Shown: positions 1 to 64,000 of the stretch, piece after piece | Numbering within the stretch: the first letter of the stretch is position 1 | How the letters are laid out: every line of letters starts with the position of its first letter | Source of the DNA: an uncultured Verrucomicrobiae bacterium | Lineage (GTDB): Bacteria; Verrucomicrobiota; Verrucomicrobiia; Chthoniobacterales; UBA10450 | DNA length: 64,000 bases | Assembly (NCBI GenBank): GCA_963834385.1 | Contig: CAWIBO010000005.1 | Location: forward strand, 64,001-128,000 | Direction of reading: 5' to 3' | Translations under genes and position numbers: made by a program | Notes under the pieces: model-generated | Told to the model about the DNA's origin: nothing | The model's database searches: none | The model's input: only the letters and a program-made list of their open reading frames with translations

Positions 1-588
1 GACGCCAATGCTCTTCTTCAATTTCTCGTCGTCCTTCTGCTGCCAACCAAGATAGTAAAGAGGAAAGCGCTCGACCCACCCCTTGCTCAAGATCACCTCA
101 GTCGTCATGTTCGAGACCATGCGGTGATCCGAGTGACCGGTATCGCCGTCCGGGCCGAAAGTCAGGATGGCATCCGGATTCAGCTCGTCGAATTTTGCCG
201 CCAGAACGCGTTTCAACTTCGTCGATCGCTCGAAGTAAGCGCGGGTGCCATCCCTGGTATAATCGGTCGTGTCAAAGGCGTCGGTGAAGCCCAGGAAAAT
301 GGGCGGCTGAATGCCTAGCGCGGCGCAGGCACATTCGCTCTCGGATTGCCTCAGCTTCACCAGCGCGTCTCCTGTTGGGAACCCCGGTTTAACGCCATGT
401 CTCCCGTCCGTCACGATGATCACGTAAACCTTGTTCGTCCTGCCGTACTTCACCAGCAATTGTGCGATCGCTGCTTCGTCGTCGGGATGAGCGACCACCG
501 CGACCATGACATTGCGCTTCTCGGCCCCCTGCGTGGCAGAGGCGAGACTCATGCCCAAGGCGAGGGCAGCGATTATCGAAGTATTCAT
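1..588 (-). CDS. Cassette: secreted PIG-L/LmbE-family deacetylase (3' truncated by window edge)
   Basis: Manual translation MNTSIIAALALGMSLASA...VAHPDDE...GHSDH; AGGAGG RBS upstream; absent from the ORF track because truncated. Confidence 0.85.
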   Translation of the reverse strand, partial: MNTSIIAALALGMSLASATQGAEKRNVMVAVVAHPDDEAAIAQLLVKYGRTNKVYVIIVTDGRHGVKPGFPTGDALVKLRQSESECACAALGIQPPIFLGFTDAFDTTDYTRDGTRAYFERSTKLKRVLAAKFDELNPDAILTFGPDGDTGHSDHRMVSNMTTEVILSKGWVERFPLYYLGWQQKDDEKLKKSIGV

Positions 589-630
589 CGTGTGACCCTC
601 CTGCGGGCGCGAACTAGTGTGATGCTGCAG

Positions 631-753
631 GCCTCACGAGAGAGAAATGAGCGACCGCCACCGGGGTTGAGCGGGGCCTGAAGTGAATGCGATTCAGTCA
701 TCTGAAATACAAAGGCAAAGCGGTGAGCGGTTGCCTCCATCGCCTGGTGAGAT
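631..753 (-). repeat. attC site 1 (non-canonical GTG/CAC core boxes)
   Basis: gcctcacgag...gagcgaccgccacc...tggtgagat, homologous to the other attC sites. Confidence 0.8.
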
Positions 754-765
754 GCGTTCTTGCGC

Positions 766-981
766 TCACGATGCGGAAATAAACTCTTCCGGGGAGACTC
801 CCGCCTGCCTGAGGGCGCCCGCGAGCGTGCCAATTTTGAGCTCACGGTGAGTCGGGATAACGCAACCTGCCGCACCGCGCCGCAGCACAACATGGCTCCC
901 GCGCTGACGCGCAACCGAAAACCCGAGGCGCTCAAGCCGTCGAACCGCCTCAGCGCCAGAGATCCGCGGAAGTCTAGGCAC
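766..981 (-). CDS. hicA: HicA-family toxin (mRNA interferase)
   Basis: GTG start; LERLGFSVARQRGSHVVL and IPTHRELKIGTL HicA signature; overlaps hicB. Confidence 0.9.
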   Translation of the reverse strand: MPRLPRISGAEAVRRLERLGFSVARQRGSHVVLRRGAAGCVIPTHRELKIGTLAGALRQAGVSPEEFISAS

Positions 982-1183
982 GAGAAGCAGCCACTTCGAA
1001 GGTAGTGACCAGCGGCTGACCGGCCGCCTGCAATGGAAACTCCTCAAGGTAGAGCTCTGTCGCCTCGCGGAGATTTGCAATGGCTTCGGGCACGCTCTCG
1101 CCCTGTGTGGTCGAGCCTGTTTCGGGATTGAGGGCGATGAAGCCGCCCTCCTCCGCCGGAATCAAAACGGCTGTCAGAACCAT
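974..1183 (-). CDS. hicB: HicB-family antitoxin (short, no DNA-binding domain)
   Basis: EEGGFIA...TQGESVPEAIANLREATELYLE HicB signature. Confidence 0.88.
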   Translation of the reverse strand: MVLTAVLIPAEEGGFIALNPETGSTTQGESVPEAIANLREATELYLEEFPLQAAGQPLVTTFEVAASRA

Positions 1184-1244
1184 AGTGCAGTGTCGATGGC
1201 GAGATGCTGCGGGTCAAGATCGCGATCTGGCTTCGAGCGTCAGC

Positions 1245-1400
1245 ATCTAAAGAGAACAAGGTGAGCGACGGCGGACGACCGTGCCCGCAGTGTTACAGCG
1301 TTGCAGGCGGGGGGCGCGCGTCGCTCGGCGTGGAAAGGTGGAAGTCATCTCAAAAGTGAAGCGCAGAGCGGTCCGCCGTGCGCCCATGGCATGGTCAGGT
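1245..1400 (-). repeat. attC site 2 (family B, degenerate core boxes, loop insert)
   Basis: atctaaagag...gacggcggac...gtccgccg...ggtcaggt. Confidence 0.75.
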
Positions 1401-1808
1401 CTTCGGCGACGCGACCACAGACTTTTTCAAGCGGTGATTCGCTCCCCAGGCGCCTCCTAGAATGCACACGATAAATAGTATGCCACCGTTGAAGTGCGCC
1501 GCGCCGGAAAGCATACGCAACAGAAAGGCTACACAGAAATACACAAGCAGCGCAACGCCGCAGCCGCGCCAGAAGCCGAACCGCGGCTCATCCTCCATAT
1601 CCACGAAATGAACAGGGTGCTCCGCAAGGATCCGATCGGCCTCGGCTGCGCTTTTCTCGGGCACGCGCAGGAGCACCGCGCACATGCCTGCAGGCGCGAA
1701 AACCGCGGCAGCTTCGTGATCAAGGACCGCCGGGATACCCGCTGCCTCAAGCAGCGACTGCGCGAATCCGGCTTCACCTATGTTTTGGTAGCTGCGGAGC
1801 GTGATCAT
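1395..1808 (-). CDS. Cassette: DUF2007-like membrane protein
   Basis: EAGFAQSLLEAAGIPAVL...LRVPE N-terminal domain plus two C-terminal TM helices. Confidence 0.7.
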   Translation of the reverse strand: MITLRSYQNIGEAGFAQSLLEAAGIPAVLDHEAAAVFAPAGMCAVLLRVPEKSAAEADRILAEHPVHFVDMEDEPRFGFWRGCGVALLVYFCVAFLLRMLSGAAHFNGGILFIVCILGGAWGANHRLKKSVVASPKT

Positions 1809-1811
1809 AAG

Positions 1812-1917
1812 GCCTAACGAGAAAGAGATGAGCCACCGCGCGAATTACGATTGGTGTTCATATGCAGGAAATCCAAGCATAAGGACGGTGGGCGGGTAGC
1901 TCCATCGCAGGTTTAAA
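1812..1917 (-). repeat. attC site 3 (family D)
   Basis: gcctaacgag...gagccaccgcg...; similar to 10683-10791. Confidence 0.8.
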
Positions 1918-2677
1918 CGGTCGGGCGGCGCGCAGAGAAACGCTGCTTCTGCGGGTTGTAATAAAGATCTGGCCTGCTGTGCCACTCATGCTCGACGCCA
2001 CGCATGAGGAGAGCACAATCCAGCTCGACGCTGCCTTCGGGGAAGCGCGATCGATCTGAAAAGAAACTCGTGTGCGCATCCTCAACCTCCATCGGATCGA
2101 TACTCCAATCCAGACTCCGTAGCTCCATGCCGTGATAATGTCCCTCCTGTCGCGTAGCTGAGTAGCCGGTTGCTCCCAGCGAGAAGAACGAAGCGGCTTG
2201 CTCCACCGTGTCGAAGAGGCTCGTCTCGGGTAGGGCTTGCCCCAGCCAACCCTTAAAATGTGCTTCCTCGCTGCCGTCCTGACGTCGAATGGTCACGGAG
2301 ATCTCATCGACGGTTTCCTCCGCGACGAAACTGCCCTTGTCGAAAATGCCTGGAAACACGGTGCCACCGAGAAGTTCGTTAAGCGTGGAATTCGTGTCTC
2401 TGCGGGGAATGAAAACACCTTCCCTTATTCCGTCGTCTTGATCCCATTCCACCGCGATTCGGTGCGCCGCATTCTCGGATCCTAAGCCGAGCCATGCTGG
2501 CAGCATCCGCGGGCGTAGCTCGCGGAAGCGTATCATGCAAACTCCTCCAATGCCTTTTCCGCGGAACACCTTCGGGCGGAAACCCGAAGGCAGTGCTTGC
2601 TGCAATACCTCGGGATCGATGTGGTAATTCAGGAGAATACGCCGATCAATAATTCCGTGGATCGTATCGAGTAGCAT
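1913..2677 (-). CDS. Cassette: DUF2071-family protein
   Basis: RRILLNY...SENAAHRIAVEW...GVFIPRRDT motifs; ATG at 2677 follows the attC. Confidence 0.75.
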   Translation of the reverse strand: MLLDTIHGIIDRRILLNYHIDPEVLQQALPSGFRPKVFRGKGIGGVCMIRFRELRPRMLPAWLGLGSENAAHRIAVEWDQDDGIREGVFIPRRDTNSTLNELLGGTVFPGIFDKGSFVAEETVDEISVTIRRQDGSEEAHFKGWLGQALPETSLFDTVEQAASFFSLGATGYSATRQEGHYHGMELRSLDWSIDPMEVEDAHTSFFSDRSRFPEGSVELDCALLMRGVEHEWHSRPDLYYNPQKQRFSARRPTV

Positions 2678-2694
2678 GAAGCGTGGCTTTTCCA

Positions 2695-2823
2695 GTCCAA
2701 CGAGACATAAGATCAGCTGCCGGGAGTCCGAGGTGCGTGCCACGCAGCATACGCTACAGACGGTAGACGCTCCAAGCGTAAACGGAGGGCTTGCTGGCGG
2801 TCAGCGGCATCGGCTGGTGAGAT
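2695..2823 (-). repeat. attC site 4 (unique sequence, CAC-type R'')
   Basis: gtccaacgag...cagctgcc...cggtcagcgg...ggtgagat. Confidence 0.75.
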
Positions 2824-2836
2824 GCGTTGCGCGACA

Positions 2837-3052
2837 TCACAGATCGCGTGGTGTGAGGCCGGTCTTCTTCGCAATGCGCGCCAACATCCGTGGGCCGATC
2901 TCCTCGCTGTCGTGGAACGCGAACACTGTGTCTGGCCAGCCGGGCCTCGACAGAATGCGGTGTGAACCGCCCGCTTCGCGTTTGATCGTCCAGCCGATCC
3001 GCAGGAGCGCGGCCAAAACTCGGCGCGCCTTCGCGGAACCCCACTCGCTCAT
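2837..3052 (-). CDS. hicA: HicA-family toxin
   Basis: LLRIGW...GSHRIL...FAFHDSEEIGPRMLARIAKKTGL. Confidence 0.9.
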   Translation of the reverse strand: MSEWGSAKARRVLAALLRIGWTIKREAGGSHRILSRPGWPDTVFAFHDSEEIGPRMLARIAKKTGLTPRDL

Positions 3053-3276
3053 GCCGCCGCAACAGAAAACACCTGCTGAATCTCAGGCGAGCTTTCGCCC
3101 TGCTCGATTCGCTCAGCCAGCACGCGAAGCGCCAGAGCCTCCACGCGTGCGACCGCCTCGTCGCGGGAAGTGCCGTATGACATCGCACCGGGAATCTGCG
3201 CAATCTCTGCGATCCAGCGCCCGTCCGTCTCCTGTTCGACTTCGACCGTGAATGTCACGCCAAGAGGATGCCGCAA
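3049..3276 (-). CDS. hicB: HicB-family antitoxin
   Basis: EQETDGRWIAEIAQIPGAMSYGTSRDEA; ATGA overlap with hicA; start may lie a few codons downstream. Confidence 0.88.
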   Translation of the reverse strand: MRHPLGVTFTVEVEQETDGRWIAEIAQIPGAMSYGTSRDEAVARVEALALRVLAERIEQGESSPEIQQVFSVAAA

Positions 3277-3311
3277 ATGGACGACGAAGACAAGCGCGGC
3301 ATCAGGAATAG

Positions 3312-3459
3312 CTCTAACGAGAAAAGGATAAACGACGGCGGACGACCGTGCCCGCCGTGCTACAGGCGGGGGCGCGCGTCGCTCGAAGTGGAAGGGTGGA
3401 AATCATCTCAAATGCGGAGCGCACAGCGGTCCGCCGTTCGCTCCATCGCAGGGTTAGAC
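3312..3459 (-). repeat. attC site 5 (family B with 24-nt insert)
   Basis: ctctaacgag...gacggcggac...gtccgccgttcgctc...gttagac. Confidence 0.9.
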
Positions 3460-3654
3460 GGCGACTTGCTCAAAGGAGATGTTCGGAATGTCCTCTACTC
3501 TCTTCTGAGCGTGCTCCACAGTGATCCCGCAGATGTGCCCATCCGCGTCAAGATCGAGCACCGTGTCCTCGTCGAGGTCGCGCGTCTCTGCGACATGCGC
3601 ACCACGAAACTCGATGTAGAGCGTATCAGTGTCTCGGAAGTAGCGAATCTTCAT
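3454..3654 (-). CDS. DUF2283-family putative antitoxin
   Basis: MKIRYFRDTDTLYIEF...LDLDADGHICGITVEHA; ATGA coupling to the upstream gene. Confidence 0.82.
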   Translation of the reverse strand: MKIRYFRDTDTLYIEFRGAHVAETRDLDEDTVLDLDADGHICGITVEHAQKRVEDIPNISFEQVAV

Positions 3655-3887
3655 GGACGAAATGAACGATCGAAAAAGGCGTTGTGCACGGTCTCGGCGT
3701 CGGGAAGAAGTATAACGCGCAAATAACGCCCGTCCATCTCGGCGATAGGCGCCCAACGGCGAATGCGACCGTCCTGCTGAATCTGCTCGCGCACGGGGTG
3801 GGCGACGACACGCTCGATCCACTCGAGACGAATCGCCGTGCGATCTGGCCGCTGCCGCATGACCTCAAAGTAACGCGTGAACTGCAC
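3651..3887 (-). CDS. DUF4258-like putative RNase toxin (partner of DUF2283)
   Basis: 78 aa, RYLRVILLPDAETVHNAFFDRSF; coupled to a DUF2283 gene within one cassette. Confidence 0.7.
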   Translation of the reverse strand: MQFTRYFEVMRQRPDRTAIRLEWIERVVAHPVREQIQQDGRIRRWAPIAEMDGRYLRVILLPDAETVHNAFFDRSFRP

Positions 3888-3930
3888 ATCGCAGAATAGC
3901 GCAGGCGTCGCTCACAGAAAAGACGAAGCC

Positions 3931-4224
3931 GTCTAACGAGAACAGGATAAACGACGGCGGACGACCGTGCCCGCAGTGTTACAGCGTTGCAGGCGGGGGG
4001 CGTGCGTCGCGAGGAATGGAACGGACTGGCAAGCCGTGACATAGACCTGAGGCCGAAGGCTGAACGAGTCGCGCGAGTGAATCAATGGAACGGACTGGCA
4101 AGCCGTGACATAGCCCTCAGGCCGAAGACTGAACGAGTCGCGCGAGTGAATCAATGGAAGTGTGGAAGTCATCTCAAAATATTGACGCAGAGCGGTCCGC
4201 CGTTCGCTCCATCGCCTGTTAGAC
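3931..4224 (-). repeat. attC site 6 (family B, 294 nt, two 69-nt tandem units in the loop)
   Basis: Normal boxes at both ends; units begin at 4015 and 4084. Confidence 0.9.
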
Positions 4225-4641
4225 GTTTGCGGGTGAATCGGAGTCATCGCCAAGAAAGTATAAATCAAGATCGAGCGGGATGCCTAGCGCCGTAATCCGC
4301 TGAAGGATTTCCGGCGAGAGGTGTATGCCGGGAGTAAAATCTTCGTAGTAAATGGTGCAACAGAGTTCGACGGAAAACTCTGCGGCACACTCTCGGATGC
4401 GCGCGGCGTGCGGCTCCAGCAGCGGAAGCAACGCCTCAAGATGCTTTTCAACGTGCGCCTCAAGTGAAAGTGGGCTCTGGAAGCTCCACCGACTGTGATT
4501 TCGGGTCGCTGCAGGATGTGGTGGCATCGGATCGCCGCGTCGCCAAACAGAAGTCGGTGATAAGCCCACGCGCGATGTAACAATCGAAGGATCATCGCCG
4601 AAATCGAGAACCTTCAGAAAAACGTGTGACTTGTCTGGCAC
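4219..4641 (-). CDS. Cassette: DUF4279-family protein
   Basis: DPSIVTSRVGLSPT..W..GD...LSPEILQRITALGIPLDLDLY. Confidence 0.8.
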   Translation of the reverse strand: MPDKSHVFLKVLDFGDDPSIVTSRVGLSPTSVWRRGDPMPPHPAATRNHSRWSFQSPLSLEAHVEKHLEALLPLLEPHAARIRECAAEFSVELCCTIYYEDFTPGIHLSPEILQRITALGIPLDLDLYFLGDDSDSPANV

Positions 4642-4654
4642 GGAGAGCGTTTAC

Positions 4655-4777
4655 GTCTAACGAGAGAGAAGTGAGCGACCGCCACCGGGGGCGAGCGGGG
4701 CTCGAAGTGGAAGGGTGCGAGTCATGGAAAGCCTGGACTTTCGCCGGGTGGCGGTTCGCTCGACTGACGGGTTAGGT
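4655..4777 (-). repeat. attC site 7 (family A)
   Basis: gtctaacgag...gagcgaccgccacc...ggtggcggttcgctc...gttaggt. Confidence 0.93.
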
Positions 4778-4954
4778 GGTGGACGGTGCGCGCAGGGGCA
4801 GGCCGGAACGGGCAGAGCTGGAAACCAGAGAACGGTCCGCTGCATGCGGAAGATGGAACCAGATGCTCTGGGAAAACGCGATGCCATATTCGCGCGGGTG
4901 ATCCCCTCCTACGGCGCCGCAAAAGCCGCCGCCCGCGAACGAACGCACACAACC
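4778..4954 (-). other. Short cassette without a convincing ORF
   Basis: About 177 nt between two attC sites; the ATG after GTTAG gives only 15 codons. Confidence 0.6.
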
Positions 4955-5076
4955 ATCTAACGAGAAAGAAGTGAGCGACCGCCACCGGGGGCGAGCGGGG
5001 CCGAAGTGGATGGTTCCGGGTCATGGAAAGCGAGGTCTTTCGGCGGGTGGCGGTTCGCTCGACTGGTGGGTTAGGT
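4955..5076 (-). repeat. attC site 8 (family A)
   Basis: atctaacgag...gttaggt. Confidence 0.93.
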
Positions 5077-5353
5077 GCTCTGAGTGACATGACACGCGTC
5101 GAAACACATACGATATCCAAGGCAAAGGCTGAGCAGGACAATCTTCGCGGCGGATGTAAGAACGAGAACAGTCACGTCGTCGCGCTCAAGAGAAAGCTCC
5201 ACAGCGGCGAGAGGTTCGAAGTGGGCGCAAACGACGCATGCTGGAACGATAGCGGTCTTCGCGACAGATGGAGGGCAACGAATCGGGTAGGCTGCGAACA
5301 GCAACGGGGAACGACGAGAAGCAGCCAAGTCCAATGTCCGCAGTGCGGGACAT
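5071..5353 (-). pseudogene. Cassette with a broken or uncertain ORF
   Basis: ATG at 5353 and TAA in the R'' box are in different frames. Confidence 0.4.
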
Positions 5354-5358
5354 AGCGC

Positions 5359-5481
5359 ACCTAACGAGAGAGAAGTGAGCGACCGCCACCGAGGGCGAGC
5401 GGTGCTCGAAGTGGATGGTTGCGAGTCATGGAAAGCGTGGGCTTTCAGCGGGTGGCGGTTCGCTCGACTGACGGGTTAGAT
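5359..5481 (-). repeat. attC site 9 (family A)
   Basis: acctaacgag...gttagat. Confidence 0.93.
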
Positions 5482-5765
5482 GTTTCAGCGCCAGGTACCA
5501 TCAAAAAGAGGGTGATCATCGCTCTTCGCTTCTCGCGGCGACGTCTGTCCGGCCGAACGGAGGTGTCAGGCATCGGCTCCGGAAGCGCGAGCCGTAGTTG
5601 TATGCCACTCGAGTTCGAGCGGAGCCAAGGTGCGATATAGCTGCAAATCCCACAGAAGCAGGGTGCCGACGAACGACGGCCGAATTAGGGCCGCGACGCT
5701 GGCAGGCTGTAGGTGGAAGATGCGCATACAGAAAACAGGGCGATTATCAGCGCGCGCGGTGCCAT
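5482..5765 (-). pseudogene. Cassette with an interrupted secreted-protein ORF
   Basis: MAPRALIIALFSVCASS signal-like start stops after 26 codons. Confidence 0.4.
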
Positions 5766-5888
5766 CTAACGAGAAAGAAGTGAGCGACCGCCACCGAGGG
5801 CGAGCGGGGCTCGAAGTGAAAGGTTGCGGGTCATGGAAAAGCGAGGTCTTTCGGCGCGGTGGCGGTTCGCTCGACCGATGGGTTAGAC
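5764..5888 (-). repeat. attC site 10 (family A)
   Basis: atctaacgag...gttagac. Confidence 0.93.
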
Positions 5889-6229
5889 GCTGCGGCGTCA
5901 CTCGCTGGACCGCGGACGAAGCTGCACCAAACGACGCGCAACGACTGTAGATAGCCAGTAGCGCATAGGGCCGAAAGATTGCGTCGGGAATCGCTATGAT
6001 GAAAAGCGCCGGGTGCCGAGCGTGCTCCGGCAGCCACAGAAGAGGAACCGCGAGGAAGTGATAAGCGTTCCGACTAACTGGAGGGGTCAATCGTCAGGTA
6101 TGAGTGTCAGCGACACGTCGAAACAGCGAATGACTCCTTCGACCAAGACAGGCTCGCAAATGGACGTAAAGCACTCCGGCAGCTCAGAGCGAAGATGATC
6201 AGTCGATGCGGCATCGCTCGGAGTCAGAC
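5889..6229 (-). pseudogene. Cassette with a fragmented membrane-protein ORF
   Basis: MPHRLIIFALS start stops early; hydrophobic fragments occur in other frames. Confidence 0.4.
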
Positions 6230-6359
6230 GTCTAACGACCCCAAGCTCAGCGACTGCGGAGGCGCGGCGCACCGGCTGCGGAAAGGTGGCTGGGGGCGAA
6301 GGCGGCGGGAGCAGCCGGTGTGACGCGCCGGAGCAGTTCGCTGCAGCGCATGGTTCGGC
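6230..6359 (-). repeat. attC site 11 (family C)
   Basis: gtctaacgaccccaagctcagcgac...gttcgctgcagc...gttcggc; its R'' (GCCGAAC) complements the cassette start GTTCGGC at 6756-6762. Confidence 0.9.
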
Positions 6360-6381
6360 GTTGCGGCTGTTGTCTGTGAAG

Positions 6382-6738
6382 TCATCGAGAAGCGAACAAA
6401 TCTCCGGGCAGTAGTTGGGCGGCCGCGAACGTAGCAAGAATGTTGATGAGCGCGACGACGAGCAAAACGACTGGAATCAGTGGAACGCCGACAAGCCACT
6501 CCGGGACGTGCAGACGACCGTAGAGAAAACGGTAAAGTGGTCTGCCAACTGCGATGGCTACCGTAATGTCTGCTGCGAGAAGACAGATGCCGAGGACGCT
6601 AAGCCACGAGCCCTGTGATAGCCAGAAAAGCGGGACGACTGAGGCGGCGGCAAGTGTGATGAGTAACGCCGCGAGACTGCCGACATCGGATAAACCTGCC
6701 GCTGCGAGTAACGCGGAGACAGAAACGCTTTCAGTCAT
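6382..6738 (-). CDS. Cassette: hypothetical membrane protein (about 3 TM)
   Basis: MTESVSVSALL...; hydrophobic ORF filling the cassette. Confidence 0.65.
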   Translation of the reverse strand: MTESVSVSALLAAAGLSDVGSLAALLITLAAASVVPLFWLSQGSWLSVLGICLLAADITVAIAVGRPLYRFLYGRLHVPEWLVGVPLIPVVLLVVALINILATFAAAQLLPGDLFASR

Positions 6739-6755
6739 GGGATGACGCGAGCATC

Positions 6756-6878
6756 GCCGAACGAGAGAGAAGTGAGCGACCGCCACCGAGGGCGAGCGGG
6801 GCTCGAAGTAGAAGGGTACGGGTCATGGAAAGCGAGGTCTTTCGGCGGGTGGCGGTTCGCTCGACTGATGGGTTAGAT
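6756..6878 (-). repeat. attC site 12 (family A)
   Basis: gccgaacgag...gttagat. Confidence 0.93.
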
Positions 6879-6897
6879 GTTGCGGCGCCGTAAGAGC

Positions 6898-7110
6898 TCA
6901 TCGACGTGACAGGTGGTTCTGCCGCAGCCGCCATATTCCGAGAGCCGTAATGAGAATGGCGACGATACCAGTAGGGAAAATCCATGCGCTGATCCTCGGT
7001 TCTGTGAAAAAGAGGTAGAAAAGCACAAACAATCCGGGGACTGGGGCAAGTGCAGCGGCCCAAAGCGCTGGCTGACGCGAAGGAGTCTCAGTGGTCGGTG
7101 GCATGCTCAC
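6898..7110 (-). CDS. Cassette: small 2-TM membrane protein
   Basis: 70-aa ORF filling the cassette, two hydrophobic segments. Confidence 0.65.
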   Translation of the reverse strand: MSMPPTTETPSRQPALWAAALAPVPGLFVLFYLFFTEPRISAWIFPTGIVAILITALGIWRLRQNHLSRR

Positions 7111-7113
7111 TAC

Positions 7114-7236
7114 ATCTAACGAGAGGGAAGTGAGCGACCGCCACCGGGGGCGGGCGTCGCTCGAAGTGGAAGGTTGCGAGTCATGGAAAGCGTAGGCTCT
7201 CGGCGGGTGGCGGTTCGCTCGACTGATGGGTTAGGT
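7114..7236 (-). repeat. attC site 13 (family A)
   Basis: atctaacgag...gttaggt. Confidence 0.93.
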
Positions 7237-7698
7237 GTCTGGACGGTCATTCTCGCAGTGCAAACTATACACGATCGGAATGCGAATATCTTGCGGCGTT
7301 CCCTGCCGCAACCGCCAACGATGAAGAGTGTCTTCAACAGCATGCGTAAGCCAGGCAGGCGCAGTGCTGCGAAGAACCCTAGTCTGGCTCACCGCACCGT
7401 TGGTCGTGACGCGTAGCTGCACAAGCATGGTCGGCTCTAGGTATCGAAGACGCGCCGCATATGGGTAAGGCGGAAGCGGTGCATACTCGGCGTAGGTCGG
7501 CCTCGGAACACGGCGGACATGAGCAGGCGATCGTTGAGGGGGCGGCGCGTAGCCAGGGTCCCCCACTAGCGAGCAATCCAGCGTAGGAACCGCCCGCCCG
7601 CAAACGAATAACGGAGGCATCGTGGCGACGTTGATCGTATTGACGCCGGTGCAGGCACCAATTAGGCACGCGAACATAACAGCCGCGGCGCGTGTCAT
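7231..7698 (-). CDS. Cassette: TonB C-terminal-domain lipoprotein
   Basis: Lipobox-like IGAC; PPYPYAAR...VQLRVTTNGAV...VLRST...RWR TonB_C pattern. Confidence 0.7.
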   Translation of the reverse strand: MTRAAAVMFACLIGACTGVNTINVATMPPLFVCGRAVPTLDCSLVGDPGYAPPPQRSPAHVRRVPRPTYAEYAPLPPYPYAARLRYLEPTMLVQLRVTTNGAVSQTRVLRSTAPAWLTHAVEDTLHRWRLRQGTPQDIRIPIVYSLHCENDRPDT

Positions 7699-7700
7699 AC

Positions 7701-7824
7701 ACCTAACGAGAAAAAGATGAGCGACGGCGGACGAGGGCGTCCGTCGCTCGCAGTGGGATTGCTGAAGTCATCTCAAAAGTTAATCGCACAGCGGTCCGCC
7801 GTTCGCTCCATCGCATGGTTAGGT
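7701..7824 (-). repeat. attC site 14 (family B)
   Basis: acctaacgag...gacggcggac...gttaggt. Confidence 0.93.
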
Positions 7825-7825
7825 C

Positions 7826-8287
7826 TCAGCGAACGGGCTCCGGCTTCCTGGTGAAGGTCGGTAACTGCGCGATCACTTCGAGAAGGCGATCTACGTCCGC
7901 TTGCTGCTTCGCGGCGACCCAAATGTTTGCCTTCCAATAGTCATTGAGCTTGATCACGGCCTCTTGCATTACAGAGCCGTCGCTTGCGACGGCTCTGTGC
8001 CACTCCACCGAAAAAATGCCAAGCTTCCCCGACACGACCTTACTGTCCGGCTCGGGAGTGAAGTCTGGCCAGCCGCCAAGATAGAAGCCAACGTAGCCGA
8101 CAAGCGGAGGATTCGCGTGGCCGTAATAAACGTCGAAGTCAGGTCCTCTCACTTTTGTCCACGTGAATGCTTTCGGCGACACGGGTCCGAGAAACTTGGA
8201 CAGTTCTTTCGGCGCGATCGGCTCGCCGGGTTGCTGAGTGGCCGCAATGCTCGAGACGAAAAGCGATACGAATAGGAGCGCGCGCAT
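7826..8287 (-). CDS. Cassette: hypothetical secreted protein
   Basis: Signal peptide MRALLFVSLFVSSIAA; ORF fills the cassette. Confidence 0.75.
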   Translation of the reverse strand: MRALLFVSLFVSSIAATQQPGEPIAPKELSKFLGPVSPKAFTWTKVRGPDFDVYYGHANPPLVGYVGFYLGGWPDFTPEPDSKVVSGKLGIFSVEWHRAVASDGSVMQEAVIKLNDYWKANIWVAAKQQADVDRLLEVIAQLPTFTRKPEPVR

Positions 8288-8290
8288 AAG

Positions 8291-8413
8291 ACCTAACGAG
8301 ACAGAAGTGAGGTGCCGCCACCGAGAGCGAGCGTGGCTCGAAGTGATAGTGGTTTAGTCATGGAAAACGTGAACGCTCGGCGGGTGGCGGTTACCTCGAC
8401 TGATTGGTTAGAT
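8291..8413 (-). repeat. attC site 15 (family A variant)
   Basis: gaggtgccgccacc pairs with ggtggcggttacctc (compensatory changes). Confidence 0.92.
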
Positions 8414-8663
8414 CTGACATCACCAGCCCCGCGGTGCCTTCGAGGGTGAAGCTTGGTAACGGAAACAGATCCATTCGTAATTTTACGCCGGGATAATTGA
8501 GAGCGGCGTGGAGATGACCGCGCAAGGCGGCGTCGCTTCGTGTGCGAACTGGGGGGCGGCCGTCCAGGGCGAATATAGAAGCGTTAAAGGTGGGCTCGAT
8601 CCCAAACGCTGTCAGCGATGAGCTTGTAAGCACAACTAGAAAAAGGATGGATGACCAGTGCAT
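8391..8663 (-). CDS. Cassette: hypothetical secreted protein (reads into attC)
   Basis: Signal-like MHWSSILFLVVLTSSSLTA; ATG overlaps GTTAGATG. Confidence 0.55.
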   Translation of the reverse strand: MHWSSILFLVVLTSSSLTAFGIEPTFNASIFALDGRPPVRTRSDAALRGHLHAALNYPGVKLRMDLFPLPSFTLEGTAGLVMSDLTNQSR

Positions 8664-8784
8664 CTAACGAGAGAGAAGTGAGCGACCGCCACCGAGGGCG
8701 AGCGGGGCTCGAAGTGGATGGTCCCGAGTCATGGAATGCGAGGTCTTTCTGCGGGTGGCGGTTCGCTCGACTGACATGTTAGAC
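8662..8784 (-). repeat. attC site 16 (family A)
   Basis: atctaacgag...gttagac. Confidence 0.93.
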
Positions 8785-9042
8785 CTTCGCGCGTCGCTGA
8801 CCAAACGCCTTCTGGAAAGAAGCTAGGTGCAAGCGAAGCTCCTGCCACTTTCTGGTGCTCCGTTTCGGGGGCACCGGGAGATCCGGCCCGATGAAGACGC
8901 AACGTGCACAACACTGAGGGCACTTAACGCGACCGGCACCGATCGTGCCTACCTGCTCGGGGTAAAGCTGCGTGACTAAGCGAAAGGTCTCGGACCTCAC
9001 TCCAATGCGGCAATCGAAGCACACCCAGTTCCCGCGGCACAT
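8779..9042 (-). CDS. Cassette: small zinc-ribbon protein
   Basis: CFDC...CPQC pairs followed by G..LPVPPKR...W. Confidence 0.72.
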   Translation of the reverse strand: MCRGNWVCFDCRIGVRSETFRLVTQLYPEQVGTIGAGRVKCPQCCARCVFIGPDLPVPPKRSTRKWQELRLHLASFQKAFGQRRAKV

Positions 9043-9046
9043 GTGG

Positions 9047-9169
9047 GTCTAACGAGAGAGAAGTGAGCGACCGCCACCGAGGGCGAACGGTGCTCGAAGT
9101 GAATGGATGCGAGTCATGAAAAGCGTGATCGCAGAGCGGTCCGCGGTTCGCTGCATCGCCTGGTTAGAC
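9047..9169 (-). repeat. attC site 17 (family A/B chimera)
   Basis: Left half gcgaccgccacc (A); right half gcagagcggtccgc...catcgcctggttag (B). Confidence 0.88.
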
Positions 9170-9478
9170 GATTGGGCCTCGCTCATGAATCCAAGCACGC
9201 CACTCCTCCAGGACCTCTACGATCTTCTCTGCGTGTTTGCGCGCATCGTCCACTTGAGAAAGCGCCATCGTCTCAAGCTGTGTGCTGACGAGGAACTCGA
9301 CAATATCGCCGGCTGGTGCGTGTGACTGCAACAGCGAAAAGACACGCGGGAGATACGCATGATACTCGTCGCGCGCCTGCGGCACTTGCGCCACGCCGAT
9401 GGGATCCCACAGATAGTGCAGGACCTCATCCACACGCCGATACAGCTCTCTCTGCTCGGGCGGCAACTTTTGTCCCAT
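9164..9478 (-). CDS. Cassette: conserved hypothetical protein (WDPIG...DEY motif, DUF1871-like)
   Basis: VDEVLHYLWDPIGV...ARDEYHAYLP. Confidence 0.72.
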   Translation of the reverse strand: MGQKLPPEQRELYRRVDEVLHYLWDPIGVAQVPQARDEYHAYLPRVFSLLQSHAPAGDIVEFLVSTQLETMALSQVDDARKHAEKIVEVLEEWRAWIHERGPIV

Positions 9479-9488
9479 GCGCGGAATC

Positions 9489-9614
9489 GTCTAACGACCC
9501 AAGCTCAGCGACAGGCGGAGTGGGCGCGGCTCCTGCCGGTGGGTGGAAGGGCGGCGGTCGTCTGCCGCAGGAGCCGTGACCGCGGAGCCTGTTCGCTGCA
9601 GTGCATGGTTAGGC
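9489..9614 (-). repeat. attC site 18 (family C)
   Basis: gtctaacgacccaagctcagcgac...gttcgctgcagtgcatggttaggc. Confidence 0.9.
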
Positions 9615-9648
9615 GATGCGGCCGATTGCAGTGCGATCTTGAAGCCAC

Positions 9649-10035
9649 TCAGCTCTCATACATATGGTAGGTTTTGGCGATGATGCGCCAAGCGCCGTCA
9701 AGTTTGATGAGGGTGTGAAAGTCGGTGTAGTCCGCGCCGATGGCGTCCTTCTCCATGTCCACGCGCACCACTGCCGTCGTGGGCGTGATCGCCAACACGT
9801 CGATCCGCGTCTGAATGTCGGGGGCAGTGCCGTTGGCGGCAACGAAGTCGTAGAGATTCTTGATCGGGCCGCCGAGTAACTCGCCGTTGGTGAAGCCATA
9901 CATCACAGCGTCCTGATGGAAGGCTTCGCCGAGGCCAGCGACGTTTCCGACGCGCAGCCCGTCGACGTATTTGGTGACCGTCGCGACGACGTCTGCATAA
10001 TCTTGAGTGGGCACGGTTTTGATGTTTTTTGTCAT
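9649..10035 (-). CDS. Cassette: NTF2-like (lumazine-binding-like) protein, copy 1
   Basis: MTKNIK...AFHQDAVMYG...YTDFHTLIKLDGAWRIIAKTYH. Confidence 0.85.
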   Translation of the reverse strand: MTKNIKTVPTQDYADVVATVTKYVDGLRVGNVAGLGEAFHQDAVMYGFTNGELLGGPIKNLYDFVAANGTAPDIQTRIDVLAITPTTAVVRVDMEKDAIGADYTDFHTLIKLDGAWRIIAKTYHMYES

Positions 10036-10113
10036 GAGATTGATTTTGGTGTGATGGTCGGAGAAACTAGAGGGTGGCAAAAATTGGCTTCATGTTCGGT
10101 GAGCGCGAGCAGC

Positions 10114-10236
10114 GCCTAACGAGAACAAGATGAGCGACCGCCACCGGGGGCGAGCGTCGATCGGAGGTGGATTGACTTAGTCATGGAAAATGTGGAGCGA
10201 AGCGGGTAGGCGTTCGCTGCATTGCCTTGGTTAGGC
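10114..10236 (-). repeat. attC site 19
   Basis: gcctaacgag...gttaggc; near-identical to 13072-13198. Confidence 0.9.
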
Positions 10237-10252
10237 GGCATTGAAGTCAAGC

Positions 10253-10666
10253 TTATCGTGGTGGAAATGCGCCGAGCTGCATCATCAGACCGAGGGCATC
10301 CATGATGATGCGCGTGTCTTTGATTTTGCCGGCCTCAAGCCGGTCAATGACCACGCCCCACACCCTGACTGGGCGTCCGGTGGCGGGCACGCCAAAAAAC
10401 TCCGCCTTGTGCGTTCCCGTCCACTCGAAGCGTGTCATCACCTTGTCGCCTTCGGTAATCTGTTCCTCGACCGTCCAGTGCATGTCTGGAAACGCGGCCC
10501 GCATGCCACGCAAGACGTTTTTCAAACCGGCCAAGCCTGGTCCTTGCCCGGGAAGCGGAACGTGCTCCACCATATCCTCCCAAAAGAACTGCCCAGCGGC
10601 GTCGATATTCCCTTGGCTTAAAACTTCCTCAACGAAACTTCGGACAATGTTGCTGTTACTTTGCAT
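10253..10666 (-). CDS. Cassette: SnoaL-like ester cyclase, copy 1
   Basis: AAFPDMHWTVEEQI.EGDKV.TR...GTH...FFGVPATGR. Confidence 0.9.
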   Translation of the reverse strand: MQSNSNIVRSFVEEVLSQGNIDAAGQFFWEDMVEHVPLPGQGPGLAGLKNVLRGMRAAFPDMHWTVEEQITEGDKVMTRFEWTGTHKAEFFGVPATGRPVRVWGVVIDRLEAGKIKDTRIIMDALGLMMQLGAFPPR

Positions 10667-10682
10667 AAATGGTGGTGTTGCC

Positions 10683-10791
10683 GCCTAACGAGAACAAGAT
10701 GAGCCACCGCGCAAATTACGAGGGGCTTTCGTGATGCAAAAAAATCTGGGCATACGGACGGTCCGCGGTGGGCTCCATCGCACGGTTAGGT
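10683..10791 (-). repeat. attC site 20 (family D)
   Basis: gcctaacgag...gagccaccgcg...cgcggtgggctc...gttaggt. Confidence 0.9.
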
Positions 10792-10803
10792 GCACGTGTG
10801 GCT

Positions 10804-11250
10804 TCATCGCAACGGTCGGAATGATGAAACATTAGTAAGCTCGGCCGGCGACAGACCCATGTGACCGAATCCAAGCGCCGTAACGGACTCGAACTCTCGA
10901 CCATCGTCGCGCTTCAGAATCTCGCGACGAATTTCGGGGCGATAATGAAATAGGCCGACGACTCGCACATATCGATTGGAGAGTCGGCTCACTCTCCTCC
11001 ATCCGGGTGAGACCCAAATGCTGCACGAAAATATGCCGCCCGCCGGAGCATGATCGCAATGGCCATCCGGCGAAGTATAAAGGCTGGTCTCTTCCAGGTC
11101 CGATACGTAATAGCCGATGACCGCGATGCGCTTGCCGACGAAATCGCCCGGCCGCGCGAAAAGCTCCGCGACGGTGACGTCGCCCTTCTGACGTTTCGCC
11201 GTGCAACCGGGTAGAAGCAGGACCAGGCTGATGTAGCAAACAAGCCTCAT
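10804..11250 (-). CDS. Cassette: hypothetical lipoprotein (OB-fold-like)
   Basis: Lipobox LPGC; TVAELFARPGDFVGKRIAVIGY. Confidence 0.72.
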   Translation of the reverse strand: MRLVCYISLVLLLPGCTAKRQKGDVTVAELFARPGDFVGKRIAVIGYYVSDLEETSLYTSPDGHCDHAPAGGIFSCSIWVSPGWRRVSRLSNRYVRVVGLFHYRPEIRREILKRDDGREFESVTALGFGHMGLSPAELTNVSSFRPLR

Positions 11251-11252
11251 GC

Positions 11253-11369
11253 ACCTAGAGAAGTGATCGACCGCCACCGGGGGCGAGCGGTGCTCGAAGT
11301 GGAAGGTTGTGGGTCATGGAAAGCGAGGTCTTTCGGCGGGTGGCGGTTCGCTCGACTGACAGGTTAGCT
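11253..11369 (-). repeat. attC site 21 (family A, R' core deleted)
   Basis: cctagagaagtga versus consensus cctaacgagagagaagtga (6 nt missing). Confidence 0.85.
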
Positions 11370-11824
11370 CATTCTACGTAGCGTCGGCTCGACAACAGTG
11401 CCGTCAAAATGGCATCAGAATCGACGGTCGCGGATCCGCCTCGGCTAAACCTCGCCCTCAAGGATGGGAGAGACAGATGAACTCATAAAACCACCTTACT
11501 AGAGACCATGGCGCGCCCTCGCCGAGGCTATATCTCTCTGACTTCGCCAGCTCGATCTTGATGATGGCGATATCGTCAGCTTCCGGCGAACGGCGCTTGC
11601 CGGCTGTCCTTTGCGTATCCGTGTGGCGGCTCGTGATCGTGAGCGGTGGATCTTGTGCGCCAGGCGCCCAATCTGGAGTGCGGCTCAGCGTATCGATGTC
11701 CGTCACATACTGGACGCGCTTGCCCCTGGCATCGGTCATATCAGAGAGGACCACCCGCGACGGCCCCTGTTCTTGACGACCACGCAGGCGTAGCGGCGAG
11801 AATCAGGAGCAACAGTGCGCGCAT
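11364..11824 (-). pseudogene. Cassette: frameshifted secreted protein
   Basis: Signal MRALLLLILAATPAWS; PDWAPGAQDPPL in a second frame; C-terminal DGTVVEP. Confidence 0.6.
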
Positions 11825-11826
11825 AG

Positions 11827-11950
11827 AGCTAACGAGAACAAGATGAGCGACGGCGGACGAGGGCGCGCGTCGCTCGGAGTGGAAGGGTGGAAGTCATCTC
11901 AAAAGTGGCGCGCACAGCGGTCCGCCGTTCGCTCCATCGCATGGTTAGGC
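11827..11950 (-). repeat. attC site 22 (family B, basic form)
   Basis: agctaacgag...gttaggc. Confidence 0.93.
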
Positions 11951-12278
11951 CTCGCGCGTGACATCGGGTAAATCATCTATAGAATCCGCCGACGCGAAGC
12001 ACGCGACATAGTCAATGTCTTCGACTGGCTCATCGTACCCTTTCGATCTCATAGGCTTCAGCCTCAGCAGGGACCAAAGCAGCCAAATCTGGGGGCATGA
12101 CCCAATACGTATCGTCTCCCTTGCCTTCGACGCGAACCAGCAGTCCGCCGACTTCGGCAGACTCGATGACGCCGCAAAACGCAGTGAATGTCTCTTTGCC
12201 ATCGCCACTGATATCGCGAAGACTGACCAGAACACGCTTGCCAATAAAACGTTCAGCAAGTTGTGGCGTGTATTCCAT
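11945..12278 (-). CDS. Cassette: hypothetical protein, frameshift near 12045
   Basis: MEYTPQLAERFIGKRVLV...MPPDL continues as GYDEPVEDIDY in another frame to the stop in R''. Confidence 0.6.
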
Positions 12279-12280
12279 GG

Positions 12281-12572
12281 GCCTAACGAGAACAAGATGA
12301 GCGACGGCGGACGACCGTGCCCGCCGTGTTACAGCGTTGCAGGCGGGGAGCGCGTCGCGAGGAATGGAACGGACTGGCAAGCCGTGACATAGACCTGAGG
12401 CCGAAGGTTGAACGAGTCGCGCGAGTGAATCAATGGAACGGACTGGCAAGCCGTGACATAGACCTGAAGCCCGAAGGCTGAAGGAGTCGCGCGAGTGAAT
12501 CAATGGAGGGTGGAAATCATCTCAAAGTGGCGCGCACGGCGGTCCGCCGTTCGCTCAATCGCATGGTTAGGC
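12281..12572 (-). repeat. attC site 23 (family B, 292 nt, two 69/70-nt tandem units)
   Basis: Same inserts as 3931-4224; units begin at 12363 and 12432. Confidence 0.9.
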
Positions 12573-12606
12573 GATGCGGCCGATTGCAGTGCGATCATGA
12601 AGCCAT

Positions 12607-12993
12607 TCAGCCCTCATACATGTGGTAGGTTTTGGCGATGATGCGCCAAGCGCCGTCAAGTTTGATGAGGGTGTGGAAGTCGGTGTAGTCCGCGCCGATG
12701 GCGTCCTTCTCCATGTCCACGCGCACCACTGCCGTCGTGGGCGTGATCGCCAACACGTCGATCCGCGTCTGAATGTCGGGGGCAGTGCCGTTGGCGGCAA
12801 CGAAGTCGTAGAGATTCTTGATCGGGCCGCCGAGTAACTCGCCGTTGGTGAAGCCATACATCACAGCGTCCTGATGGAAGGCTTCGCCGAGGCCAGCGAC
12901 GTTTCCGACGCGCAGCCCGTCGACGTATTTGGTGACCGTCGCGACGACGTCTGCATAATCTTGAGTGGGCACGGTTTTGATGTTTTTTGTCAT
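12607..12993 (-). CDS. Cassette: NTF2-like protein, copy 2
   Basis: Near-identical to 9649-10035 (ends YEG rather than YES). Confidence 0.85.
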   Translation of the reverse strand: MTKNIKTVPTQDYADVVATVTKYVDGLRVGNVAGLGEAFHQDAVMYGFTNGELLGGPIKNLYDFVAANGTAPDIQTRIDVLAITPTTAVVRVDMEKDAIGADYTDFHTLIKLDGAWRIIAKTYHMYEG

Positions 12994-13071
12994 GAGATTG
13001 ATTTTGGTGTGGTGGTCGGAGAAACTAGAGGGTAGCAAAAATTGGCTTCATGTTCGGTGAGCGCGAGCAGC

Positions 13072-13198
13072 GCCTAACGAGAACAAGAAACGAGCGACCG
13101 CCACCGGGGGCGAGCGTCGATCGGAGGTGAATTGACTTAGTCATGGAAAGTGTGGAGCGAACAGCGGGTAGGCGTTCGCTGCATTGCCTTGGTTAGGC
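13072..13198 (-). repeat. attC site 24
   Basis: Near-identical to 10114-10236. Confidence 0.9.
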
Positions 13199-13214
13199 GG
13201 CATTGAAGTCAAGC

Positions 13215-13628
13215 TTATCGTGGTGGAAATGCGCCGAGCTGCATCATCAGACCGAGGGCATCCATGATGATGCGCGTGTCTTTAATTTTGCCGGCCTCAA
13301 GCCGGTCAATGACCACGCCCCACACCCTGACTGGGCGTCCGGTGGCGGGCACGCCAAAAAACTCCGCCTTGTGCGTTCCCGTCCACTCGAAACGTGTCAT
13401 CACCTTGTCGCCTTCGGCAATCTGTTCCTCGACCGTCCAGTGCATGTCTGGAAACGCGGCCCGCATGCCACGCAAGACGTCTTTCAAACCGGCCAAGCCT
13501 GGTCCTTGCCCGGGAAGCGGAACGTGCTCCACCATATCCTCCCAAAAGAACTGCCCAGCGGCGTCGATTTTCCCTTGGCTTAGAACTTCCTCAACGAAAC
13601 TTCGGACAATGTTGCTGTTACTTTGCAT
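13215..13628 (-). CDS. Cassette: SnoaL-like ester cyclase, copy 2
   Basis: Three amino-acid differences from 10253-10666. Confidence 0.9.
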   Translation of the reverse strand: MQSNSNIVRSFVEEVLSQGKIDAAGQFFWEDMVEHVPLPGQGPGLAGLKDVLRGMRAAFPDMHWTVEEQIAEGDKVMTRFEWTGTHKAEFFGVPATGRPVRVWGVVIDRLEAGKIKDTRIIMDALGLMMQLGAFPPR

Positions 13629-13644
13629 GAATGGTGGTGTTGCC

Positions 13645-13713
13645 GCCTAACGACGAGTGGAGCGATGAGTCGGAGCGAAGCGGAGACTCATTCGCTCACA
13701 CGATTTGTTAGGC
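13645..13713 (-). repeat. attC site 25 (short, 69 nt, unique)
   Basis: gcctaac...gagcgatgagtc...gactcattcgctc...gttaggc. Confidence 0.9.
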
Positions 13714-14157
13714 CGCGTTCGAGAGGCGCTTGCGAAACACTCGCTGCGTCTTGGTGTGTCGAAAGGATAAACTCTCATAAAACTTGTGGGACTCTGCGCG
13801 CTCCTCACGGCAACGCACAGACAAGTCTACAGCTCCGCGCTCCACCGCCCAACCCTCAACTGACTGAACTAATCGCCGCCCAATGCCACTCCGCCGCCAT
13901 CGCTCGTCGACAATCAAGCCGCCAATCTCCACACGAAAGTCCGACTCCAAAAGCTGGCAAAGATAACCGTGAATCCAGCCTGCTAACTCCCCGCCTGGCA
14001 CTTCGGCCACCATAAGGCGGTCATCTTCCACTCCAAACATCCGCTCCATGCGCACCCGTATCGCCGCCTCGGAGACCGGATAGCCGAGTTGTGAAGTCAA
14101 CCGCGCCAACTCTGCTGCGTCCGATTCAACAGCTTGTCTGATTATCGGCTGGGACAT
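13708..14157 (-). CDS. Cassette: GNAT N-acetyltransferase
   Basis: LIVDERWRRSGIG acetyl-CoA motif A; SHKFYESLSF. Confidence 0.9.
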   Translation of the reverse strand: MSQPIIRQAVESDAAELARLTSQLGYPVSEAAIRVRMERMFGVEDDRLMVAEVPGGELAGWIHGYLCQLLESDFRVEIGGLIVDERWRRSGIGRRLVQSVEGWAVERGAVDLSVRCREERAESHKFYESLSFRHTKTQRVFRKRLSNAA

Positions 14158-14165
14158 ACGAAGCG

Positions 14166-14289
14166 GCCTAACGAGAACAAGATGAGCGACGGCGGACGAG
14201 GGCGCGCGTCGCTCGGAGTGGAAGGGTGAAAGTCATCTCAAAAGTGGCGCGCACCGCGGTCCGCCGTTCGCTCCATCGCATGGTTAGGC
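14166..14289 (-). repeat. attC site 26 (family B)
   Basis: Near-identical to 11827-11950. Confidence 0.93.
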
Positions 14290-14298
14290 CTGGGCGTG

Positions 14299-14715
14299 CT
14301 ATCGCGCTGGACGTCGAAGAATATTGTCATAATCGCCGTGCGCGATCTTCTGTGCAATGACCCGCACCTGATCGTCTGACCCGATGCAGCCGATCATCGT
14401 CTCGACGCGGTCCTCGCGGGATGTGAAGGCAGGAAGAGCCTGCGTAAAGGCAGCGGCGTCGCTGAGCCGCAGGCCAAGAAGTGCGTAGAGCTGACCCGCG
14501 GGCGATGCCGAATCGACGAGTCGCCGAAACGTCGCAACACGATCAGCCTGGCCGAGCGCCGCGCGAAGAGCGTGCTCTCCGTCGGAGGTGCGGGCACCAT
14601 CGCTGATGGGACCGACCGCAAAGAATGCGGCCCGCTCCAAGCTCGGCTTCTCCTTAGCGGCAACGTGCAGCACGGCGCAGGTCGTAAGCACGAGTAGAAG
14701 CGCAACGCGGTGCAT
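14299..14715 (-). CDS. Cassette: hypothetical secreted protein
   Basis: Signal peptide; ASPAGQLYALLGL...TMIGCI. Confidence 0.75.
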   Translation of the reverse strand: MHRVALLLVLTTCAVLHVAAKEKPSLERAAFFAVGPISDGARTSDGEHALRAALGQADRVATFRRLVDSASPAGQLYALLGLRLSDAAAFTQALPAFTSREDRVETMIGCIGSDDQVRVIAQKIAHGDYDNILRRPAR

Positions 14716-14717
14716 AG

Positions 14718-14841
14718 GCCTAACGAGAACAAGATGAGCGACGGCGGACGGGAGCGCGCGTCGGTCGGATTAAAAGTGTGAAAGTCATCTTAAAAGTGGC
14801 GCGCACCGCGGTCCGCCGTTCGCTCGATCGCTGGGTTAGGT
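14718..14841 (-). repeat. attC site 27 (family B)
   Basis: gcctaacgag...gttaggt. Confidence 0.93.
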
Positions 14842-15272
14842 GACAGCTTCCATAGCTCACGGGCTCTCGAGATATATTCCATTTGGTGCGGATCGCTCTG
14901 CGGCTGGATGAAGGTGAGAAAGTCGAGAAGCGCTTGTCTCTGCGCAGCCGTGTATCCGCCGGTCGGCTGGAAACGAAACTCGTCGCTGAGGGAATAGAGG
15001 AGAAACTGCGTAACGGTAGACTCTGGATCGCGGGCGGCGACTCGCAGGTATGCGGGCAGATAATAACGCTTCGCGTCGTCTGACATGAACACAAGCTGGT
15101 CGAAGCTGCGCTTGACCCAATCGTCTGCAAGCTCCTCTGGCGTGCGACCACGTAAATCGCCTCGCAGCGTGTCGCACTCGTCGCAATGGTGCGGCACCAA
15201 CGCGTCATCTGCGGGAGCGGCCGCACTGGAGAAGGCCTCGCGAATCTGCTGCATGAGGTCGTCGTATGACAT
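14790..15272 (-). CDS. Cassette: DUF6714-like protein (reads into attC)
   Basis: IREAF...HCDEC...FMSDDAKRYYLPAYL...QRQALLDFL. Confidence 0.72.
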   Translation of the reverse strand: MSYDDLMQQIREAFSSAAAPADDALVPHHCDECDTLRGDLRGRTPEELADDWVKRSFDQLVFMSDDAKRYYLPAYLRVAARDPESTVTQFLLYSLSDEFRFQPTGGYTAAQRQALLDFLTFIQPQSDPHQMEYISRARELWKLSPNPAIERTADRGARHF

Positions 15273-15284
15273 GACGCGGCTGTC

Positions 15285-15398
15285 ACCTAACGAGAGAGAA
15301 GTGAGCGACCGCCACCGAGGGCGAGCGGTGCTCGAAGTGGAAGGTTTCGAGTCATGGAAAGCGTGGCTTTCGGCGGGTGGCGGTTCGCTCGACTGATA
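15285..15398 (-). repeat. attC site 28, main part (interrupted by IS; remainder at 16901-16908)
   Basis: Family A sequence stops at cgactgata and resumes as ggttagatc after the IS. Confidence 0.9.
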
Positions 15399-15443
15399 GA
15401 TGGCATGAAGAGAAGCGGGTGAGCGGTTTAGACTCACCCGCTT

Positions 15444-16547
15444 ATGCTTAAAACAATCGTTCATCACGAAGGGGTCCGCTCACTCGAGCGAACCGGAACA
15501 AGGATAAAGGGCGCGCCCGCGCAGATCAAGATCGGTCTGGACGTGCACGCGCAGGTGTACGTGGCCGTGGCGCAATACGATCAGCTGCTGCCCAAGGCGG
15601 CGCGACGCTTTGCCCCCAGCGAGTTTGTCCCCTGGGTGGAGGGCCTGCTGCGGGCCGGTCATCAGGTCTACGTCGTCTACGAGGCGTGCGGGTTTGGGTT
15701 CACTCTCTACCGGCAGCTTAAGGCGGCCGGAGCGCACTGCTACGTTATCGCGCCGCGCAAGCTGGACGAGCAATGCACCCGGGTGAAAACCGATCCGCGC
15801 GATGCCACCACGCTGTGCCAGCGTCTTTCGCGTTACTGCGAAGGCAACACGCGCGAGCTGGCCGTCATCCGGGTCCCGAGCGAGGAGGAGGAACAGGCCC
15901 GGCACGTCTCGCGTCAGCGGGAGCAACTGGTGCATCATCGCCAGAAGATGGAAGCGCAGGGGCGCGGCCTCCTGGTCAGTCATGCCTTGCCGGCCCCGGC
16001 GCACTGGTGGAAGAACCAGACCTGGAGCCGGCTGCAAAAGCATCTCCCGGAGTGGGTGGTGGCGCGCCTGGCGGTCTATCGACCGGCGCTTTTGGCGTTG
16101 CAGGATCAGATCAGCCAGCTGGGCGTTGCCCTGGAAGCGGCCGCGCCTGAGTCGATCCCGGTCGGGTTGGGCAAATTGACCACGGTGGTGCTGACCCGCG
16201 AGATCTGTGACTGGCACCGGTTCAACAATCGGCGGGTGATCAGTTCCTATACCGGGCTCTGTCCGGGCGAACGCTCCAGCGGCAGCAAACGGGTGCCGGG
16301 AAGTGTGACCAAGCGGGGCAACCCGCGGGTGCGCGCGGCGCTCGTGGAGTGCGCCTGGCGGATGGTGCGTTTCCAGCCGCAATACCCGCCGGTGGCGAAA
16401 CGACTGGCAATCCTAGCCAAAGGTTCACGGGCCACCGGCGCCGTGCGCAAGAAGGCGATCGTGGCCGTGGCACGCCACCTGGCCGTCGATCTCTGGCGCA
16501 TCCACACCGGCCGCATGACCCCGGAAGCCATCGGACTAAAGATTTGA
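15444..16547 (+). CDS. IS110-family DEDD transposase/recombinase
   Basis: GLDVH, YEACG and KTDPRDA (DEDD) plus SYTGLCPGERSSG...TKRGN C-terminal domain. Confidence 0.95.
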   Translation: MLKTIVHHEGVRSLERTGTRIKGAPAQIKIGLDVHAQVYVAVAQYDQLLPKAARRFAPSEFVPWVEGLLRAGHQVYVVYEACGFGFTLYRQLKAAGAHCYVIAPRKLDEQCTRVKTDPRDATTLCQRLSRYCEGNTRELAVIRVPSEEEEQARHVSRQREQLVHHRQKMEAQGRGLLVSHALPAPAHWWKNQTWSRLQKHLPEWVVARLAVYRPALLALQDQISQLGVALEAAAPESIPVGLGKLTTVVLTREICDWHRFNNRRVISSYTGLCPGERSSGSKRVPGSVTKRGNPRVRAALVECAWRMVRFQPQYPPVAKRLAILAKGSRATGAVRKKAIVAVARHLAVDLWRIHTGRMTPEAIGLKI

Positions 16548-16889
16548 TGCTTTCATGAAAGCGAAAGGAACCAAAGTTATTCGAGGGGAACAGTTCATCA
16601 CCGCAGTCGCATAACCCTTTGGAACGTGGCGCGTGTCCGGGATCTAACCTGAACCGTGCTATGACGAGCTTCGTCGCCATAGATTGGGCCGCGCCCACGT
16701 TCCGCTTCAGTTGGACGGCATAAGTCACTTTGCGCTGCGGCAAATATCCCGCATGCGCGGATAGGAGTATCAGCCGCTGAAGAATCTCAGCGCGCAACAA
16801 GAAGCGGAAACGTTCTAAAAGAATCACGCCAACCAACACGCCATCAAACCAATGACTTAATTACCAATTTCCCCACTCACTCGTTGACA
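16548..16889 (+). ncRNA. Candidate bridge/seek RNA region of the IS
   Basis: About 340-nt non-coding end with several stems; GATCTAACCT (16641-16650) is complementary to the reconstituted target; RNA boundaries unknown. Confidence 0.65.
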
Positions 16890-16945
16890 CTCTTCATAGG
16901 GGTTAGATCGTTTAGCGTGCGATAACATTCGGCTCGGCAATACTG

Positions 16946-17140
16946 CTACTTCGGCGCCCTCTTGTGGTTGTCTGCTCGGCGAACGCGCCTGGAGCCGTCT
17001 ACGAGCAGCGCGACTCCTACCAGCACAAGCGCAAAAGAGATCGCGGCCTGCTGCCAATATCGCGGAGCCAATGTCGGTAGCAGAAACCCCATCATCAGAA
17101 GCCCGATGAAAAATTCGATAGCGCCTATAAACGTCCTCAT
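16946..17140 (-). CDS. First cassette: small 2-TM membrane protein
   Basis: ATG directly after the attI GTTAGATC; two hydrophobic helices. Confidence 0.7.
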   Translation of the reverse strand: MRTFIGAIEFFIGLLMMGFLLPTLAPRYWQQAAISFALVLVGVALLVDGSRRVRRADNHKRAPK

Positions 17141-17141
17141 G

Positions 17142-17195
17142 ATCTAACGAGAAGTAGATTGAATTATTGCGTCTTGTAAGGCGCAATAATTCTGT
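17142..17195 (-). other. attI recombination site and adjacent palindrome
   Basis: GTTAGAT (minus, 17148-17142) with no attC partner arm, between the first cassette and intI; complements the first cassette's R''. Confidence 0.8.
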
Positions 17196-17243
17196 ATAAA
17201 ACGATTGCCTACCGGGACAAAAGTCGGATAAAAGCGTGGTGTC

Positions 17244-18266
17244 ATGACAACTCCCGTTCTACCTGACCCAGCGCCGCCTGCCAAGCCGAAAAAGCTTCTC
17301 GACCAGGTCCGCGATGTCCTCCGCCTGCATCATTACAGTCTGCGGACCGAGCGGAGTTACTGCGACTGGATTGAGCGGTTCATCCGGTTCCATGGAAAAC
17401 GGCACCCGGCGGAAATGGGGGAGGCCGAGATCACGGCTTTCCTGACGCATTTGGCCGCGGAGCGCAACGTCGCGGCCGCGACCCAAAACCAGGCCATGAG
17501 CGCCCTGCTGTTTCTCTACAAACAGGTGCTCAAAGCGGAGATCGGCTGGCTCGATGGCGTGGAGCGCGTCTCGCGGCCGCCCCGGCTCCCGGTGGTCTTG
17601 AGCAAGGAGGAGGTGGCGGCGCTTTTCCAGCATCTCACGGGCACGCCCCGGCTCATGGCCGGGTTGCTCTACGGAAGCGGGCTTCGCCTGATGGAATGCG
17701 TGCGATTGCGCGTTAAGGACATCGATTTTGCCTATGCCACGATCATGGTCCGCGACGGCAAAGGGAACAAGGACCGCGTCACGATGTTGCCGGTGAACCT
17801 GGCCCAGCCGCTGGAGCGGCACCTGGCCAAGGTCAAAGCGCAACATGCGGAGGACTTGGCGGAAGGTTTTGGCGAGGTGTATCTCCCGCATGCGTTGGCG
17901 GTCAAATATCCAACCGCCGCCCGCGAATGGTCGTGGCAGTACACGTTTCCGTCGTCGCGGCTTTCGCTCGATCCGCGGGCCGACGCGACCGGGGACGAGG
18001 GACCGGTGAAACGGCGGCGGCATCATCTGGCGGAAAGTTTATTGCAACAGGCGATCAAGAAAGCGGTGCGGGCGGCGGGGCTGACCAAGCCGGCGAGCTG
18101 TCACACCCTGCGGCATTCGTTTGCCACGCATCTGCTGGAGAACGGCTACGACATCCGGACGGTGCAGGAGTTGCTCGGGCACAAGGATGTGAGCACGACG
18201 ATGATTTACACGCACGTGCTCAACCGGCCGGGGATCGGGGTGAGGAGTCCGATGGATGGGCGATGA
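17244..18266 (+). CDS. intI: Integron integrase (tyrosine recombinase)
   Basis: [32 protein letters not shown] and TMIYTH motifs plus the IntI-specific insertion ([12 protein letters not shown]...W.WQYTFP). Confidence 0.98.
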
Positions 18267-18268
18267 GG

Positions 18269-18865
18269 TTAAGAATTAAGAGTTAAGAGTTAAGAGTTAA
18301 GAATTAAGAGTTAAGTTTCTGAATGGTTATTGGTTATCAGGGTTCAGTTCCTGAACGGTTATTGGTTATTGGTTATTCGTTATTGGGGGTCAGATCACGG
18401 ATCACTGATCACTGCTTGTTCTTCTCCTGCGTTCCTGGTTTCCTAAGAGGATCAGGATCAAGATCAAGAGCATGAGCAGGAGGGGATTGAGGGGCGCGAT
18501 CCTCCCATCCTCATTCTTTCCTGTTTTCCTGGATTCCTTTAATTCGTTCTTTCCTATTTCAGCTTGTCAGCGTTTCAGTGTTTCAGCTTTTGCCTGGAGG
18601 GGAGCGATTACGATTACGAGCACGAGTAGGAGCACGAGGGGGGCGGTTATCGGTTATCGTTATCGGGTCGATCGATCACGGATCACTGATCACTCTTGTC
18701 TGCCATCTCATCCCCTTCCTGCTTTCCTGGGTTCCTAAGAGGAGCAAGATCAAGATCAAGAGCAAGAGCAGGAGCAGTGAGGGCGGAAGGAGAGGGGAAG
18801 GGGAGCTATTCTCCATTCTCTATCCTCCATTCTCGTCTCAACCTGGTTTCCTAATTCATCTCCTC
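18269..18865 (+). repeat. Mosaic short-tandem-repeat intergenic element A
   Basis: (TTAAGAR)n, (GGTTATT)n, (GATCACK)n, TTCCTG-type, (AGATCA/AGAGCA)n, (ATCCTCC)n, (TTTCAGC)n, (GATTAC/GAGCAC)n. Confidence 0.9.
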
Positions 18866-18927
18866 TCTTCTTCCTTCCTTGGTGGCTGGGGAAAGGCGTA
18901 TGGACTGGGCGGAGGAGAACGCTGCTT

Positions 18928-19374
18928 ATGGAAATCGCCAGGAAGATCCGAGGAACGGAGAATTTGCACATCCTGCTTTGGATCGTGAAAGACACCTGCT
19001 GGGTGCAGGATTACCGGGTGGCGGGGGTGATCATGATCGTGCCCACGATCGGGGTGGCGCTTTTCCTGATGATGATGTCGCGGCCGCAACGGGAGGAGTT
19101 CATCCATAACGTGGCGATCTGTTTCTGGCTGTGCGCCAACAGCGTCTGGATGATCGGCGAGTTTTTTTACAATGATGGGACCCGCCCCTGGGCGATGTTT
19201 TTCTTTGGGCTCGGGCTGGTGACGCTGGCGGTGCATTACCTGCCGAAATGGGCGCGGTATTGGGGGCGGAGCGGTAGATTGGTTATTGGTTATTGGTTAT
19301 TGGTTATTGGGGTTCAGGGTTCGGGGTTCGGGGTTCGGGGTTCGGGGTTCGGGGTTCGGTTCCTGAACGGTTAG
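18928..19374 (+). CDS. Hypothetical membrane protein (C-terminus runs into repeats)
   Basis: ENLHILLWIVKDTCW...WLCANSVWMIGEFF; 4 TM segments. Confidence 0.75.
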   Translation: MEIARKIRGTENLHILLWIVKDTCWVQDYRVAGVIMIVPTIGVALFLMMMSRPQREEFIHNVAICFWLCANSVWMIGEFFYNDGTRPWAMFFFGLGLVTLAVHYLPKWARYWGRSGRLVIGYWLLVIGVQGSGFGVRGSGFGVRFLNG

Positions 19375-19700
19375 TTGGTTATTCGGTTATTGGTTCGGAG
19401 TTCGGTAGGTCGGAGGTTCGGAGGTTCGGAGGTCGGAGGTCGGAAGTCGGAGGTCGGAAGTCGGAAGTCGGTCCACGTCACGATCACGGTTTGTTCTCCA
19501 TTTCAGTTTGTCAGCGGTAGCGTTTCAGTGTTTCGAGCTTTTCCCTGAGGGGAGGGGAGCGATTACGATTACGAGCACGAGTAGGAGCACGAGGGGGGCG
19601 GTTATCGGTTATCGGTTATCGGAGTTCTGATCACGGATCACTCTTGTCTGCCATCCTCATTCCCTTCCTGCTTTCCTGGTTTCCTAATTCAATTTCCCTC
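19279..19700 (+). repeat. Mosaic repeat element B
   Basis: GGTTATT, GGGTTCG, TCGGARG, TTTCAG, GATTAC/GAGCAC, GGTTATC, GATCAC and TTCCTG modules. Confidence 0.9.
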
Positions 19701-19750
19701 TTCTGATTTGTGAATTGTGCATTGGGGGTTCTGCTGAGAACATGCGCGCC

Positions 19751-20497
19751 ATGAAGCTGCAGGATCAGGTGGCGATTGTGACGGGAGCGGGCCGGGGAAT
19801 CGGGCATGCCATCGCGGTGCGCCTGGCGGAGGAAGGGGCGAAGATCGCCGCGGTCAGCCGGACGGAAGCGAACGCGCAAAAGACCGCGGCCGAGGTGAAC
19901 GCGGCGAGGGCGGATTCAGCGAAGGCTTACGCGGTGGACGTGGCCGATCACGCGGCGGTGCAAAAGGCCGGGGAACAGATTTTCGCCGACTTCGGCAAGG
20001 TGGATATTCTGATCAACAACGCCGGGATCACGCGGGACGGCCTGAGCATGCGGATGCCGGTGGAAGACTGGGACGCGGTCCTGGCGACGAACCTGAAAGG
20101 GGCGTTTAATTTCGTGCAGGCGATCCAGCGGCCGATGTTGAAGCAGCGGAGCGGGCGGATCGTGAACATCAGCTCGGTGATCGGGCTGATGGGGAACGCG
20201 GGCCAGACGAATTACGCGGCGAGCAAAGCCGGGCTGATCGGGTTTTCGAAGTCGCTCGCGCGCGAGGTGGCGAGCAGGGGGATCACGGTGAACGTGATCG
20301 CGCCCGGGTTTATTGTGACCGACATGACGGATGCGCTGCCGGAAGCGGTGCAGAAAGCGATTTTGGAGAAGGTGCCGCTGGGGCGGTTCGGGCAGGTGGC
20401 CGATATCGCGGAGGCGGTGGTGTTTCTGTGTTCACCGGCGGCGGGTTATATTACGGGGCAGACGCTGGCGGTGGATGGCGGGATGGTGATGAGGTGA
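19751..20497 (+). CDS. fabG: 3-oxoacyl-ACP reductase
   Basis: TGAGRGIG, NNAGITRD, GNAGQTNYAASKAG, APGFI.TDMT, VDGGM. Confidence 0.95.
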   Translation: MKLQDQVAIVTGAGRGIGHAIAVRLAEEGAKIAAVSRTEANAQKTAAEVNAARADSAKAYAVDVADHAAVQKAGEQIFADFGKVDILINNAGITRDGLSMRMPVEDWDAVLATNLKGAFNFVQAIQRPMLKQRSGRIVNISSVIGLMGNAGQTNYAASKAGLIGFSKSLAREVASRGITVNVIAPGFIVTDMTDALPEAVQKAILEKVPLGRFGQVADIAEAVVFLCSPAAGYITGQTLAVDGGMVMR

Positions 20498-20500
20498 GCA

Positions 20501-20735
20501 GTTAAGAATTAAGAATTAAGAGTTAAGTTTCTGAACGGTTATTGGTTATTCGTTATCGGTTATTGGGTTCAGATCACGGATCACGGATCACTCCTGTCCG
20601 CCATCCTCACTTTTGGACGCGCGGAAGCGCGTCCCTCCGGGCTTCTGATTTCAGCTTGTCAGCTTTTCAACGTTTCAGCTTTTGCTCGGGAGGCGGGGGA
20701 CGATTACGAGCACGAGCACGAGCACGAGCACGAGG
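20501..20735 (+). repeat. Mosaic repeat element C with embedded REP hairpin (20615-20638)
   Basis: TTAAGAA, GGTTATT, GATCACG, TTTCAGC and GAGCAC modules; GGACGCGC-GGAA-GCGCGTCC. Confidence 0.9.
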
Positions 20736-20754
20736 GGGAGCGCGAAGCGCGCGC

Positions 20755-21327
20755 TTAGAGGGGGATTTTTAGTTTTAGGGCGAGGTTCTCGGCTACGAGG
20801 GCTTCGAGCTCGGCGACGCGGGCGGTGAGGTTGTCCTGCAGGTCGAGGATGCGGGCACCGACTTTCAGGCGGGCTTGCAGTTCGTCCTTGTCGAAGGGCT
20901 TGACGAGGTAATCGTCGGCGCCGGCTTCGAACCCCTCGACGACGCGGCTTTTATCGGAGCGCGCGGTGACGAGCAAAATATAAACCGACCGGTTCACTTC
21001 GCGCACGCGCCGGCAGATTTCGGGTCCGTCGAGGCCCGGCATCATCCAGTCGAGCACGGCGAGGACGGGGCCGCTCTGGGCGCGCAACGCTTCCATGGCT
21101 TCGCGGCCGTCGTTGGTCAGAATGACGTCGTAACCCCAGCGGGTGAGGAGCCCGTTCATGATTTCGCGGGAAACGGGATCGTCGTCGGCGACAATGACGC
21201 GGCGCTGGGTGTCGCCGGTGGAATGGGCGGGTAACGAGGCGGGATCGGCGGCCTCAGACGGCGACGGGACGGCGGGCGTCGTTTCCCAGTTCGGCGAGAA
21301 CTCGATCAATCTGATATCTGAACTCAT
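20755..21327 (-). CDS. Response regulator (receiver domain)
   Basis: VADDD, LDWMMPGLDG, GADDYLVKPF. Confidence 0.9.
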   Translation of the reverse strand: MSSDIRLIEFSPNWETTPAVPSPSEAADPASLPAHSTGDTQRRVIVADDDPVSREIMNGLLTRWGYDVILTNDGREAMEALRAQSGPVLAVLDWMMPGLDGPEICRRVREVNRSVYILLVTARSDKSRVVEGFEAGADDYLVKPFDKDELQARLKVGARILDLQDNLTARVAELEALVAENLALKLKIPL

Positions 21328-23627
21328 GGAGGGTGGCAGGCGTTAATAGCTGGTTTTGCGCCATGCCTTCGATTTCCCGGGCGAGATCGGCCGCGGCGGT
21401 GGCGCCGACGTTGGCGAGAGAGCCGCGGAGGGAGTGAGCGGTCGCGGCTACGGCGGGGAAATCGCCGGCGCTAAGCTGGGTCTCGAGCGTGGCCAGGTGG
21501 GGCGGCGTGTTTTCGAGGAAAAGGCCGAGCACGCGCTGGAAGAGGTCTTCGTCGCCTTCTAGTCGCTGGCGGAGTTCGTCGGCGATCCCGGAAACAGAAT
21601 TGGGAGCTGTGGGAGGAGCGGGGAGCGGTTCCGGGATGGCCCCGGGCGACGACGCGCCGACCATGGTGCCGCGCATCACCCGGTCGAGCGCCTGTTTCAA
21701 TCGGCCGGTGGAGATCGGTTTGGGCACGAAATCGTCCATGCCGGCGGCGAGACAGCGTTCGCGGTCGTCGGCCCCGGCGTGAGCGGTCATGGCGATGATG
21801 GGGATGTGCCGGGCGCGGGTGCGTTCCCATTCGCGGATGCGGCCGGTGGCGGTGAGACCGTCCATGGCGGGCATTTGCACATCCATGAGGATGACGTCGA
21901 ACCGTTCGGTGGTGGCGAAGTGGACGGCCTCGAGTCCGTTCTGGGCGAAGGTGATGGTGTGGCCGGCCTGCTGGAGGATGCCGGCGGCGACGGCCTGGTT
22001 GACGAGATTGTCCTCGGCGACGAGGACGCGCAAAGCGACGGCGTGCGCCGGGGCGGTTGGGAGGGCGGCCAGGGTTTCGGCCAGGGCGGGAAGGCTCGGC
22101 CGCCGGGGCGGCGATGGTGAAATGGAAGGTGCAGCCCTGGCCGGGAACGCTCTCGAGCCAGATCCGCCCGCCCATGAGGTCGGTGAGGGAAGAGCAGATG
22201 GCGAGGCCGAGGCCGGTGCCGCCGAACTGCCGGGTGACGGAGCTGTCGGCCTGGGCGAACGACTCGAAGATGAGAGCTTGTTTTTCCGGGGGGACGCCGC
22301 TGCCGGTGTCACTGATGGCGAAATGGAGGCCGGCGCGCTGGTCGGGGAGTTGGGCGGGCTCGATGGTGAGGGTGACGCCGCCGGAGGCGGTGAACTTAAT
22401 GGCGTTATCGACCAGGTTGATGAGGACCTGGCGCAGCCGGAGTGAATCGCCCGCGATCGCGCGGGGCACTGCGGGGTCGATGGCTTCGCGCAGGAAAAGG
22501 CCTTTGGTGGTGGCCCGGGTGCGCAGGGGGCGGAGTGTTTTCTCGACGTGATCAAAGAGGTCGAAGGGCCGGCTCTCGAGGCTGAGCTTGCCCGCCTCGA
22601 TCTTGGCGAAATCGAGCAGGTCGTTGATCAGGACGAGGAGCGAGTCGGCGGAATGTTTGACCATGTCGAGGTAATCGCGCTGGCTGCTGTTGAGCTCGGT
22701 CTCGAGGGCGAGCTCGGTCAGGCCGATGATGCCGTTGAGCGGGGTGCGAATTTCGTGGCTGATGTTGGCGAGGAAATCGCTTTTGGCCTCGTTGGATTTC
22801 TCGGCGGCGGCCCGGGCCCGGATCAATTCCTCGCGGCGCCGGGCGAGGAGGACGCTGGCATGATGGCAGGCGCGGCCGAGCCGGCCCACTTCGTCGCGTC
22901 CGACCGGGACGTGGGAGAGCGGTTCCTCGCGTTGCAGCGCCTCGGTGTCGTCGACGATGCGGTCGAGGCGGCGGGCGATGCCGCGAGTGAAGAAGAGGAC
23001 GGAGAGAAGGCCGGCGCAAAGGCCGAAGACGCCGGTGCTGACGACGGCGTAGGAGGTGAATTCCTCGACGGCGGCGGCGCGTTCCTGGCGTTGCCGCAGG
23101 AGGCCGTCCTCGACGGCGAGGAGCTGCTGGAAAGCGGCGCGGAGGTTCAACATCGTCTGGCGCCCGCGTTGCAGGGTTTGGAGGAGGGAGGCGTCGCGAC
23201 CGGCCTGATTGAACTTGAGAATGGCCTCGTCCTCCAGGCGGAGGCGTTCGCGCACGAGCGGACGGATGGTTTCCAGAAGGTGCTGCCCCTGAGAAGGGTT
23301 CTCGATGGTCAAGACCTGCAAACGGTCGAGCGCGGCCGGGAGTTCGCGAACGGCGGCGTCGTGCTCGGAGAGGAAGGCGGGCTGGCCGGTGAGAACGAAG
23401 CCGCGCATGCCCGTCTCGCTATCGACCGCGAGGGTGAGGACGCGCTGGGCCTGTTCCTTGACCTCGAAGCTATGCGCGACCCATTTCTCGGCGTCGTCGT
23501 TCTTGGTGATGGCGACGAAGAAGAGGAAAGCGGCGAGGACGGAGGCGAGGACGGGGACGGCCAGGACCAAAAGGCCCTTGGTGCGCAACGAATAATCGCG
23601 CCAGCGAAGGTGGAGAAGCTGTTTCAA
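21254..23627 (-). CDS. Hybrid sensor kinase CHASE3-HisKA-HATPase-REC-Hpt (frameshift near 22100)
   Basis: ETGMRGF (CHASE3), [20 protein letters not shown] and AHSLRGS (Hpt) in a second frame. Confidence 0.88.
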
Positions 23628-23710
23628 GGGGAGAGGGTGGAACGCCTCTAGAGCAGCTTGCGTGCGCGGGGAGGGTGGGGGTGGGGAGGGGGAAGGAGCG
23701 TGGATGGGCG

Positions 23711-24215
23711 TTAAGAATTAAGAATTAAGAATTAAGGATTCAGGGTTCAGGGTTAAGGGTTAGGGTTCAGGGTTCGGTTATTGACGGTTATTGGGTTCAG
23801 GGTTCAGGGGTCCTGAAGGTCGGATTGGAGTCGGGGTCGGGGGTCGGAGGTCACGGATCATCGGATCACTGATCACGGCTTGTTCTTCTCCTGCTTTCCT
23901 GGGTTCCTAATTCAATTTTCTTCTTCCTGATTTCAGTTTGTCAGCGTTTCAGCTTTTTCGGACCAAGCGGGGAGCGATTACGATTACGAGCACGAGTATG
24001 AGCACGAGGGGGGCGGTTATCGGTTATCTCGGGTCAGATCACGGATCGCCGATCACTGCCATCCTCTTTCCTTCCTGTTTTCCTAAGAGGATCAAGATCA
24101 AGATTAAGAGCATGAGCAGGAGGGGGAGGGGGAGGGAGCGATCCTCCATTCTCTACCATCCATCCTCTTTTCCTGCCTGCCTTCCTGGTTTCCTAATTCA
24201 ATCCTTTTCCTGATT
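23711..24215 (+). repeat. Mosaic repeat element D
   Basis: Same module set and order as elements A and B. Confidence 0.9.
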
Positions 24216-24269
24216 TCGTTTTTTCGGGAGGGTTGCGTTCCGGGTGGGGACGCCGAAAGTTTCGGCCGC

Positions 24270-24728
24270 ATGCTGCGGCTTTTTAGATATTCCCTGGTTA
24301 TCCTGGTGCTGGCGGCGCTTGGCTTTGTCGGGGAACCGGCGCAGGCCGATCCGGTGGGCAATTTTTTCAAGCGGCTGGGCGACAGCATCGTGAACGGACC
24401 GAAACGGCAGGCGGCCCGCCGCGCGACCCGGCAGCGCCAGGCCCGGCAGACGGCACGGAAGGATGACGCCGGGACCGAGACGGCCGTGGCGTCGCCGTCA
24501 CCCGGGCCGCAGGCTTTGATGACCCCGGAGCCGATCCGGCGGGCTTTGCCGGCGCCCGAGATGCGCGGGACAAATGCCGATCTGCGCTACGGCGTGCCCG
24601 TCCCGGACCAGCCGGGCTTTGTCCGGAGCCCATGGGCGCCGACGGAAGGGCTGGTCGATGTGCGCGGTTTTCCCAGCGGCACCGAGGTCAAAGACCCTTA
24701 CACCGGGAAGTTTTTCCTCACCCCTTAG
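24270..24728 (+). CDS. Secreted hypothetical protein
   Basis: Signal peptide; C-terminal GVPVPDQPGFVRSP...VDVRGFPSGTEVKDPYTGK motif. Confidence 0.8.
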   Translation: MLRLFRYSLVILVLAALGFVGEPAQADPVGNFFKRLGDSIVNGPKRQAARRATRQRQARQTARKDDAGTETAVASPSPGPQALMTPEPIRRALPAPEMRGTNADLRYGVPVPDQPGFVRSPWAPTEGLVDVRGFPSGTEVKDPYTGKFFLTP

Positions 24729-24793
24729 CGGGCGCCCCGTCCACAAAGCGCGGGGTTTTTCTTGCCAATATCCGGGAAAAAAGCCACCCTCGC

Positions 24794-26324
24794 GTGGTGC
24801 GCTTTTCCCCCTTAAAGCGAGTCGTTCCCGCCGTTGCCATTTTCCTGGCCGCGGGAATGGTCGCCGCCGCCCCGGGGCCGAAGGTCGGTTTTGACCGCGC
24901 TTTCGGCCAGAAGTTCAAGGCCCAGAAATCCGCCAAGGCGAAGAGTCATTTTGAGCGGGACCCGGTGCGCCGGTGGAACGCGATCGCGCTCGATGCCACC
25001 GCGCTCGATCATACGCCGCCGGAACCGGGCGACACGCACACCTTTGGCGAGCAGCTCGGGCCGGGCCGGGCCAGCCGGGCGATGGCCATCGTCCATATCG
25101 CGATGTGCGATGCGCTGACGGCGTTGACCCGTCGCTACGAGAGTTTTACCGGGGTGCAGGCCGGGAAAGGCGCGCATTCCTACGAGGCGGCGATTGCGCA
25201 GGCGGCGCGGGACACGCTGGTGGCGCTTTATCCGTCGCAGCAGGCCACTTTTGACCAGGCGCTGGCGGCTGAGCTGGCGGGCGTCTCGAGCAAAAAGGCG
25301 CGCGCCAACGGCGCCGATCTTGGTCGCCGGGTGGCGGCGACGCTCCTCGCCACGCGCGAGGCGGACGGCTCCGAGGTGGCAGAGGTCAGCATCGGCATTG
25401 ATTATTTCACCGACGATGCGGCGGGTCGCTGGCGGCAGGACCCGGTGAGCCTGATCCCGGTGGCGCTGGGCGCCGGGTGGGGCAAATGCCTCCCGTTTGT
25501 GCTGGAGAAAGCGGATCATTTCCGGGTGCCGCCCCCGCCGGCGATGGAGAGCGCGGAGTACGCGGCGGCTTATGAGGAGGCGAAATCGCTCGGGGGCGAC
25601 GGGATCATCACGCCGACCGTGCGCACGCCCGAGCAGACGTTTATCGGGATTTTCTGGGCTTACGATGGAACGCCGAGCCTGTGTGCGCCGCCCCGGCTTT
25701 ACAACCTGGTGGCGTTGCAGATCGCGCAGCAGACCCGGCTTGATACCCACAGCCTGGCTCGGTTGCTGGCGCTGGTGAACGTGGCCATGGCCGATGCCGG
25801 CATGGCGGCGTGGGATTCAAAATATCATTGGGATTTCTGGCGCCCGGTGATTGGCATCCGCGAAGCGGAAGTTGGGCACCGGCCCGAGCGGGACCGGCGA
25901 TGGGAACGCGGCCACGGTGGGCGACCCGACCTTCATGCCGCTGGGCGCGCCCGCGAGCAATTTGCACGGCCCGAATTTCACCCCGCCCTTCCCGGCGTAC
26001 CCGTCGGGGCACGCCGCTTTTGGCGGGGCGTTGTTCCAGACGCTGCGGCGGTTTTACGGGACCGACAATATCGGGTTCACCTTTGTTTCCGATGAGTTCA
26101 ACGGCGAGACGGCGGGGAACGACGGGGTGCTCCGGCCCTATGCGCCGCGGAGTTTCTCCACCCTTTCCCAGGCGGAAGAAGAGAACGGGCAGAGTCGGAT
26201 TTATCTCGGGATCCACTGGTCGTTCGACAAGACCGCGGGGATCGAGCAGGGGCGACAGGTCGCGAACTACGTTTACGATCGCGCTTTTCGGCCGTTACGC
26301 GGGCGGGAGAAGAAGAAGCGGTAG
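24794..26324 (+). CDS. Secreted vanadium-dependent haloperoxidase / PAP2 family (frameshift near 25870)
   Basis: KYHWDFWRP, PAYPSGH and SRIYLGIHW motifs split over two frames. Confidence 0.85.
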
Positions 26325-26675
26325 AGCTGGAGCTTGGAGCTTGGAGCTGGGAGTTGGGGAAAGCTGGGGAAAAGCTGACACGCTGAAAGGGATTCGGGGT
26401 TCGGGGTTCAGGGTTCAGATCACTGATCACGGCTTGTTCTCCTTCCTGCCTGCCTGGCTTCCTGAGAGGAGCAGGATCAAGAGGAGAGCGGGATCGGTAT
26501 CGGTGAGCGTGTGGACGTTAGATCCTCCATCCTCATTCCCTTCCTGTTTTCCTGGTTTCCTAATTCGTTCTTCTTCCTGTTTCAGCTTGTCAGCTTTTCA
26601 GTGTTTCAGCTTTTTCGGCTGGATGGGGAGCGATTACGAGCACGAGCACGATTATGATTACGAGTAGGAGTAAGA
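26325..26675 (+). repeat. Mosaic repeat element E
   Basis: TGGAGCT, inverted TTTCAGC, GGGTTCA, GATCAC, TTCCTG, ATCCTC, TTTCAGC, GATTAC/GAGCAC. Confidence 0.9.
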
Positions 26676-26684
26676 GGGGAAGCG

Positions 26685-26963
26685 TTAAGAGACGGTGACG
26701 CCTTTCCAGAAGGCGACGCGGTCTTTGATCTCGGCGGCGGCTTCTTTTGGTGAAGGATAGTACCAGGCTGCATTCTCGTTTGTCTGGCCGGCCACGGTGA
26801 TGTTGTAGTAATGCGCTTCTCCTTTCCACGGGCAGGAAGTGCGGTGGGAGCTGGCCGAGAAATGCTCTTTCTTCAGGGAGTCGGCGGGGAAGTAGTGGTT
26901 GCCCTCGACGACGACGGTGTCGTCGCTCTCGGCGAGGGTGGTGTTTTGCCAGGATGCGTTCAT
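26685..26963 (-). CDS. DUF427-domain protein
   Basis: VEGNHYFP...CPWKGEA.YY...NAAWYYP. Confidence 0.92.
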   Translation of the reverse strand: MNASWQNTTLAESDDTVVVEGNHYFPADSLKKEHFSASSHRTSCPWKGEAHYYNITVAGQTNENAAWYYPSPKEAAAEIKDRVAFWKGVTVS

Positions 26964-26968
26964 GGGGT

Positions 26969-27388
26969 GGTTATTGGGGTTGGGGAAAGCTGAAGCTGAA
27001 ATTGGAATGGATTCAGGGTTCGGGTTCAGGGTTCAGGGTTCAGGTTCAGTCACGGATCACGGATCACGATTACGGCTTGGCCTTCTCCGCTTTTGGGTTC
27101 CTGAGAGGAGCAAGAGCAAGATCAGGAGCAAGAGCAGGAGGGGAAAGGGAGGCGTGAATCGTGAATCGTGAATGGTGGGGAGAGAGCGATTCTATCCTCT
27201 ACCTTCAATTTTCGTCTTTCCTGTCTCCTGGTTTCCTAATTCATCCCTTCTTCCTGATTTCAGTTTGTCAGCGTTTTAGCTTTTCCTTGGAGGGGGACGA
27301 GCACGATTAGTATGATTACGAGCACGAGTATGAGCACGAGTAGGAGAAGAGGGAGGCGATCCTCTACTCTCCATCCTCCATCCTCATT
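26969..27388 (+). repeat. Mosaic repeat element F
   Basis: GGGTTCA, GATCACG, AGAGCA, CGTGAAT, TTCCTG, TTTCAG, GAGCAC, ATCCTCC. Confidence 0.9.
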
Positions 27389-28323
27389 CCCCCCCCCCGG
27401 GAGCACTCGGCGGGAGGGGCGACCGGGGGTTTGCGCTGGAGGGAGATGACGAGGGCGACGGAACCGATGATGAGCGCGGCGGCGAGGCCGGTGCGGGGAC
27501 TGAGGGTTTCACCGGCGAAAAAGGCGCCGAGCGCGATGGCGACGACGGGGTTGACGTAGGCGTAGGTCGCGACGGCGGAGGGTTCGCAATGGCGCAGCAG
27601 CCAGATGTAGGCGGTGAACCCGACGAGCGAGCCGATGACGACAAGATAAACGTAGGCGCCGAATGAGAGCAGGCTTACCGACGCGAGATCGACGCGCGCG
27701 GCTTCGCCGGTGACGAGGCTGGCCAGGACGAGGAGCGCGCCGCCGCAGAGCATTTGCTGGCCGGCCGCGAGGAAAGGGGAGGGCGGGTTGGAAGCGGTGC
27801 GGGAATAGATCGAGCCGGCCGACCAGAGAAAGGAGGAAAAGAGAAGAAGGATCAGTCCGAGGTTCTGCTGGGGGCCGCCGGTGCCGCGCAAAGCCGGGGC
27901 GACGAGGACGAAGACCCCGGCGAAGCCGCCGGCGAGACCGAGCCAGACGATCGGGCGCGGACGCGGGGCGGTGCGCGAGAGCCAGCCGAGCAGGGTCATG
28001 TGGATGGGCACGGTGGCGACCATGACCGAGGCCAGGCCCGAGGCGATGAATTGCTGGGAGAAAGTGACGCCGCCGTTGCCGCAAAAGATCAGACAGGCGC
28101 CGACGATGAAGGAGGCGCGCCAGGTGGCGGGGGCGGGGCGGGGTTCCCCGCGCAGCCGGGCCACGGAGTAGATGATGAGGCCGGCGAGGAAAAAACGGGA
28201 GCCCGCCATGAGAAAGGGCGGGATCGTCTCGATGGCGAAACGGATGCCGAGGTAGGTGGAGCCCCAGATGAGATAAAGGGCGGCGAAAGCCAGGACAATG
28301 GCGGCGCGGCCGGGGCGGGGCAT
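27364..28323 (-). CDS. EamA/DMT family transporter (YedA-like)
   Basis: LYLIWGSTYLGIR...YAYVNPVVA; 10 TM segments. Confidence 0.92.
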   Translation of the reverse strand: MPRPGRAAIVLAFAALYLIWGSTYLGIRFAIETIPPFLMAGSRFFLAGLIIYSVARLRGEPRPAPATWRASFIVGACLIFCGNGGVTFSQQFIASGLASVMVATVPIHMTLLGWLSRTAPRPRPIVWLGLAGGFAGVFVLVAPALRGTGGPQQNLGLILLLFSSFLWSAGSIYSRTASNPPSPFLAAGQQMLCGGALLVLASLVTGEAARVDLASVSLLSFGAYVYLVVIGSLVGFTAYIWLLRHCEPSAVATYAYVNPVVAIALGAFFAGETLSPRTGLAAALIIGSVALVISLQRKPPVAPPAECSRGGGMRMEDGE

Positions 28324-28421
28324 GGCCTAGTGGCGCATCACCCGCGCGGGAATGCAAATGACCGGCGCCGGCCGGAGAAGAAAACGATGACAAGCGCAGG
28401 CGACTTTTGTTAAAAGGCCGG

Positions 28422-29843
28422 GTGCTCTTCAACTCGCTCACCTTCGTGATCTTCTTCGCGGTGGTGCTCGCGCTGCACCATCTGCCGTTGCCGTGGCGGG
28501 TGCGGAAGTTCAACCTGCTGATCGCCAGCTACCTGTTTTACGCGGCCTGGTCGCCGCCCTTCGTCATCCTGCTCTGGATCTCGACGCTGGTGGATTGGTG
28601 GGCGGCGAAGAAGATCCACGTGACCGAGGCGCCGGGGCGCCGGCGGCTCTGGCTGTTTCTCTCGATCGGAGCCAACCTCGGCATGCTCGGCTACTTCAAG
28701 TATGGCGGTTTCCTGCTGGAAAACTTCGCGCAGCTCATGGGCTCGTTCGGGGTGGCCTACCAGCCGCCGGCCTGGGACATCGTGCTGCCGGTCGGCATCT
28801 CGTTTTACACCTTCCAGACGATGTCCTACACGCTTGACGTGTATCTGCGCCGGGCGCGCCCGGCGGATTCGAAGCTCGATTTCGCGCTTTTCGTGACCTT
28901 TTTCCCGCAACTGGTGGCGGGCCCGATCGTGCGGCCGACCGATCTGCTGCCGCAATTCAAGACCCCGCACACGGCCACCGGCCCGCAACTGCGCTGGGGC
29001 CTGATGCTGATGGTGGTGGGGTTGTTCCAGAAGATCGTGCTGGCGGACGGGCTGCTGGCGCCGGTGGCGGACAAGGTTTTCGGCACCAAGGACCTGCTCG
29101 CACCGCTGGATGCCTGGGTGGGGACGCTGGCGTTTTCCGGCCAGATCTTTTTCGATTTTGCCGGTTATACCACGACCGCGATCGGCGCCTCGCTCGCCCT
29201 CGGGTTCTCGTTGATCGACAATTTTCGTTATCCGTATGCCGCGATCGGGTTCTCTGATTTCTGGCGGCGCTGGCATATCTCGCTCTCCACCTGGCTGCGG
29301 GATTATCTGTATGTGCCGCTGGGCGGAAACCGGAAGGGAACGGTGCGCACCTACATCAACCTGATGTTGACGATGTTGCTGGGCGGGCTTTGGCACGGCG
29401 CGGCCTGGACGTTTGTTGTCTGGGGCGGGCTGCACGGGATTTATCTGTGCGTGGAACGGGTGTTGCGCGGTCGTTATGCCGAGGTGCCATTCTGGAAAAC
29501 GGTTTCCGGGCGGATCGTGCTCGCGCTGGTGACCTATTTCCTCGTCAACATCACGTGGGTCTTTTTCCGGTCCCAGGATTTCGGGACCGCGGCGCGGCTG
29601 CTGACGAGCATGCTGGGCCTGGACGGGTCGGGCAAACCGGTGCTGACGACGTGGCTGCTGCTGAGCGCGACGGTGACGATCGCGTTGATGCTGGTGGCGC
29701 ACTGGCGCATGCGGCACCGTCTTTTTCACGAGGAAGTGGCGCGCTGGCCCGTGCCGCTGACGGGGTTGGTCTGGGGGACGATGTTGTTCTTGATTGTCAT
29801 CACACAGGGAGGAGGCAATGCCTTTATCTACTTCCAGTTCTGA
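28422..29843 (+). CDS. MBOAT O-acyltransferase (AlgI/DltB-like)
   Basis: LPVGISFYTFQ, FFPQLVAGPI, FWRRWHISLS, GLWHGA, FIYFQF. Confidence 0.95.
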   Translation: MLFNSLTFVIFFAVVLALHHLPLPWRVRKFNLLIASYLFYAAWSPPFVILLWISTLVDWWAAKKIHVTEAPGRRRLWLFLSIGANLGMLGYFKYGGFLLENFAQLMGSFGVAYQPPAWDIVLPVGISFYTFQTMSYTLDVYLRRARPADSKLDFALFVTFFPQLVAGPIVRPTDLLPQFKTPHTATGPQLRWGLMLMVVGLFQKIVLADGLLAPVADKVFGTKDLLAPLDAWVGTLAFSGQIFFDFAGYTTTAIGASLALGFSLIDNFRYPYAAIGFSDFWRRWHISLSTWLRDYLYVPLGGNRKGTVRTYINLMLTMLLGGLWHGAAWTFVVWGGLHGIYLCVERVLRGRYAEVPFWKTVSGRIVLALVTYFLVNITWVFFRSQDFGTAARLLTSMLGLDGSGKPVLTTWLLLSATVTIALMLVAHWRMRHRLFHEEVARWPVPLTGLVWGTMLFLIVITQGGGNAFIYFQF

Positions 29844-30913
29844 GCTACCGGGTGCGCCCAACCTGCCTTACCGGCGGGACGTGCCGGAGCGGCGGCTCGG
29901 GCTGGCCTGGGTGATTGCGCTTTTGCTGTTCCTTACCGGCCTCGGCATCTGGGAGGGTTATTGGCGCGCTTTTGGCGCGGGCCCGAGCATTCGGAACAGC
30001 GACGGTCTTTGGGCCATCGAGCGGCGGCGCGTCGCGGAGGAACCCGGCGACAAAACCGTGCTGATCGGGTCATCGCGGATGTTGTTCGACGTGCAGCTTG
30101 ATGTCTGGCAACGGCTCGCCGGCGAAAGACCGATCCAGCTCGCCTTCGAGGGGACCAGTCCGATTTACGCCCTGGAAGATTTGGCCGACGACCCGAAGTT
30201 CACCGGGCGCCTGGTGGTGGGCGTTTCGCCGCCACTCTTTTTCACCGGGTTCGGGCGGCGGCGCGAGGCGGTCGAGAACTGGGACCGTGAGACCCTCTCG
30301 CAGCGGGCCAGCCAGTGGCTTTCCATGCGCCTGATCGAGCCGTTCTTCGCCTTTTACGACGAGGACTTTGCCCTGATGACGATCGCGGAACGCCAGGATT
30401 GGCCGGAGCGTCCCGGCGTCCCGAACGAGAAAGATGTGCGGCGTCTTTCCGTCCAGGAAACGGACCGCAATACGCGGCTCTGGGACAAGCTGGAGCACGA
30501 TGCCGCCTACCAGGCGATCGCAAAGGGCATCTGGGCACGGATGCTTTTCGGTCCGCCGCCGTTTCCTCCAGAGGTCGGACGGAAAATGCAGGAGGAACAG
30601 ATTGGGCGGGCGGCGGCGGCGGTGAAGAAATTGCGGGCCCGCGGGGTGGAGGTGATTTTCGTTCGGTTGCCGTCGGCGGACGAGTTTCTGGCTTTTGAAA
30701 ACAAGGCCTTCCCGCGCGAGCGAAGCTGGGAGGTGCTGCTCGAGAAGACGGGCGCGCCCGGAGTGTATTTCGAGGACCACCCGGAGCTGCAGGGTTACGA
30801 GCTTCCGGAGTGGTCGCACATGTCCGGCGCTGAGGCCGACCGATTCACGGAGCAGCTTTATCGGGTGCTGGAGCGGAAGTTTGGCTGGGGAAAAAGGGCG
30901 GAGCCGGCCGTGA
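29818..30913 (+). CDS. SGNH-like O-acetylation partner protein (AlgJ/DltD-like)
   Basis: TM anchor, IGSSR, EWSH; in frame with pepE in this sequence, probable true stop TGA 30911-30913. Confidence 0.65.
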
Positions 30914-31614
30914 GCCCGCGCTTGTTGCTCCTGAGCACCTCGACGGTGCACGGGAGCGGTTATCTCGAGTATGCGACGGCGGAGCTGCGCGATTTTCTCG
31001 GTGATGTCCGGCGGATCCTGTTTGTCCCGTTCGCGCTCCAGGATCACCACGCTTATGCGGAGCGGGTCCGGGCGCGCTTCGCCCAGCTTGGGATTGGGGT
31101 TGATTCGCTCCACGAAGCTTCGGACCGGCTGGGAGCGGTAGGCGCGGCCGAGGCGATTTTCGTTGGCGGCGGCAACACTTTTCGTCTTTTGAAAAGGCTG
31201 CACGAAGATGGGCTGCTCGAGGCGATCCGCGCGCGCGTGCGCGGGGGTGCGCCGTATCTTGGTTCGAGCGCGGGCTCGAACGTGGCGGGGCCGACCATTC
31301 GCACGACGAACGACATGCCGATTGTCGAGCCTCCCTCGTTCGCGGCGCTGGGGCTGGTCCCGTTCCAGATCAACCCGCATTATCTCGATGCCGACCCGGG
31401 TTCGACCCACATGGGCGAAACACGGGAGGAGCGTCTCGTGCAATATCTGGAGGAAAACGAAGTGCCGGTGGTGGCGCTGCGCGAAGGCGCGATGCTGCGG
31501 TGCGAAGGGGGCCGGTATCGGCTGCTTGGCCGGAACGGTGGTCTCCTCTTTCAGCGCGGTGCGGCGCCGATCGAGCTCGTGCCCGGGGCGCAGCTCGACG
31601 ATCTCCCGCGCTAG
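30910..31614 (+). CDS. pepE: Dipeptidase E (peptidase S51)
   Basis: GGGNTFRLL, GSSAG, TTNDMP, INPHY, GETREER. Confidence 0.9.
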   Translation: MSPRLLLLSTSTVHGSGYLEYATAELRDFLGDVRRILFVPFALQDHHAYAERVRARFAQLGIGVDSLHEASDRLGAVGAAEAIFVGGGNTFRLLKRLHEDGLLEAIRARVRGGAPYLGSSAGSNVAGPTIRTTNDMPIVEPPSFAALGLVPFQINPHYLDADPGSTHMGETREERLVQYLEENEVPVVALREGAMLRCEGGRYRLLGRNGGLLFQRGAAPIELVPGAQLDDLPR

Positions 31615-31617
31615 CGG

Positions 31618-32154
31618 CTAATCATCGTAATGGCGTGAGGCGTCGCGATAATCGCGGTGGTCCTTGTGCGTGATGTGCGCCGGCGGCTCAGGGGCGTCCG
31701 TCTCGCGCGCTTCGATGCGGTTCTTGAGCCACTCGAACCACTCGCACCAGGTGTCGCGGCCGAGCCGGCGGCGTTCCCCGTCGATATAACGTTCGAGCTT
31801 CTTCCATGAGAGCAGGATTGGGCCGCTGAAAAAATCCTCGACCACCTCGATGGTCAGTTCGCCGGTGAAAACGAGCAGGCCGATGCTCTCCCACGTCCCG
31901 GTGATGTGATAGACATCGTCTTCGCCATTTTCGCCCAGCACCTCCAGGACGGTGGCGCGATCCGCGGCCTCGGGGAGATTGACGACCACGCGGAGCGAGT
32001 GGGCGAGGCTGACGCTTTGGAACGATTGCACCAGGTTGAGCATCGAATTGCGACGGCGCTGCACGCGATAGTCGCGCACCTGGTAACCGGCAAAGACAAG
32101 GCCGACCATCACAGCCAGCGCCTCGATGATGTCCGCCAGGCTGCCGATTTCCAT
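31618..32154 (-). CDS. DUF4760-like protein
   Basis: N-terminal TM; WESIGLLV..G...WFEWL. Confidence 0.65.
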   Translation of the reverse strand: MEIGSLADIIEALAVMVGLVFAGYQVRDYRVQRRRNSMLNLVQSFQSVSLAHSLRVVVNLPEAADRATVLEVLGENGEDDVYHITGTWESIGLLVFTGELTIEVVEDFFSGPILLSWKKLERYIDGERRRLGRDTWCEWFEWLKNRIEARETDAPEPPAHITHKDHRDYRDASRHYDD

Positions 32155-34185
32155 TACTCGGGCCGGGCGGGAACGGTGGCGCCCTTTCGTTTGTTCAAGT
32201 GCCGGTCGAGAAAGGCGAGGATCGCGGAGTAGGCGCGCAGCTCGTTGGTCTTTTTGGTGAAACCGTGGCCTTCGTCGTCGAAGACGATGTAATCGACAAC
32301 GCCCTTTCGCTTTTTGATCGCTTCGACGATCTCATCCGATTCCGCCTTGAGGACGCGCGGGTCGTTTGCACCCTGCAGGACGAGGAGCGGCCGCTCGATC
32401 TTGTCGGCGTGGAAGAGGGGTGAAACTTCGCGCAGGCGATCAAGATCCGTCTGCGGATCGCCGATCTCGCGGTAGAGGGCCTTGCGCTCCGCTTCCCAGT
32501 AGGCGGGGATGCTTTCGAGGGTGCGAACCCAGTTGGAGACACCAAAGATATCGACCCCGGCGGCGAACTCCTGCGGCTGGAAAGCGAGGGCGGCCAGGAC
32601 CATGTAACCGCCGTAGGAGCCGCCCATGATCGCGATGCGGTCGCCCTGCACGAAATCCCGGCCGGCGAGAAAGTTTTTCGCGGCCACGCAATCCCAGAGC
32701 GGCTCGCGGCCGTGTTTGCGGTCGTCGGCGGTGAAGAAGGTCTTCCCGTAACCGCTGGAGCCGCGGTTGTTCACGTCGAGCACGGCGTAACCGTGATTGA
32801 CCAAAAACTGGAGAAGGGCGCTGTAGGTCAGGCGGGCCTGGCCGCCGGGGCCGCCGTGGACATTGATGATGCCGGGCACCTTCTGCCGGGCGCCGGCGCC
32901 GTGCGGCCGGTAAAGGTTGGCCGGAACTTCCAGGCCGTCGAACGACTTGAATCGGACCACGGTGGCCTGGACGAGGTGCGCCGGGTCGATGGCGGGATTC
33001 AGCGCGTTGGTCAGCCTGGTGGCGTTCTTTTTCGCGACGTCATAAGAGGTAAAGGTTCGAAGGCGAGCGCGAGCCGTTGTGGTAAAAGGCGATCTTTTCC
33101 TCGCTATCGGCAAAGCGGACGCCGGTGATGTCGCCATGGGGCAGGTCAGGGAGCGGCACGGTTTCGCCGGTGGCCGTTTCGTAGATCTTCACGCGGGTGC
33201 GGGCGTCCTCATTGATCGAGACCAGCCGGTATTTGCCCTGGCGCGAGAAGTAGGTCGCGACGATGTCCCACGAAGCCTTTTCCACCGTTTCGTGACGGTC
33301 CGTGGCGGGATCGTAGCGGGCGAGCCAGGAAAATTCCGAGTCGCGGTTGGTCAGGTAATAAAGCTGCGCGGTGCCGGGAGCGAAGGCCTGGGCGCTGTTC
33401 GCCATTTCACCCTCGTGCGGGGTGAGGTGCTTCATTTTCCGGCTCTCGACGTCGTAAAGGTAAACGTCCGAATCGGCCGTGGAGACGCCCGGCTTGTCGA
33501 AGGCGATGAAACGTTTGTCGGAGGAAATCGCGGCAAACTCGAAGCCCTCGTCATTCTGGTAAACCAGCGCACGTTTCAGGTCCGCCACCGTCATTTCGTA
33601 AACGTCGAAAAACTTCGGGTCCCGCTCGTTGGTGGCGAAGAAGAAGGATTTCCGGTCGTGGCTCCAGGTGAGGAAACGCGCCTTGGTCTTTTCGCCCGGG
33701 GTCAGGTCCGTTTCCTTGCCGTCCGGCCCGCGCAGGTAAAGGTGATCGTTCTCGTTGCCGCCCTTGTCGTAGGTGTAGAGGAAACGATCGTCATTCGGGA
33801 AAGCCGAGACGATGAAGGTGCTTTCCTTTTTGGAATCGGTCAGGCGGCGGGGCGTTCCCCCGGCCAGGGGCATGCGGTAAACGTTGAAGATGCCGCTGCG
33901 GTTGCTGTGGAAGAGGATCGCTTTCTCGTCGTGCGTGAAGGAGCCCCCGCCGACCTTCTCGGTGTCCATGAACTCCTCGATGGTGTAGCGCTTCACGCCG
34001 CCCAGGGCGGGCGCGAGGGCGGCTTCGAGATCGGCGCGTTCTTTGGTGATCAAGGCTTTACCGGTGACATCGGGCGTCTGCCCCGGCGAAGGCCGCTGGT
34101 TGACCTGCGCGCACAGGGGAACGCCGCTCATGATAACCAACAGCGCGATGAGGGCGAATCGCTTCTCTCTCAGGAACCCGGCCAT
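32154..34185 (-). CDS. Secreted S9 prolyl-oligopeptidase-family peptidase (frameshift near 33050)
   Basis: Beta-propeller region plus HGGP, GGSYGG, GANDPRV and DEGHGF. Confidence 0.9.
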
Positions 34186-34563
34186 TCAGGAAGTGCCGCC
34201 GAGGAGATTCTCGATCGTCTCCGACATTTCATCGGTGGAGACCGGTTTTTTCAAGTAAGCGTCGCCGCAGGTGGCGACCGCCTCCTTGTGCTCGGCCTCG
34301 TCGCCATAGGCGGAGTAATAAAGGACCGGCGTGCCGGGGCGCACTTCGCTGAGCGAACGGCAGAGATCGATGCCGCTGCCGTCGGGCAGCCGGATATCCA
34401 GGATGAAGAGGTCGAAATCGATTTCGCGCGCGAGCGCCAGCGCCTCGGCGATCGAGCCGGCCGTCATCACGCCATAGCCGCAATCGCCCAGGAGCGCCGC
34501 CATGAGGAGACGCGTGTCCTGGTGATCGTCCACGTGAAGAATTCGCGCGCGGGTCGTTTTCAT
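34186..34563 (-). CDS. Single-domain response regulator
   Basis: HVDD, LDIRLPDGSG, YLKKP. Confidence 0.88.
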   Translation of the reverse strand: MKTTRARILHVDDHQDTRLLMAALLGDCGYGVMTAGSIAEALALAREIDFDLFILDIRLPDGSGIDLCRSLSEVRPGTPVLYYSAYGDEAEHKEAVATCGDAYLKKPVSTDEMSETIENLLGGTS

Positions 34564-34651
34564 GCGGGCCTGCGTTACCAATAACGGGGAGGCGCGGCCA
34601 AGTCTCTTAAAAAACGCGTGCACCCGGGGCGGGGGCGGCTAAGGACGAGCT

Positions 34652-35791
34652 GTGCATTATCGCGTGGCGGTGGTTGGGCTTGGTTCCATGGGCAGTGCCG
34701 TGCTGGCGCATTGCGCGGGGCGCGGCGGCCCGGTGATCGGCTTTGAGCAATTCGAGCGCGGGCACGAGCTGGGGGCGTTCGCCGGGCGTTCCCGGCTGAT
34801 CCGCAAAGCCTATTTCGAGGACCCGGCCTACGTGCCGCTGCTGCAACGGGCTTATGCGCTCTGGCGCGAGCTGGAACGCGAGACCGCGACCGACCTTCTC
34901 ACGATCACCGGCGTTTTGCTGGCCGGGATTCCGGAATCGGAGGTGCTGGCCGGGTCGCAGCGGGCGGCCGCGCTGCACGATTTGCCGGTCGAGACGCTGG
35001 CGACGGCGGAACTGCGGGAGCGTTATCCGATGCTGGCGGTGGAGGAAGGGGAGATTGGCGTACTGGAGGAGGAAGCCGGCGTGCTGCGCCCGGAAGCGGC
35101 GGTGGAGGCCCATCTCCGGCTGGCGGAACAGCGCGGGGCGGAGATGCGCTTCGGTGTAGCGGTGCACGGGTGGTCTCCCGGCGCGCGGGGTTTCGCGCTG
35201 AACTGCGGCGGGGAAACGGTGACGGCGGACGCGCTTGTCCTGACCATGGGCCCCTGGTTCGGCGAAGTCATGCAGTCGGTCGGGGTGCGACTCCGGGTGC
35301 AGCGCAACGTGCAGGCGTGGTTCGCCCCGGCGAGCCCGGCCTTTGGCGCCGGCAGGTTTCCCGGGTTCCTGATCGATCGCCCCGGGTTTCCGGCGCCGCT
35401 TTACGGGTTCCCGGATTTCGGGGAAGGGGTGAAAGCCGCGTTTCACGGCCACGGCGAGGAGGTTGATCCGACGAGGGTGGACCGGGTGATCGACCAGGAG
35501 CGCGATATCAAGCCGATTGCCGCGGCGCTGGAAGCGTGGATGCCGGGCGCGGCCCATCGTTTTCAGCGAGGCAAGGTGTGTCTCTACGCGCTGACGCCGG
35601 ACGAACATTTCGTGGTCGACCGCCATCCCGCGCACCGGCAGGTGATTTTGTGCGGCGGCTTTTCCGGGCACGGCTTCAAGTTTGCGCCCGTGATCGGGGA
35701 GATCGCGAGCCAGCTTGTTTTCGAGGAAGCGACGCCGCACCCGATCGAGTTTCTTTCGCTCCGCCGCTTCGGGGGAAAGACCGGGGCGTGA
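34652..35791 (+). CDS. solA: N-methyl-L-tryptophan/sarcosine oxidase
   Basis: GLGSMG, SRLIRKAYFE, CLYALTPDEHF, GFSGHGFKF. Confidence 0.85.
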   Translation: MHYRVAVVGLGSMGSAVLAHCAGRGGPVIGFEQFERGHELGAFAGRSRLIRKAYFEDPAYVPLLQRAYALWRELERETATDLLTITGVLLAGIPESEVLAGSQRAAALHDLPVETLATAELRERYPMLAVEEGEIGVLEEEAGVLRPEAAVEAHLRLAEQRGAEMRFGVAVHGWSPGARGFALNCGGETVTADALVLTMGPWFGEVMQSVGVRLRVQRNVQAWFAPASPAFGAGRFPGFLIDRPGFPAPLYGFPDFGEGVKAAFHGHGEEVDPTRVDRVIDQERDIKPIAAALEAWMPGAAHRFQRGKVCLYALTPDEHFVVDRHPAHRQVILCGGFSGHGFKFAPVIGEIASQLVFEEATPHPIEFLSLRRFGGKTGA

Positions 35792-35900
35792 GCCTGGCGA
35801 ATGTTTTGGTTTGGCCCTGCGCGGTTAAGGCCCTTGCCTTCCGGGGCTCGCTTTCCGAGAATGGTGCCGGGGCCGCACCCTCCAACGGCTTACGTTTAAC

Positions 35901-37881
35901 ATGCCGGGCCTCTTCGCCGAACTGAAACGACGGAACGTCTACAAGGTGGGCGTGACTTACGCCGTCGTCGCGTGGCTCATCATCCAGGTCGTGACCTCGA
36001 CCTTCCCGGTGCTCGAGCTGCCGAACTGGGCCACCAAGCTGATCGTCGTCCTCGCGGTGCTCGGTTTCCCTGTGGCCGTCATCCTCGCCTGGGCCTTTGA
36101 AATGACGCCGACCGGAATCCAGCGAGCGCGGCCCTCCGATCCTCTCCAGCCATCAGGACGCGGCGGGCGGGCCTGGATATTCGTCGTGCTGGGCGCCGCC
36201 ACCGCTTCCCTGGCCATTTTTTTCCTTGGGCGGATGACGGCGCCGCCGGTGCCGTTGGCTGCGCCGGTCACCCACGAGAAATCGATCGCGGTGCTTCCTT
36301 TCGCCAATCTCAGCGAAGAGGTGGATAACGCCTATTTTGCGGACGGCATCCAGGACGAGATCCTGGCGCGGCTGAGCAAGATCGGAGACCTGAAGGTGAT
36401 CTCGCGAACGTCCACCCAGAAATACCGCGGCAAACCGGAGAATCTCCGGGCGATTGCGCAGGAACTCGGGGTGGCGAACATCCTGGAAGGTTCCGTGCGC
36501 AAAGTGGGCGACCAGGTGCGGGTGACCGTGCAGTTGATCAACGCGCTGAGCGACACCCATCTTTGGGCCGAGACCTACGAACGCAAGCTGCTTGATGTCT
36601 TTGCGGTGGAACGGGAGGTCGCGGAACGGATCGCCTCCACGCTCGAGGTCACGATGACCGGCCGCGAGAAGGCGGCGATCGCGCAAATTCCGACGCAAAA
36701 CCCGGAGGCTTACGACGCCTATCTGCGGGCCATCGCCCTGGATTCGTCACAAACCGGCGAGCGCACCGAGGAAGCCGTGATGTCGTTTCGGCGCGCGGTT
36801 GAGCTTGATCCGGATTTCGCCCTGGCCTGGGCAGGCCTGGCGCATCGCGAGGCTTTCCGTTATCAGGTGCGCGAACGGACCGAGGAGCAGCACGACCCTG
36901 GCCCGGGCCGCGGCCGAACGCGCGCTGCAGCTGCAGCCCCAGTCTCCCGAGTCGCTCGCGGCCATGGCCTCCTATCTTTACTACGTGAAGCGGGATTACG
37001 AGGGCGCCCTCGTCCGCCTCGAGGAAGCGCGGGCCCTCGCCCCGGGGCGGACCCTTGTCATCATGCTGACGGGACTGATCAAGCGCCGCCAGGGCCATCT
37101 CGATGAATGCATCGAGCTGATGCAACAGGCCGGTGTGCTTGATCCAAGGAACAACGACATCTGGATGAACCTGGCGCGGACCTATCGCGCCCAGGGACGC
37201 TTCAAGGAAGCGCACGCCATCTTTGATCGGGCCATCGTGATTGCGCCGGATGAGCCGGAGATCATCGGGGAGAAGGCGGAAAACTTTCTGGCCGCAGGCG
37301 AACTTGAAGCGGCCGGGGATTTTCTCGGGCGATATCCTGTCGCGCTAACCGGAAAGGTCTTTGAACCAGTTCTTCTCACGCTGCTGCGCCGCGACTTTCC
37401 GAACGCGCTCTCCCGCCTCGAACAAAAGGTGGAGGGCGAGCCGGCGCGCATAAAGCTGGCGGCGCGACTCGAGGGCGCGCGAATCAAACAGATCACGGGC
37501 AACGGCGCGGAAGCGCGGCCCATCTTCCAGGCCATCCGCGCGGAGGTGGAACAGTTGCAGACGGCAGGCGATCGCCATCAGCACCTGCGGGCGCAGTTAA
37601 TCGAGAGCGCGGCCTGGCTGGGTGATGCGGCCACGGTCGAGCGGGAACTCCCGGGTTATCTCGAGGAAGCCGAGAAAGACAAATGGACAGAGCCGCTGGC
37701 GGAGGAAACGGCCGCGATCGCGTTCGTGGCTCTCGGGCAGCTTGAGCGGGCGCTGCCGCATCTCGAGAAAGCGCTCAAGCCCTCCGCCCAGGGGCTGACG
37801 CCCGCTTATCTTCGCCTCGATTACAGATGGGACTCGGTCCGGCATCATCCCCGTTTCCAGGAACTGGCCTCGGGGAAATGA
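35901..37881 (+). CDS. Membrane TolB-N/FlgO-like TPR protein (frameshift near 36890)
   Basis: ELKRRNVYKV, SIAVLPFANLS, LKVISRTS, TPR repeats, WDSVR.HPRFQ. Confidence 0.85.
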
Positions 37882-38576
37882 ATTTTTGGATCGGCACCTC
37901 CGGGTTCCAATACAAGGAATGGAAGGGGACGTTTTACCCGGAGGACCTGGCGGTGGCGAAGATGCTGCCGTATTACGCGGAGCGTTTTGGCACGACCGAG
38001 ATCAATTACTCGTTTCATCGCATCCCGAGCGCGAAGACGATTGACGGCTGGTTCAAGGCCACGCCCGACCGGTTCCGGTTCAGCCTGAAGGCGCCGCAGA
38101 AGGTGACCCATTTCGCCCGTCTGCGGAATTGCGGCGACACCATGCGCTACTTCGCGCAGGTGGCCGGCGACCTCGAAGCGAAACTGGGGCCGGTGTTGCT
38201 CCAACTCCCGCCCAACCTGAAGAAGGACGTCGTTCTCCTGCGCGAATTCCTGGTCGAAACGCCCCCGTCGCTCCGGCTCGCCTTCGAGTTCCGGCATGAG
38301 TCATGGCTCGACGACGAGGTTTACCAGGCGCTCCGGGAGAGAAACGCCGCGCTTTGCCTCGCCGAGAGCGAGAAACTTTCCACCCCGGTCGTGCCCACGG
38401 CGGATTTCGGTTATGTCCGTCTGCGACGGGAGGATTACGGACCGGCGGAGGTGAAAAGCTGGACCGAGAGGATCAGGTCCGTCGCCGGCTGGACGGAGGT
38501 GTTCGTCTACTTCAAGCACGAGGAGAGCGGCACCGGTCCCCGGCTCGCGGCGCAGATGCTTGAGCTGTTGGAGTAA
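37878..38576 (+). CDS. DUF72-domain protein
   Basis: IGTSGFQY..W...EINYSF...FEFRHESW. Confidence 0.92.
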   Translation: MNFWIGTSGFQYKEWKGTFYPEDLAVAKMLPYYAERFGTTEINYSFHRIPSAKTIDGWFKATPDRFRFSLKAPQKVTHFARLRNCGDTMRYFAQVAGDLEAKLGPVLLQLPPNLKKDVVLLREFLVETPPSLRLAFEFRHESWLDDEVYQALRERNAALCLAESEKLSTPVVPTADFGYVRLRREDYGPAEVKSWTERIRSVAGWTEVFVYFKHEESGTGPRLAAQMLELLE

Positions 38577-38623
38577 CTGAGTGGTGGTGTGGGGCGAGCA
38601 GCGCGCGTAAGCGGCGCACAGGG

Positions 38624-38797
38624 CCCGTCATCCCGAGCCGCGCAGACGGCGAGGGACCTCGCGCATGGGGCTCCACCCCCGGGTTACGCGGAAGGTGGTG
38701 CCGGTGCGTGGGAAGCGTTGCTGCCTCTCACCGCTATTTCTGCGGACGTCGCGGCACGTTCTTCGCGGGGTCCCTCGCTGGCGCTCGGGATGACGGG
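38624..38797. repeat. REP-like inverted-repeat element between convergent genes
   Basis: CCCGTCATCCCGAGC / GCTCGGGATGACGGG and GCGAGGGACC / GGTCCCTCGC arms. Confidence 0.8.
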
Positions 38798-38835
38798 GGC
38801 GCGCGGCCGGGCCGCGATCAACGGCCTAACGCGCC

Positions 38836-39684
38836 TCAGGCCGCGACGCGCCGCTTCTGCTTTACCAGCGCGGCGGTCGAGCGCGTGCGTGGTGCGCTCT
38901 TTTTTGGCTTCGTCGTCTGGGCGCGGTTCAGGCTGTCCTGCAGGACTTTGACCAGGTCGACCACGTTGGTCGTGCGTGCCTTGGGCGCGGGCGGCGTGGC
39001 GATCTCCTCGTCCCTGGCCTTCGACTCGATGAGTTCCATGACCGCCTCGCGGTACTCGTCCTTGTATTTCTCCGGCTCCCACGGCACCGACATGCTTTCG
39101 ATCAAGGTCTGCGCCATTTTCAGTTCCTTGTCGGTGATGGCGCCCTTCGGGGTCGCGCTCAGCTCCGAGGGCGAAAGAATCTCCTGGGCGAAATGCATCA
39201 ACTCGAGGATCAGGAAAAGTCCATCGGGCTTGACCGAGGCGAGGTGCTCGCGCTTGCTGATCACGACCTTGGCGATGCCGATCTTGCCGGTGCCAGTGAG
39301 CGCCTTGTGCAGGAGAGCATAGGCTTTCTCGCCCCCTTTCTGCGGCTCAAGGAAGTAGGGCTTGTAGAAAAACTTGGGGTCCACCTGGTCGATCTCCACG
39401 AAATCGCTGATGTCGATCGAATGGGTGGACTCGATGCGGACCTTCTCGAAATCCTCCTCGTTCATGATCACGTATTTGCCGCGCTCGTACTCGTAACCCT
39501 TCACGATCTGGTCGGCCGCGACCTCCTTCATGTCGGCGTCGGCGACTTTCTTGTAGCGGATCGGGCTGAGATCGCTCCGGCGGAGCTGGCGGAAACTGAT
39601 CTTTTCCTCGCGGGTGGCGGGGTAAACGGCGATCGGGATGTAAACCAACCCGAAGGAGATGCTGCCTTTCCAGATGGGACGCAT
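38836..39684 (-). CDS. ku: Ku protein (NHEJ)
   Basis: MRPIWKGSISFGLV, IVKGYEY, basic C-terminal tail. Confidence 0.96.
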   Translation of the reverse strand: MRPIWKGSISFGLVYIPIAVYPATREEKISFRQLRRSDLSPIRYKKVADADMKEVAADQIVKGYEYERGKYVIMNEEDFEKVRIESTHSIDISDFVEIDQVDPKFFYKPYFLEPQKGGEKAYALLHKALTGTGKIGIAKVVISKREHLASVKPDGLFLILELMHFAQEILSPSELSATPKGAITDKELKMAQTLIESMSVPWEPEKYKDEYREAVMELIESKARDEEIATPPAPKARTTNVVDLVKVLQDSLNRAQTTKPKKSAPRTRSTAALVKQKRRVAA

Positions 39685-39701
39685 AATAGTCGGTGGGGAA
39701 G

Positions 39702-39732
39702 TTATTTACAGTTATTCACAAGGGGATGTCAA
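39702..39732. promoter_or_regulatory. Two DnaA-box-like 9-mers and a TTGACA (-35, minus strand) upstream of ku
   Basis: TTATTTACA 39702-39710, TTATTCACA 39712-39720, tgtcaa 39727-39732. Confidence 0.45.
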
Positions 39733-39770
39733 TGGCTCTGCAGAGCCAGGATCGTGCCGCCCCGTCTCCC

Positions 39771-40016
39771 TCACAGTTCCACCATGGTAACAATGAGCAA
39801 CACCGCCGCGTGCAGCAGGACCAAAATCACCATCCACATGCGCAAGTTCCCCGCCGCGGGACTGTCTACCCCCGGGTCCGCCCCGCGCCCGCTGAAAATG
39901 CGCTCGCGATGCCGGATAAAATAGACCGCGGCGCCGATCACCACCGCCAGGAGCAGGCCGAAAAAGATGCGCAGCCCCGTCGCTGAACCGCTCAAGGCGG
40001 CGAAAATGTCCGTCAT
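39771..40016 (-). CDS. Small 2-TM membrane protein
   Basis: 81-aa ORF with two hydrophobic helices. Confidence 0.6.
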   Translation of the reverse strand: MTDIFAALSGSATGLRIFFGLLLAVVIGAAVYFIRHRERIFSGRGADPGVDSPAAGNLRMWMVILVLLHAAVLLIVTMVEL

Positions 40017-40040
40017 TCCGGTTCTCTACCGCAGGATCGG

Positions 40041-40875
40041 TCAGAATTCATGTCGCATGAAGAACTGGTTCAGCTCCTCGCGCCCGAACCCGAGCGGGCG
40101 GCAGAGTTCTTCGCCCATTCCCTCCGGGAAAATGGCCGGCATGAAGAATTCACGCTCCGGGAAGCGCTGGATGACGGCGGCGAGCAAATCCTGGCGTTGC
40201 GCCGGCCCGGAGGTGTCGGTGGAAAGAACGCCCCGGATTTGCACCGGTGAAGCCGCCGGGTCGCTGATGACGAGGCGTTCGCTCCCGTGGCGAAAGGCGC
40301 GGGCGCCGGGGAGCCGGGCGAGGCCGTAGCGGGAGATTTGCCAGGGAATGGCGGGGAAATCGTCCGGCACCGGATCCTGCAGCGCGGTCAGCGTCGGGAT
40401 CTCCTCGATTTCGGGAAGCGCGTCGGCACGCGGCACCGGGCCGGCCGGCCGTCGCCAGGCGTAGAGCCGGCAAATTTCGAGAAAACCATGGCGGCGATAA
40501 AGTCTTAGGGCCGGTTCGTTTTGTTCGAACACCTCGAGCACCATGGCCCGGTCGCCGCGGAGTTTTGCCTCATCGAGCAGATGACCGAGAAGGGCGGCAG
40601 TGGTCCCGGTGCGCCGCGCCGCGGGCACGGTGCCCATGGCGGCGAGGCGGGAGACATCACCCGTGCGCGTGATGTAGCCGAACGAACCCGGCGCGCTCCC
40701 CGTGCCGGGCGAAACGGCTGTAGAAAATATCCGCTCCCTGCGCCATGAGGAAGCGGGCGAACCCGGGGGCGTCGAGCTCGTGAAACCCGGCGAGATAACC
40801 GGCAAACGCTTCGTTGAAAATCCTGTTCTGCGCGGCCAGCGGGACTTCGCAGGCCGGGATGATTTCAGTCGGCAT
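40041..40875 (-). CDS. GNAT acetyltransferase (frameshift near 40680)
   Basis: FNEAFAGY N-terminus; MGTVPAARRTG, LEVFEQNEPALRLYRRHGF. Confidence 0.8.
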
Positions 40876-40944
40876 AAGCGGACATTAAACGGCGGTGCGG
40901 CGAATGGCGCTGCGTTTTTGCCGGAATCAAGGCATCCTGGGAAG

Positions 40945-43244
40945 GTGCGCGCGCTCCGGATCATTCTGCTTCTCCCCGCCCTGCTCGCGGTGGCAGGGCC
41001 GACGGCGCCGCCAGCCCCATCCCCGTTTCCGTGGCGGGGCGAACCGGGCCGACGGGAAAGCGTCAGCGAGATCATGCAAAGGGGGAAAACGGAAGAAGCG
41101 CGTCCCGCCCTGATGCGGGCGGAGTTCGAGGCGGCCCCGCCGTCGCGATCGGCCCGGCGGAAGAACGCGACCGCGCTGGTGGCAAAGGAACCGAAGGTGC
41201 AAGCCACGCCCGGGACGGGCCTCAGTTTTGATGCCGTGACCTATCCGGACGCGGCCACGGTCCCGCCTGACAGCATGGGCGATCTCGGCCCGGAGCAATT
41301 TCTAATCTGTGTGAACGGTCGTATCCGGACCTTTGACCGGGCCGGCCAGCCGGACGGGGTGCTCGACACCACGACTTCCAACTTTTTCGAGGCGGTGCGG
41401 GGCGAGGGGCAGACCGCCGATCCGCGGGTGCGCTACGACAAACTGAGCGGGCGCTGGTTCATCTCGATGCTTTCCTACGAAGGCCCGACCCGCATCGTGC
41501 TGGCGGTGAGCGCAGGGCCGGTCGCTTTCCGCGGCGACCGATTTCACCTTTTTCCAGTTCGGGTTCTCGCTCGTGGGCCCGACGCCCAACTCCGACACGG
41601 GGAGCTTTTTCGATTTCGACACCCTCGGGATCGACCGGCACGCGCTTTACATCGGGGGGAATGTCTTCTCGCCGCAGAGCCATCCGCCGCCCTACGTGGG
41701 TTCAACCGGTTTCGTGGTGAACAAGGCGGCGTTGCTGGGCGGCAACCTGGTGGTGACCGCTTTTCGCCAGATGGCGCAGCCCCGCCGGGGGCGGACCGTT
41801 CGCGCCGCAGGGCGTTGATCATGACGATCCCGCGGCGACGGAAGGATACTTTATCGGCACGGACGTTTCCTCGAGCGACCACCTGATCATTCGCCGGGTG
41901 CATGATCCGGGCGGGACACCGTCGCTCTCGGCGAACATCGCGGTGCCGATCCCGGCCACGGTGCCACCGATGGGAGGCGTGCCCGCGCTCGGCAGCAGTC
42001 ATCCGCTGGCCGATCTGGACGACCGGCTGTTTCAGGCGCGTTTGCATCGGGGACGTCTGGTGACCGGGCATAACATCGAAGTGGACGGGAACGGGGCGGC
42101 GGACAGTGTCGGCGGGCGCAATGGCGTGCGCTGGTATGAGATCGTGAACCTTTCCGGCACGCCGATGCTGGCGCAGGCCGGGACACTTTTTGATTCCGCC
42201 GCGACCAACCCGCGCAGCTACTGGATGGGATCGGGCGCGATCTCCGGGCAGGGACACATTGCGCTCGCCGCCAATGCCGCGGCGCCGGACGAATACCCGC
42301 AGGTGGCGGCGGCGCTGCATCTTGCTTCCGAGGCGGCGGGGACCCTGGGGCCGCCGGCGATCGTGCAAACCGCGACGGCCAACTGCAATGACCTGATGGA
42401 CCAGTTCAACCAGCATCGCTGGGGCGATTATTCCACGATGACGGTCGATCCCAAGGACGACATGACCTTCTGGACCATGCAGGAGTATGCGATTGCCCCG
42501 GACGCCTGGGCGGTGCGCGTGATTGAGTTAAAGGCGCCGCCGCCGGCCATTCCGGAAACGGCTTCCCCGGCCGCGCTCGCCCAGGGCGAGTTCGAGACCG
42601 AGGTCGAGGTCATTGGCGCCGCCGCCGACGGCAGCGGCTTTTTTGATCCGGGCCCCTCCTTTCCCAACCGGCTCCATGCTGCCGTCGGGGGCGGCGACGT
42701 CACGGTGCATTCCGTTACCTGGATCGATCCCACGCATTTCAAGATGAAGATTTCCGTGGCGCCGAGTGCTGCGCCCGGCTCGCGCACCGTTTCGGTGACA
42801 AATCCCGATGGGCAGGCTCGCGCCAGCAACGGGCCCCTGCTGGAGATCCAGGTGCCGACAGACAGCGATGCCGACGGCATCCCGGACTGGTGGATGAACC
42901 GCTTTTTTGGTCATCCCTCCGGCGAAGCCGGTGACAAGTCGGAAGCGGAGTCCGATGCGGACGGCGACGGGTTCAGCAACGGGGAGGAGTTCCGGGCGCG
43001 GACCGACCCGACCGATCCGGCGAGCGCGTTCCGGATCGTGTCGGTGCAACGGGAGGGAACGGCGGTGCTGGTGACCTTTCGCAGCGCGGCCGGGCTGAGC
43101 TACCGGCTGGAAGCGAAGACGACCGTGAACGCGCCGATGTGGGAAACGGTGACGGACAACGTCGCCGGCGGAGAGAACCAGACCGTGGTGACGGACCCGG
43201 CGGCGGGCAGCGCGAAGTTTTATCGCGTGGTGCTGCGGGAGTAG
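40945..43244 (+). CDS. Large secreted protein with Ig-like domain, DxDxDG repeats and C-terminal FYRV domain (two frameshifts, near 41520 and 41800)
   Basis: Signal peptide, PPDSMG, DPRVRYD, RWGDYS, VTNPDGQ, DSDADGIPDWW. Confidence 0.75.
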
Positions 43245-43254
43245 CGACCGGCCC

Positions 43255-43304
43255 GGACATGCGGAAGCATGTCCCTCCGTGGGGGGACGCGCTTCCGCGC
43301 GTCC
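43255..43304. repeat. Inverted REP doublet
   Basis: GGACATGC-GGAA-GCATGTCC-CTCC followed by the inverted GGACGCGC-TTCC-GCGCGTCC; same unit at 20615. Confidence 0.8.
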
Positions 43305-43318
43305 AGCTTGGGTGGCTG

Positions 43319-43810
43319 CTAATAGCGCAGCCGGACCAGCCGGGCCGGGTTTCCCGGAAACACGACAAGGAGATTGTCGTAGTCGTTTTCGCCGATGGTG
43401 AACGTGAGATCGTCGACGCCGAGCGCGCGCGCGATTTCCAGGACGGTGTTGGAATGACCGACCACGAGAGTGTTGCCTTGGGCGGCGCGGATTTTTTCCA
43501 CGAGGGGAGCGAGGTCGCGGCCCGGCACAACAACAGGCTCGAGTCCGGCGGCGCGCGCGGTCGGGGCGGCGGTGTCGCGCGTGCGTTTGAATTCGGTTAC
43601 GAAAACATGGCGGATGTCAGCGTCGCGCAGCAGCCGGGCGAGCAGGGCGGCCCGGGCGTGTCCCTGCTCGGATAAACCGGGGTCTTTCTCATGCGGGACA
43701 CGGCCGGGGTCGGCGCGTTCGGCATGGCGGACAAGGAAGACGGCGGACTGGGGAAAGGCGGACGGGGCCGTGACGGCGAGGCAAAGGAGGAGAAGCAGAC
43801 GCGTCATCAT
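43319..43810 (-). CDS. Secreted histidine-phosphatase (PGM/SixA-like) protein
   Basis: LVRHAE, RTRDT, VVGHSNT. Confidence 0.88.
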   Translation of the reverse strand: MMTRLLLLLCLAVTAPSAFPQSAVFLVRHAERADPGRVPHEKDPGLSEQGHARAALLARLLRDADIRHVFVTEFKRTRDTAAPTARAAGLEPVVVPGRDLAPLVEKIRAAQGNTLVVGHSNTVLEIARALGVDDLTFTIGENDYDNLLVVFPGNPARLVRLRY

Positions 43811-43893
43811 CTTCCGGTCTTGTGACGAGGGAAAGGAGGGCGGGCGCGGGAGAAGCATGACCTTCTTCCGCGCCCGGACTGCGTGCCGCGACC

Positions 43894-44043
43894 TTACTTG
43901 CCGATGAGGATAAAGATGCCGGCGAGGAGGGCGAGGATGCCGAGCAGGATGCCCGGGATGGCCACGCCCGCGAGGAGGACGATCCCCTGGAGGATGAGAT
44001 AGATCGCGAGCAGAAGCATGCCGATGGATTTGGTGAAGTTCAT
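43894..44043 (-). CDS. Small 2-TM membrane protein
   Basis: MNFTKSIGMLLLAIYLILQG...LAGIFILIGK; AGGA RBS. Confidence 0.75.
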   Translation of the reverse strand: MNFTKSIGMLLLAIYLILQGIVLLAGVAIPGILLGILALLAGIFILIGK

Positions 44044-44146
44044 GCGCGCATCCTGAGTCGCGCGCGGGGGAAGTCGAGCGGGAAAAATGCCGGGCGGGCG
44101 GGATGCGGCGTGACGGCCTTCTCCGGGCCGCCTAGGATGCCGGTTC

Positions 44147-44704
44147 ATGACGTTGCCGGCCTGGCTGGGGATGATCTTTCTGGTTTCCGAGCTGCTGCTC
44201 ACGCTGACCCGTCGTTCACGGGGGAGCGGGGTGCGGCAGGATCGCAGCACCCTGCGCTTTATCTGGGTGGTCATTGCCGCCAGCGTGGCCGCCGGGCTTT
44301 GGACGGCGGACGCGTTCCCGCGGGCGGCGTTTTCGTTCCCGAAGGGGTTGGGAGGGCTGGCGGTGTTCCTTTTTGCGGGCGGACTCGCGCTGCGCTGGTG
44401 GGCGATTGTGGTGCTGGGGCGTTTCTTCACCGTGGACGTGCAGGTGGCGCCCGACCATGAACTGGTCGAGCGCGGACCGTTTCGCCTGGTCCGGCATCCC
44501 TCCTACTCGGGCGTCCTGCTGGCGTTTGTGGGATTTTCCCTTTCGCTGGAGAACTGGGCCGCTTTTGTCGTGATCATGGTGCCGGTGGTCGCGGTGTTCC
44601 TCCACCGGATAAAGGTGGAGGAAGCGGCGCTGACCGCGGCGCTGGGCGAACCGTACCGGGCCTACACGCGAAGGACGCGCCGGCTTCTTCCTTTTATCTA
44701 TTAG
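44147..44704 (+). CDS. Isoprenylcysteine carboxyl methyltransferase family protein
   Basis: LGRFFT, GPFRLVRHPSYSG, RIKVEE. Confidence 0.9.
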   Translation: MTLPAWLGMIFLVSELLLTLTRRSRGSGVRQDRSTLRFIWVVIAASVAAGLWTADAFPRAAFSFPKGLGGLAVFLFAGGLALRWWAIVVLGRFFTVDVQVAPDHELVERGPFRLVRHPSYSGVLLAFVGFSLSLENWAAFVVIMVPVVAVFLHRIKVEEAALTAALGEPYRAYTRRTRRLLPFIY

Positions 44705-44755
44705 AAGCGGCGGCCCGGGCTTGCCATTGCGCGCCGGTCCTGTCTCGAATGGGGG

Positions 44756-45196
44756 ATGAACCCGCCTGACTCCTCCCCATCGCCCGCGGCCGGCTCACGC
44801 TGGACATTCTTCCGCGACGTCTTCGTGTTTCAGGGAAAAATGATGGTCGATAACGCGCGCGATTTTCTCCTTATCCCGGTCTCGCTCACCGCGGCCCTGT
44901 TTGATCTGCTCGTCGATGGCGGGCGCCGGGGCACCTTCTTTTACCAGGTGCTGCGCTGGGGGGCGGAGAGCGAGAAAATCATCGACGTTTACAGTCCGCT
45001 GACGCGCAGCGGCGAGGAGAAGGTATCGGGGGCCGCCTTCACGATCGACGCCGTGGTGGGAAAACTCGAGAGCGTGGTGGTGCGGGAGTGGGCGCGGGGC
45101 GGGACCGCCGCCAGTGTGAAAGCGGCCATGGACCGGGCGGCGGAACAGTTGCGAGGAGAAGGAGGAGGGGAGGGGGAGCGGGAGCGTGAATCGTGA
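44756..45196 (+). CDS. Hypothetical protein
   Basis: RDVFVFQGKMMVDNARDFLLIPVSL; clean ORF. Confidence 0.7.
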   Translation: MNPPDSSPSPAAGSRWTFFRDVFVFQGKMMVDNARDFLLIPVSLTAALFDLLVDGGRRGTFFYQVLRWGAESEKIIDVYSPLTRSGEEKVSGAAFTIDAVVGKLESVVVREWARGGTAASVKAAMDRAAEQLRGEGGGEGERERES

Positions 45197-45527
45197 GTGG
45201 TGAATTGTGAATGGTGGGAGTGGAACGAACGCGGTTATTCGTTATTCGTTATCAGGGTTCCGAGTTCAGGGTTCGGGGTTCAGATCACGGATCACCGATC
45301 ACGGCTTCTTCCCCTTCCTGCCTTCCTGGTTTCCTAATTCATCCCTTCTTCCTGATTTCAGCTTGTCAGCGTTTCAGTTGTCAGTTTTTCCGGAACGGAG
45401 GGGGGACGATTACGATTACGAGCACGAGTATGAGCACGAGAAGCCATTCTCTATCCTCATTCTTTTCCTGCCTTCCTGGTTTCCAAATTCAAAATTTCTT
45501 TTTCCTGAGTTCCTTCCTTCCTGATTC
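45185..45527 (+). repeat. Mosaic repeat element G
   Basis: GTGAAT, GTTATTC, GGGTTC, GATCAC, TTCCTG, TTTCAGC, GATTAC/GAGCAC. Confidence 0.9.
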
Positions 45528-45544
45528 ATCACAAGTATGAGGAC

Positions 45545-46741
45545 GTGAAACGCGGGCAGGTTATCGCGGATTTTTTCGGGCTGCGGCGCAATCTGGTCCT
45601 GCTGCTGGTCGCCATCTTCGTCATCGGGGCGGGGGAGGAACTCTGGATGCGGTTTCTCCCGAAATACCTGCAGGCGGTGGGCGCGACCGTCTTTATCATC
45701 GGGCTTTTCGACGGGTTGCGCACGGTGCTGGGAGCGCTTTACGCCTACCCCGGGGGCGTGCTCGTCGATCGCTTCGGTCATCGCCGCGCCCTTATCGCCT
45801 TTAACCTTCTCTCGGTGGCGGGCTACGCCCTTGTCCTCCTGATCCCGAACTGGGGCGGCGTCATCGCCGGGATGTTCCTGTTCCTTTCCTGGAGCTGCTT
45901 TTCCCTCCCGGCCACCTTCTCGCTCGTGGCGGCTTCGCTCAGCGCCGACCGCTACGCCATGGGCATTGGGGTCCAGTCCGTGATCAAGCGCGCCCCGATC
46001 ATGATCGCGCCCATCCTCGGCGGCATCCTGATTGATCAATACGGGATCGTCACGGGAACGCGGATCGGGCTCGGCATTTCCATCCTTCTTTCTTTGGCGA
46101 CGATCTTCGTCCAGCGCGGCGTGCGCGAGGAAGCGCCGGCGGGCCCGCCGCTGGAGCGCTGGGGATTCTGGCGCAGCCTCGGGAGTTTCAACGCGCCGCT
46201 GCGCCGGCTGCTCCTGAGCGACATCCTGGTGCGCTTTTGCGAACGGATCCCGTTTGCCTGGGTGGTGATTTACGCCATGGACACGCTCAACATGAGCGCG
46301 CGCCAGGTCGGGCTGCTCACCACCATCGAGGTGGCCACGGCCGCCGCCTGCATCATTCCGACCTCGTATTATGCCGACAAGTTCGGCCGGGAACGGTTTG
46401 TCCTCGTCACCTTCGTCATGTTCACCCTGTTTCCCCTGAGCCTGCTGGCGGCGAGCTCGTTTGGCCTGCTGGCCCTGGCTTTCTTTGTCCGCGGCTTGAA
46501 AGAGTTCGGCGATACCGCGCGCAAGGCGCTGATCGTCACGTTTTGCCCGCCCGGCCGGCGCGGCCAGATGGTGGGGGCGTATTACCTGGTGCGCGACCTG
46601 ATTGTGAGCCTGGCCGCGCTTCTCGGCGCCTTGCTCTGGAAGTTCGGGCCGGCGGTGAACTTCTACGGCGCCGCCCTCATGGGGGTGGCGGGGACGGTGG
46701 TTTACGCGCTCTCCCTGCGCGCGACAAAGGCGAAAGCCTAG
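45545..46741 (+). CDS. MFS transporter
   Basis: GGVLVDRFGHRR and ADKFGRER motifs; 12 TM segments. Confidence 0.9.
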   Translation: MKRGQVIADFFGLRRNLVLLLVAIFVIGAGEELWMRFLPKYLQAVGATVFIIGLFDGLRTVLGALYAYPGGVLVDRFGHRRALIAFNLLSVAGYALVLLIPNWGGVIAGMFLFLSWSCFSLPATFSLVAASLSADRYAMGIGVQSVIKRAPIMIAPILGGILIDQYGIVTGTRIGLGISILLSLATIFVQRGVREEAPAGPPLERWGFWRSLGSFNAPLRRLLLSDILVRFCERIPFAWVVIYAMDTLNMSARQVGLLTTIEVATAAACIIPTSYYADKFGRERFVLVTFVMFTLFPLSLLAASSFGLLALAFFVRGLKEFGDTARKALIVTFCPPGRRGQMVGAYYLVRDLIVSLAALLGALLWKFGPAVNFYGAALMGVAGTVVYALSLRATKAKA

Positions 46742-47157
46742 GCCGGGCAGACGGACGCGAGCAGCTCGCGCACGCAGTTGATCAGCCCGCCGACCGGGAA
46801 CGGTTTGACGAGGTATTTCACTTCCTGCGTCTCGAGGAATTCCTTGATCGCGGGGTCGGCGGCATGGCCGGTAATGAAGATGAAGCGATCAGCCAGGCCG
46901 GGGCGCAGCTCGGTCGCCTTGAAGAAGAGTTCGTCGCCGCGCAGCCGGGGCATCATCAGGTCGCAGACGACCGCGTCGTATTCGTTCACCTTGATCTTGA
47001 GCAGGGCCTCGGCGCCGTCGTAGGCCAGGTCGACCAGAAAATTCTCATCCGCCAGGATCCATTGCAGGGCGGAGGCGAGCTGACGGTCGTCGTCCACGAG
47101 GAGAATGGCCTTGAGGGAGAGACTGTTGACGGGTGAATCGAGCGAGGATTGGTCCAT
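46738..47157 (-). CDS. Single-domain response regulator
   Basis: LVDDD, CDLMMPRLRG, FITG, LVKPF. Confidence 0.88.
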   Translation of the reverse strand: MDQSSLDSPVNSLSLKAILLVDDDRQLASALQWILADENFLVDLAYDGAEALLKIKVNEYDAVVCDLMMPRLRGDELFFKATELRPGLADRFIFITGHAADPAIKEFLETQEVKYLVKPFPVGGLINCVRELLASVCPA

Positions 47158-47276
47158 GGCAGGTGCCACTCTCCAAGCAGTCCCGATGCCACGGGGGGAA
47201 GAACGATGGGGGCGCCGGGTTCCCGGGTCCCATTTTTCGGGCTTTCCTGCCTGCGCAATTGAGGGAATTCTGCGGC

Positions 47277-48587
47277 GTGAACAGGTTCACCCTCATCGGC
47301 AGCGGTCTGGCCGGTGGGCTGCTGGCCGGGTTCCTCGGCCGGCGGGGCGACGAGGTGGCCTTGTACGAGCGCCGGCCCGATCCCGAGGCCGGCAACCAGG
47401 TCGGCGGCCGGTCCATCAACCTGGCCCTCTCCGCGCGCGGACTGCATGCGCTCAGCCAGCTTGGTTTGGCCGATGCCGTCCTCGCGCAGGCCATCGCCAT
47501 GCGGGGCCGGATGATCCACGACAAGGATGGCACCCTCCATTTTTCCGCCTACGACCGCGACCCGGCGAAGCACATCAACTCGATCGGGCGCGGCGCGCTC
47601 AACGCCGCCGTCCTGGAAGCCGCGCGCCAATTTCCGAATGTGCGGGTCGAGTTCAACCAGCGCTGCACCGAGGTCGACCTCGACCGACCGTCCGCGACCC
47701 TGCGCGCGACCGGGAGCGAGACGGAGAAAATCGTCACGGGCGATGCGATCATCGGCGTGGATGGCGCGTTCTCGGCCGTGCGCGGCGCGATGCAGCGCCT
47801 GAACCGCTTTGAGTACAGCCAGAGCTACCTGGCGCACGGCTACAAGGAGCTGACCATCCCGCCGGGTCCCGCCGGTCAGTGGCGCATGGAAAAAAACGCG
47901 CTCCATATCTGGCCGCGCCGGAGTTTCATGATGATTGCCCTGCCCAACCCGGACGGTTCCTTCACCTGCACGCTCTTCTGGGAGTTCGAGGGTCCGCGCA
48001 GCTTCGCCGCCATGCGTGGTGACGACGATGTTCGCCGGTTTTTCGACGAGGAGTTTCCGGACGCGGTCCCGTTGATGCCCGACTTGCTGACCGATTTTCG
48101 CGAGAACCCGACCGGATCGCTGGTGACGATTCGTTGCGAACCGTGGCATTACCAGGACAAGGTGGCGCTGGTGGGCGATGCCGCGCATGCGGTGGTCCCG
48201 TTCTACGGCCAGGGGATGAACGCGGCTTTCGAGGACTGCGTGGTGCTCGATGAATGCCTCGCGGAATTTTCCGGCGATCGGGGCCGCGCGTTCGCCGAGT
48301 ATTCGCGGCGGCGAAAGGAGAACGCCGACGCGCTGGCGGACCTGGCGGTGCAGAATTTCATCGAGATGCGCGACAAAACCGCCTCGCGCGTTTTCCGGTC
48401 GAAGAAAAGGATCGATCATTTCCTGGAGGGCGTCCTGCCGGGGATTTATCTGCCGCTCTACACCATGGTGTCGTTTACCCGGATCCCGTATGCCGAGGCG
48501 GCCCGGCGGGCCCGGTTGCAGGATCGCCTGCTCTACGGCGGCCTGGCCGCGTTGCTGCTGCTGGCGTTCGCGTTCCTGATCTTTTAG
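47277..48587 (+). CDS. kmo: Kynurenine 3-monooxygenase
   Basis: GRSINLALSARG, NALHIWPR, MMIALPN.DGSFTCTLF, GDAAHAVVPFYGQGMN. Confidence 0.95.
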   Translation: MNRFTLIGSGLAGGLLAGFLGRRGDEVALYERRPDPEAGNQVGGRSINLALSARGLHALSQLGLADAVLAQAIAMRGRMIHDKDGTLHFSAYDRDPAKHINSIGRGALNAAVLEAARQFPNVRVEFNQRCTEVDLDRPSATLRATGSETEKIVTGDAIIGVDGAFSAVRGAMQRLNRFEYSQSYLAHGYKELTIPPGPAGQWRMEKNALHIWPRRSFMMIALPNPDGSFTCTLFWEFEGPRSFAAMRGDDDVRRFFDEEFPDAVPLMPDLLTDFRENPTGSLVTIRCEPWHYQDKVALVGDAAHAVVPFYGQGMNAAFEDCVVLDECLAEFSGDRGRAFAEYSRRRKENADALADLAVQNFIEMRDKTASRVFRSKKRIDHFLEGVLPGIYLPLYTMVSFTRIPYAEAARRARLQDRLLYGGLAALLLLAFAFLIF

Positions 48588-49439
48588 CGGGCCGCTCCCG
48601 GGTCGAGGCGCTCGACGTGCGCGTAGACGTTGAAGGTGGGTGGGCGCAGGAACCCGATCAGGGTCAGCCCGGTATCGCGGGCGAAGGTGACGGCGAGGGT
48701 CGAGGGAGCCGAGACCGAGGCGAGCAGGGGAATCCCGGCGGCGAGCGCTTTCTGCACGATCTCGAGGGAGGCGCGCCCGCTGACGAGAAGAAGATGCCCG
48801 GGTAGCGGAAGCCGGCCATCGAGAAACGCCCGGCCGACCGCCTTGTCGACGGCGTTATGCCGCCCGATATCCTCACGCAGCACGACAAGCTCGCCCGCGG
48901 GATTGAAAGATGGCCGCAGCGTGGAGGCCGCCGGTGCGATTGAAATTGCCCTGGGCGGCGCGCATCAAAGCGGGCAGGGAGAGAAGGGTCTTCACCGGAA
49001 AACCCGGGGGCGCGATCGGTGGCAACGGTGGGAAGTTCTGCCGGATGCTGTCGATGCTGACTTTGCCGCAAAGACCGCACGAGCTCGAGATGGCGCCGAA
49101 ACGCCGAAGCTGGCCGAGGGCGGGCGTGCCGGCGAGGGTCAGGTTGATGGCGTTTCCGCGATCCTGCGGGCGCGCCGAGGGCGCCGCGTCGCGAAGATCG
49201 TTCCGCTCATGGATGATGCCTTCCGCAACCAAGAAGCCGGCGGCCAGTTCCTCGTCGTGGCCGGGTGTGCGCATGGTGATGGCGACGGTCTCTTCGCCGA
49301 CGCGGATCTCGAGCGGTTCCTCAACCGCGACCTCATCCTGCACGCACTCGAAGGTGCCGTCGGCGCGGTGGCGGGCGACCGTGCCGGCGCCGATGCCGCC
49401 GGGAGGGACCACGGGAGTTTCGCCTGATTCCCTGTTCAC
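48584..49439 (-). CDS. fdhD: Formate dehydrogenase accessory sulfurtransferase (frameshift near 48900)
   Basis: EEPL, MRTPG, SSCGLCG, TGGLHAA; REDIGRHNAVDK in a second frame. Confidence 0.9.
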
Positions 49440-49460
49440 AATCCCACCTTCACGCGGTAA

Positions 49461-49946
49461 TTGTCGCTTGTGCAAATCGCGCACCTTTATATTTCGCCCG
49501 GCCACAATTTCTTCGGCCACGCGGGCCGCCCCCCGGGCCAGCATCCGGCGGTCGCGGTTTCGTCGGTGGAATGCGTGGCGGGGCGCGGCCTCGAGGGCGA
49601 CCGCTTCCTTGATCACAAGAAGAACTACAAGGGACAGATCACCTTCTTTGCCGCGGAGGTGTTTGATGAACTTTGTGCCCGGTTCGGGGTGCACGACAAG
49701 GATCCATCGGTTTTGCGCCGGAACGTCATCACGCGCGGGCAGGACCTGAACAGGCTGATCGGGCAGGAGTTTGAGCTGCAGGGCGTGCTTTTGGCCGGGA
49801 TGGAGGAATGCCGCCCCTGTTTCTGGATGAACGAGGCTTTTGCCCCCGGCGCGGAGGAGTTCCTCAAGGGGCGCGGCGGTTTGCGGGCGCGAATTCTGAC
49901 CGACGGCTGCCTGCGAGTGACTGCGGAGCGGATGGCGTCGGCATGA
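49461..49946 (+). CDS. MOSC-domain protein
   Basis: GRGLEGDR, LRRNVIT, CRPCFWM, GRGGLRARIL. Confidence 0.88.
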   Translation: MSLVQIAHLYISPGHNFFGHAGRPPGQHPAVAVSSVECVAGRGLEGDRFLDHKKNYKGQITFFAAEVFDELCARFGVHDKDPSVLRRNVITRGQDLNRLIGQEFELQGVLLAGMEECRPCFWMNEAFAPGAEEFLKGRGGLRARILTDGCLRVTAERMASA

Positions 49947-50510
49947 TCCTCTCCGCGGTCCTTCTCACGGGCGGCGCCTCGCGTCGCATGGGGCGGGACA
50001 AGGCGGAGATGGACTGGCACGGCGAACCGCTCTGGCGGCGGCAGCTTCGGGTATTGGAGGAACTGGGACCAACGGAGGTTTTCGTTTCGGCGCGGACCGC
50101 GCCGCCCTGGCTTCCGGAAGGCGTTGAGTTCGTGGCCGACGAAGCGGAACCGCGCGGACCGCTGGGCGGAATGGCGGCTGTTTTCCGGAGGATGAAAGGC
50201 ACGCATCTTCTGGTGCTCGCGGTCGACATGCCCTTTATCACCATCGCCGACCTGCGTGCGGTGCTGGCACAATCAGGGGAAAAGCGCGGCGCCGTGCCGG
50301 TGGCGGGCGGAAGGGCGGAACCGCTGGCGGCGGTCTACCCGGCGGAAGCCGGCGACGAAGTGCAGAAGGCGCTGCAGGGAAACGATTTCTCGTTGCAACC
50401 GCTGATACAACGCCTGGCCGACCAAAACCTCATCACGCTGTGGCCGGTGCCCGGAGGAAAGAGCCGCGTCCTATCGCAGCATCAACACACCCGCGGATTT
50501 AGGAATTTAA
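49943..50510 (+). CDS. mobA: Molybdenum cofactor guanylyltransferase (frameshift near 3' end)
   Basis: LTGGASRRMGRDKA, GPLGG, AVDMP, EPLAAVY; SINTPAD in an adjacent frame. Confidence 0.88.
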
Positions 50511-50717
50511 TTAGGAAAGGAGGAAAGCAGGATGGGGACGGTAGCGTGAGTCGTGAATGGTGAATCGTGAATCGTGAATCGTGGAGGATCGAGCGCCGCT
50601 CACGGACCACGGTCGGTACCGCCATCCTCCATGTTCAATTCTCCATCCTCGTCTTCTCCTGGTTTCCTGGTTTCCAAATTAGAGCCCTTCTTCCTGTTTT
50701 CCTGCTTTCCTGATTCA
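50509..50717 (+). repeat. Mosaic repeat element H
   Basis: Inverted TTCCTG module, (CGTGAAT)n, ATCCTCC and TTCCTG modules. Confidence 0.85.
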
Positions 50718-53124
50718 TCCTGTTCCCCGAATGAGGTCGTCCACGGCGCGTTGAGTTCCCTGTTCCGAGGCCGGCGTGATGCGGATGACGACGCTTTTGC
50801 TGGCGGGGGTGTTGCTGCGAAGGGCGGTGTGGTTGAGCGGCACAAGGACGTTGGCTTCCGGGAAATAGGTCGCGGCGCAGCGCCGGGGAATCTGGAAGGG
50901 CGCGACCATGAACCCGCGCGCGACGCGTTCTTCGCCCTCGTGAATGCTGGTGAGATCGACCACCTGTCCCTGTTGCAGGCCGGCGGCGGAAACATCCTCG
51001 GGGTTCAGGAAAACCACCCGGCGTCCGCGATAAATGCCGCGGTAGCGATCGTTCAACCCATAAATCGTGGTGTTAAACTGGTCGTGACTCCGGATCGACA
51101 TCATGAGGTATTCCCCTTCGCCGAGGGAGACGGAGTCGAGCGGCGAAACAATGAAGCGGGCCTTGCCGGTGGCGGTGTGAAACCGGCGATGATCGCGCGC
51201 GGCATTGGGCAGATAGAAAACATCGCGTCGGATGCGCTCATTGAAGTTCTCGAACCCCGGCACCACCCGGGCGATGTGATCGCGGATCCGGTCGTAATTC
51301 CCCGCCAGCTCCTCCCAGTGCACCGTGCTCCGACCATCCAGGGTGGCGCGGGCCAGGCCGGCCACGATGGCGGGTTCGCTGCGCAAATTCCCCGAGGCCG
51401 GCTCGAGGTGTCCGCGGGACGGGCTGATGATGCCCATGGAATCCTCCACGGTGACGAATTGTTCGCCCGAGATCTGCCGATCAATCTCGGCCCGTCCGAG
51501 GCACGGCAGGATGAGGGCGATTTCGCCGGTGACCAGGTGTGACCGGTTCAACTTGGTCGAGACGTGCGCGGTGACCCGGCAGGATTGCAGGGCGCGGGCG
51601 GTGCCGTCGGTATCGGGCGCCGCGGAGAGAAAATTGCCGCCGAGACCGAAGAAGAAGCGGATGGCGCCGGCCTGCATCCGGCGAATGGTGTCGACGGTAT
51701 CGACCCCGTGCGCGCGCGGCGGATTGAAAGCGAACTCGGCTCCGAGCCGGTCGAGAAAAGCGTCGCTCATCTTTTCCCAGATCCCCATGGTCCGGTCGCC
51801 CTGGACGTTGGAATGTCCGCGGACGGGACAAGGCCCGGCGCCGGGGCGTCCGATGTGGCCGCCGAGAAGGAGAAAGTTCATCACCTCCTGAATGGTGGCG
51901 ACGGCGTTGCGGTGCTGGGTCAGGCCCATGGCCCAGCAACAAATGATGCGCTTCGCCTTCATCGCGATGTCGGCGGCGGCCCGGATCTGGTCGCGGGTGA
52001 GACCGCTCCCGGAGAGGATTTCGGGCCAGGGCGTGGCGCGGGCGTGCTCGAGGTATTCCGCAAACCCGGAGGTGTGTTCGCGGATGAACTCGTGGTCAAA
52101 GACCGTCCCGGGGGCTCGTTCCTCGGCTTCGATCATCTCCCTGACCATCCCGCGGAGGGCCGCGAGATCGCCGTTGATCCGGATGGGCAGCCAGAGATCG
52201 CTGATGGCGCGTGCCGCGGTTCAGCAGCATTTTCGCCGGATACTTGAGGATGTTGCGATACTCCTGCGGGTTCGGGTTGACCACCTCCATCAGGCCGGGT
52301 TCGGGGAGGGGATTGAGAGCGACGATGCGGGCTCCGTTTCGTTTTGCCTCCTCCAGCGTGCTCAGCATGCGCGGATGATTGGTGCCCGGGTTTTGTCCCA
52401 GGATGAAGATCGCGTCCGCCTGCGCGAAATCCGAGAGCTTCACGCAGCCTTTGCCGACGCCGATGCTTTCGCCGAGCGCTTCGCCGCTCGATTCGTGGCA
52501 CATGTTCGAGCAGTCCGGCAGGTTGTTGGTGCCGAATTGGCGCACGAAGAGCTGGTAAAGAAACGCGGCCTCGTTGCTGGTGCGTCCGCTGGTGTAGAAG
52601 GCCGCCGCGTCCGGCGACGGCAGCGCGTTTAGCTCCCGGCCGAGAAGGGCAAAGGCTTCATCCCACGCGATTGGCTGGTAATGCGAAGCGCCGGCCCGTT
52701 TCACCATGGGCTCCACCAGGCGCCCCTGTTGCTCGAGCCAGTAATCGCTCCGCTCCCGCAGGTCGGCCAGGCTGTGCTCGCGAAAAAATTCCGCGCCGAT
52801 GTGCCGTCGCGTCGTTTCGCTCGCGATGGCCTTGGCGCCGTTCTCGCAGAATTCAAAGATGTTGCGATCGTGATCGGGACTCGGCCAGGCGCAGCTCTGG
52901 CAATCGAAGCCCTCCTTCTTGTTCACTTTCAGCCAGGTGCCGAGGCCGCGGAGCAGGCCGGTCTCGCGGGTGGCAAAGCGCAGGCTTTCGATGATTGCCT
53001 TGAGCCCGGCCGCGACGCGATGCGGTTCCTTCTGCCGCGGGGCGGTGGTTTCCGCCGGGGTGCGACCGGAGGCAAGACCTTTCGCGTGGTCTCCCGCCCT
53101 TTCCCGGCCGTTGGCGTCCTGCAT
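50715..53124 (-). CDS. FdhF/YdeP-family molybdopterin oxidoreductase (frameshift near 52200)
   Basis: GFDCQSCAWP, EFCENGAKA, NNLPDCSNMCHE, RGHSNVQGDRTMG, RSHDQFNTTIYG. Confidence 0.92.
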
Positions 53125-53290
53125 TCGGAAAGAATATCTGAAAATAGGAAGATGTGGAGGGCGGGGAGGCAGGAGCGGCGGCCGGGCGGGGTGGAAGAGG
53201 CTTGCGCTCAGGCCCGGCGGTCCGGTAACCTGAGGAAGCAATCCGGCGGCGCGAGGGCGGAGCATCAACCGCTAACCGAAAGGAGTTCGT

Positions 53291-54637
53291 ATGAATCGTA
53301 TCTTCCTGCGCAGAATATGGATGGTCGCTCTGACCCTGCTTGTCCTGGGGGTCGCCCCGGGGCGCGTGCCTGCGGACGAGACCTGTTCCTCGCCTTATCT
53401 CGCCCGCATCGATGGGCAGGAAGAGTTTGTCTACGTCTGGACGTTGGGCGTCGAGGGTCTGGGCGATGGCTCGGACAAATTGGTGACCGTCGACGTCCGG
53501 CCGGGCTCGGAGACCTACGGAAAGGTGATTCATCAGCATTCCGTGGGCGGAAGGAACGAGGCGCACCACGGCGGGTTTACCGATGATCGCCGCCAGCTCT
53601 GGCTGGCCGGGCTGGAGAGCAGCCGGATTTTCATCTACGACGTCTACGGCGACCCGGCGAAACCGAAGTTCGTGCGGAGCATTGACGATCTGGCGGCGGC
53701 GAGCGGCGGGGCGATCGGACCGCATGGTGTGTATGCGCTCCCGGGACGCGTGTTGATCCCCTGTCTCTCCAACGCGAAGGAGAAGAACGGGCGGACGGCG
53801 CTGGTGGAATACGGGAACGACGGCAACTTCATCGCGACCCATTGGCTGCCGACAAAGGGATCAGCGGAAGGTCTGGCCGGGGCGGAGCATGCCGATGGCT
53901 ACGGTTATGACGCGCGGGTCCTGCCCCGCAAAAACCTGCTCCTGACCTCCTCTTTCACCGGCTGGAACAATTACACGCGGGATTTTGGCGCCCTGACGGC
54001 GGATGCGGCAGCGATGAAACAGTTCGGGAACACCATGGTGGCGTGGAATTTTCACACACGGAAACCGGAGAAGGTTTTCCATGTCCCCGGCGCGCCCCTT
54101 GAGATTCGCTGGGCCTGGGGGCGGGACCACAATTATGCCTTCACCGCGGCGGCGCTCACCTCCAGGCTCTGGCTGATCTATGAGGACAATAAGGGAGAAT
54201 GGCAGGCGAGCGAGACGGGCACGGTGGGAAACACGGAAACGGGCGTCCTGCCGGTCGACATCAGCCTGAGCGCCGATGACAAGACGCTCTTTGTCAGTTG
54301 TTTCGCCGACGGCAAATGCCGGGTTTACGATGTCTCCGATCCGCACCGGCCGAAACAGATCCTGGAGAAGGAGATCGGGCGCCAGGTCAACATGGTCTCG
54401 CAAAGCTGGGACGGGAAACGTCTCTACTTCACCAGTTCCGTCCTGGCGAGATGGGACAAGAAAGGGAAGGACAACGACCAGTTTCTGCGCGCCTACACCT
54501 GGAACGGGAAGGATCTGACGCCGACGTTTGCGCTTGATTTCAATGGTTTGAAGCTGGGCCGGCCCCACCACATGCTCTTTGGCGCGCGCAAGCTGGGCGC
54601 ACCGCGGCTGGACGCGAACGTGGCCTCGAACCAGTGA
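53291..54637 (+). CDS. mtoX: SBP56-family protein, probable methanethiol oxidase
   Basis: Signal peptide then DETCSSPY, EAHHGG, GPHG, FTGW, SWDGKRLYFTSS..ARWDK, PHHM. Confidence 0.85.
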   Translation: MNRIFLRRIWMVALTLLVLGVAPGRVPADETCSSPYLARIDGQEEFVYVWTLGVEGLGDGSDKLVTVDVRPGSETYGKVIHQHSVGGRNEAHHGGFTDDRRQLWLAGLESSRIFIYDVYGDPAKPKFVRSIDDLAAASGGAIGPHGVYALPGRVLIPCLSNAKEKNGRTALVEYGNDGNFIATHWLPTKGSAEGLAGAEHADGYGYDARVLPRKNLLLTSSFTGWNNYTRDFGALTADAAAMKQFGNTMVAWNFHTRKPEKVFHVPGAPLEIRWAWGRDHNYAFTAAALTSRLWLIYEDNKGEWQASETGTVGNTETGVLPVDISLSADDKTLFVSCFADGKCRVYDVSDPHRPKQILEKEIGRQVNMVSQSWDGKRLYFTSSVLARWDKKGKDNDQFLRAYTWNGKDLTPTFALDFNGLKLGRPHHMLFGARKLGAPRLDANVASNQ

Positions 54638-55329
54638 TTCTTTTTCCTCTATCCGCCCGGGCGGGCACGGTGGCCATGGGCCTGGCGCTCGCGCTGGGAG
54701 TCGCCGCCCAGGCCGGCGCGGAAGATGCGGGGAGCGGACGTCACCCGGATTTCGATTACGATCCGCCCTCGCCCGGTAGCTACGAACTTCCGGTGATCAA
54801 GACGGCCGCGGACGCTCCGTTGCGGGATGTCAGCAGCGCGCCGGTGCGGCTCCGGGAACTGACGGGCGGGCATGTCACCGTCCTGAGTTTCATCTACACG
54901 CGCTGCGGCGATGCGCGCGCCTGCCCCTACGCCTCGAGCGTTTTGAATGATCTGCACCAGGTCACCCGTGGCGATCCCGCGCTGGCCCGGAGCTTGCGCC
55001 TGCTTAGCGTCAGCTTTGATCCGGCGCACGATACCCCGGAACGCATGGCGGCCTACGGCGAGGCGGTGCGCGACGCCGGGGGCGGATGTGATTGGCGCTT
55101 CCTCACGCCGCGTTCCCTGGCCGATCTCCCCGGCCTGCTCATGGCCTACAATCAGAGCGTCAACAAAGCCACAGCCTCGCAACGGGCTGCCGGGCCGCTC
55201 TTTCACACCCTGCGCGTTTACCTCATCGACCGCGAACGCCGCATCCGAAACATCTACAGCTCGGGCACGCTCGACGGGCGCCTCCTCCTCTCCGACATCC
55301 GCACTCTTCTTCTCGAAGAGGTGCGGTAA
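54634..55329 (+). CDS. SCO/SenC copper chaperone family protein
   Basis: FIYTRC....ACP, SFDPAHDTPE, HTLRVYLID. Confidence 0.9.
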   Translation: MILFPLSARAGTVAMGLALALGVAAQAGAEDAGSGRHPDFDYDPPSPGSYELPVIKTAADAPLRDVSSAPVRLRELTGGHVTVLSFIYTRCGDARACPYASSVLNDLHQVTRGDPALARSLRLLSVSFDPAHDTPERMAAYGEAVRDAGGGCDWRFLTPRSLADLPGLLMAYNQSVNKATASQRAAGPLFHTLRVYLIDRERRIRNIYSSGTLDGRLLLSDIRTLLLEEVR

Positions 55330-55689
55330 TCAGAGGTCGACGATTGCCTTGAACCCGCCCCAGGCCATGCGGGCGCAGTCGAACGGCAGCTTGCTCATGT
55401 CCATCATGCCCGCCATCCGCTTGTCTTCCCGGACGCACTTGTTCACCCGGTCGCGGTCACGGCGTGATTTATAACTGATGCAGGCGAAGACGATCGTCTC
55501 CCCGGCGCGCGGTTTGACCAGGCGGGGAAAGGGAAGGCCGACCGGCACCTTCAGGTCGTCGGCGACACACTCGCAATACTGCAGCGCGCCATGATCGCGG
55601 AAAATCTTCCCCGCTTTCCGGGCCAGCCGACGGTAGACCGGCAGGTTCTTTTTCAGGACGGGGAGAAGAAAGGCGTCGTAGTAGGCCAT
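55330..55689 (-). CDS. DUF1428-family protein
   Basis: YYDAFLLPV...HGALQYCEC..DD...PFDCARMAWGGF. Confidence 0.9.
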   Translation of the reverse strand: MAYYDAFLLPVLKKNLPVYRRLARKAGKIFRDHGALQYCECVADDLKVPVGLPFPRLVKPRAGETIVFACISYKSRRDRDRVNKCVREDKRMAGMMDMSKLPFDCARMAWGGFKAIVDL

Positions 55690-55719
55690 CTCTCTTTCTG
55701 CGGGAAATTCGTGTGGCGG

Positions 55720-56400
55720 TCAATCGCGCCGGCGCGGTTCGCCCCAGCCGCCAGCGCCGCGATAGCTGCGAGCCCCAGTCAGGGCGAGCTGCTCGAGGCC
55801 GGGATCGAACTCGCGCGTCTTGCACCAGATCTTGAGCTCGTCGCCAAACCCGGCTTGGACGCAATCGTAACAGGCGGGAACCTCGTTTGCGTAACCGCCA
55901 TAAGTGGCGACGCGGGTCCCGAGGGGCCGACCGCCCAGTTGCGCGGCGAGATGCCGCGTGTAGCGGGAACGCAACCCCGGTTCGAGCGGAATTGTCCGGT
56001 CGATCACCGGGCCGCCAAATGAATGTTCCGTGAACGGATTGAAGAGATAGAACGCGTCGTAGTGGGAAAAATCGACCTCGAGCATGTTGGCGTGGCGGAA
56101 GGTGACGTTCTCCAGGCGGAGCTGGGTGGCTGTGGCCCGTGCGATCCTAATCAACTCTGCCCGTTGCTCGATTCCGGTGAAATGGCCGGCGGTGGACGCT
56201 GCCCCGGCGAGACAGAACTTGCCCGGGCCGCAGCCCACGTCGAGGACACGGCAGCCGGGGCGATCGACCAGCTCGCGCGCCGCCGCCGTGGCCACTTCCA
56301 GGGGAGTCCAAAAAGTCTTCGAGAGGGCGCGGAGATGTTCCGGATAGAGCGCATCGAACGATCGGTCGTCGACCGGAAAGGCTGTTTCCGTCGTGGTCAC
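55720..56400 (-). CDS. Class I SAM-dependent methyltransferase
   Basis: VLDVGCGPGKF, FYLFNPF. Confidence 0.88.
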   Translation of the reverse strand: MTTTETAFPVDDRSFDALYPEHLRALSKTFWTPLEVATAAARELVDRPGCRVLDVGCGPGKFCLAGAASTAGHFTGIEQRAELIRIARATATQLRLENVTFRHANMLEVDFSHYDAFYLFNPFTEHSFGGPVIDRTIPLEPGLRSRYTRHLAAQLGGRPLGTRVATYGGYANEVPACYDCVQAGFGDELKIWCKTREFDPGLEQLALTGARSYRGAGGWGEPRRRD

Positions 56401-57449
56401 GGCAGACGAAGGAATTCGCGCACGGTCCCGGCGAGCAGTTGCTCCGCCGTGCCGGGCTCCAGGTCTCTCATCGACTCAATCAGCGCCCCCGGCCGTGCTT
56501 CGCCGAGCGGGAACGGGTAATCCGAGCCGAGGGCGATGCGTTCCGCGCCGAAAAGCTCCAGGAGCATGCGGAGCGCCCCGGCGTCGTGCACCAGCGAATC
56601 GACATAAAAGTGCGCCGGGCGAGAGACGCCCCCTACCTCCCGCCGCAGGTAGGAGCGGGGATTCACCTGGTTATCGACGGCAACAAGGTCGGGCCGCACG
56701 TGGAAGGCGTGCTCGAGCCGGCCGATGGTAAAAGGGAAGCCGCCGCCGCCGTGCGCGAAGGCGACGCGCAACTTCGGGAAACGCTCGAAGACGCCGCCGA
56801 ACATCATGCTGCAGATGGCGAGCGCGGTCTCGGCCGGCATCCCGACCAGCCAGGGCAGCCAGTAATTTGGCATGCGTTCCTTCCCGACCATGTCCCACGG
56901 GTGCACGAAGATGGCGGCGTCCAGCTCCTGCGCCGCGCTCCAGAAGACATCGAGGGCGCGATCATCCAGGTTGCGGCACCCGCCCGGATGGCAATGAACA
57001 TTGGCGTCGAGGTGCGACCCGATCTGTGCGCCCCGCAGGCCGAGTTCGCGCACGGCCCGCTCCAGTTCGCGCGCCGCCCGTTCCGGGTCCTGCAGCGGCA
57101 CCGTGGCCAGGCCGGCGAATTTTTCGGGGAATGCGCCGACGATTTCCGCGAGGTGATCGTTCAGGAAGCGCGCGAGATCAGCGGCGTCGTCTGGTTTGGC
57201 CCAGTAGGAGAACATCACCGGCACCGTCGACAGGACCTGCATGGCCACACCGGTTTCCTGCATCTCTTCGCAGCGCCGTTCCGGGTCCCACGCGTTCTCG
57301 CCGATCTCCCGGAAGAACCGGTCACCGATCATCATCCGCGCGCAGCACGGTTTGTGATGCTCGAGGCGGACGAACCCGGGATAGCCATAGCGGGCGTCGA
57401 GATCCGGCCATTCCCGCGGGAGAATGTGCGTATGGAGATCGATTTTCAC
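56397..57449 (-). CDS. nbaD: 2-amino-3-carboxymuconate-6-semialdehyde decarboxylase (ACMSD)
   Basis: IDLHTH, LSTVPVMFSYW, FVHPWDM, WLPWLVGMPAET, GSDYPFPLGE. Confidence 0.93.
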   Translation of the reverse strand: MKIDLHTHILPREWPDLDARYGYPGFVRLEHHKPCCARMMIGDRFFREIGENAWDPERRCEEMQETGVAMQVLSTVPVMFSYWAKPDDAADLARFLNDHLAEIVGAFPEKFAGLATVPLQDPERAARELERAVRELGLRGAQIGSHLDANVHCHPGGCRNLDDRALDVFWSAAQELDAAIFVHPWDMVGKERMPNYWLPWLVGMPAETALAICSMMFGGVFERFPKLRVAFAHGGGGFPFTIGRLEHAFHVRPDLVAVDNQVNPRSYLRREVGGVSRPAHFYVDSLVHDAGALRMLLELFGAERIALGSDYPFPLGEARPGALIESMRDLEPGTAEQLLAGTVREFLRLP

Positions 57450-57551
57450 GGGCCGAAAGAGCTATTTAGCCCGCCCGGACGGCATCGCACCAGAAGAGAA
57501 TATTGTCGGCGCTGGACAAGGCGCCCGGGGCCGGGCAGAGTGCCGCGCCCG

Positions 57552-57632
57552 ATGATCACTCGATCCGATTCCCAGCTCCAGCTTGCGGCCGGCACGGTCC
57601 GCCCGGGAATCGCCGGATACTGGCGTCGCTAA
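57552..57632 (+). CDS. Candidate Trp leader peptide MITRSDSQLQLAAGTVRPGIAGYWRR
   Basis: 26-codon ORF ending YWRR-stop, 116 nt upstream of kynU-trpDCFBA. Confidence 0.5.
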   Translation: MITRSDSQLQLAAGTVRPGIAGYWRR

Positions 57633-57744
57633 CGCCAGCCCGCAGAGAAGCGTCCGTCCGCCTGGTGGACGCGAACCACTGCCCAGAGACCATCCGCCGC
57701 GGCCGGCCCGGCTGCGGGAACTGCAATCCTTTGTCCCGTTTTTT
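57620..57744 (+). promoter_or_regulatory. Candidate Trp attenuator
   Basis: CTGGCGT/ACGCCAG hairpin over the Trp codon; CCCGCAG/CTGCGGG antiterminator; CGGGA...TCCCG followed by T6. Confidence 0.5.
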
Positions 57745-57748
57745 ACCC

Positions 57749-59041
57749 ATGTCATCCATTCCATCCTTATCCGCCGCCCTCGAGCTCGACAGCGCCGATC
57801 CGCTGGCCGGGTTTCGCGAGCGCTTTTATCTCCCGCCCGGCCAGATCTACCTCGACGGTAATTCGCTGGGCCTCCTTTCCCGCGAGGCCGAGCAAACGCT
57901 CATGGAGGTCTTCGGGAAATGGAAAACCGGCGGCATCAGCGGCTGGCTCGAGGGTGAGTCGCCCTGGTTCACCATGGCCGAGACCCTGGCCGCGCGCGTC
58001 GCTCCCCTCGTCGGCGCCGCGGCGGATGAGGTGGCCCTGGCCAATTCCATGACGATCAACCTGCACCAGCTCCTGGCCACGCTCTATCGCCCGGAGGCGC
58101 CGCGGAAGAAGGTGTTGATCGACGCGCACAGTTTTCCGACTGATCGCTACGCGCTCCGCAGTCATCTGCGTCTGCGCGGGCTCGACCCGGAAGAACACAT
58201 CGTGATCGCGCCGGCGGGCCGCTCGCGGTTCCTGGACGAGGATGAACTGGTGCGCGCGCTGGCGCAGCCCGGCCTGCAAATGGCCTTGTTGCCTTCCGTG
58301 GTTTACACCACCGGGCAGTTGCTCGATCTGCCGCGGCTTTGCCGGGTGGCCCGCGAGCACGACGTCATCATCGGGCTCGATCTCTCGCACTCTGTCGGCA
58401 TCCTGCCGCACGCACTGGATGAATGGGGCGCCGATTTTGCCGGGTGGGGCCACTATAAATGGTTGAACGCCGGGCCTGGCTCTGTCGCCGGCCTTTATCT
58501 GAACCGCCGGCATTTTGCCGCCAACGGCATGGTGGACGCCGGGCTGGCCGGCTGGTGGAGCGTGCACAAGGAAAGCATGTTCAACATGTCGGACGAATTT
58601 TTTCCGGGTCTCGGGGCTTCGGCGCTGCAGATCGGGACGCCGGCCCTGTTGAGCATGGCGCCCATCGGCGGCGCCTTGCGCCCGGTGGAGGAGGCCGGGA
58701 TCGAGCGGATCCGGGCCAAATCGATTGCGCTGACGGAGTTCATCATGTCGGCGGTCGAGCAGGAGCTTGCCGGGGAGGGTTTCCGTTTGGGGACGCCCCG
58801 CGAAGCAAAACGCCGGGGCGGTCATGTCTCCGTGCGGCATGAGCAGGCGCAGGCACTTTCGCTGGCCTTGCGTGAGCGCGGCGTTGTGCCCGATTTCCGC
58901 AAGCCGGATGTCATCCGTTTCGCGCCATCGCCGCTCTACAACACCTTTGCGGAATGCTGGGAAGCGATCGCGATCCTGAAAGAGATCGCGACCAGCGGGT
59001 CCCATGAGGCCTTCAGCGCCGCGCGCAGCCTGGTCACATGA
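57749..59041 (+). CDS. kynU: Kynureninase
   Basis: IYLDGNSLGL, DLSHSVG, YKWLNAGPG, RGGHVS, DFRKPDVIR. Confidence 0.95.
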   Translation: MSSIPSLSAALELDSADPLAGFRERFYLPPGQIYLDGNSLGLLSREAEQTLMEVFGKWKTGGISGWLEGESPWFTMAETLAARVAPLVGAAADEVALANSMTINLHQLLATLYRPEAPRKKVLIDAHSFPTDRYALRSHLRLRGLDPEEHIVIAPAGRSRFLDEDELVRALAQPGLQMALLPSVVYTTGQLLDLPRLCRVAREHDVIIGLDLSHSVGILPHALDEWGADFAGWGHYKWLNAGPGSVAGLYLNRRHFAANGMVDAGLAGWWSVHKESMFNMSDEFFPGLGASALQIGTPALLSMAPIGGALRPVEEAGIERIRAKSIALTEFIMSAVEQELAGEGFRLGTPREAKRRGGHVSVRHEQAQALSLALRERGVVPDFRKPDVIRFAPSPLYNTFAECWEAIAILKEIATSGSHEAFSAARSLVT

Positions 59042-60150
59042 GCATGGAAAGCAAACGCCGGCCGGCCTGGCTGCTCCCGACACCGGCGCGCCGTGACGAA
59101 GGCGAAGCGGCGCTGCCGGTGCGATCGCTCCTGGTGCAGTTGATGCAGGGGAAGGACCTGTCGCGGGATGAGGCCGCCCTTCTTTTCGGCGCAGCCATGG
59201 ATGAACGGGCCAGCGACGCGCAGATCGGCGCGGCCTTGGTGGCGCTGGCCGTGAAAGGCGAGACGGTGGAGGAACTCACCGGCATGGCGGAAGCCATGCG
59301 GGCGCGCGCCGTCCGCATCCGGACGCGCCATGAACGGTTCGTCGATACCGCCGGGACGGGATCGAGTCATGCCAAGACGTTCAACGTCTCGACCGCGGCC
59401 GCCTTTGTCTGTTCCGGGGCGGGTCTGCCGGTGGCCAAGCATGGGAGCCGGGCCGCCACCAGCCTCTCGGGCAGCGCGGATGTTCTCGGCGAACTTGGGG
59501 TGAATGTGCAGACCGACGCGGCCACGGCCGCACGCTGTCTCGATGAGATCGGCATCTGTTTCCTTTTTGCGCCTCTTTATCACCGGGCCACCGCCCGCGT
59601 CGCCGGGATTCGGCGCGAACTCGGCGTGCACACCACCTTTAATCTTCTCGGTCCGCTGACCAACCCGGCGGGCGCCCCCTTCCAGGTCATCGGGGTCTGG
59701 CATGAAGCGCTGCTCGAGCCGCTGGCGCACACGCTCCTCGCCCTCGGGACAAAGCGCGCCTGGGTGGTCCATGGGCGCGACGGACTGGACGAGATCACCA
59801 CGAGCGGACCGACGTTGGTCGCGGAGGTTCGGGAGGGAACGGTCCAGCGCCGCACGGTAGTTCCGGCTGATTTTGGGCTGGCGACTTCTTCTTCCCTGGC
59901 GGAACTCCGCGGAGGCACTCCCCGTGACAACGCCGGGCTGATCCGCGCCGTTCTTGCGGGTCAGGACGGAGTGCGTGTCGAAGGGGCGCGCGACCTGATC
60001 GTGGCGAACGCGGCCGCGGCGCTTTTCGTGGGCGGCCACGCGGAAACACTCCCGGCGGCTGCTGAGCTCGCACGCGAAAGCATCCGCGCGGGCGCCGCCC
60101 TCACAAAGGTCGAACAATTAATTCAATGGACCGGGGGCAAGGCGTCATGA
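59038..60150 (+). CDS. trpD: Anthranilate phosphoribosyltransferase
   Basis: DTAGTG, FNVST, AKHG, NLLGPLTNP, DGLDE. Confidence 0.96.
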   Translation: MSMESKRRPAWLLPTPARRDEGEAALPVRSLLVQLMQGKDLSRDEAALLFGAAMDERASDAQIGAALVALAVKGETVEELTGMAEAMRARAVRIRTRHERFVDTAGTGSSHAKTFNVSTAAAFVCSGAGLPVAKHGSRAATSLSGSADVLGELGVNVQTDAATAARCLDEIGICFLFAPLYHRATARVAGIRRELGVHTTFNLLGPLTNPAGAPFQVIGVWHEALLEPLAHTLLALGTKRAWVVHGRDGLDEITTSGPTLVAEVREGTVQRRTVVPADFGLATSSSLAELRGGTPRDNAGLIRAVLAGQDGVRVEGARDLIVANAAAALFVGGHAETLPAAAELARESIRAGAALTKVEQLIQWTGGKAS

Positions 60151-60956
60151 GCGATTTTCTCTCCAAAATCCTGGCCGCGCGGCGGGCCCGCGTGGCGAGG
60201 GATTTTTCGCCCGCGGTGCGCCCCTCCTGGCGGGAAAGGGCTGCGTTCGCCCGGGCCCGGCGGGACCATTTCTGTTTGCGCACGGCCCTGGCGGCCAGCA
60301 CGGGCCTGATCGCCGAGTTCAAACGCCGTTCGCCTTCCCGCGGTTTGATCCGGCCGGAGGCCGACCCTGCCCTCGTCGCCGCGCAATATGCCGAGGGCGG
60401 CGCCTGTGCCGTCTCCGTCCTGACCGAGCCGGATTTTTTTCAGGGCTCGCTTGCCGATCTCAGGGCGGCACGCGAAGCGGTTTCCCTGCCGGTTTTGCGC
60501 AAGGATTTTATCGTCGATGAAGTGCAGATCGACGAGGCCGCGGTGGCGGGCGCGGAGGCGGTGCTCCTGATCGTGGCCGCACTGGGCGATGGGGAGCTCG
60601 AACGTTTCCGTCGCCGGGCCGAGGATGACCTTGGCCTGGATGCGCTGGTCGAGGTGCACACGCCGGAAGAGATGCGTCGCGCCGCCGGGAGCGGAGCCAG
60701 TCTGATCGGGGTAAACAACCGGAACCTGTCGACCTTTGCCGTCTCTCTCGACACCTCGGAGGAACTGGCGCTGCTCGCGCCCGAAGGATCCGTGCTCGTG
60801 AGCGAGAGCGGGATTCATGGCCGCGCCGACGTTGAACGCCTGCGTGCTCTCGGGTATCGCGGGTTCCTCGTCGGTGAAGCGCTCATGCGCTCCGATCATC
60901 CCGCGGCGCTCCTGCGATCTCTTGGCGGCGCGGTGAATGGGAGCGTGCACCGATGA
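60147..60956 (+). CDS. trpC: Indole-3-glycerol phosphate synthase
   Basis: IAEFKRRSPSRG, SVLTE, LRKDF, GVNNRNL, SESGI. Confidence 0.96.
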   Translation: MSDFLSKILAARRARVARDFSPAVRPSWRERAAFARARRDHFCLRTALAASTGLIAEFKRRSPSRGLIRPEADPALVAAQYAEGGACAVSVLTEPDFFQGSLADLRAAREAVSLPVLRKDFIVDEVQIDEAAVAGAEAVLLIVAALGDGELERFRRRAEDDLGLDALVEVHTPEEMRRAAGSGASLIGVNNRNLSTFAVSLDTSEELALLAPEGSVLVSESGIHGRADVERLRALGYRGFLVGEALMRSDHPAALLRSLGGAVNGSVHR

Positions 60957-61615
60957 GAACGGGCAAGGTGGGAGTAAAGGTTTGTGGCGTCACCACGGTT
61001 GAAGACGCCCTCATCTGCGGGGGCGCCGGCGTGGACTGGATCGGGTTGAACTTCTCGGCCACGAGCGTCCGGCAGGTGCCGCTGGACCGGGCACGGGACA
61101 TCACCCGGGCCGTGCGGGCGAAGCATGCCGGGATGCGTTTCATCGGCCTTTTCGTGAACCAACCGGCGGAGGAGATCGAAACGATCGTGAACACTCTCAT
61201 GCTCGACGGGGTGCAGTTGCACGGGCGCGAGACGCCCTCCGAGGTCGCCGCCATCCGCGCGCCGTGGGTGATCAAGGCGTTGCCTGTCGCCCCCGGCTTC
61301 AACCCGGAGTCTGTCCGGGCCTACCCTTGCGATGCGATCCTGCTCGACGCCTGGAGCCCGACCGCTGCCGGCGGCACGGGTGCGAGTTTCCCGTGGGAGA
61401 TCGCGGCCGCCGTTCGTCCCCTCGTCCGATGTTTGCTCCTGGCGGGCGGGCTCCACGACGGCAACGTTGCGCGCGCCATTGCCGCCGCGCGCCCCGACCT
61501 GGTCGATGTCTGCAGTGGCGTGGAATCAGCGCCGGGGCGCAAGGACGGCGAGAAGGTGCGCCGTTTTGTCGAGGAGACGCGCGCCGCGCTGCAACCGGAG
61601 GGAGTCGCGTCATGA
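60953..61615 (+). CDS. trpF: Phosphoribosylanthranilate isomerase
   Basis: VKVCG, QLHG, GGTG, LAGGL, DVCSGVE. Confidence 0.95.
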
Positions 61616-62829
61616 CAAAATTTCGTTCCGAGCCGGATGCGGCCGGCTTTTGGGGACCGTTCGGTGGTCGTTTTGTGGCGGAGACGCTGATGGCGCCATT
61701 GGAGGAACTGACAAAGGCGTTTCGCGAAGCGCAGGCGGATGCCGGGTTTCTGCGAGAACTCGATGGATTGCGGCGCGAATACACGGGGCGCCCGACCCCC
61801 CTGGGATTTGCCGCGCGCCTGACGGAGCACGCCGGAGGGGCGCGCATTTATCTCAAGCGGGAGGATCTGCTGCACACCGGGGCGCACAAGATCAACAACG
61901 CGCTCGGGCAGGGCCTGCTCGCGCGACGCATGGGAAAACGCCGGATTATCGCCGAGACCGGGGCGGGCCAGCATGGCGTGGCCACGGCGACCGTTTGTTC
62001 GCTGCTCGGTCTCGAGTGCGTCATTTACATGGGAGAAGAGGATGCGCGGCGCCAGGAACCGAATCTCCATCGCATGCGCCTCCTCGGGGCCGAGGTGCGC
62101 CTGGTTTCGCAGGGATCGCGCACGCTCAAGGATGCCATCAATGAGGCGTTGCGCGACTGGGTCACGCACGCCCGCGAGACTTACTATCTTTTGGGGAGCG
62201 CGCTCGGTCCGCATCCGTATCCGCTGATGGTGCGGGAGTTCCAGAAGGTGATCGGGCAGGAGACGCGGGCGCAGTTCCGGGCCCGCGTTCGGCGCAATCC
62301 GGATGCGCTCGTTGCCTGCGTCGGCGGCGGCTCCAACGCGATCGGATTCTTCCACGCTTTTCTCTCCGATACCGGCGTCCGCCTGCTCGGCGTCGAGGCC
62401 GGTGGAAAGGGGAGCGGGCTTGGAGAACATGCGGCCCGTTTCCGCAAGCGGGGCGGGGGACGCCCCGGCGTTTTGCACGGCACCCACAGTTACGTCCTGC
62501 AGGACAAGGCCGGGCAGATTGCGAGCACGCATTCGATCTCCGCCGGGCTCGATTATCCGGCGATCGGCCCGGAGCACGCCTTCCTGCGCGACCGGAAGCG
62601 CGTCGAGTATGTCGCCGTGGGTGACCGCGCCGCTCTTCAGGCCTTGGAACTTCTTGCCCGGCTGGAAGGAATCATTCCCGCGCTCGAATCGGCCCATGCG
62701 GTCGCGCAGGCTCTCCTGCTCGCGCCCACCATGTCGCGGCGCCAGGCCATCGTGGTCAATCTCTCCGGCCGGGGCGACAAGGATCTCGGCGCCCTCTCTG
62801 CGCCGCCGGTCAGGACGGGCCGGTTATGA
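61612..62829 (+). CDS. trpB: Tryptophan synthase beta chain
   Basis: [46 protein letters not shown]. Confidence 0.97.
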
Positions 62830-63584
62830 GCGTTTTGCGTGACAGCTTTGCCGCCGTGCGCGCTTCCGGACGTCACGGGGTCATTCCGTTCCTGGTCGCA
62901 GGCGACCCCGACCTCGCCACCACCGGCAGGCTGGTGCGGGAACTGAGCGCGTTGCAGCCCGTCGCGATCGAGATCGGTGTTCCCTTCAGTGACCCATCGG
63001 CCGACGGCCCGGTGATCCAGCGCGCTTCCGGCCGGGCGCTGCGTCGCGGCACCACCCTGGCGAACGTGCTCGAGCATTTGAAAAAGACGCGAACAGCCGC
63101 GCGGGCTCCCCTGGTTCTGTTCACCTATTACAATCCGTTGTTGCAGCTTGGTCTGGCCAACTTCGCCGGGAAAGCTGCGCGCGCGGGCGTGGCCGGTGTC
63201 CTGGTGGTCGACCTTCCGGCCGAGGCGGCCGGCGCCCTGCGGGGCCATCTTTCCCGGAAAGGCCTCGACCTTATCCTCCTGGTCGCGCCGACCACCTCGG
63301 CGGATCGGCTTCGACAGATTGCGCGGACCGCTTCCGGTTTTATCTACGCCGTGGCTCGCACGGGGGTGACCGGTAACACCCGCGGCCACTCCGACGAATC
63401 CGCGGAACTGGTAGAGCGTCTTCGTGCTCTGACGTCTCTCCCTGTGGCGGTCGGCTTCGGGATCAGGACCCGGGCCCGGGTTGGGCAGGTCTGCCGTTAC
63501 GCCGACGCCGCGGTGGTCGGCTCCGCCCTCGTGGAAACGATTGAGAAAGCCTCGGCCGGTCCCCAAAAGGCCCGACGGCGGTGA
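62826..63584 (+). CDS. trpA: Tryptophan synthase alpha chain
   Basis: [35 protein letters not shown]. Confidence 0.96.
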
Positions 63585-63623
63585 CGTCGTCGCGCAGGCG
63601 ATGCGGTATGCGCGGACGCTCTT

Positions 63624-64000
63624 CTAATCGCGGAACGGCTTCACCGGCTCCGGTTTCGGCACTTTGTGTCCGCAGTTTTTGCAGGTGCGCCGGGCGTCGT
63701 CGTTCCAGAAATCGAGCATGGCCTTGCTGAACGCCTGGACGATGTCGGCACAATCGAAATCGATGTCTTCCACCAGCGCCTCGCATTTTTCGCAGTAAAA
63801 GATGACGTGCTCGTGCTCGCCGGCCGGTCGGCGGCGCTCCACCACCAGCCCGAGCGTGTCGGGCGGGCGCACCGGCGCGTGCGGGACATTCGGTGGAATG
63901 AAAAAGGTTTCACCCTCGCGCACGAGATGATCGACGATGTGATCGCCCTCGCGGATGCGCACCTTGATATCGCCTTTCAGCTGGTGGAAAAACTCCTCGG
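63624..64000 (-). CDS. nbaC: 3-hydroxyanthranilate 3,4-dioxygenase (5' part beyond the window)
   Basis: EEFFHQLKGD, PPNVPHAP.RP, VVERRR, CEKC...CKNC rubredoxin-like site. Confidence 0.9.
   Translation of the reverse strand, partial: EEFFHQLKGDIKVRIREGDHIVDHLVREGETFFIPPNVPHAPVRPPDTLGLVVERRRPAGEHEHVIFYCEKCEALVEDIDFDCADIVQAFSKAMLDFWNDDARRTCKNCGHKVPKPEPVKPFRD

Follow-up and report, generated by a model that had tools for sequence, protein, structure and literature searches.

An IS1111-type insertion sequence in a Verrucomicrobial integron attC with a downstream RNA guide that covaries with its target

Introduction

An intact IS1111-type insertion sequence of 1503 nt, inserted without target duplication, interrupts the attC belonging to the first cassette next to an integron integrase gene in the window, the term we use for the whole 64,000-nucleotide stretch of DNA analysed here (Table 1). 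The limits of this element, the conserved fold of the RNA encoded in its 3' non-coding end and the covariation of a guide in that RNA with the target are shown by the comparisons reported here. We hold with high confidence that the element moves as a circle and is aimed by the RNA encoded downstream of its transposase gene. In the mechanism we propose, the element would move with its ends abutted, and the 5' side of the loop in the first RNA module would pair with the + strand immediately to the right of the crossover T|GG in the attC. Six of the guide bases would read the conserved attC core while the outer two vary, which would fit each copy to certain attC sites. A segment of the second module, AUAGGAG, would match the joined ends CATAGG|AGATGG, and this module probably holds the donor.

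An earlier, sequence-only reading of this DNA had recognized both an IS1111-type element in an attC site and, in its 3' non-coding end, a guide complementary to the target. The former is borne out by the transposase domains, the ends and the attC flanks, and the latter by covariation in 89 distinct insertions and by a retargeted relative.

Table 1. Coordinates in the window of the insertion sequence, its RNA modules and the surrounding integron
Feature	Position	Strand	Basis
Whole insertion sequence	15398..16900	+	relatives' circular contigs, unoccupied attC ends, family-wide junctions
Left terminal extension AGATGGC, 7 nt, outside the inverted repeat	15398..15404	+	sequence
Left subterminal inverted repeat ATGAAGAG	15405..15412	+	reverse complement of 16890-16897
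Transposase gene, 367 aa, DEDD/RuvC-like N-terminal domain and PF02371 C-terminal domain, motif GLCPGERSSG	15444..16547	+	Pfam, NCBIfam, translation
First RNA module, target-binding loop, seekRNA-like, 83 nt	16621..16703	+	fold, family alignment, consensus fold
Target guide AUCUAACC	16642..16649	+	CUAACC invariant, two 5' bases covary with flank
GAACCG, proposed second guide (rejected); GAA is the 5' strand of the helix closing the inner hairpin	16651..16656	+	flank comparison, helix compensation
3' side of internal loop, candidate bottom-strand guide	16678..16685	+	UAGAUU in extracted copies
Second RNA module, multi-branch loop, candidate donor-binding	16702..16816	+	fold, family conservation
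AUAGGAG, candidate donor guide	16761..16767	+	identity to joined-end top strand ATAGG|AG
TTGACA inside right repeat, possible -35 of junction promoter	16884..16889	+	invariant in family
Right subterminal inverted repeat CTCTTCAT (16890-16897) and 3-nt extension AGG	16890..16900	+	sequence, circular-contig junction
Larger part of interrupted attC, with cassettes oriented along the - strand, up to R' core GTTAGGT on that strand	15285..15397	-	same repeat family recurs through array
Small part of interrupted attC, R'' core ATCTAAC on the - strand	16901..16908	-	sequence, array repeats
Integron integrase gene	17244..18266	+	TIGR02249

Results

The transposase and its relatives

The transposase matches PF01548 (E 1.9e-9) and PF02371 (E 2.9e-18) and scores 183.5 bits against NCBIfam NF033542, for which the cut-off is 140. 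Its translation contains the GL-P----S(t)G motif that section 6 of Siddiquee 2024 (PMC11187229) gives for the C-terminal domain of IS1111 transposases. At 367 aa the protein exceeds the 330-350 aa quoted for IS1111 in the same paper (Siddiquee 2024, PMC11187229), which is a typical range and not a strict criterion, and it has a conserved 29-aa N-terminal extension. The distribution of non-coding sequence is IS1111-like as well, with 353 nt downstream of the transposase gene versus 46 nt upstream. The host genome carries a single copy of the element. From Verrucomicrobial genomes and soil metagenomes, 130 related loci were recovered, and 89 distinct insertions among them make up the set used for covariation. 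Among 72,556 plasmid records there was no DNA match to the element, and the closest transposase was 37% identical. Copies resembling ISKpn4 could not be picked out from this plasmid collection, as its protein matches did not rise above 37% identity.

Element ends and insertion point

The subterminal inverted repeats ATGAAGAG and CTCTTCAT form a perfect 8-bp repeat with a further imperfect match after a gap, the usual length in IS1111 being 11-13 bp (Siddiquee 2024, PMC11187229). Beyond them, the element extends by AGATGGC on the left and AGG on the right, in agreement with the IS1111 rule of 7-nt left and 3-nt right extensions (Siddiquee 2024, PMC11187229).

The start of the element had earlier been set at 15399, and we move it to 15398 because of two observations in relatives and their sites. 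First, two circular contigs (L105 and L108, each with terminal overlaps of 127 nt) hold abutted ends with the junction CATAGG|AGATGG; these circles are from relatives about 74-75% identical in protein, not from the window copy. Second, the form T|GGTTAG is present in 28 of 61 unoccupied attC ends, and AG precedes GTTAG in only 2 of the 61. The circle junction that had been predicted for this element is therefore off by one base when compared with L105 and L108. Across the family, TAG closes 92 of the 96 distinct left flanks and GGGTTAG opens 85 of the 93 distinct right flanks; the rare junction variants are left GG in L077 and right AG in L042 and L080. Three alternative sets of limits (a core AG with a 20-nt empty site, an empty site with AG before GTTAG, and the 15399 start) fail to account jointly for both observed junctions, the circular-contig junction and the unoccupied-site forms.

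With these limits, the empty site of the window copy is ...GAT|GGTTAGATC and not ...GATA|GGTTAGATC. It is one base shorter than the closest sister attCs, which counts against our explanation. No target duplication is present, and the flanks rejoin as the natural T|GGTTAG. Among the sequencing runs listed, five DNA runs, each with a small share, and no RNA run contained this DNA. Short contigs from four of the five included neither a circle junction nor an empty site of the window copy, and they yielded two further right junctions of near-identical copies.

In the window element and in its relatives alike, insertion is at one end of the attC and specific in orientation. The element sits at the R'' end and points against the cassettes; the neighbouring integrase scores 468.7 bits against TIGR02249 (cut-off 265). 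TTGACA had been noted just inside the right inverted repeat and is confirmed there. It is invariant in the family and a possible candidate for the -35 of a junction promoter. No sigma-70-like -10 at the right spacing, and no sigma-70-like promoter, was found across the natural L108 junction or in the window.

A conserved RNA with a covarying target guide

Encoded in the 3' non-coding end is a two-module RNA, conserved and similar to the seekRNA or bridge RNA of IS1111 and IS110 elements; an Rfam scan of 15000-17400 returned no family at E up to 1. The first module is composed of an outer stem, a 4-bp helix (16635-16638/16686-16689), an internal loop and an inner hairpin. Both the stem 16621-16633/16690-16703 and the inner hairpin CUAUG...CAUAG, as drawn in the sequence-only reading, are part of the minimum-energy fold (z -4.52), and 0 of 200 shuffles were as stable. 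Of 68 distinct RNAs, 56 have every pair of the 4-bp helix, and five Watson-Crick pair types occur in it.

AUCUAACC, on the internal loop's 5' side, is complementary to the + strand GGTTAGAT (16901-16908), which adjoins the element on its right. In 81 and 70, respectively, of the 89 distinct insertions, the two bases that precede the invariant CUAACC are complementary to those following GGTTAG in the right flank. Shuffling gives an expectation of about 46 and 44, and 0 of 10,000 shuffles reach either observed value. From this covariation across homologous sequences we conclude that AUCUAACC is a real target guide. The guide had been put at ten bases, 16641-16650 (GATCTAACCT), and was thought to span the insertion point. 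Its letters and its complementarity were as described; however, with the element limits corrected to 15398-16900 the complementary stretch abuts the insertion point, and conservation or covariation backs only eight of the ten bases, namely 16642-16649. G16641 lacks covariation, with 16 matches in 89 versus 17.8 expected.

The left flanks of L086, L117 and L120 harbour a nested, diverged relative in which this position of the loop reads GAUGAAGC. The relative adjoins GCTTCATC in L086 and GCTCCATC in L117 and L120, and this correspondence of loop and site is natural retargeting.

These data also bear on the idea that targeting is mainly the work of the protein, which would recognize the folded attC or its conserved core, with the RNA complementarity a side effect of GGTTAG being conserved. 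Covariation cannot test six of the eight guide bases, as they face the invariant attC core, and the left side of the target has no demonstrable RNA reading; both points speak for recognition by the protein. However, the two variable guide bases follow the flank, a relative whose loop differs in sequence occupies another attC position that matches it, and published relatives need their RNA for movement (Siddiquee 2024, PMC11187229). Targeting mainly by protein is therefore very improbable, and we retain guidance by the RNA.

No second guide in the hexamer GAACCG

In the sequence-only reading the guide continued as GAACCG to a second attC segment on the same strand, so that one continuous 16-nt guide (16641-16656) would read GGTTAGATC and CGGTTC while looping out the variable bases between them. 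The positions are correct (GAACCG at 16651-16656, CGGTTC at 15381-15386), both complementarities are present in the window copy, and three relatives with GAACCG (L039, L115 and L126) also have CGGTTC 20-21 nt from the junction. The match is nevertheless not beyond chance. Among distinct flanks, 4 of the 27 that belong to GAACCG copies contain CGGTTC, versus 7 of 69 of the others (Fisher p 0.50), and 0 of the 69 copies with other hexamers have the complement of their own hexamer in the flank. The mean best complementarity between hexamer and flank is 4.07 versus 4.00 in shuffled pairings, and 593 of 5000 shuffles match or exceed the observed mean. In addition, 19 types occur at the hexamer position (GGUCCG, GGUUCG and similar), and the box in the left flank does not follow them. 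Some occupied sites, such as those of L009, L026, L033 and L085, are without the box; it is missing from 42 of 96 distinct left flanks by the strict pattern of our script, although several of the 42 are box-like by eye.

Instead, the first half of the hexamer is paired inside the RNA. GAA (16651-16653) pairs with UUC (16670-16672) to close the inner hairpin, and in 64 of 66 distinct RNAs the equivalent three bases pair, through compensatory changes, with the three that precede GUCGC; 0 of 5000 shuffles attain this value. Having no link to the left flank and supplying GAA to a compensated inner helix, GAACCG is rejected as a guide, and the continuous 16-nt guide is hardly tenable. Covariation among homologues had been suggested as a check on the whole of 16641-16656; two guide bases do covary, but G16641 and the hexamer do not. 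Since the split guide with GAACCG is not supported, the claim of a new programmable-recombinase variant falls with it. A further proposal, that ACGCCATC near 16838 partly complements the left end, is not above chance, and the stretch lacks conservation among relatives.

The 3' side of the target loop

The 3' side of the internal loop is CAUAGAUU in the window copy and UUUAGAUU in most relatives. UAGAUU is present in all copies with the loop extracted, though the extraction pattern itself demanded UAGAUU. Within it, UAGAU is identical to the left junction T|AGAT, and GAUU is identical to GATT, the most frequent left target. GATT was not significantly enriched ahead of the crossover (29/94 occupied versus 4/28, p 0.095), and a bottom-strand guide of the published two-strand layout is not demonstrable from the copies extracted, in which the 3' loop is invariant.

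One reading of this segment is that UAGAUU recognizes the left junction (flank T plus element AGAT), which is the product or the excision substrate, and that the target is read on one strand only. The identity of UAGAU with T|AGAT in every copy examined, the limited occurrence of GATT at occupied sites and the requirement of excision for correct flanks (Siddiquee 2024, PMC11187229) speak for it. Against these stand the lack of variation of UAGAUU in the extracted copies, the fact that GAUU equally represents the commonest left target, and published IS1111 seekRNAs that match both target strands (Siddiquee 2024, PMC11187229). We regard this reading as unlikely.

The second module and the donor

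The second module, which is conserved family-wide, is closed by CCGCUUC (16702-16708) and GAAGCGG (16801-16807); its fold has a z of -2.97, and 3 of 200 shuffles were as stable. Its AUAGGAG match spans the abutted-end junction from -5 to +2, is nearly invariant in the family and is retained in the diverged relative of the L086 type. By our estimate, the chance of a 7-nt junction-spanning match somewhere in the 333-nt region is roughly 1 in 4. Given that such a match is not rare, the donor reading of AUAGGAG rests on its invariance and position, and the module probably holds the donor.

No right-donor guide was found among segments matching the joined ends, as judged by exact 6-mers and family conservation. 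CCGCUUC/AGAAGCGG and GCCAUC, exact 6-mers common with the joined ends, were set aside for lack of covariation or of conservation. GACGGCAU, which has a same-sense likeness to the left end, changes in step in one copy, L113, and fails to do so in at least four.

Discussion

The IS1111-type elements ISKpn4, ISPst6, ISPa21 and ISPa25 are reportedly known as an attC-targeting group from the work of Tetu and Holmes in 2008 and of Post and Hall in 2009. The element described here shares with them the IS1111 type of ends and a 3' non-coding RNA that accompanies the transposase. It also shares insertion at one attC end, in one orientation and without duplication, and a 5' loop segment whose pairing with the top strand, to the right of the insertion, takes in the TAAC core. 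In contrast to that group, it has a distant transposase of 367 aa and resides in a chromosomal integron of a soil Verrucomicrobial host. It is probably a separate lineage from the ISKpn4/ISPst6/ISPa21/ISPa25 group. In the passages of Siddiquee 2024 (PMC11187229) that concern these elements, ISKpn4, ISPst6 and ISPa25 target attC and a seekRNA co-purifies with the transposase. Because attC-targeting IS1111 elements with proven seekRNAs were already published there, the present element is a new lineage of a known kind, and a new mechanism is not shown by this locus. By analogy with those relatives, we infer that the RNA is made, is bound by the transposase and is needed for movement.

The likeness to ISKpn4 extends to the order of parts in the non-coding sequence given in Supplementary Table 1 of that paper (PMC11187229), where GGCC, guide, hairpin, second loop and GGCC can be followed by eye. 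The guide differs, being ..CUAACC here versus GAUAACAAU in the ISKpn4 text (PMC11187229), and, compared by eye with the ISKpn4 non-coding text (PMC11187229), it reaches 1 nt past TAAC here versus 3 nt there. From the difference in guides, the crossover point is probably a few bases away from that of ISKpn4.

Comparison with the IS621 bridge RNA, as presented in PMC11208160 and PMC11208158, shows two looped modules in both systems, one matching the target and the other the joined ends. Both also have a crossover-adjacent guide and a left-type donor guide, here a candidate, that continues 2 nt beyond the crossover (ATAGG|AG). In contrast, the RNA lies in the right end here and in the left end of IS621, the top-strand guide occupies the loop's 5' side here, and a right-donor guide, unlike in IS621, was not found among the segments considered above (PMC11208160, PMC11208158). 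The candidate donor bases lie in a multi-branch loop, unlike those of IS621; a multi-branch donor loop is described for many IS1111 members (Durrant et al. 2024, PMC11208160). The core right of the crossover also differs, with the two bases being AG in the donor and GG in the target here and CT in both for IS621 (PMC11208160, PMC11208158). The left GG of L077 and the right AG of L042 and L080 are as expected from a 2-nt staggered exchange across such a mismatched core. A layout that departs from IS621 by one-strand target reading with an 8-9-nt guide, UAGAUU on the left junction and an unequal core AG/GG appears unlikely to us. If true, it would represent an RNA-guided recombinase for which a non-identical core is tolerable or of use.

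Natural redirection has a precedent in ISEc11 and ISXne4, described in Siddiquee 2024 (PMC11187229) as related elements whose RNAs are not alike in the target-detecting part. Similarly, the copies with variant guide bases and the L086-type relative differ in this part and sit at different targets. Unlike in ISEc11 and ISXne4, the redirection here is a shift within the same attC, out of the R'' end and into the L' half, or alters only two bases.

RNA-guided IS110/IS1111 recombinases are under development as genome-editing tools, and elements that target integrons shape the expression of cassette arrays. The 130 loci and 89 distinct insertions collected here add a well-populated, apparently undescribed soil lineage, in which a two-base natural reprogramming of the guide and a retargeted relative are legible directly in sequence. 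This lineage provides a ready data set for asking how many guide bases are needed and whether the cores of donor and target have to be the same.

Relatives, insertion sites and limits of the element

The insertion in the integron is, as the sequence-only reading had it, an IS1111-type element that splits an attC site. Its transposase carries two Pfam domains (see the table), matches NCBIfam NF033542 ('IS110 family RNA-guided transposase') at 183.5 bits, above the cut-off of 140, and contains GLCPGERSSG, which corresponds to the GL-P----S(t)G motif form of IS1111-type enzymes in excerpts of Siddiquee et al. 2024 (PMC11187229). The element is present in one copy in its own genome. A plasmid collection of 72,556 records contained no close relative of the transposase (best 37% identity) and no DNA match; relatives are many in Verrucomicrobial (Udaeobacter/Chthoniobacterales) genome bins and soil metagenomes, and a protein search at E up to 0.001 returned 3740 proteins. 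The set used here comprises 50 loci from genome contigs and 80 kept out of 190 from metagenome contigs (L numbers denote such loci), and a conserved RNA motif occurs in 119 of 131 loci, the window included. In four loci outside this group at the level of class or phylum, L044-L047 (Hydrogenedentota, Pedosphaera and Verrucomicrobia subdivision 3), the transposases are only 43-44% identical and the CUAAC loop motif is missing.

Two metagenome contigs of relatives, L105 (1642 nt) and L108 (1621 nt), each represent a circular or tandem assembly whose termini overlap by 127 nt, possibly a circular transposition intermediate caught in metagenomes. Their element units (1515 and 1494 nt) have abutted ends, with the right end joined to the left as CATAGG^AGATGG (^ marks the junction); these are the longest strings held in common with the integrated right and then left junctions, and zero bases are left over. 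Therefore, the element is AGATGG...CATAGG, and the empty site is ...T^GGTTAG. T^GGTTAG is found in 28 of 61 distinct unoccupied attC ends from the window and the loci, and AG before GTTAG in only 2. Several unoccupied ends are identical letter by letter to occupied flanks; for example, L099, L004 and L018 have ...CCAGCGATT^GGTTAGACC empty, whereas in L075 it is filled. A shift of one base is needed in each of three earlier proposals: the limits (15399-16900), the restored site (...GATA^GGTTAG) and the circle junction (CATAGG^GATGG). Beyond the repeat ATGAAGAG/CTCTTCAT, the element extends 7 nt on the left and 3 nt on the right, which fits the IS1111 rule of 7-nt left and 3-nt right extensions in the same excerpts (Siddiquee et al. 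2024, PMC11187229). The empty site of the window copy would be 1 base shorter than the closest sister attCs (CGACTGAT-G-GGTTAG).

Insertion sites are attC-like and orientation is the same in all these copies: 92 of 96 distinct left flanks end in TAG, and 85 of 93 distinct right flanks start with GGGTTAG, the other 8 being GAGTTAG (2), GAGATGG (2, cf. the junction of circular L105 and L108), AGGTTAG, GTGGTTA, GGGGTTA and GGGCTAG. A non-attC-like left flank, ...AAAGAAGATAGAGGCT(T/G)..., recurs in four loci from different samples (L005, L072, L087, L094), with no recognisable element end upstream of it. Another recurrent left flank, ...CACAGCCTCTCGCATAG, in which the usual L' box is missing, is exact in L026 and L033 and closely varied in L009 and L085. 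Flanks of this type are occupied by different element subtypes in different genomes and seem to represent preferred sites of a second kind.

Features of the element, its relatives and the host integron (L numbers are related loci)
Feature	Position	Strand	Details
Transposase, 367 aa	15444-16547	+	Pfam PF01548 + PF02371
Element, 1503 nt	15398-16900		limits from the L105/L108 junction of relatives
Second module	16702-16816		multi-branch loop closed by CCGCUUC/GAAGCGG; predicted fold z -2.97
AUAGGAG	16761-16767		in second module; identical to ATAGG^AG of joined ends; candidate donor segment
Integron integrase gene intI	17244-18266	+	TIGR02249, 468.7 bits vs cut-off 265
Chromosomal integron	3300-18266	intI +, cassettes -	at least about 17 cassettes
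First cassette ORF	16946-17140	-	its attC split by 1.5-kb insert
Diverged relative, 3' end (...TTGACAACCCTCATAGG)	L086:240-656, L117:240-657, L120:90-504		inserted 14 nt further left, same attC
Junction variants, right			CATAG^GAGTTAG (L042, L080); AGGTTAG (L010); GTGGTTAG (L078, L127)
Junction variant, left			...TTGG^ATGG (L077)
Junction variant, other			extra G (L065)

A target guide in the first RNA module

The stem 16621-16633/16690-16703 and inner hairpin CUAUG...CAUAG described earlier are present, and the predicted fold of the 83-nt first module, the putative target loop at 16621-16703, agrees with them (z -4.52; an equally good fold in 0 of 200 shuffles). Non-coding regions from the relatives can be aligned well and share one order: outer stem, 4-bp helix, 5' loop side GG-NN-CUAACC-U, inner hairpin of variable sequence, and 3' loop side UUUAGAUU (CAUAGAUU in the window). 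The 4-bp helix, which reads GUCC/GGGC in the window, has all its pairs in 56 of 68 distinct RNAs and occurs as GUCC/GGAC, GCUC/GAGC, GUUC/GAAC, GCCC/GGGC and GUGC/GCAC. In the window, the CUAUG/CAUAG pairing stands in place of UAAA/UUUA in the closest relatives, for which the sole explanation we offer is that the hairpin is kept paired. ACGUUC occurs twice (window 16621-16627, 16697-16703, 16809-16815 region), so that GGAACGU can close either the first module by itself or the two jointly; the family consensus fold picked the long-range closure.

CUAACC is the complement of GGTTAG in the target and is preceded by two variable bases (AU, GC, AC, GU) that track the flank. They match the two positions that follow TTAG by Watson-Crick pairing in 81 (first position) and 70 (second position) of 89 distinct right flanks; when pairings are shuffled, the numbers are 46.1 and 43.6, and neither observed value is reached in 10,000 shuffles. 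The third base does not covary (16 of 89 matches vs 17.8 expected). Thus, of the guide proposed at 16641-16650, where GATCTAACCT does lie, the conserved and covarying part is retained, 16642-16649 (AUCUAACC). Moreover, L086, L117 and L120 have a diverged relative nested within their left flanks. It carries GAUGAAGC at the same loop position, and its neighbour sequence, GCTTCATC (L086) or GCTCCATC (L117, L120), is the L' half of attC. Given its position in the same attC, two related elements are thus stacked per attC. We read this as natural retargeting, which gives the guide independent support from sequence comparison.

The same reading had proposed a new split-guide layout in which GAACCG (16651-16656) complements CGGTTC (15381-15386). 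Both strings are where it placed them, and GAACCG as a second guide is rejected. The position holds 19 hexamer types, the commonest among 96 distinct left flanks being GAACCG (27), GGTCCG (21), GGTTGC (11) and GGTTCG (10). Copies with GAACCG have CGGTTC in 4 of 27 flanks, copies with other hexamers in 7 of 69 (Fisher p 0.50), and none of the 69 non-GAACCG copies has the complement of its own hexamer in its flank. Mean best complementarity between hexamer and flank is 4.07 of 6 vs 4.00 shuffled, the observed value being reached by 593 of 5000 shuffles. Some occupied sites are without the box (e.g. the CACAGCCTCTCGCATAG flank and its near variants), which is missing in 42 of 96 distinct left flanks by the strict pattern of our script, several of the 42 being box-like by eye. 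The hexamer instead begins with three bases that pair, in 64 of 66 distinct RNAs, with the trinucleotide immediately preceding the conserved GUCGC. The pair types are compensatory (GAA/UUC, GGU/ACC, GCA/UGC, GCU/AGC, GGG/CCC, GAU/AUC), and none of 5000 partner shuffles reaches the observed value, so the hexamer forms the base of an inner helix. In the window subtype, this helix competes with a GACGA/UCGUC hairpin, which is favoured in the minimum-energy fold.

On the 3' loop side, UAGAUU is present in every copy whose loop the script extracted, but its search pattern required UAGAUU, so this constancy is no independent count. UAGAU is identical to the left junction of every copy (flank T plus AGAT), and GAUU to GATT, the most frequent left target, found at 29 of 94 occupied vs 4 of 28 unoccupied T^GGTTAG sites (p 0.095). 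The 3' loop side may read the left junction, the left target or neither.

Donor segment, crossover and promoter

AUAGGAG is nearly invariant across the family and retained in the diverged nested relative. Taken alone, its 7-nt junction match would be weak evidence for a donor role; its place in a multi-branch loop fits the donor-binding bases in a multi-loop of many IS1111 members in excerpts of Durrant et al. 2024 (PMC11208160). A search of the predicted RNA against the joined ends and the family found no right-donor guide. TTGACA, correctly placed at 16884-16889, is invariant in the family, but across the natural junction it lacks a suitably spaced sigma-70-like -10.

Immediately to the right of the crossover, the target has the dinucleotide GG and the donor AG. 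Insertion products usually carry AG at their left junction and GG at their right one; infrequent exceptions have left GG (L077) or right AG (L042, L080). Junction variants could be traces of staggered exchange over unequal cores, which would leave such left-GG and right-AG forms; however, they could also be natural attC variants, which would leave the same junctions, or sequencing errors in G runs.

Relation to known elements and to the integron

IS1111 elements targeting attC were described in 2008-2009, according to excerpts of Siddiquee et al. 2024 (PMC11187229). In the same excerpts, ISKpn4 and ISPst6 are shown to make a seekRNA encoded in the non-coding stretch downstream of the transposase gene; this RNA is co-purified with the transposase, and its top-strand match lies 5' of its bottom-strand match. 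The matches are unchanged in ISPa25, whose protein is 46% identical. The ISKpn4 non-coding sequence (Supplementary Table 1, PMC11187229) reads GGCC, GAUAACAAU, hairpin, UUUGAACGCUU, GGCC, by eye the order found here. The present element would work like both the IS621 bridge RNA and the seekRNAs of ISKpn4, ISPst6 and ISPa25. In the papers found on seekRNA and IS1111, on IS1111-attC and on bridge RNA, titles and abstracts name no Verrucomicrobial element of such kind. The element and its predicted guide are real, the comparative evidence for the guide being strong, and the element belongs to a distant, apparently undescribed Verrucomicrobial lineage.

The host cassette array extends leftwards from the integrase gene on the - strand. 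Its attC sites form one repeat family, with 17 GC(G/C)GTTCGCT...GTTAG ends (+) and 18 partner ends (-), in two subtypes, ...CGACTGA.GGGTTAG and ...CCATCGCATGGTTAG. The element lies in the first cassette's attC, oriented against cassette transcription, and may therefore cut off expression of the array.

Follow-up and report, generated by a model that had tools for sequence, protein, structure and literature searches.

A kynureninase-headed trpDCFBA operon as a candidate tryptophan-recapture unit in an uncultured Chthoniobacterales bacterium

The chlamydial operon and its Chthoniobacterales counterpart

A route from kynurenine to tryptophan has already been described in three Chlamydia species (C. 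caviae, C. felis, C. pecorum), where kynU in the trp operon was interpreted as countering host IDO; as of 2014, the chlamydial trp operon was the only one known to contain kynU (PMC3937554). We analysed a 64,000-nt stretch of DNA (the window) from an uncultured Chthoniobacterales bacterium in which a kynureninase gene, kynU2, precedes trpD, trpC, trpF, trpB and trpA (Table 1). A sequence-only reading of the window had described six genes joined by ATGA overlaps, and the ORF coordinates bear this out at 5 of 5 junctions. That reading proposed the kynurenine route unaware of its prior description in the three Chlamydia species.

The kynureninase (TIGR01814) exceeded its curated NCBIfam cut-off (320 versus 246 bits), as did TrpD (387 versus 199), TrpC (278 versus 260), TrpB (587 versus 392) and TrpA (241 versus 102). 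TrpF is a clear homologue, yet reached 184 bits against a cut-off of 215. A frame neighbouring that of trpA gives a C-terminus like those of relatives, so that a one-base assembly slip is likely and the true end of the gene is probably at 63627, beyond the stop at 63584.

Table 1. Coordinates of the kynU-trp operon and associated features (positions in the window)
Feature	Position	Strand	Basis
Kynurenine 3-monooxygenase (KMO), matched stretch	47292..48341	+	E 6e-90 to solved KMO
ACMSD, divergent neighbour, catabolic kynurenine branch	56397..57449	-	E 5e-120 to solved ACMSD
Predicted Trp leader peptide, 26 codons, end G-Y-W-R-R-stop	57552..57632	+	Conserved ORF
Spacer, predicted alternative hairpins, pyrimidine-rich tail	57633..57748	+	Folding; attenuation mechanism only putative
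kynU2, kynureninase, kynurenine-type motif	57749..59041	+	TIGR01814 profile; motif and PLP residues
trpD, anthranilate phosphoribosyltransferase	59038..60150	+	NCBIfam score; groups with operon genes, apart from the family's dispersed native clade
trpC, indole-3-glycerol phosphate synthase	60147..60956	+	NCBIfam score
trpF, phosphoribosylanthranilate isomerase	60953..61615	+	Homologue at E 3e-54, under cut-off
trpB, tryptophan synthase beta	61612..62829	+	NCBIfam score and clade
trpA, tryptophan synthase alpha	62826..63627	+	Frame open to 63584; gene probably ends at 63627
3-hydroxyanthranilate 3,4-dioxygenase (HAO), convergent neighbour	63624..64000, continues past window	-	ORF and profile match

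Like the chlamydial operon, this one comprises trpDCFBA without trpEG and includes a kynU gene, which would likewise supply anthranilate from kynurenine; Trp and Thr occupy the selectivity positions in both enzymes, C. pecorum KynU reading W-S-T. The layouts differ. In the Chthoniobacterales operon kynU comes first, whereas in the chlamydial operon it is second-last; prsA is missing, and the PRPP synthase gene lies outside the operon on another contig (C2:247473-248393). No trpR stands at the operon head, the 300 bp upstream holding a leader ORF and then the divergent ACMSD gene, and control here would be by a predicted leader peptide. Chlamydia use host kynurenine, whereas the Chthoniobacterales genome has its own TDO, KynB, KMO and second KynU. 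The KynU of C. pecorum is 47% identical to this second enzyme, KynU1, and 37% to KynU2, and common descent of KynU2 with chlamydial KynU was rejected (AU p=0.0006) in a quick tree of 38 rows with C. pecorum as the only chlamydial entry. Placement of the chlamydial enzyme in another clade suggests an independent origin, and the Chthoniobacterales operon likely arose separately.

The sister operon and the Trp leader

The kynU-trpD adjacency, whose conservation the sequence-only reading had named as a check, is not unique to this genome: it was found in 8 of 24 relatives examined and spans 7 genera. The genome-collection scan reaches close relatives only, and the best 120 matches in a protein search were likewise close relatives and pointed to no donor; most of the 50%-cluster representatives consulted had no taxon assigned. 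Other Chthoniobacterales carry a sister operon, aroF-trpG-trpE-trpD-trpC-trpF-trpB-trpA (loci L101-L116), with trpE immediately before trpD in 16 loci. The two forms share their gene order from trpD on and an upstream Trp leader, and in trees their TrpD and TrpB proteins cluster together, apart from those of native genes. They differ in that the sister operon carries aroF-trpG-trpE at the place of kynU2. The earlier placement of kynU at the trpEG position is thus matched by an actual operon, and its gene order makes it likely that kynU replaced aroF-trpGE in place.

In ribosome-mediated trp attenuation by a TrpL leader peptide, a short ORF has a Trp codon close to its terminus, and alternative hairpins come after it. 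The transcription unit studied here is predicted to begin upstream of kynU2 with such an ORF (57552-57632), which had been missed in the first reading. Its Trp codon (57621-57623) is invariant across loci, and the adjacent Tyr and Arg codons vary synonymously; it is a conserved short ORF with a Trp codon preceding trp genes, as in TrpL-type leaders. The strict pattern W-R-(R)-stop precedes only 2 of 1659 long ORFs in the genome, the second being the tail of a long upstream gene. Trp leaders were found before 11/16 kynU-trp loci, 11/11 sister operons and 1/16 kynU2 copies without trp genes, with shuffle means of 0.1-0.3 and a leader criterion that was set after the sequences were seen; they are missing from 5/16 kynU-trp loci and from one metagenome kynU-trpD locus.

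The likeness to TrpL attenuation extends to a Trp codon close to the end of the ORF and to the alternative hairpins that can be drawn in the spacer. Unlike TrpL systems, the kynU loci have a single Trp codon, and the spacer shows neither a clear terminator nor a consistent U-run. The fold of the leader region was no better than shuffles (z -1.07), a terminator scan gave a single weak terminator-like site, at 57713, with 6 sites in the region versus 5.1 expected, an Rfam search upstream of kynU2 gave no match, and a promoter scan gave 0 sites. Because the leader is common to the biosynthetic sister operon, it lends support to an anabolic role.

The trp genes might instead salvage environmental anthranilate, with kynU2 a passenger from a catabolic TDO-kynU-kynB cluster in which the operon landed. 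We found kynU2 without a nearby trp gene in 11 of 24 examined relatives, some of them with the TDO-kynU-kynB layout, and kynU-kynB pairs occur in 6 of 8 other Verrucomicrobiota matches. These kynA-kynU-kynB clusters (TDO, kynureninase, arylformamidase) share the W/G/T KynU clade of the operon, but lack both neighbouring trp genes and a Trp leader, and TrpE-like genes are kept in 5/5 genomes tested that carry them. The arrangement kynU2-trpCFBA-kynB in genomes G004 and G058 resembles insertion into a kynU-kynB pair, and trpDCFBA without trpEG, with kynU going unmentioned, has been described in 38 gut genomes (PMC9026213). Three observations speak against a passenger: kynU2 sits between the Trp leader and trpD, a position that argues for shared operon control; it is present in 0 of 33 family genomes that have neither trpB nor trpC; and it remains intact and coupled across the 7 genera. 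We regard this explanation as unlikely, although it is the strongest of the rivals.

Two kynureninases and the missing anthranilate synthase

The genome encodes two kynureninases, so that the search for a second kynU proposed earlier was productive. KynU2, the operon copy, retains the PLP residues D211 and K237 and has W66/G296/T297, of which W66 and T297 correspond to human positions 102 and 333. Its paralogue KynU1 (C5:45.9 kb) has H102/N333, a 3-hydroxykynurenine-type motif. The motifs were constant within each group (W-G-T in 31/31 kynU2 relatives, H-S-N in 30/30 kynU1 sequences), and 98 of the 99 high-quality genomes of the family have an H/S/N kynureninase by TIGR01814. Enzymes of Mammaliicoccus and Haloarchaeobius fall within the W/G/T clade. 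According to PMC11329768, W102/T333 is the KYN-selectivity motif of kynureninase, giving selectivity only alongside other residues and not being essential for KYN activity, and E. coli trpE mutants are rescued by kynureninase plus kynurenine. The motif fits a kynurenine preference, and KynU2 is predicted to be a kynurenine-preferring enzyme.

The flanking HAO and ACMSD genes, together with KMO ~10 kb from the operon, could place kynU2 in degradation or NAD synthesis via 3-hydroxykynurenine. Both flanking genes lie on the opposite strand, however, a separate H/S/N kynureninase is available, and nadA and nadC are present, making such a role very improbable; KMO is predicted to be a competing consumer of kynurenine. 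The genome also encodes one Rieske alpha subunit that received no NCBIfam name at E 1e-15, and an anthranilate-degrading route is conceivable.

The claim that the window lacks an anthranilate synthase gene extends to the whole assembly (89.6% complete): a domain search found no chorismate-binding domain, tblastn with a relative's TrpE gave no match at E 1e-3, and none of the genome's 5 GATase matches, which we take by sequence to be GuaA, PyrG, CarA in two pieces and a C26-like protein, resembles TrpG. Shikimate genes and kynA/kynB had also been named earlier as a check: the genome has aroC, along with genes for prephenate dehydratase and PRPP synthase, and it encodes TDO and KynB.

If trpEG were real but absent from the incomplete assembly, the operon would serve ordinary biosynthesis. 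Genome G019 has kynU-trpD as well as a partial trpE where a contig ends, and trpE may lie away from its native site, which is likewise empty in genomes G005 and G058, whose trpE sits elsewhere. Against this, the native trpEG site here is assembled and empty (1354 bp without any trp gene), whereas in 7/7 trpE-locus stretches with both flanks visible it spans 3.9-7.0 kb and holds trpE-trpG-aroF. No TrpE was found in 7 of 8 other kynU-trpD genomes, 5 of those being 91-97% complete. In the 112 genomes of the family that have trpB and trpC, kynU2 occurs in 17 of 19 that are trpE-less versus 9 of 93 that are trpE-bearing, the exceptions being 9 genomes with both and 2 with neither; the Fisher p of 8e-12 overstates this association, since related genomes are not independent. 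An independent-pairs test on the KynU1 tree (75/151 genomes, 64 with trpB) yielded only 6 pairs, 2.9 in the same direction and 0.0 in the opposite one, with a median p of 0.25. A hidden trpEG is, on this evidence, hardly to be expected.

Least credible of all is a decaying intermediate between kynU-trpDCFBA and kynU-kynB without selected function, for although shorter forms exist (kynU-trpC in 3 genomes, kynU-trpF in 1, trpFBA-kynU in 1), the genomes bearing them keep the remaining trp genes at native sites, and the trpD, C, F, B and A genes of the operon here are the sole copies in their genome, all with open frames.

A predicted route from kynurenine to tryptophan

We consider it probable that the operon is a tryptophan-recapture unit running from kynurenine through anthranilate to tryptophan in a genome in which no anthranilate synthase was found. 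The same salvage was proposed at the outset and gains sequence-level support from the KynU2 motif, the recurrence of the operon, the missing trpEG and the Trp leader. As kynU2 stands behind a predicted Trp leader, at the place of the sister operon's pathway-starting genes, the cell likely rebuilds tryptophan from kynurenine. KynU2 would cleave kynurenine to anthranilate, which would then be converted to tryptophan by TrpD, F, C, A and B. In an ordinary trp operon, kynU2 presumably took the place of aroF-trpG-trpE, behind the leader and ahead of trpD, and would by that insertion have inherited the operon's control, a ribosome stalling at the leader Trp codon during Trp shortage and turning the operon on. 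Degradation would fall to the H/N paralogue, together with KMO, HAO and ACMSD. The cell could obtain kynurenine from its surroundings or from its own TDO/KynB pool. With these two enzymes the route can form a closed cycle and needs no outside kynurenine to run, but net tryptophan gain would occur only with outside kynurenine, and unless regulated the cycle would be costly.

A broader and more tentative proposal, which we put forward as possible though short of an even chance, is that a group of uncultured Chthoniobacterales are kynurenine-dependent tryptophan makers in which a kynurenine-specific kynureninase has taken the place of anthranilate synthase in a leader-controlled trp operon. The ring would be supplied by cross-fed kynurenine or by oxidised tryptophan of scavenged protein, and the W/T (Trp leader) and H/N (KMO) paralogues would divide kynurenine between resynthesis and degradation; recapture would then have originated a second time, independently, outside any IDO-expressing host. 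Such an independent version would show that salvage by the kynurenine route is a general strategy. Genomes of this kind, which pathway tools would score as tryptophan auxotrophs, are predicted to be able to use kynurenine or anthranilate, both of which are concrete medium supplements for culturing such bacteria. The genome also offers a natural W/T versus H/N kynureninase pair, together with a short single-Trp leader.

Operon anatomy and the two kynureninases

Six genes headed by a kynureninase gene (kynU2), in the order kynU-trpD-trpC-trpF-trpB-trpA, had been described from the sequence alone, and both order and coordinates are confirmed, with ATGA at 5/5 junctions. Kynureninase, TrpD, TrpC, TrpB and TrpA score above their NCBIfam cut-offs; TrpF falls below, yet matches at E 3e-54. 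The trpA end is probably 63627 rather than 63584, because the adjacent frame encodes a tail resembling that of relatives. The operon is flanked by ACMSD (divergent) and 3-hydroxyanthranilate dioxygenase (convergent) genes. Several frame breaks, including a split gene upstream, suggest assembly indels.

Positions of the operon and other features (window coordinates unless prefixed by contig)
Feature	Position	Strand	Remark
Leader ORF, MITRSDSQLQLAAGTVRPGIAGYWRR	57552-57632		upstream of kynU2
kynU-trpDCFBA	57749-63584
Kynurenine 3-monooxygenase (KMO)	47133-48587 (47.3 kb)	+	away from both kynureninases
Presumed molybdopterin oxidoreductase-like gene	50715-53268	-	broken across two frames
MtoX methanethiol oxidase and overlapping SCO1/SenC gene	53291-55329	+	NF052453, 680 vs 650 bits
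Second kynureninase (kynU1)	C5:45919
Uricase, allantoicase, allantoinase, xanthine dehydrogenase, adenine deaminase	C5:128.7-141.9 kb		beyond window; presumably purine degradation; followed by kynB
KynB homologue	C5:141229
Further frame breaks	C5:129-139 kb; C3:201.8 kb

KynU2 carries W66, G296 and T297 at the positions of human KYNU H102, S332 and N333, and its best PDB match, 7s3v, is a chain with W and T at those positions; the paralogue kynU1 has H-S-N. W-G-T occurs in 31/31 kynU2 relatives and H-S-N in 30/30 kynU1 sequences. PMC11329768 describes W102/T333 as the motif of kynurenine-preferring enzymes, effective only together with other residues, and H102/N333 as the hallmark of hydroxykynurenine-preferring ones, and presents a selection scheme in which E. 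coli trpE is rescued on kynurenine. Since the preference of KynU2 is read from a motif that acts only with other residues, we infer it with caution: kynurenine would be the favored substrate.

The Trp-recapture operon of Chlamydia caviae, felis and pecorum operates alike, but the present operon is not a member of that system: it has neither trpR nor prsA, both part of the chlamydial operon, and kynU stands first, unlike in Chlamydia. C. pecorum KynU shares 47% identity with kynU1 and 37% with kynU2, and a common clade with kynU2 is rejected by the AU test (p 0.0006); the W and T in both operon enzymes look like convergence. We found no published report of the operon or leader in Verrucomicrobiota, including in the available parts of PMC7343977, PMC9026213 and PMC7461572; most subscription journals and supplements lay outside the search, and curated pathway tables there could list one.

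Anthranilate synthase and the origin of the operon

The lack of anthranilate synthase genes, noted at first for the window, extends to the whole genome (G000; 2.91 Mb, 5 contigs, 89.6% complete), in which no trpEG was found. Domain search detected no chorismate-binding domain in G000 (positive control detected in 14/14 genomes), tblastn with the TrpE of a relative gave no match at E 1e-3, and we take none of five GATase matches to be TrpG-like. The operon's trpD, trpC, trpF, trpB and trpA are single copy, and the genome also carries chorismate synthase, prephenate dehydratase, PRPP synthase, nadA and nadC. The search for kynA, kynB and a second kynU proposed in the sequence-only reading recovered TDO, a KynB homologue and kynU1, along with KMO.

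Among 18 fetched trpE loci, the 7 with both usual flanking genes have these 3.9–7.0 kb apart, enclosing trpE-trpG-aroF. In G000 the flanks lie 1354 bp apart, mid-contig, with no trp gene between, and the family's usual trpD site is likewise empty. TrpE was absent from this site in 13/13 genomes showing both flanks (of 20 further genomes). The empty site supports loss of trpE but falls short of proof, because three of these 13, G005, G058 and G019, carry trpE elsewhere.

In 16 sister loci from other Chthoniobacterales, chosen for trpE-trpD adjacency, the order runs trpE-trpD-trpC onward as far as contigs extend, and aroF-trpG-trpE-trpD is visible in 12. In TrpD (45 rows) and TrpB (40 rows) trees (FastTree, midpoint root), both operon forms cluster, separate from the family's native, dispersed genes. 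The simplest reading of these trees and gene orders is that kynU2 took the place of aroF-trpG-trpE. The operon of G120, which bears trpGE, is placed among kynU operons; it may be an ancestral form that persisted, or a reversal.

Leader ORF and proposed route

Leader-type ORFs, defined after a first look at the upstream sequences as short ORFs ending W-R, W-W or W-C-R, precede 11/16 kynU-trp loci and 11/11 aroF-trpGE-trpD operons (excluding G135 and L111, which lack upstream DNA), compared with 1/16 kynU2 copies without following trp genes, 0/5 other aroF genes and means of 0.1–0.3 in shuffled sequence. The loose pattern lies ahead of 30/1659 long ORFs of G000. Two have the strict form, W-R-(R)-stop; the match besides the kynU2 leader is the terminal part of a long gene upstream. 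Across loci the Trp codon never changes, whereas the Tyr and Arg codons show synonymous variation. Alternative hairpin structures are possible, but the fold has z -1.07, no better than shuffled sequence, no consistent terminator is seen and Rfam gives no match. Because such leaders also precede plainly biosynthetic operons, we infer that the kynU2 operon is probably subject to Trp-dependent attenuation. Leaders upstream of aroF in L101-L112 end W-R, W-W-R or W-W-W, and these sister-operon leaders have in common a conserved hairpin with a run of pyrimidines after it.

It is likely that the operon constitutes a leader-controlled kynurenine-to-tryptophan route, its enzyme and control steps being predicted from sequence. 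The scheme builds on the anatomy, the motifs, the leader ORF and the finding of no trpEG. At low charged tRNA-Trp, ribosomes would stall in the leader and the operon would be expressed; KynU2 would yield anthranilate and alanine from kynurenine, and TrpD (with PRPP), then TrpF, TrpC and TrpAB (with serine), would convert anthranilate to tryptophan. With Trp plentiful, the leader would hold the operon off, and KMO, KynU1, HAO and ACMSD would degrade tryptophan instead. Since TDO is present, the route could close into a cycle; net tryptophan gain would require outside kynurenine or anthranilate. The operon is real and conserved, and the anabolic role originally suggested for it is most likely correct.

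Distribution in the family and phylum

KynU2 (73–78% identity) occurs in 26/150 sampled family genomes. Wide flanks, examined for 24, show kynU-trpD in 8, kynU-trpC in 3, kynU-trpF in 1, trpFBA-kynU in 1 and no trp gene in view in 11. The kynU-trpD adjacency recurs across 7 genera with G000 counted. Further kynU-trpD loci came from a genome scan (L146, L154, L158) and 1/5 metagenome loci; close relatives in 23/23 genome-collection loci are labelled Chthoniobacterales, Verrucomicrobiae or Verrucomicrobiota.

Among the 112/151 genomes with trpB and trpC, 17 have kynU2 without trpE, 9 both, 2 neither and 84 trpE only, counting weak chorismate-domain matches in G025, G049 and G083 as not trpE and a G019 fragment as trpE. 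Three unpublished genomes (G135, G002, G007) contribute only to this table, to the kynU-trpD count and to the G135 rows of the trees; omitting them gives 16, 9, 2 and 82, and kynU-trpD in 7/23 relatives. Phylogenetic correction left 6 pairs, of which 2.9 agreed in direction and 0.0 ran opposite (median p 0.25), a matching trend that falls short of significance. KynU2 occurs in none of the 33/151 genomes with neither trpB nor trpC; 11 of these retain native trpD, near nadC. TDO is found in G000 and 128/151 genomes, as two mutually replacing types (PF03301, E about 1e-77 and about 1e-38), almost every genome having one only.

In the wider phylum, 8/400 genomes (only 2 of the 400 from the family) have a kynU2 match at 42–54%, with no trp gene within the flanks retrieved and kynB adjoining in 6/8; the 5 genomes tested all have TrpE-like genes, and TDO was found in none. 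In five genomes of another Verrucomicrobiae family (L200-L204), a W/G/T kynU lies 0.4–4 kb from a divergent DAHP synthase gene, with kynB beside it in 4/5 and no TDO found. In genus g6, trpD, trpC and trpB are present in 14/14 genomes, trpE in 4 and kynU2, often unlinked from trp genes, in 12; this genus may run the same kynurenine route from dispersed genes.
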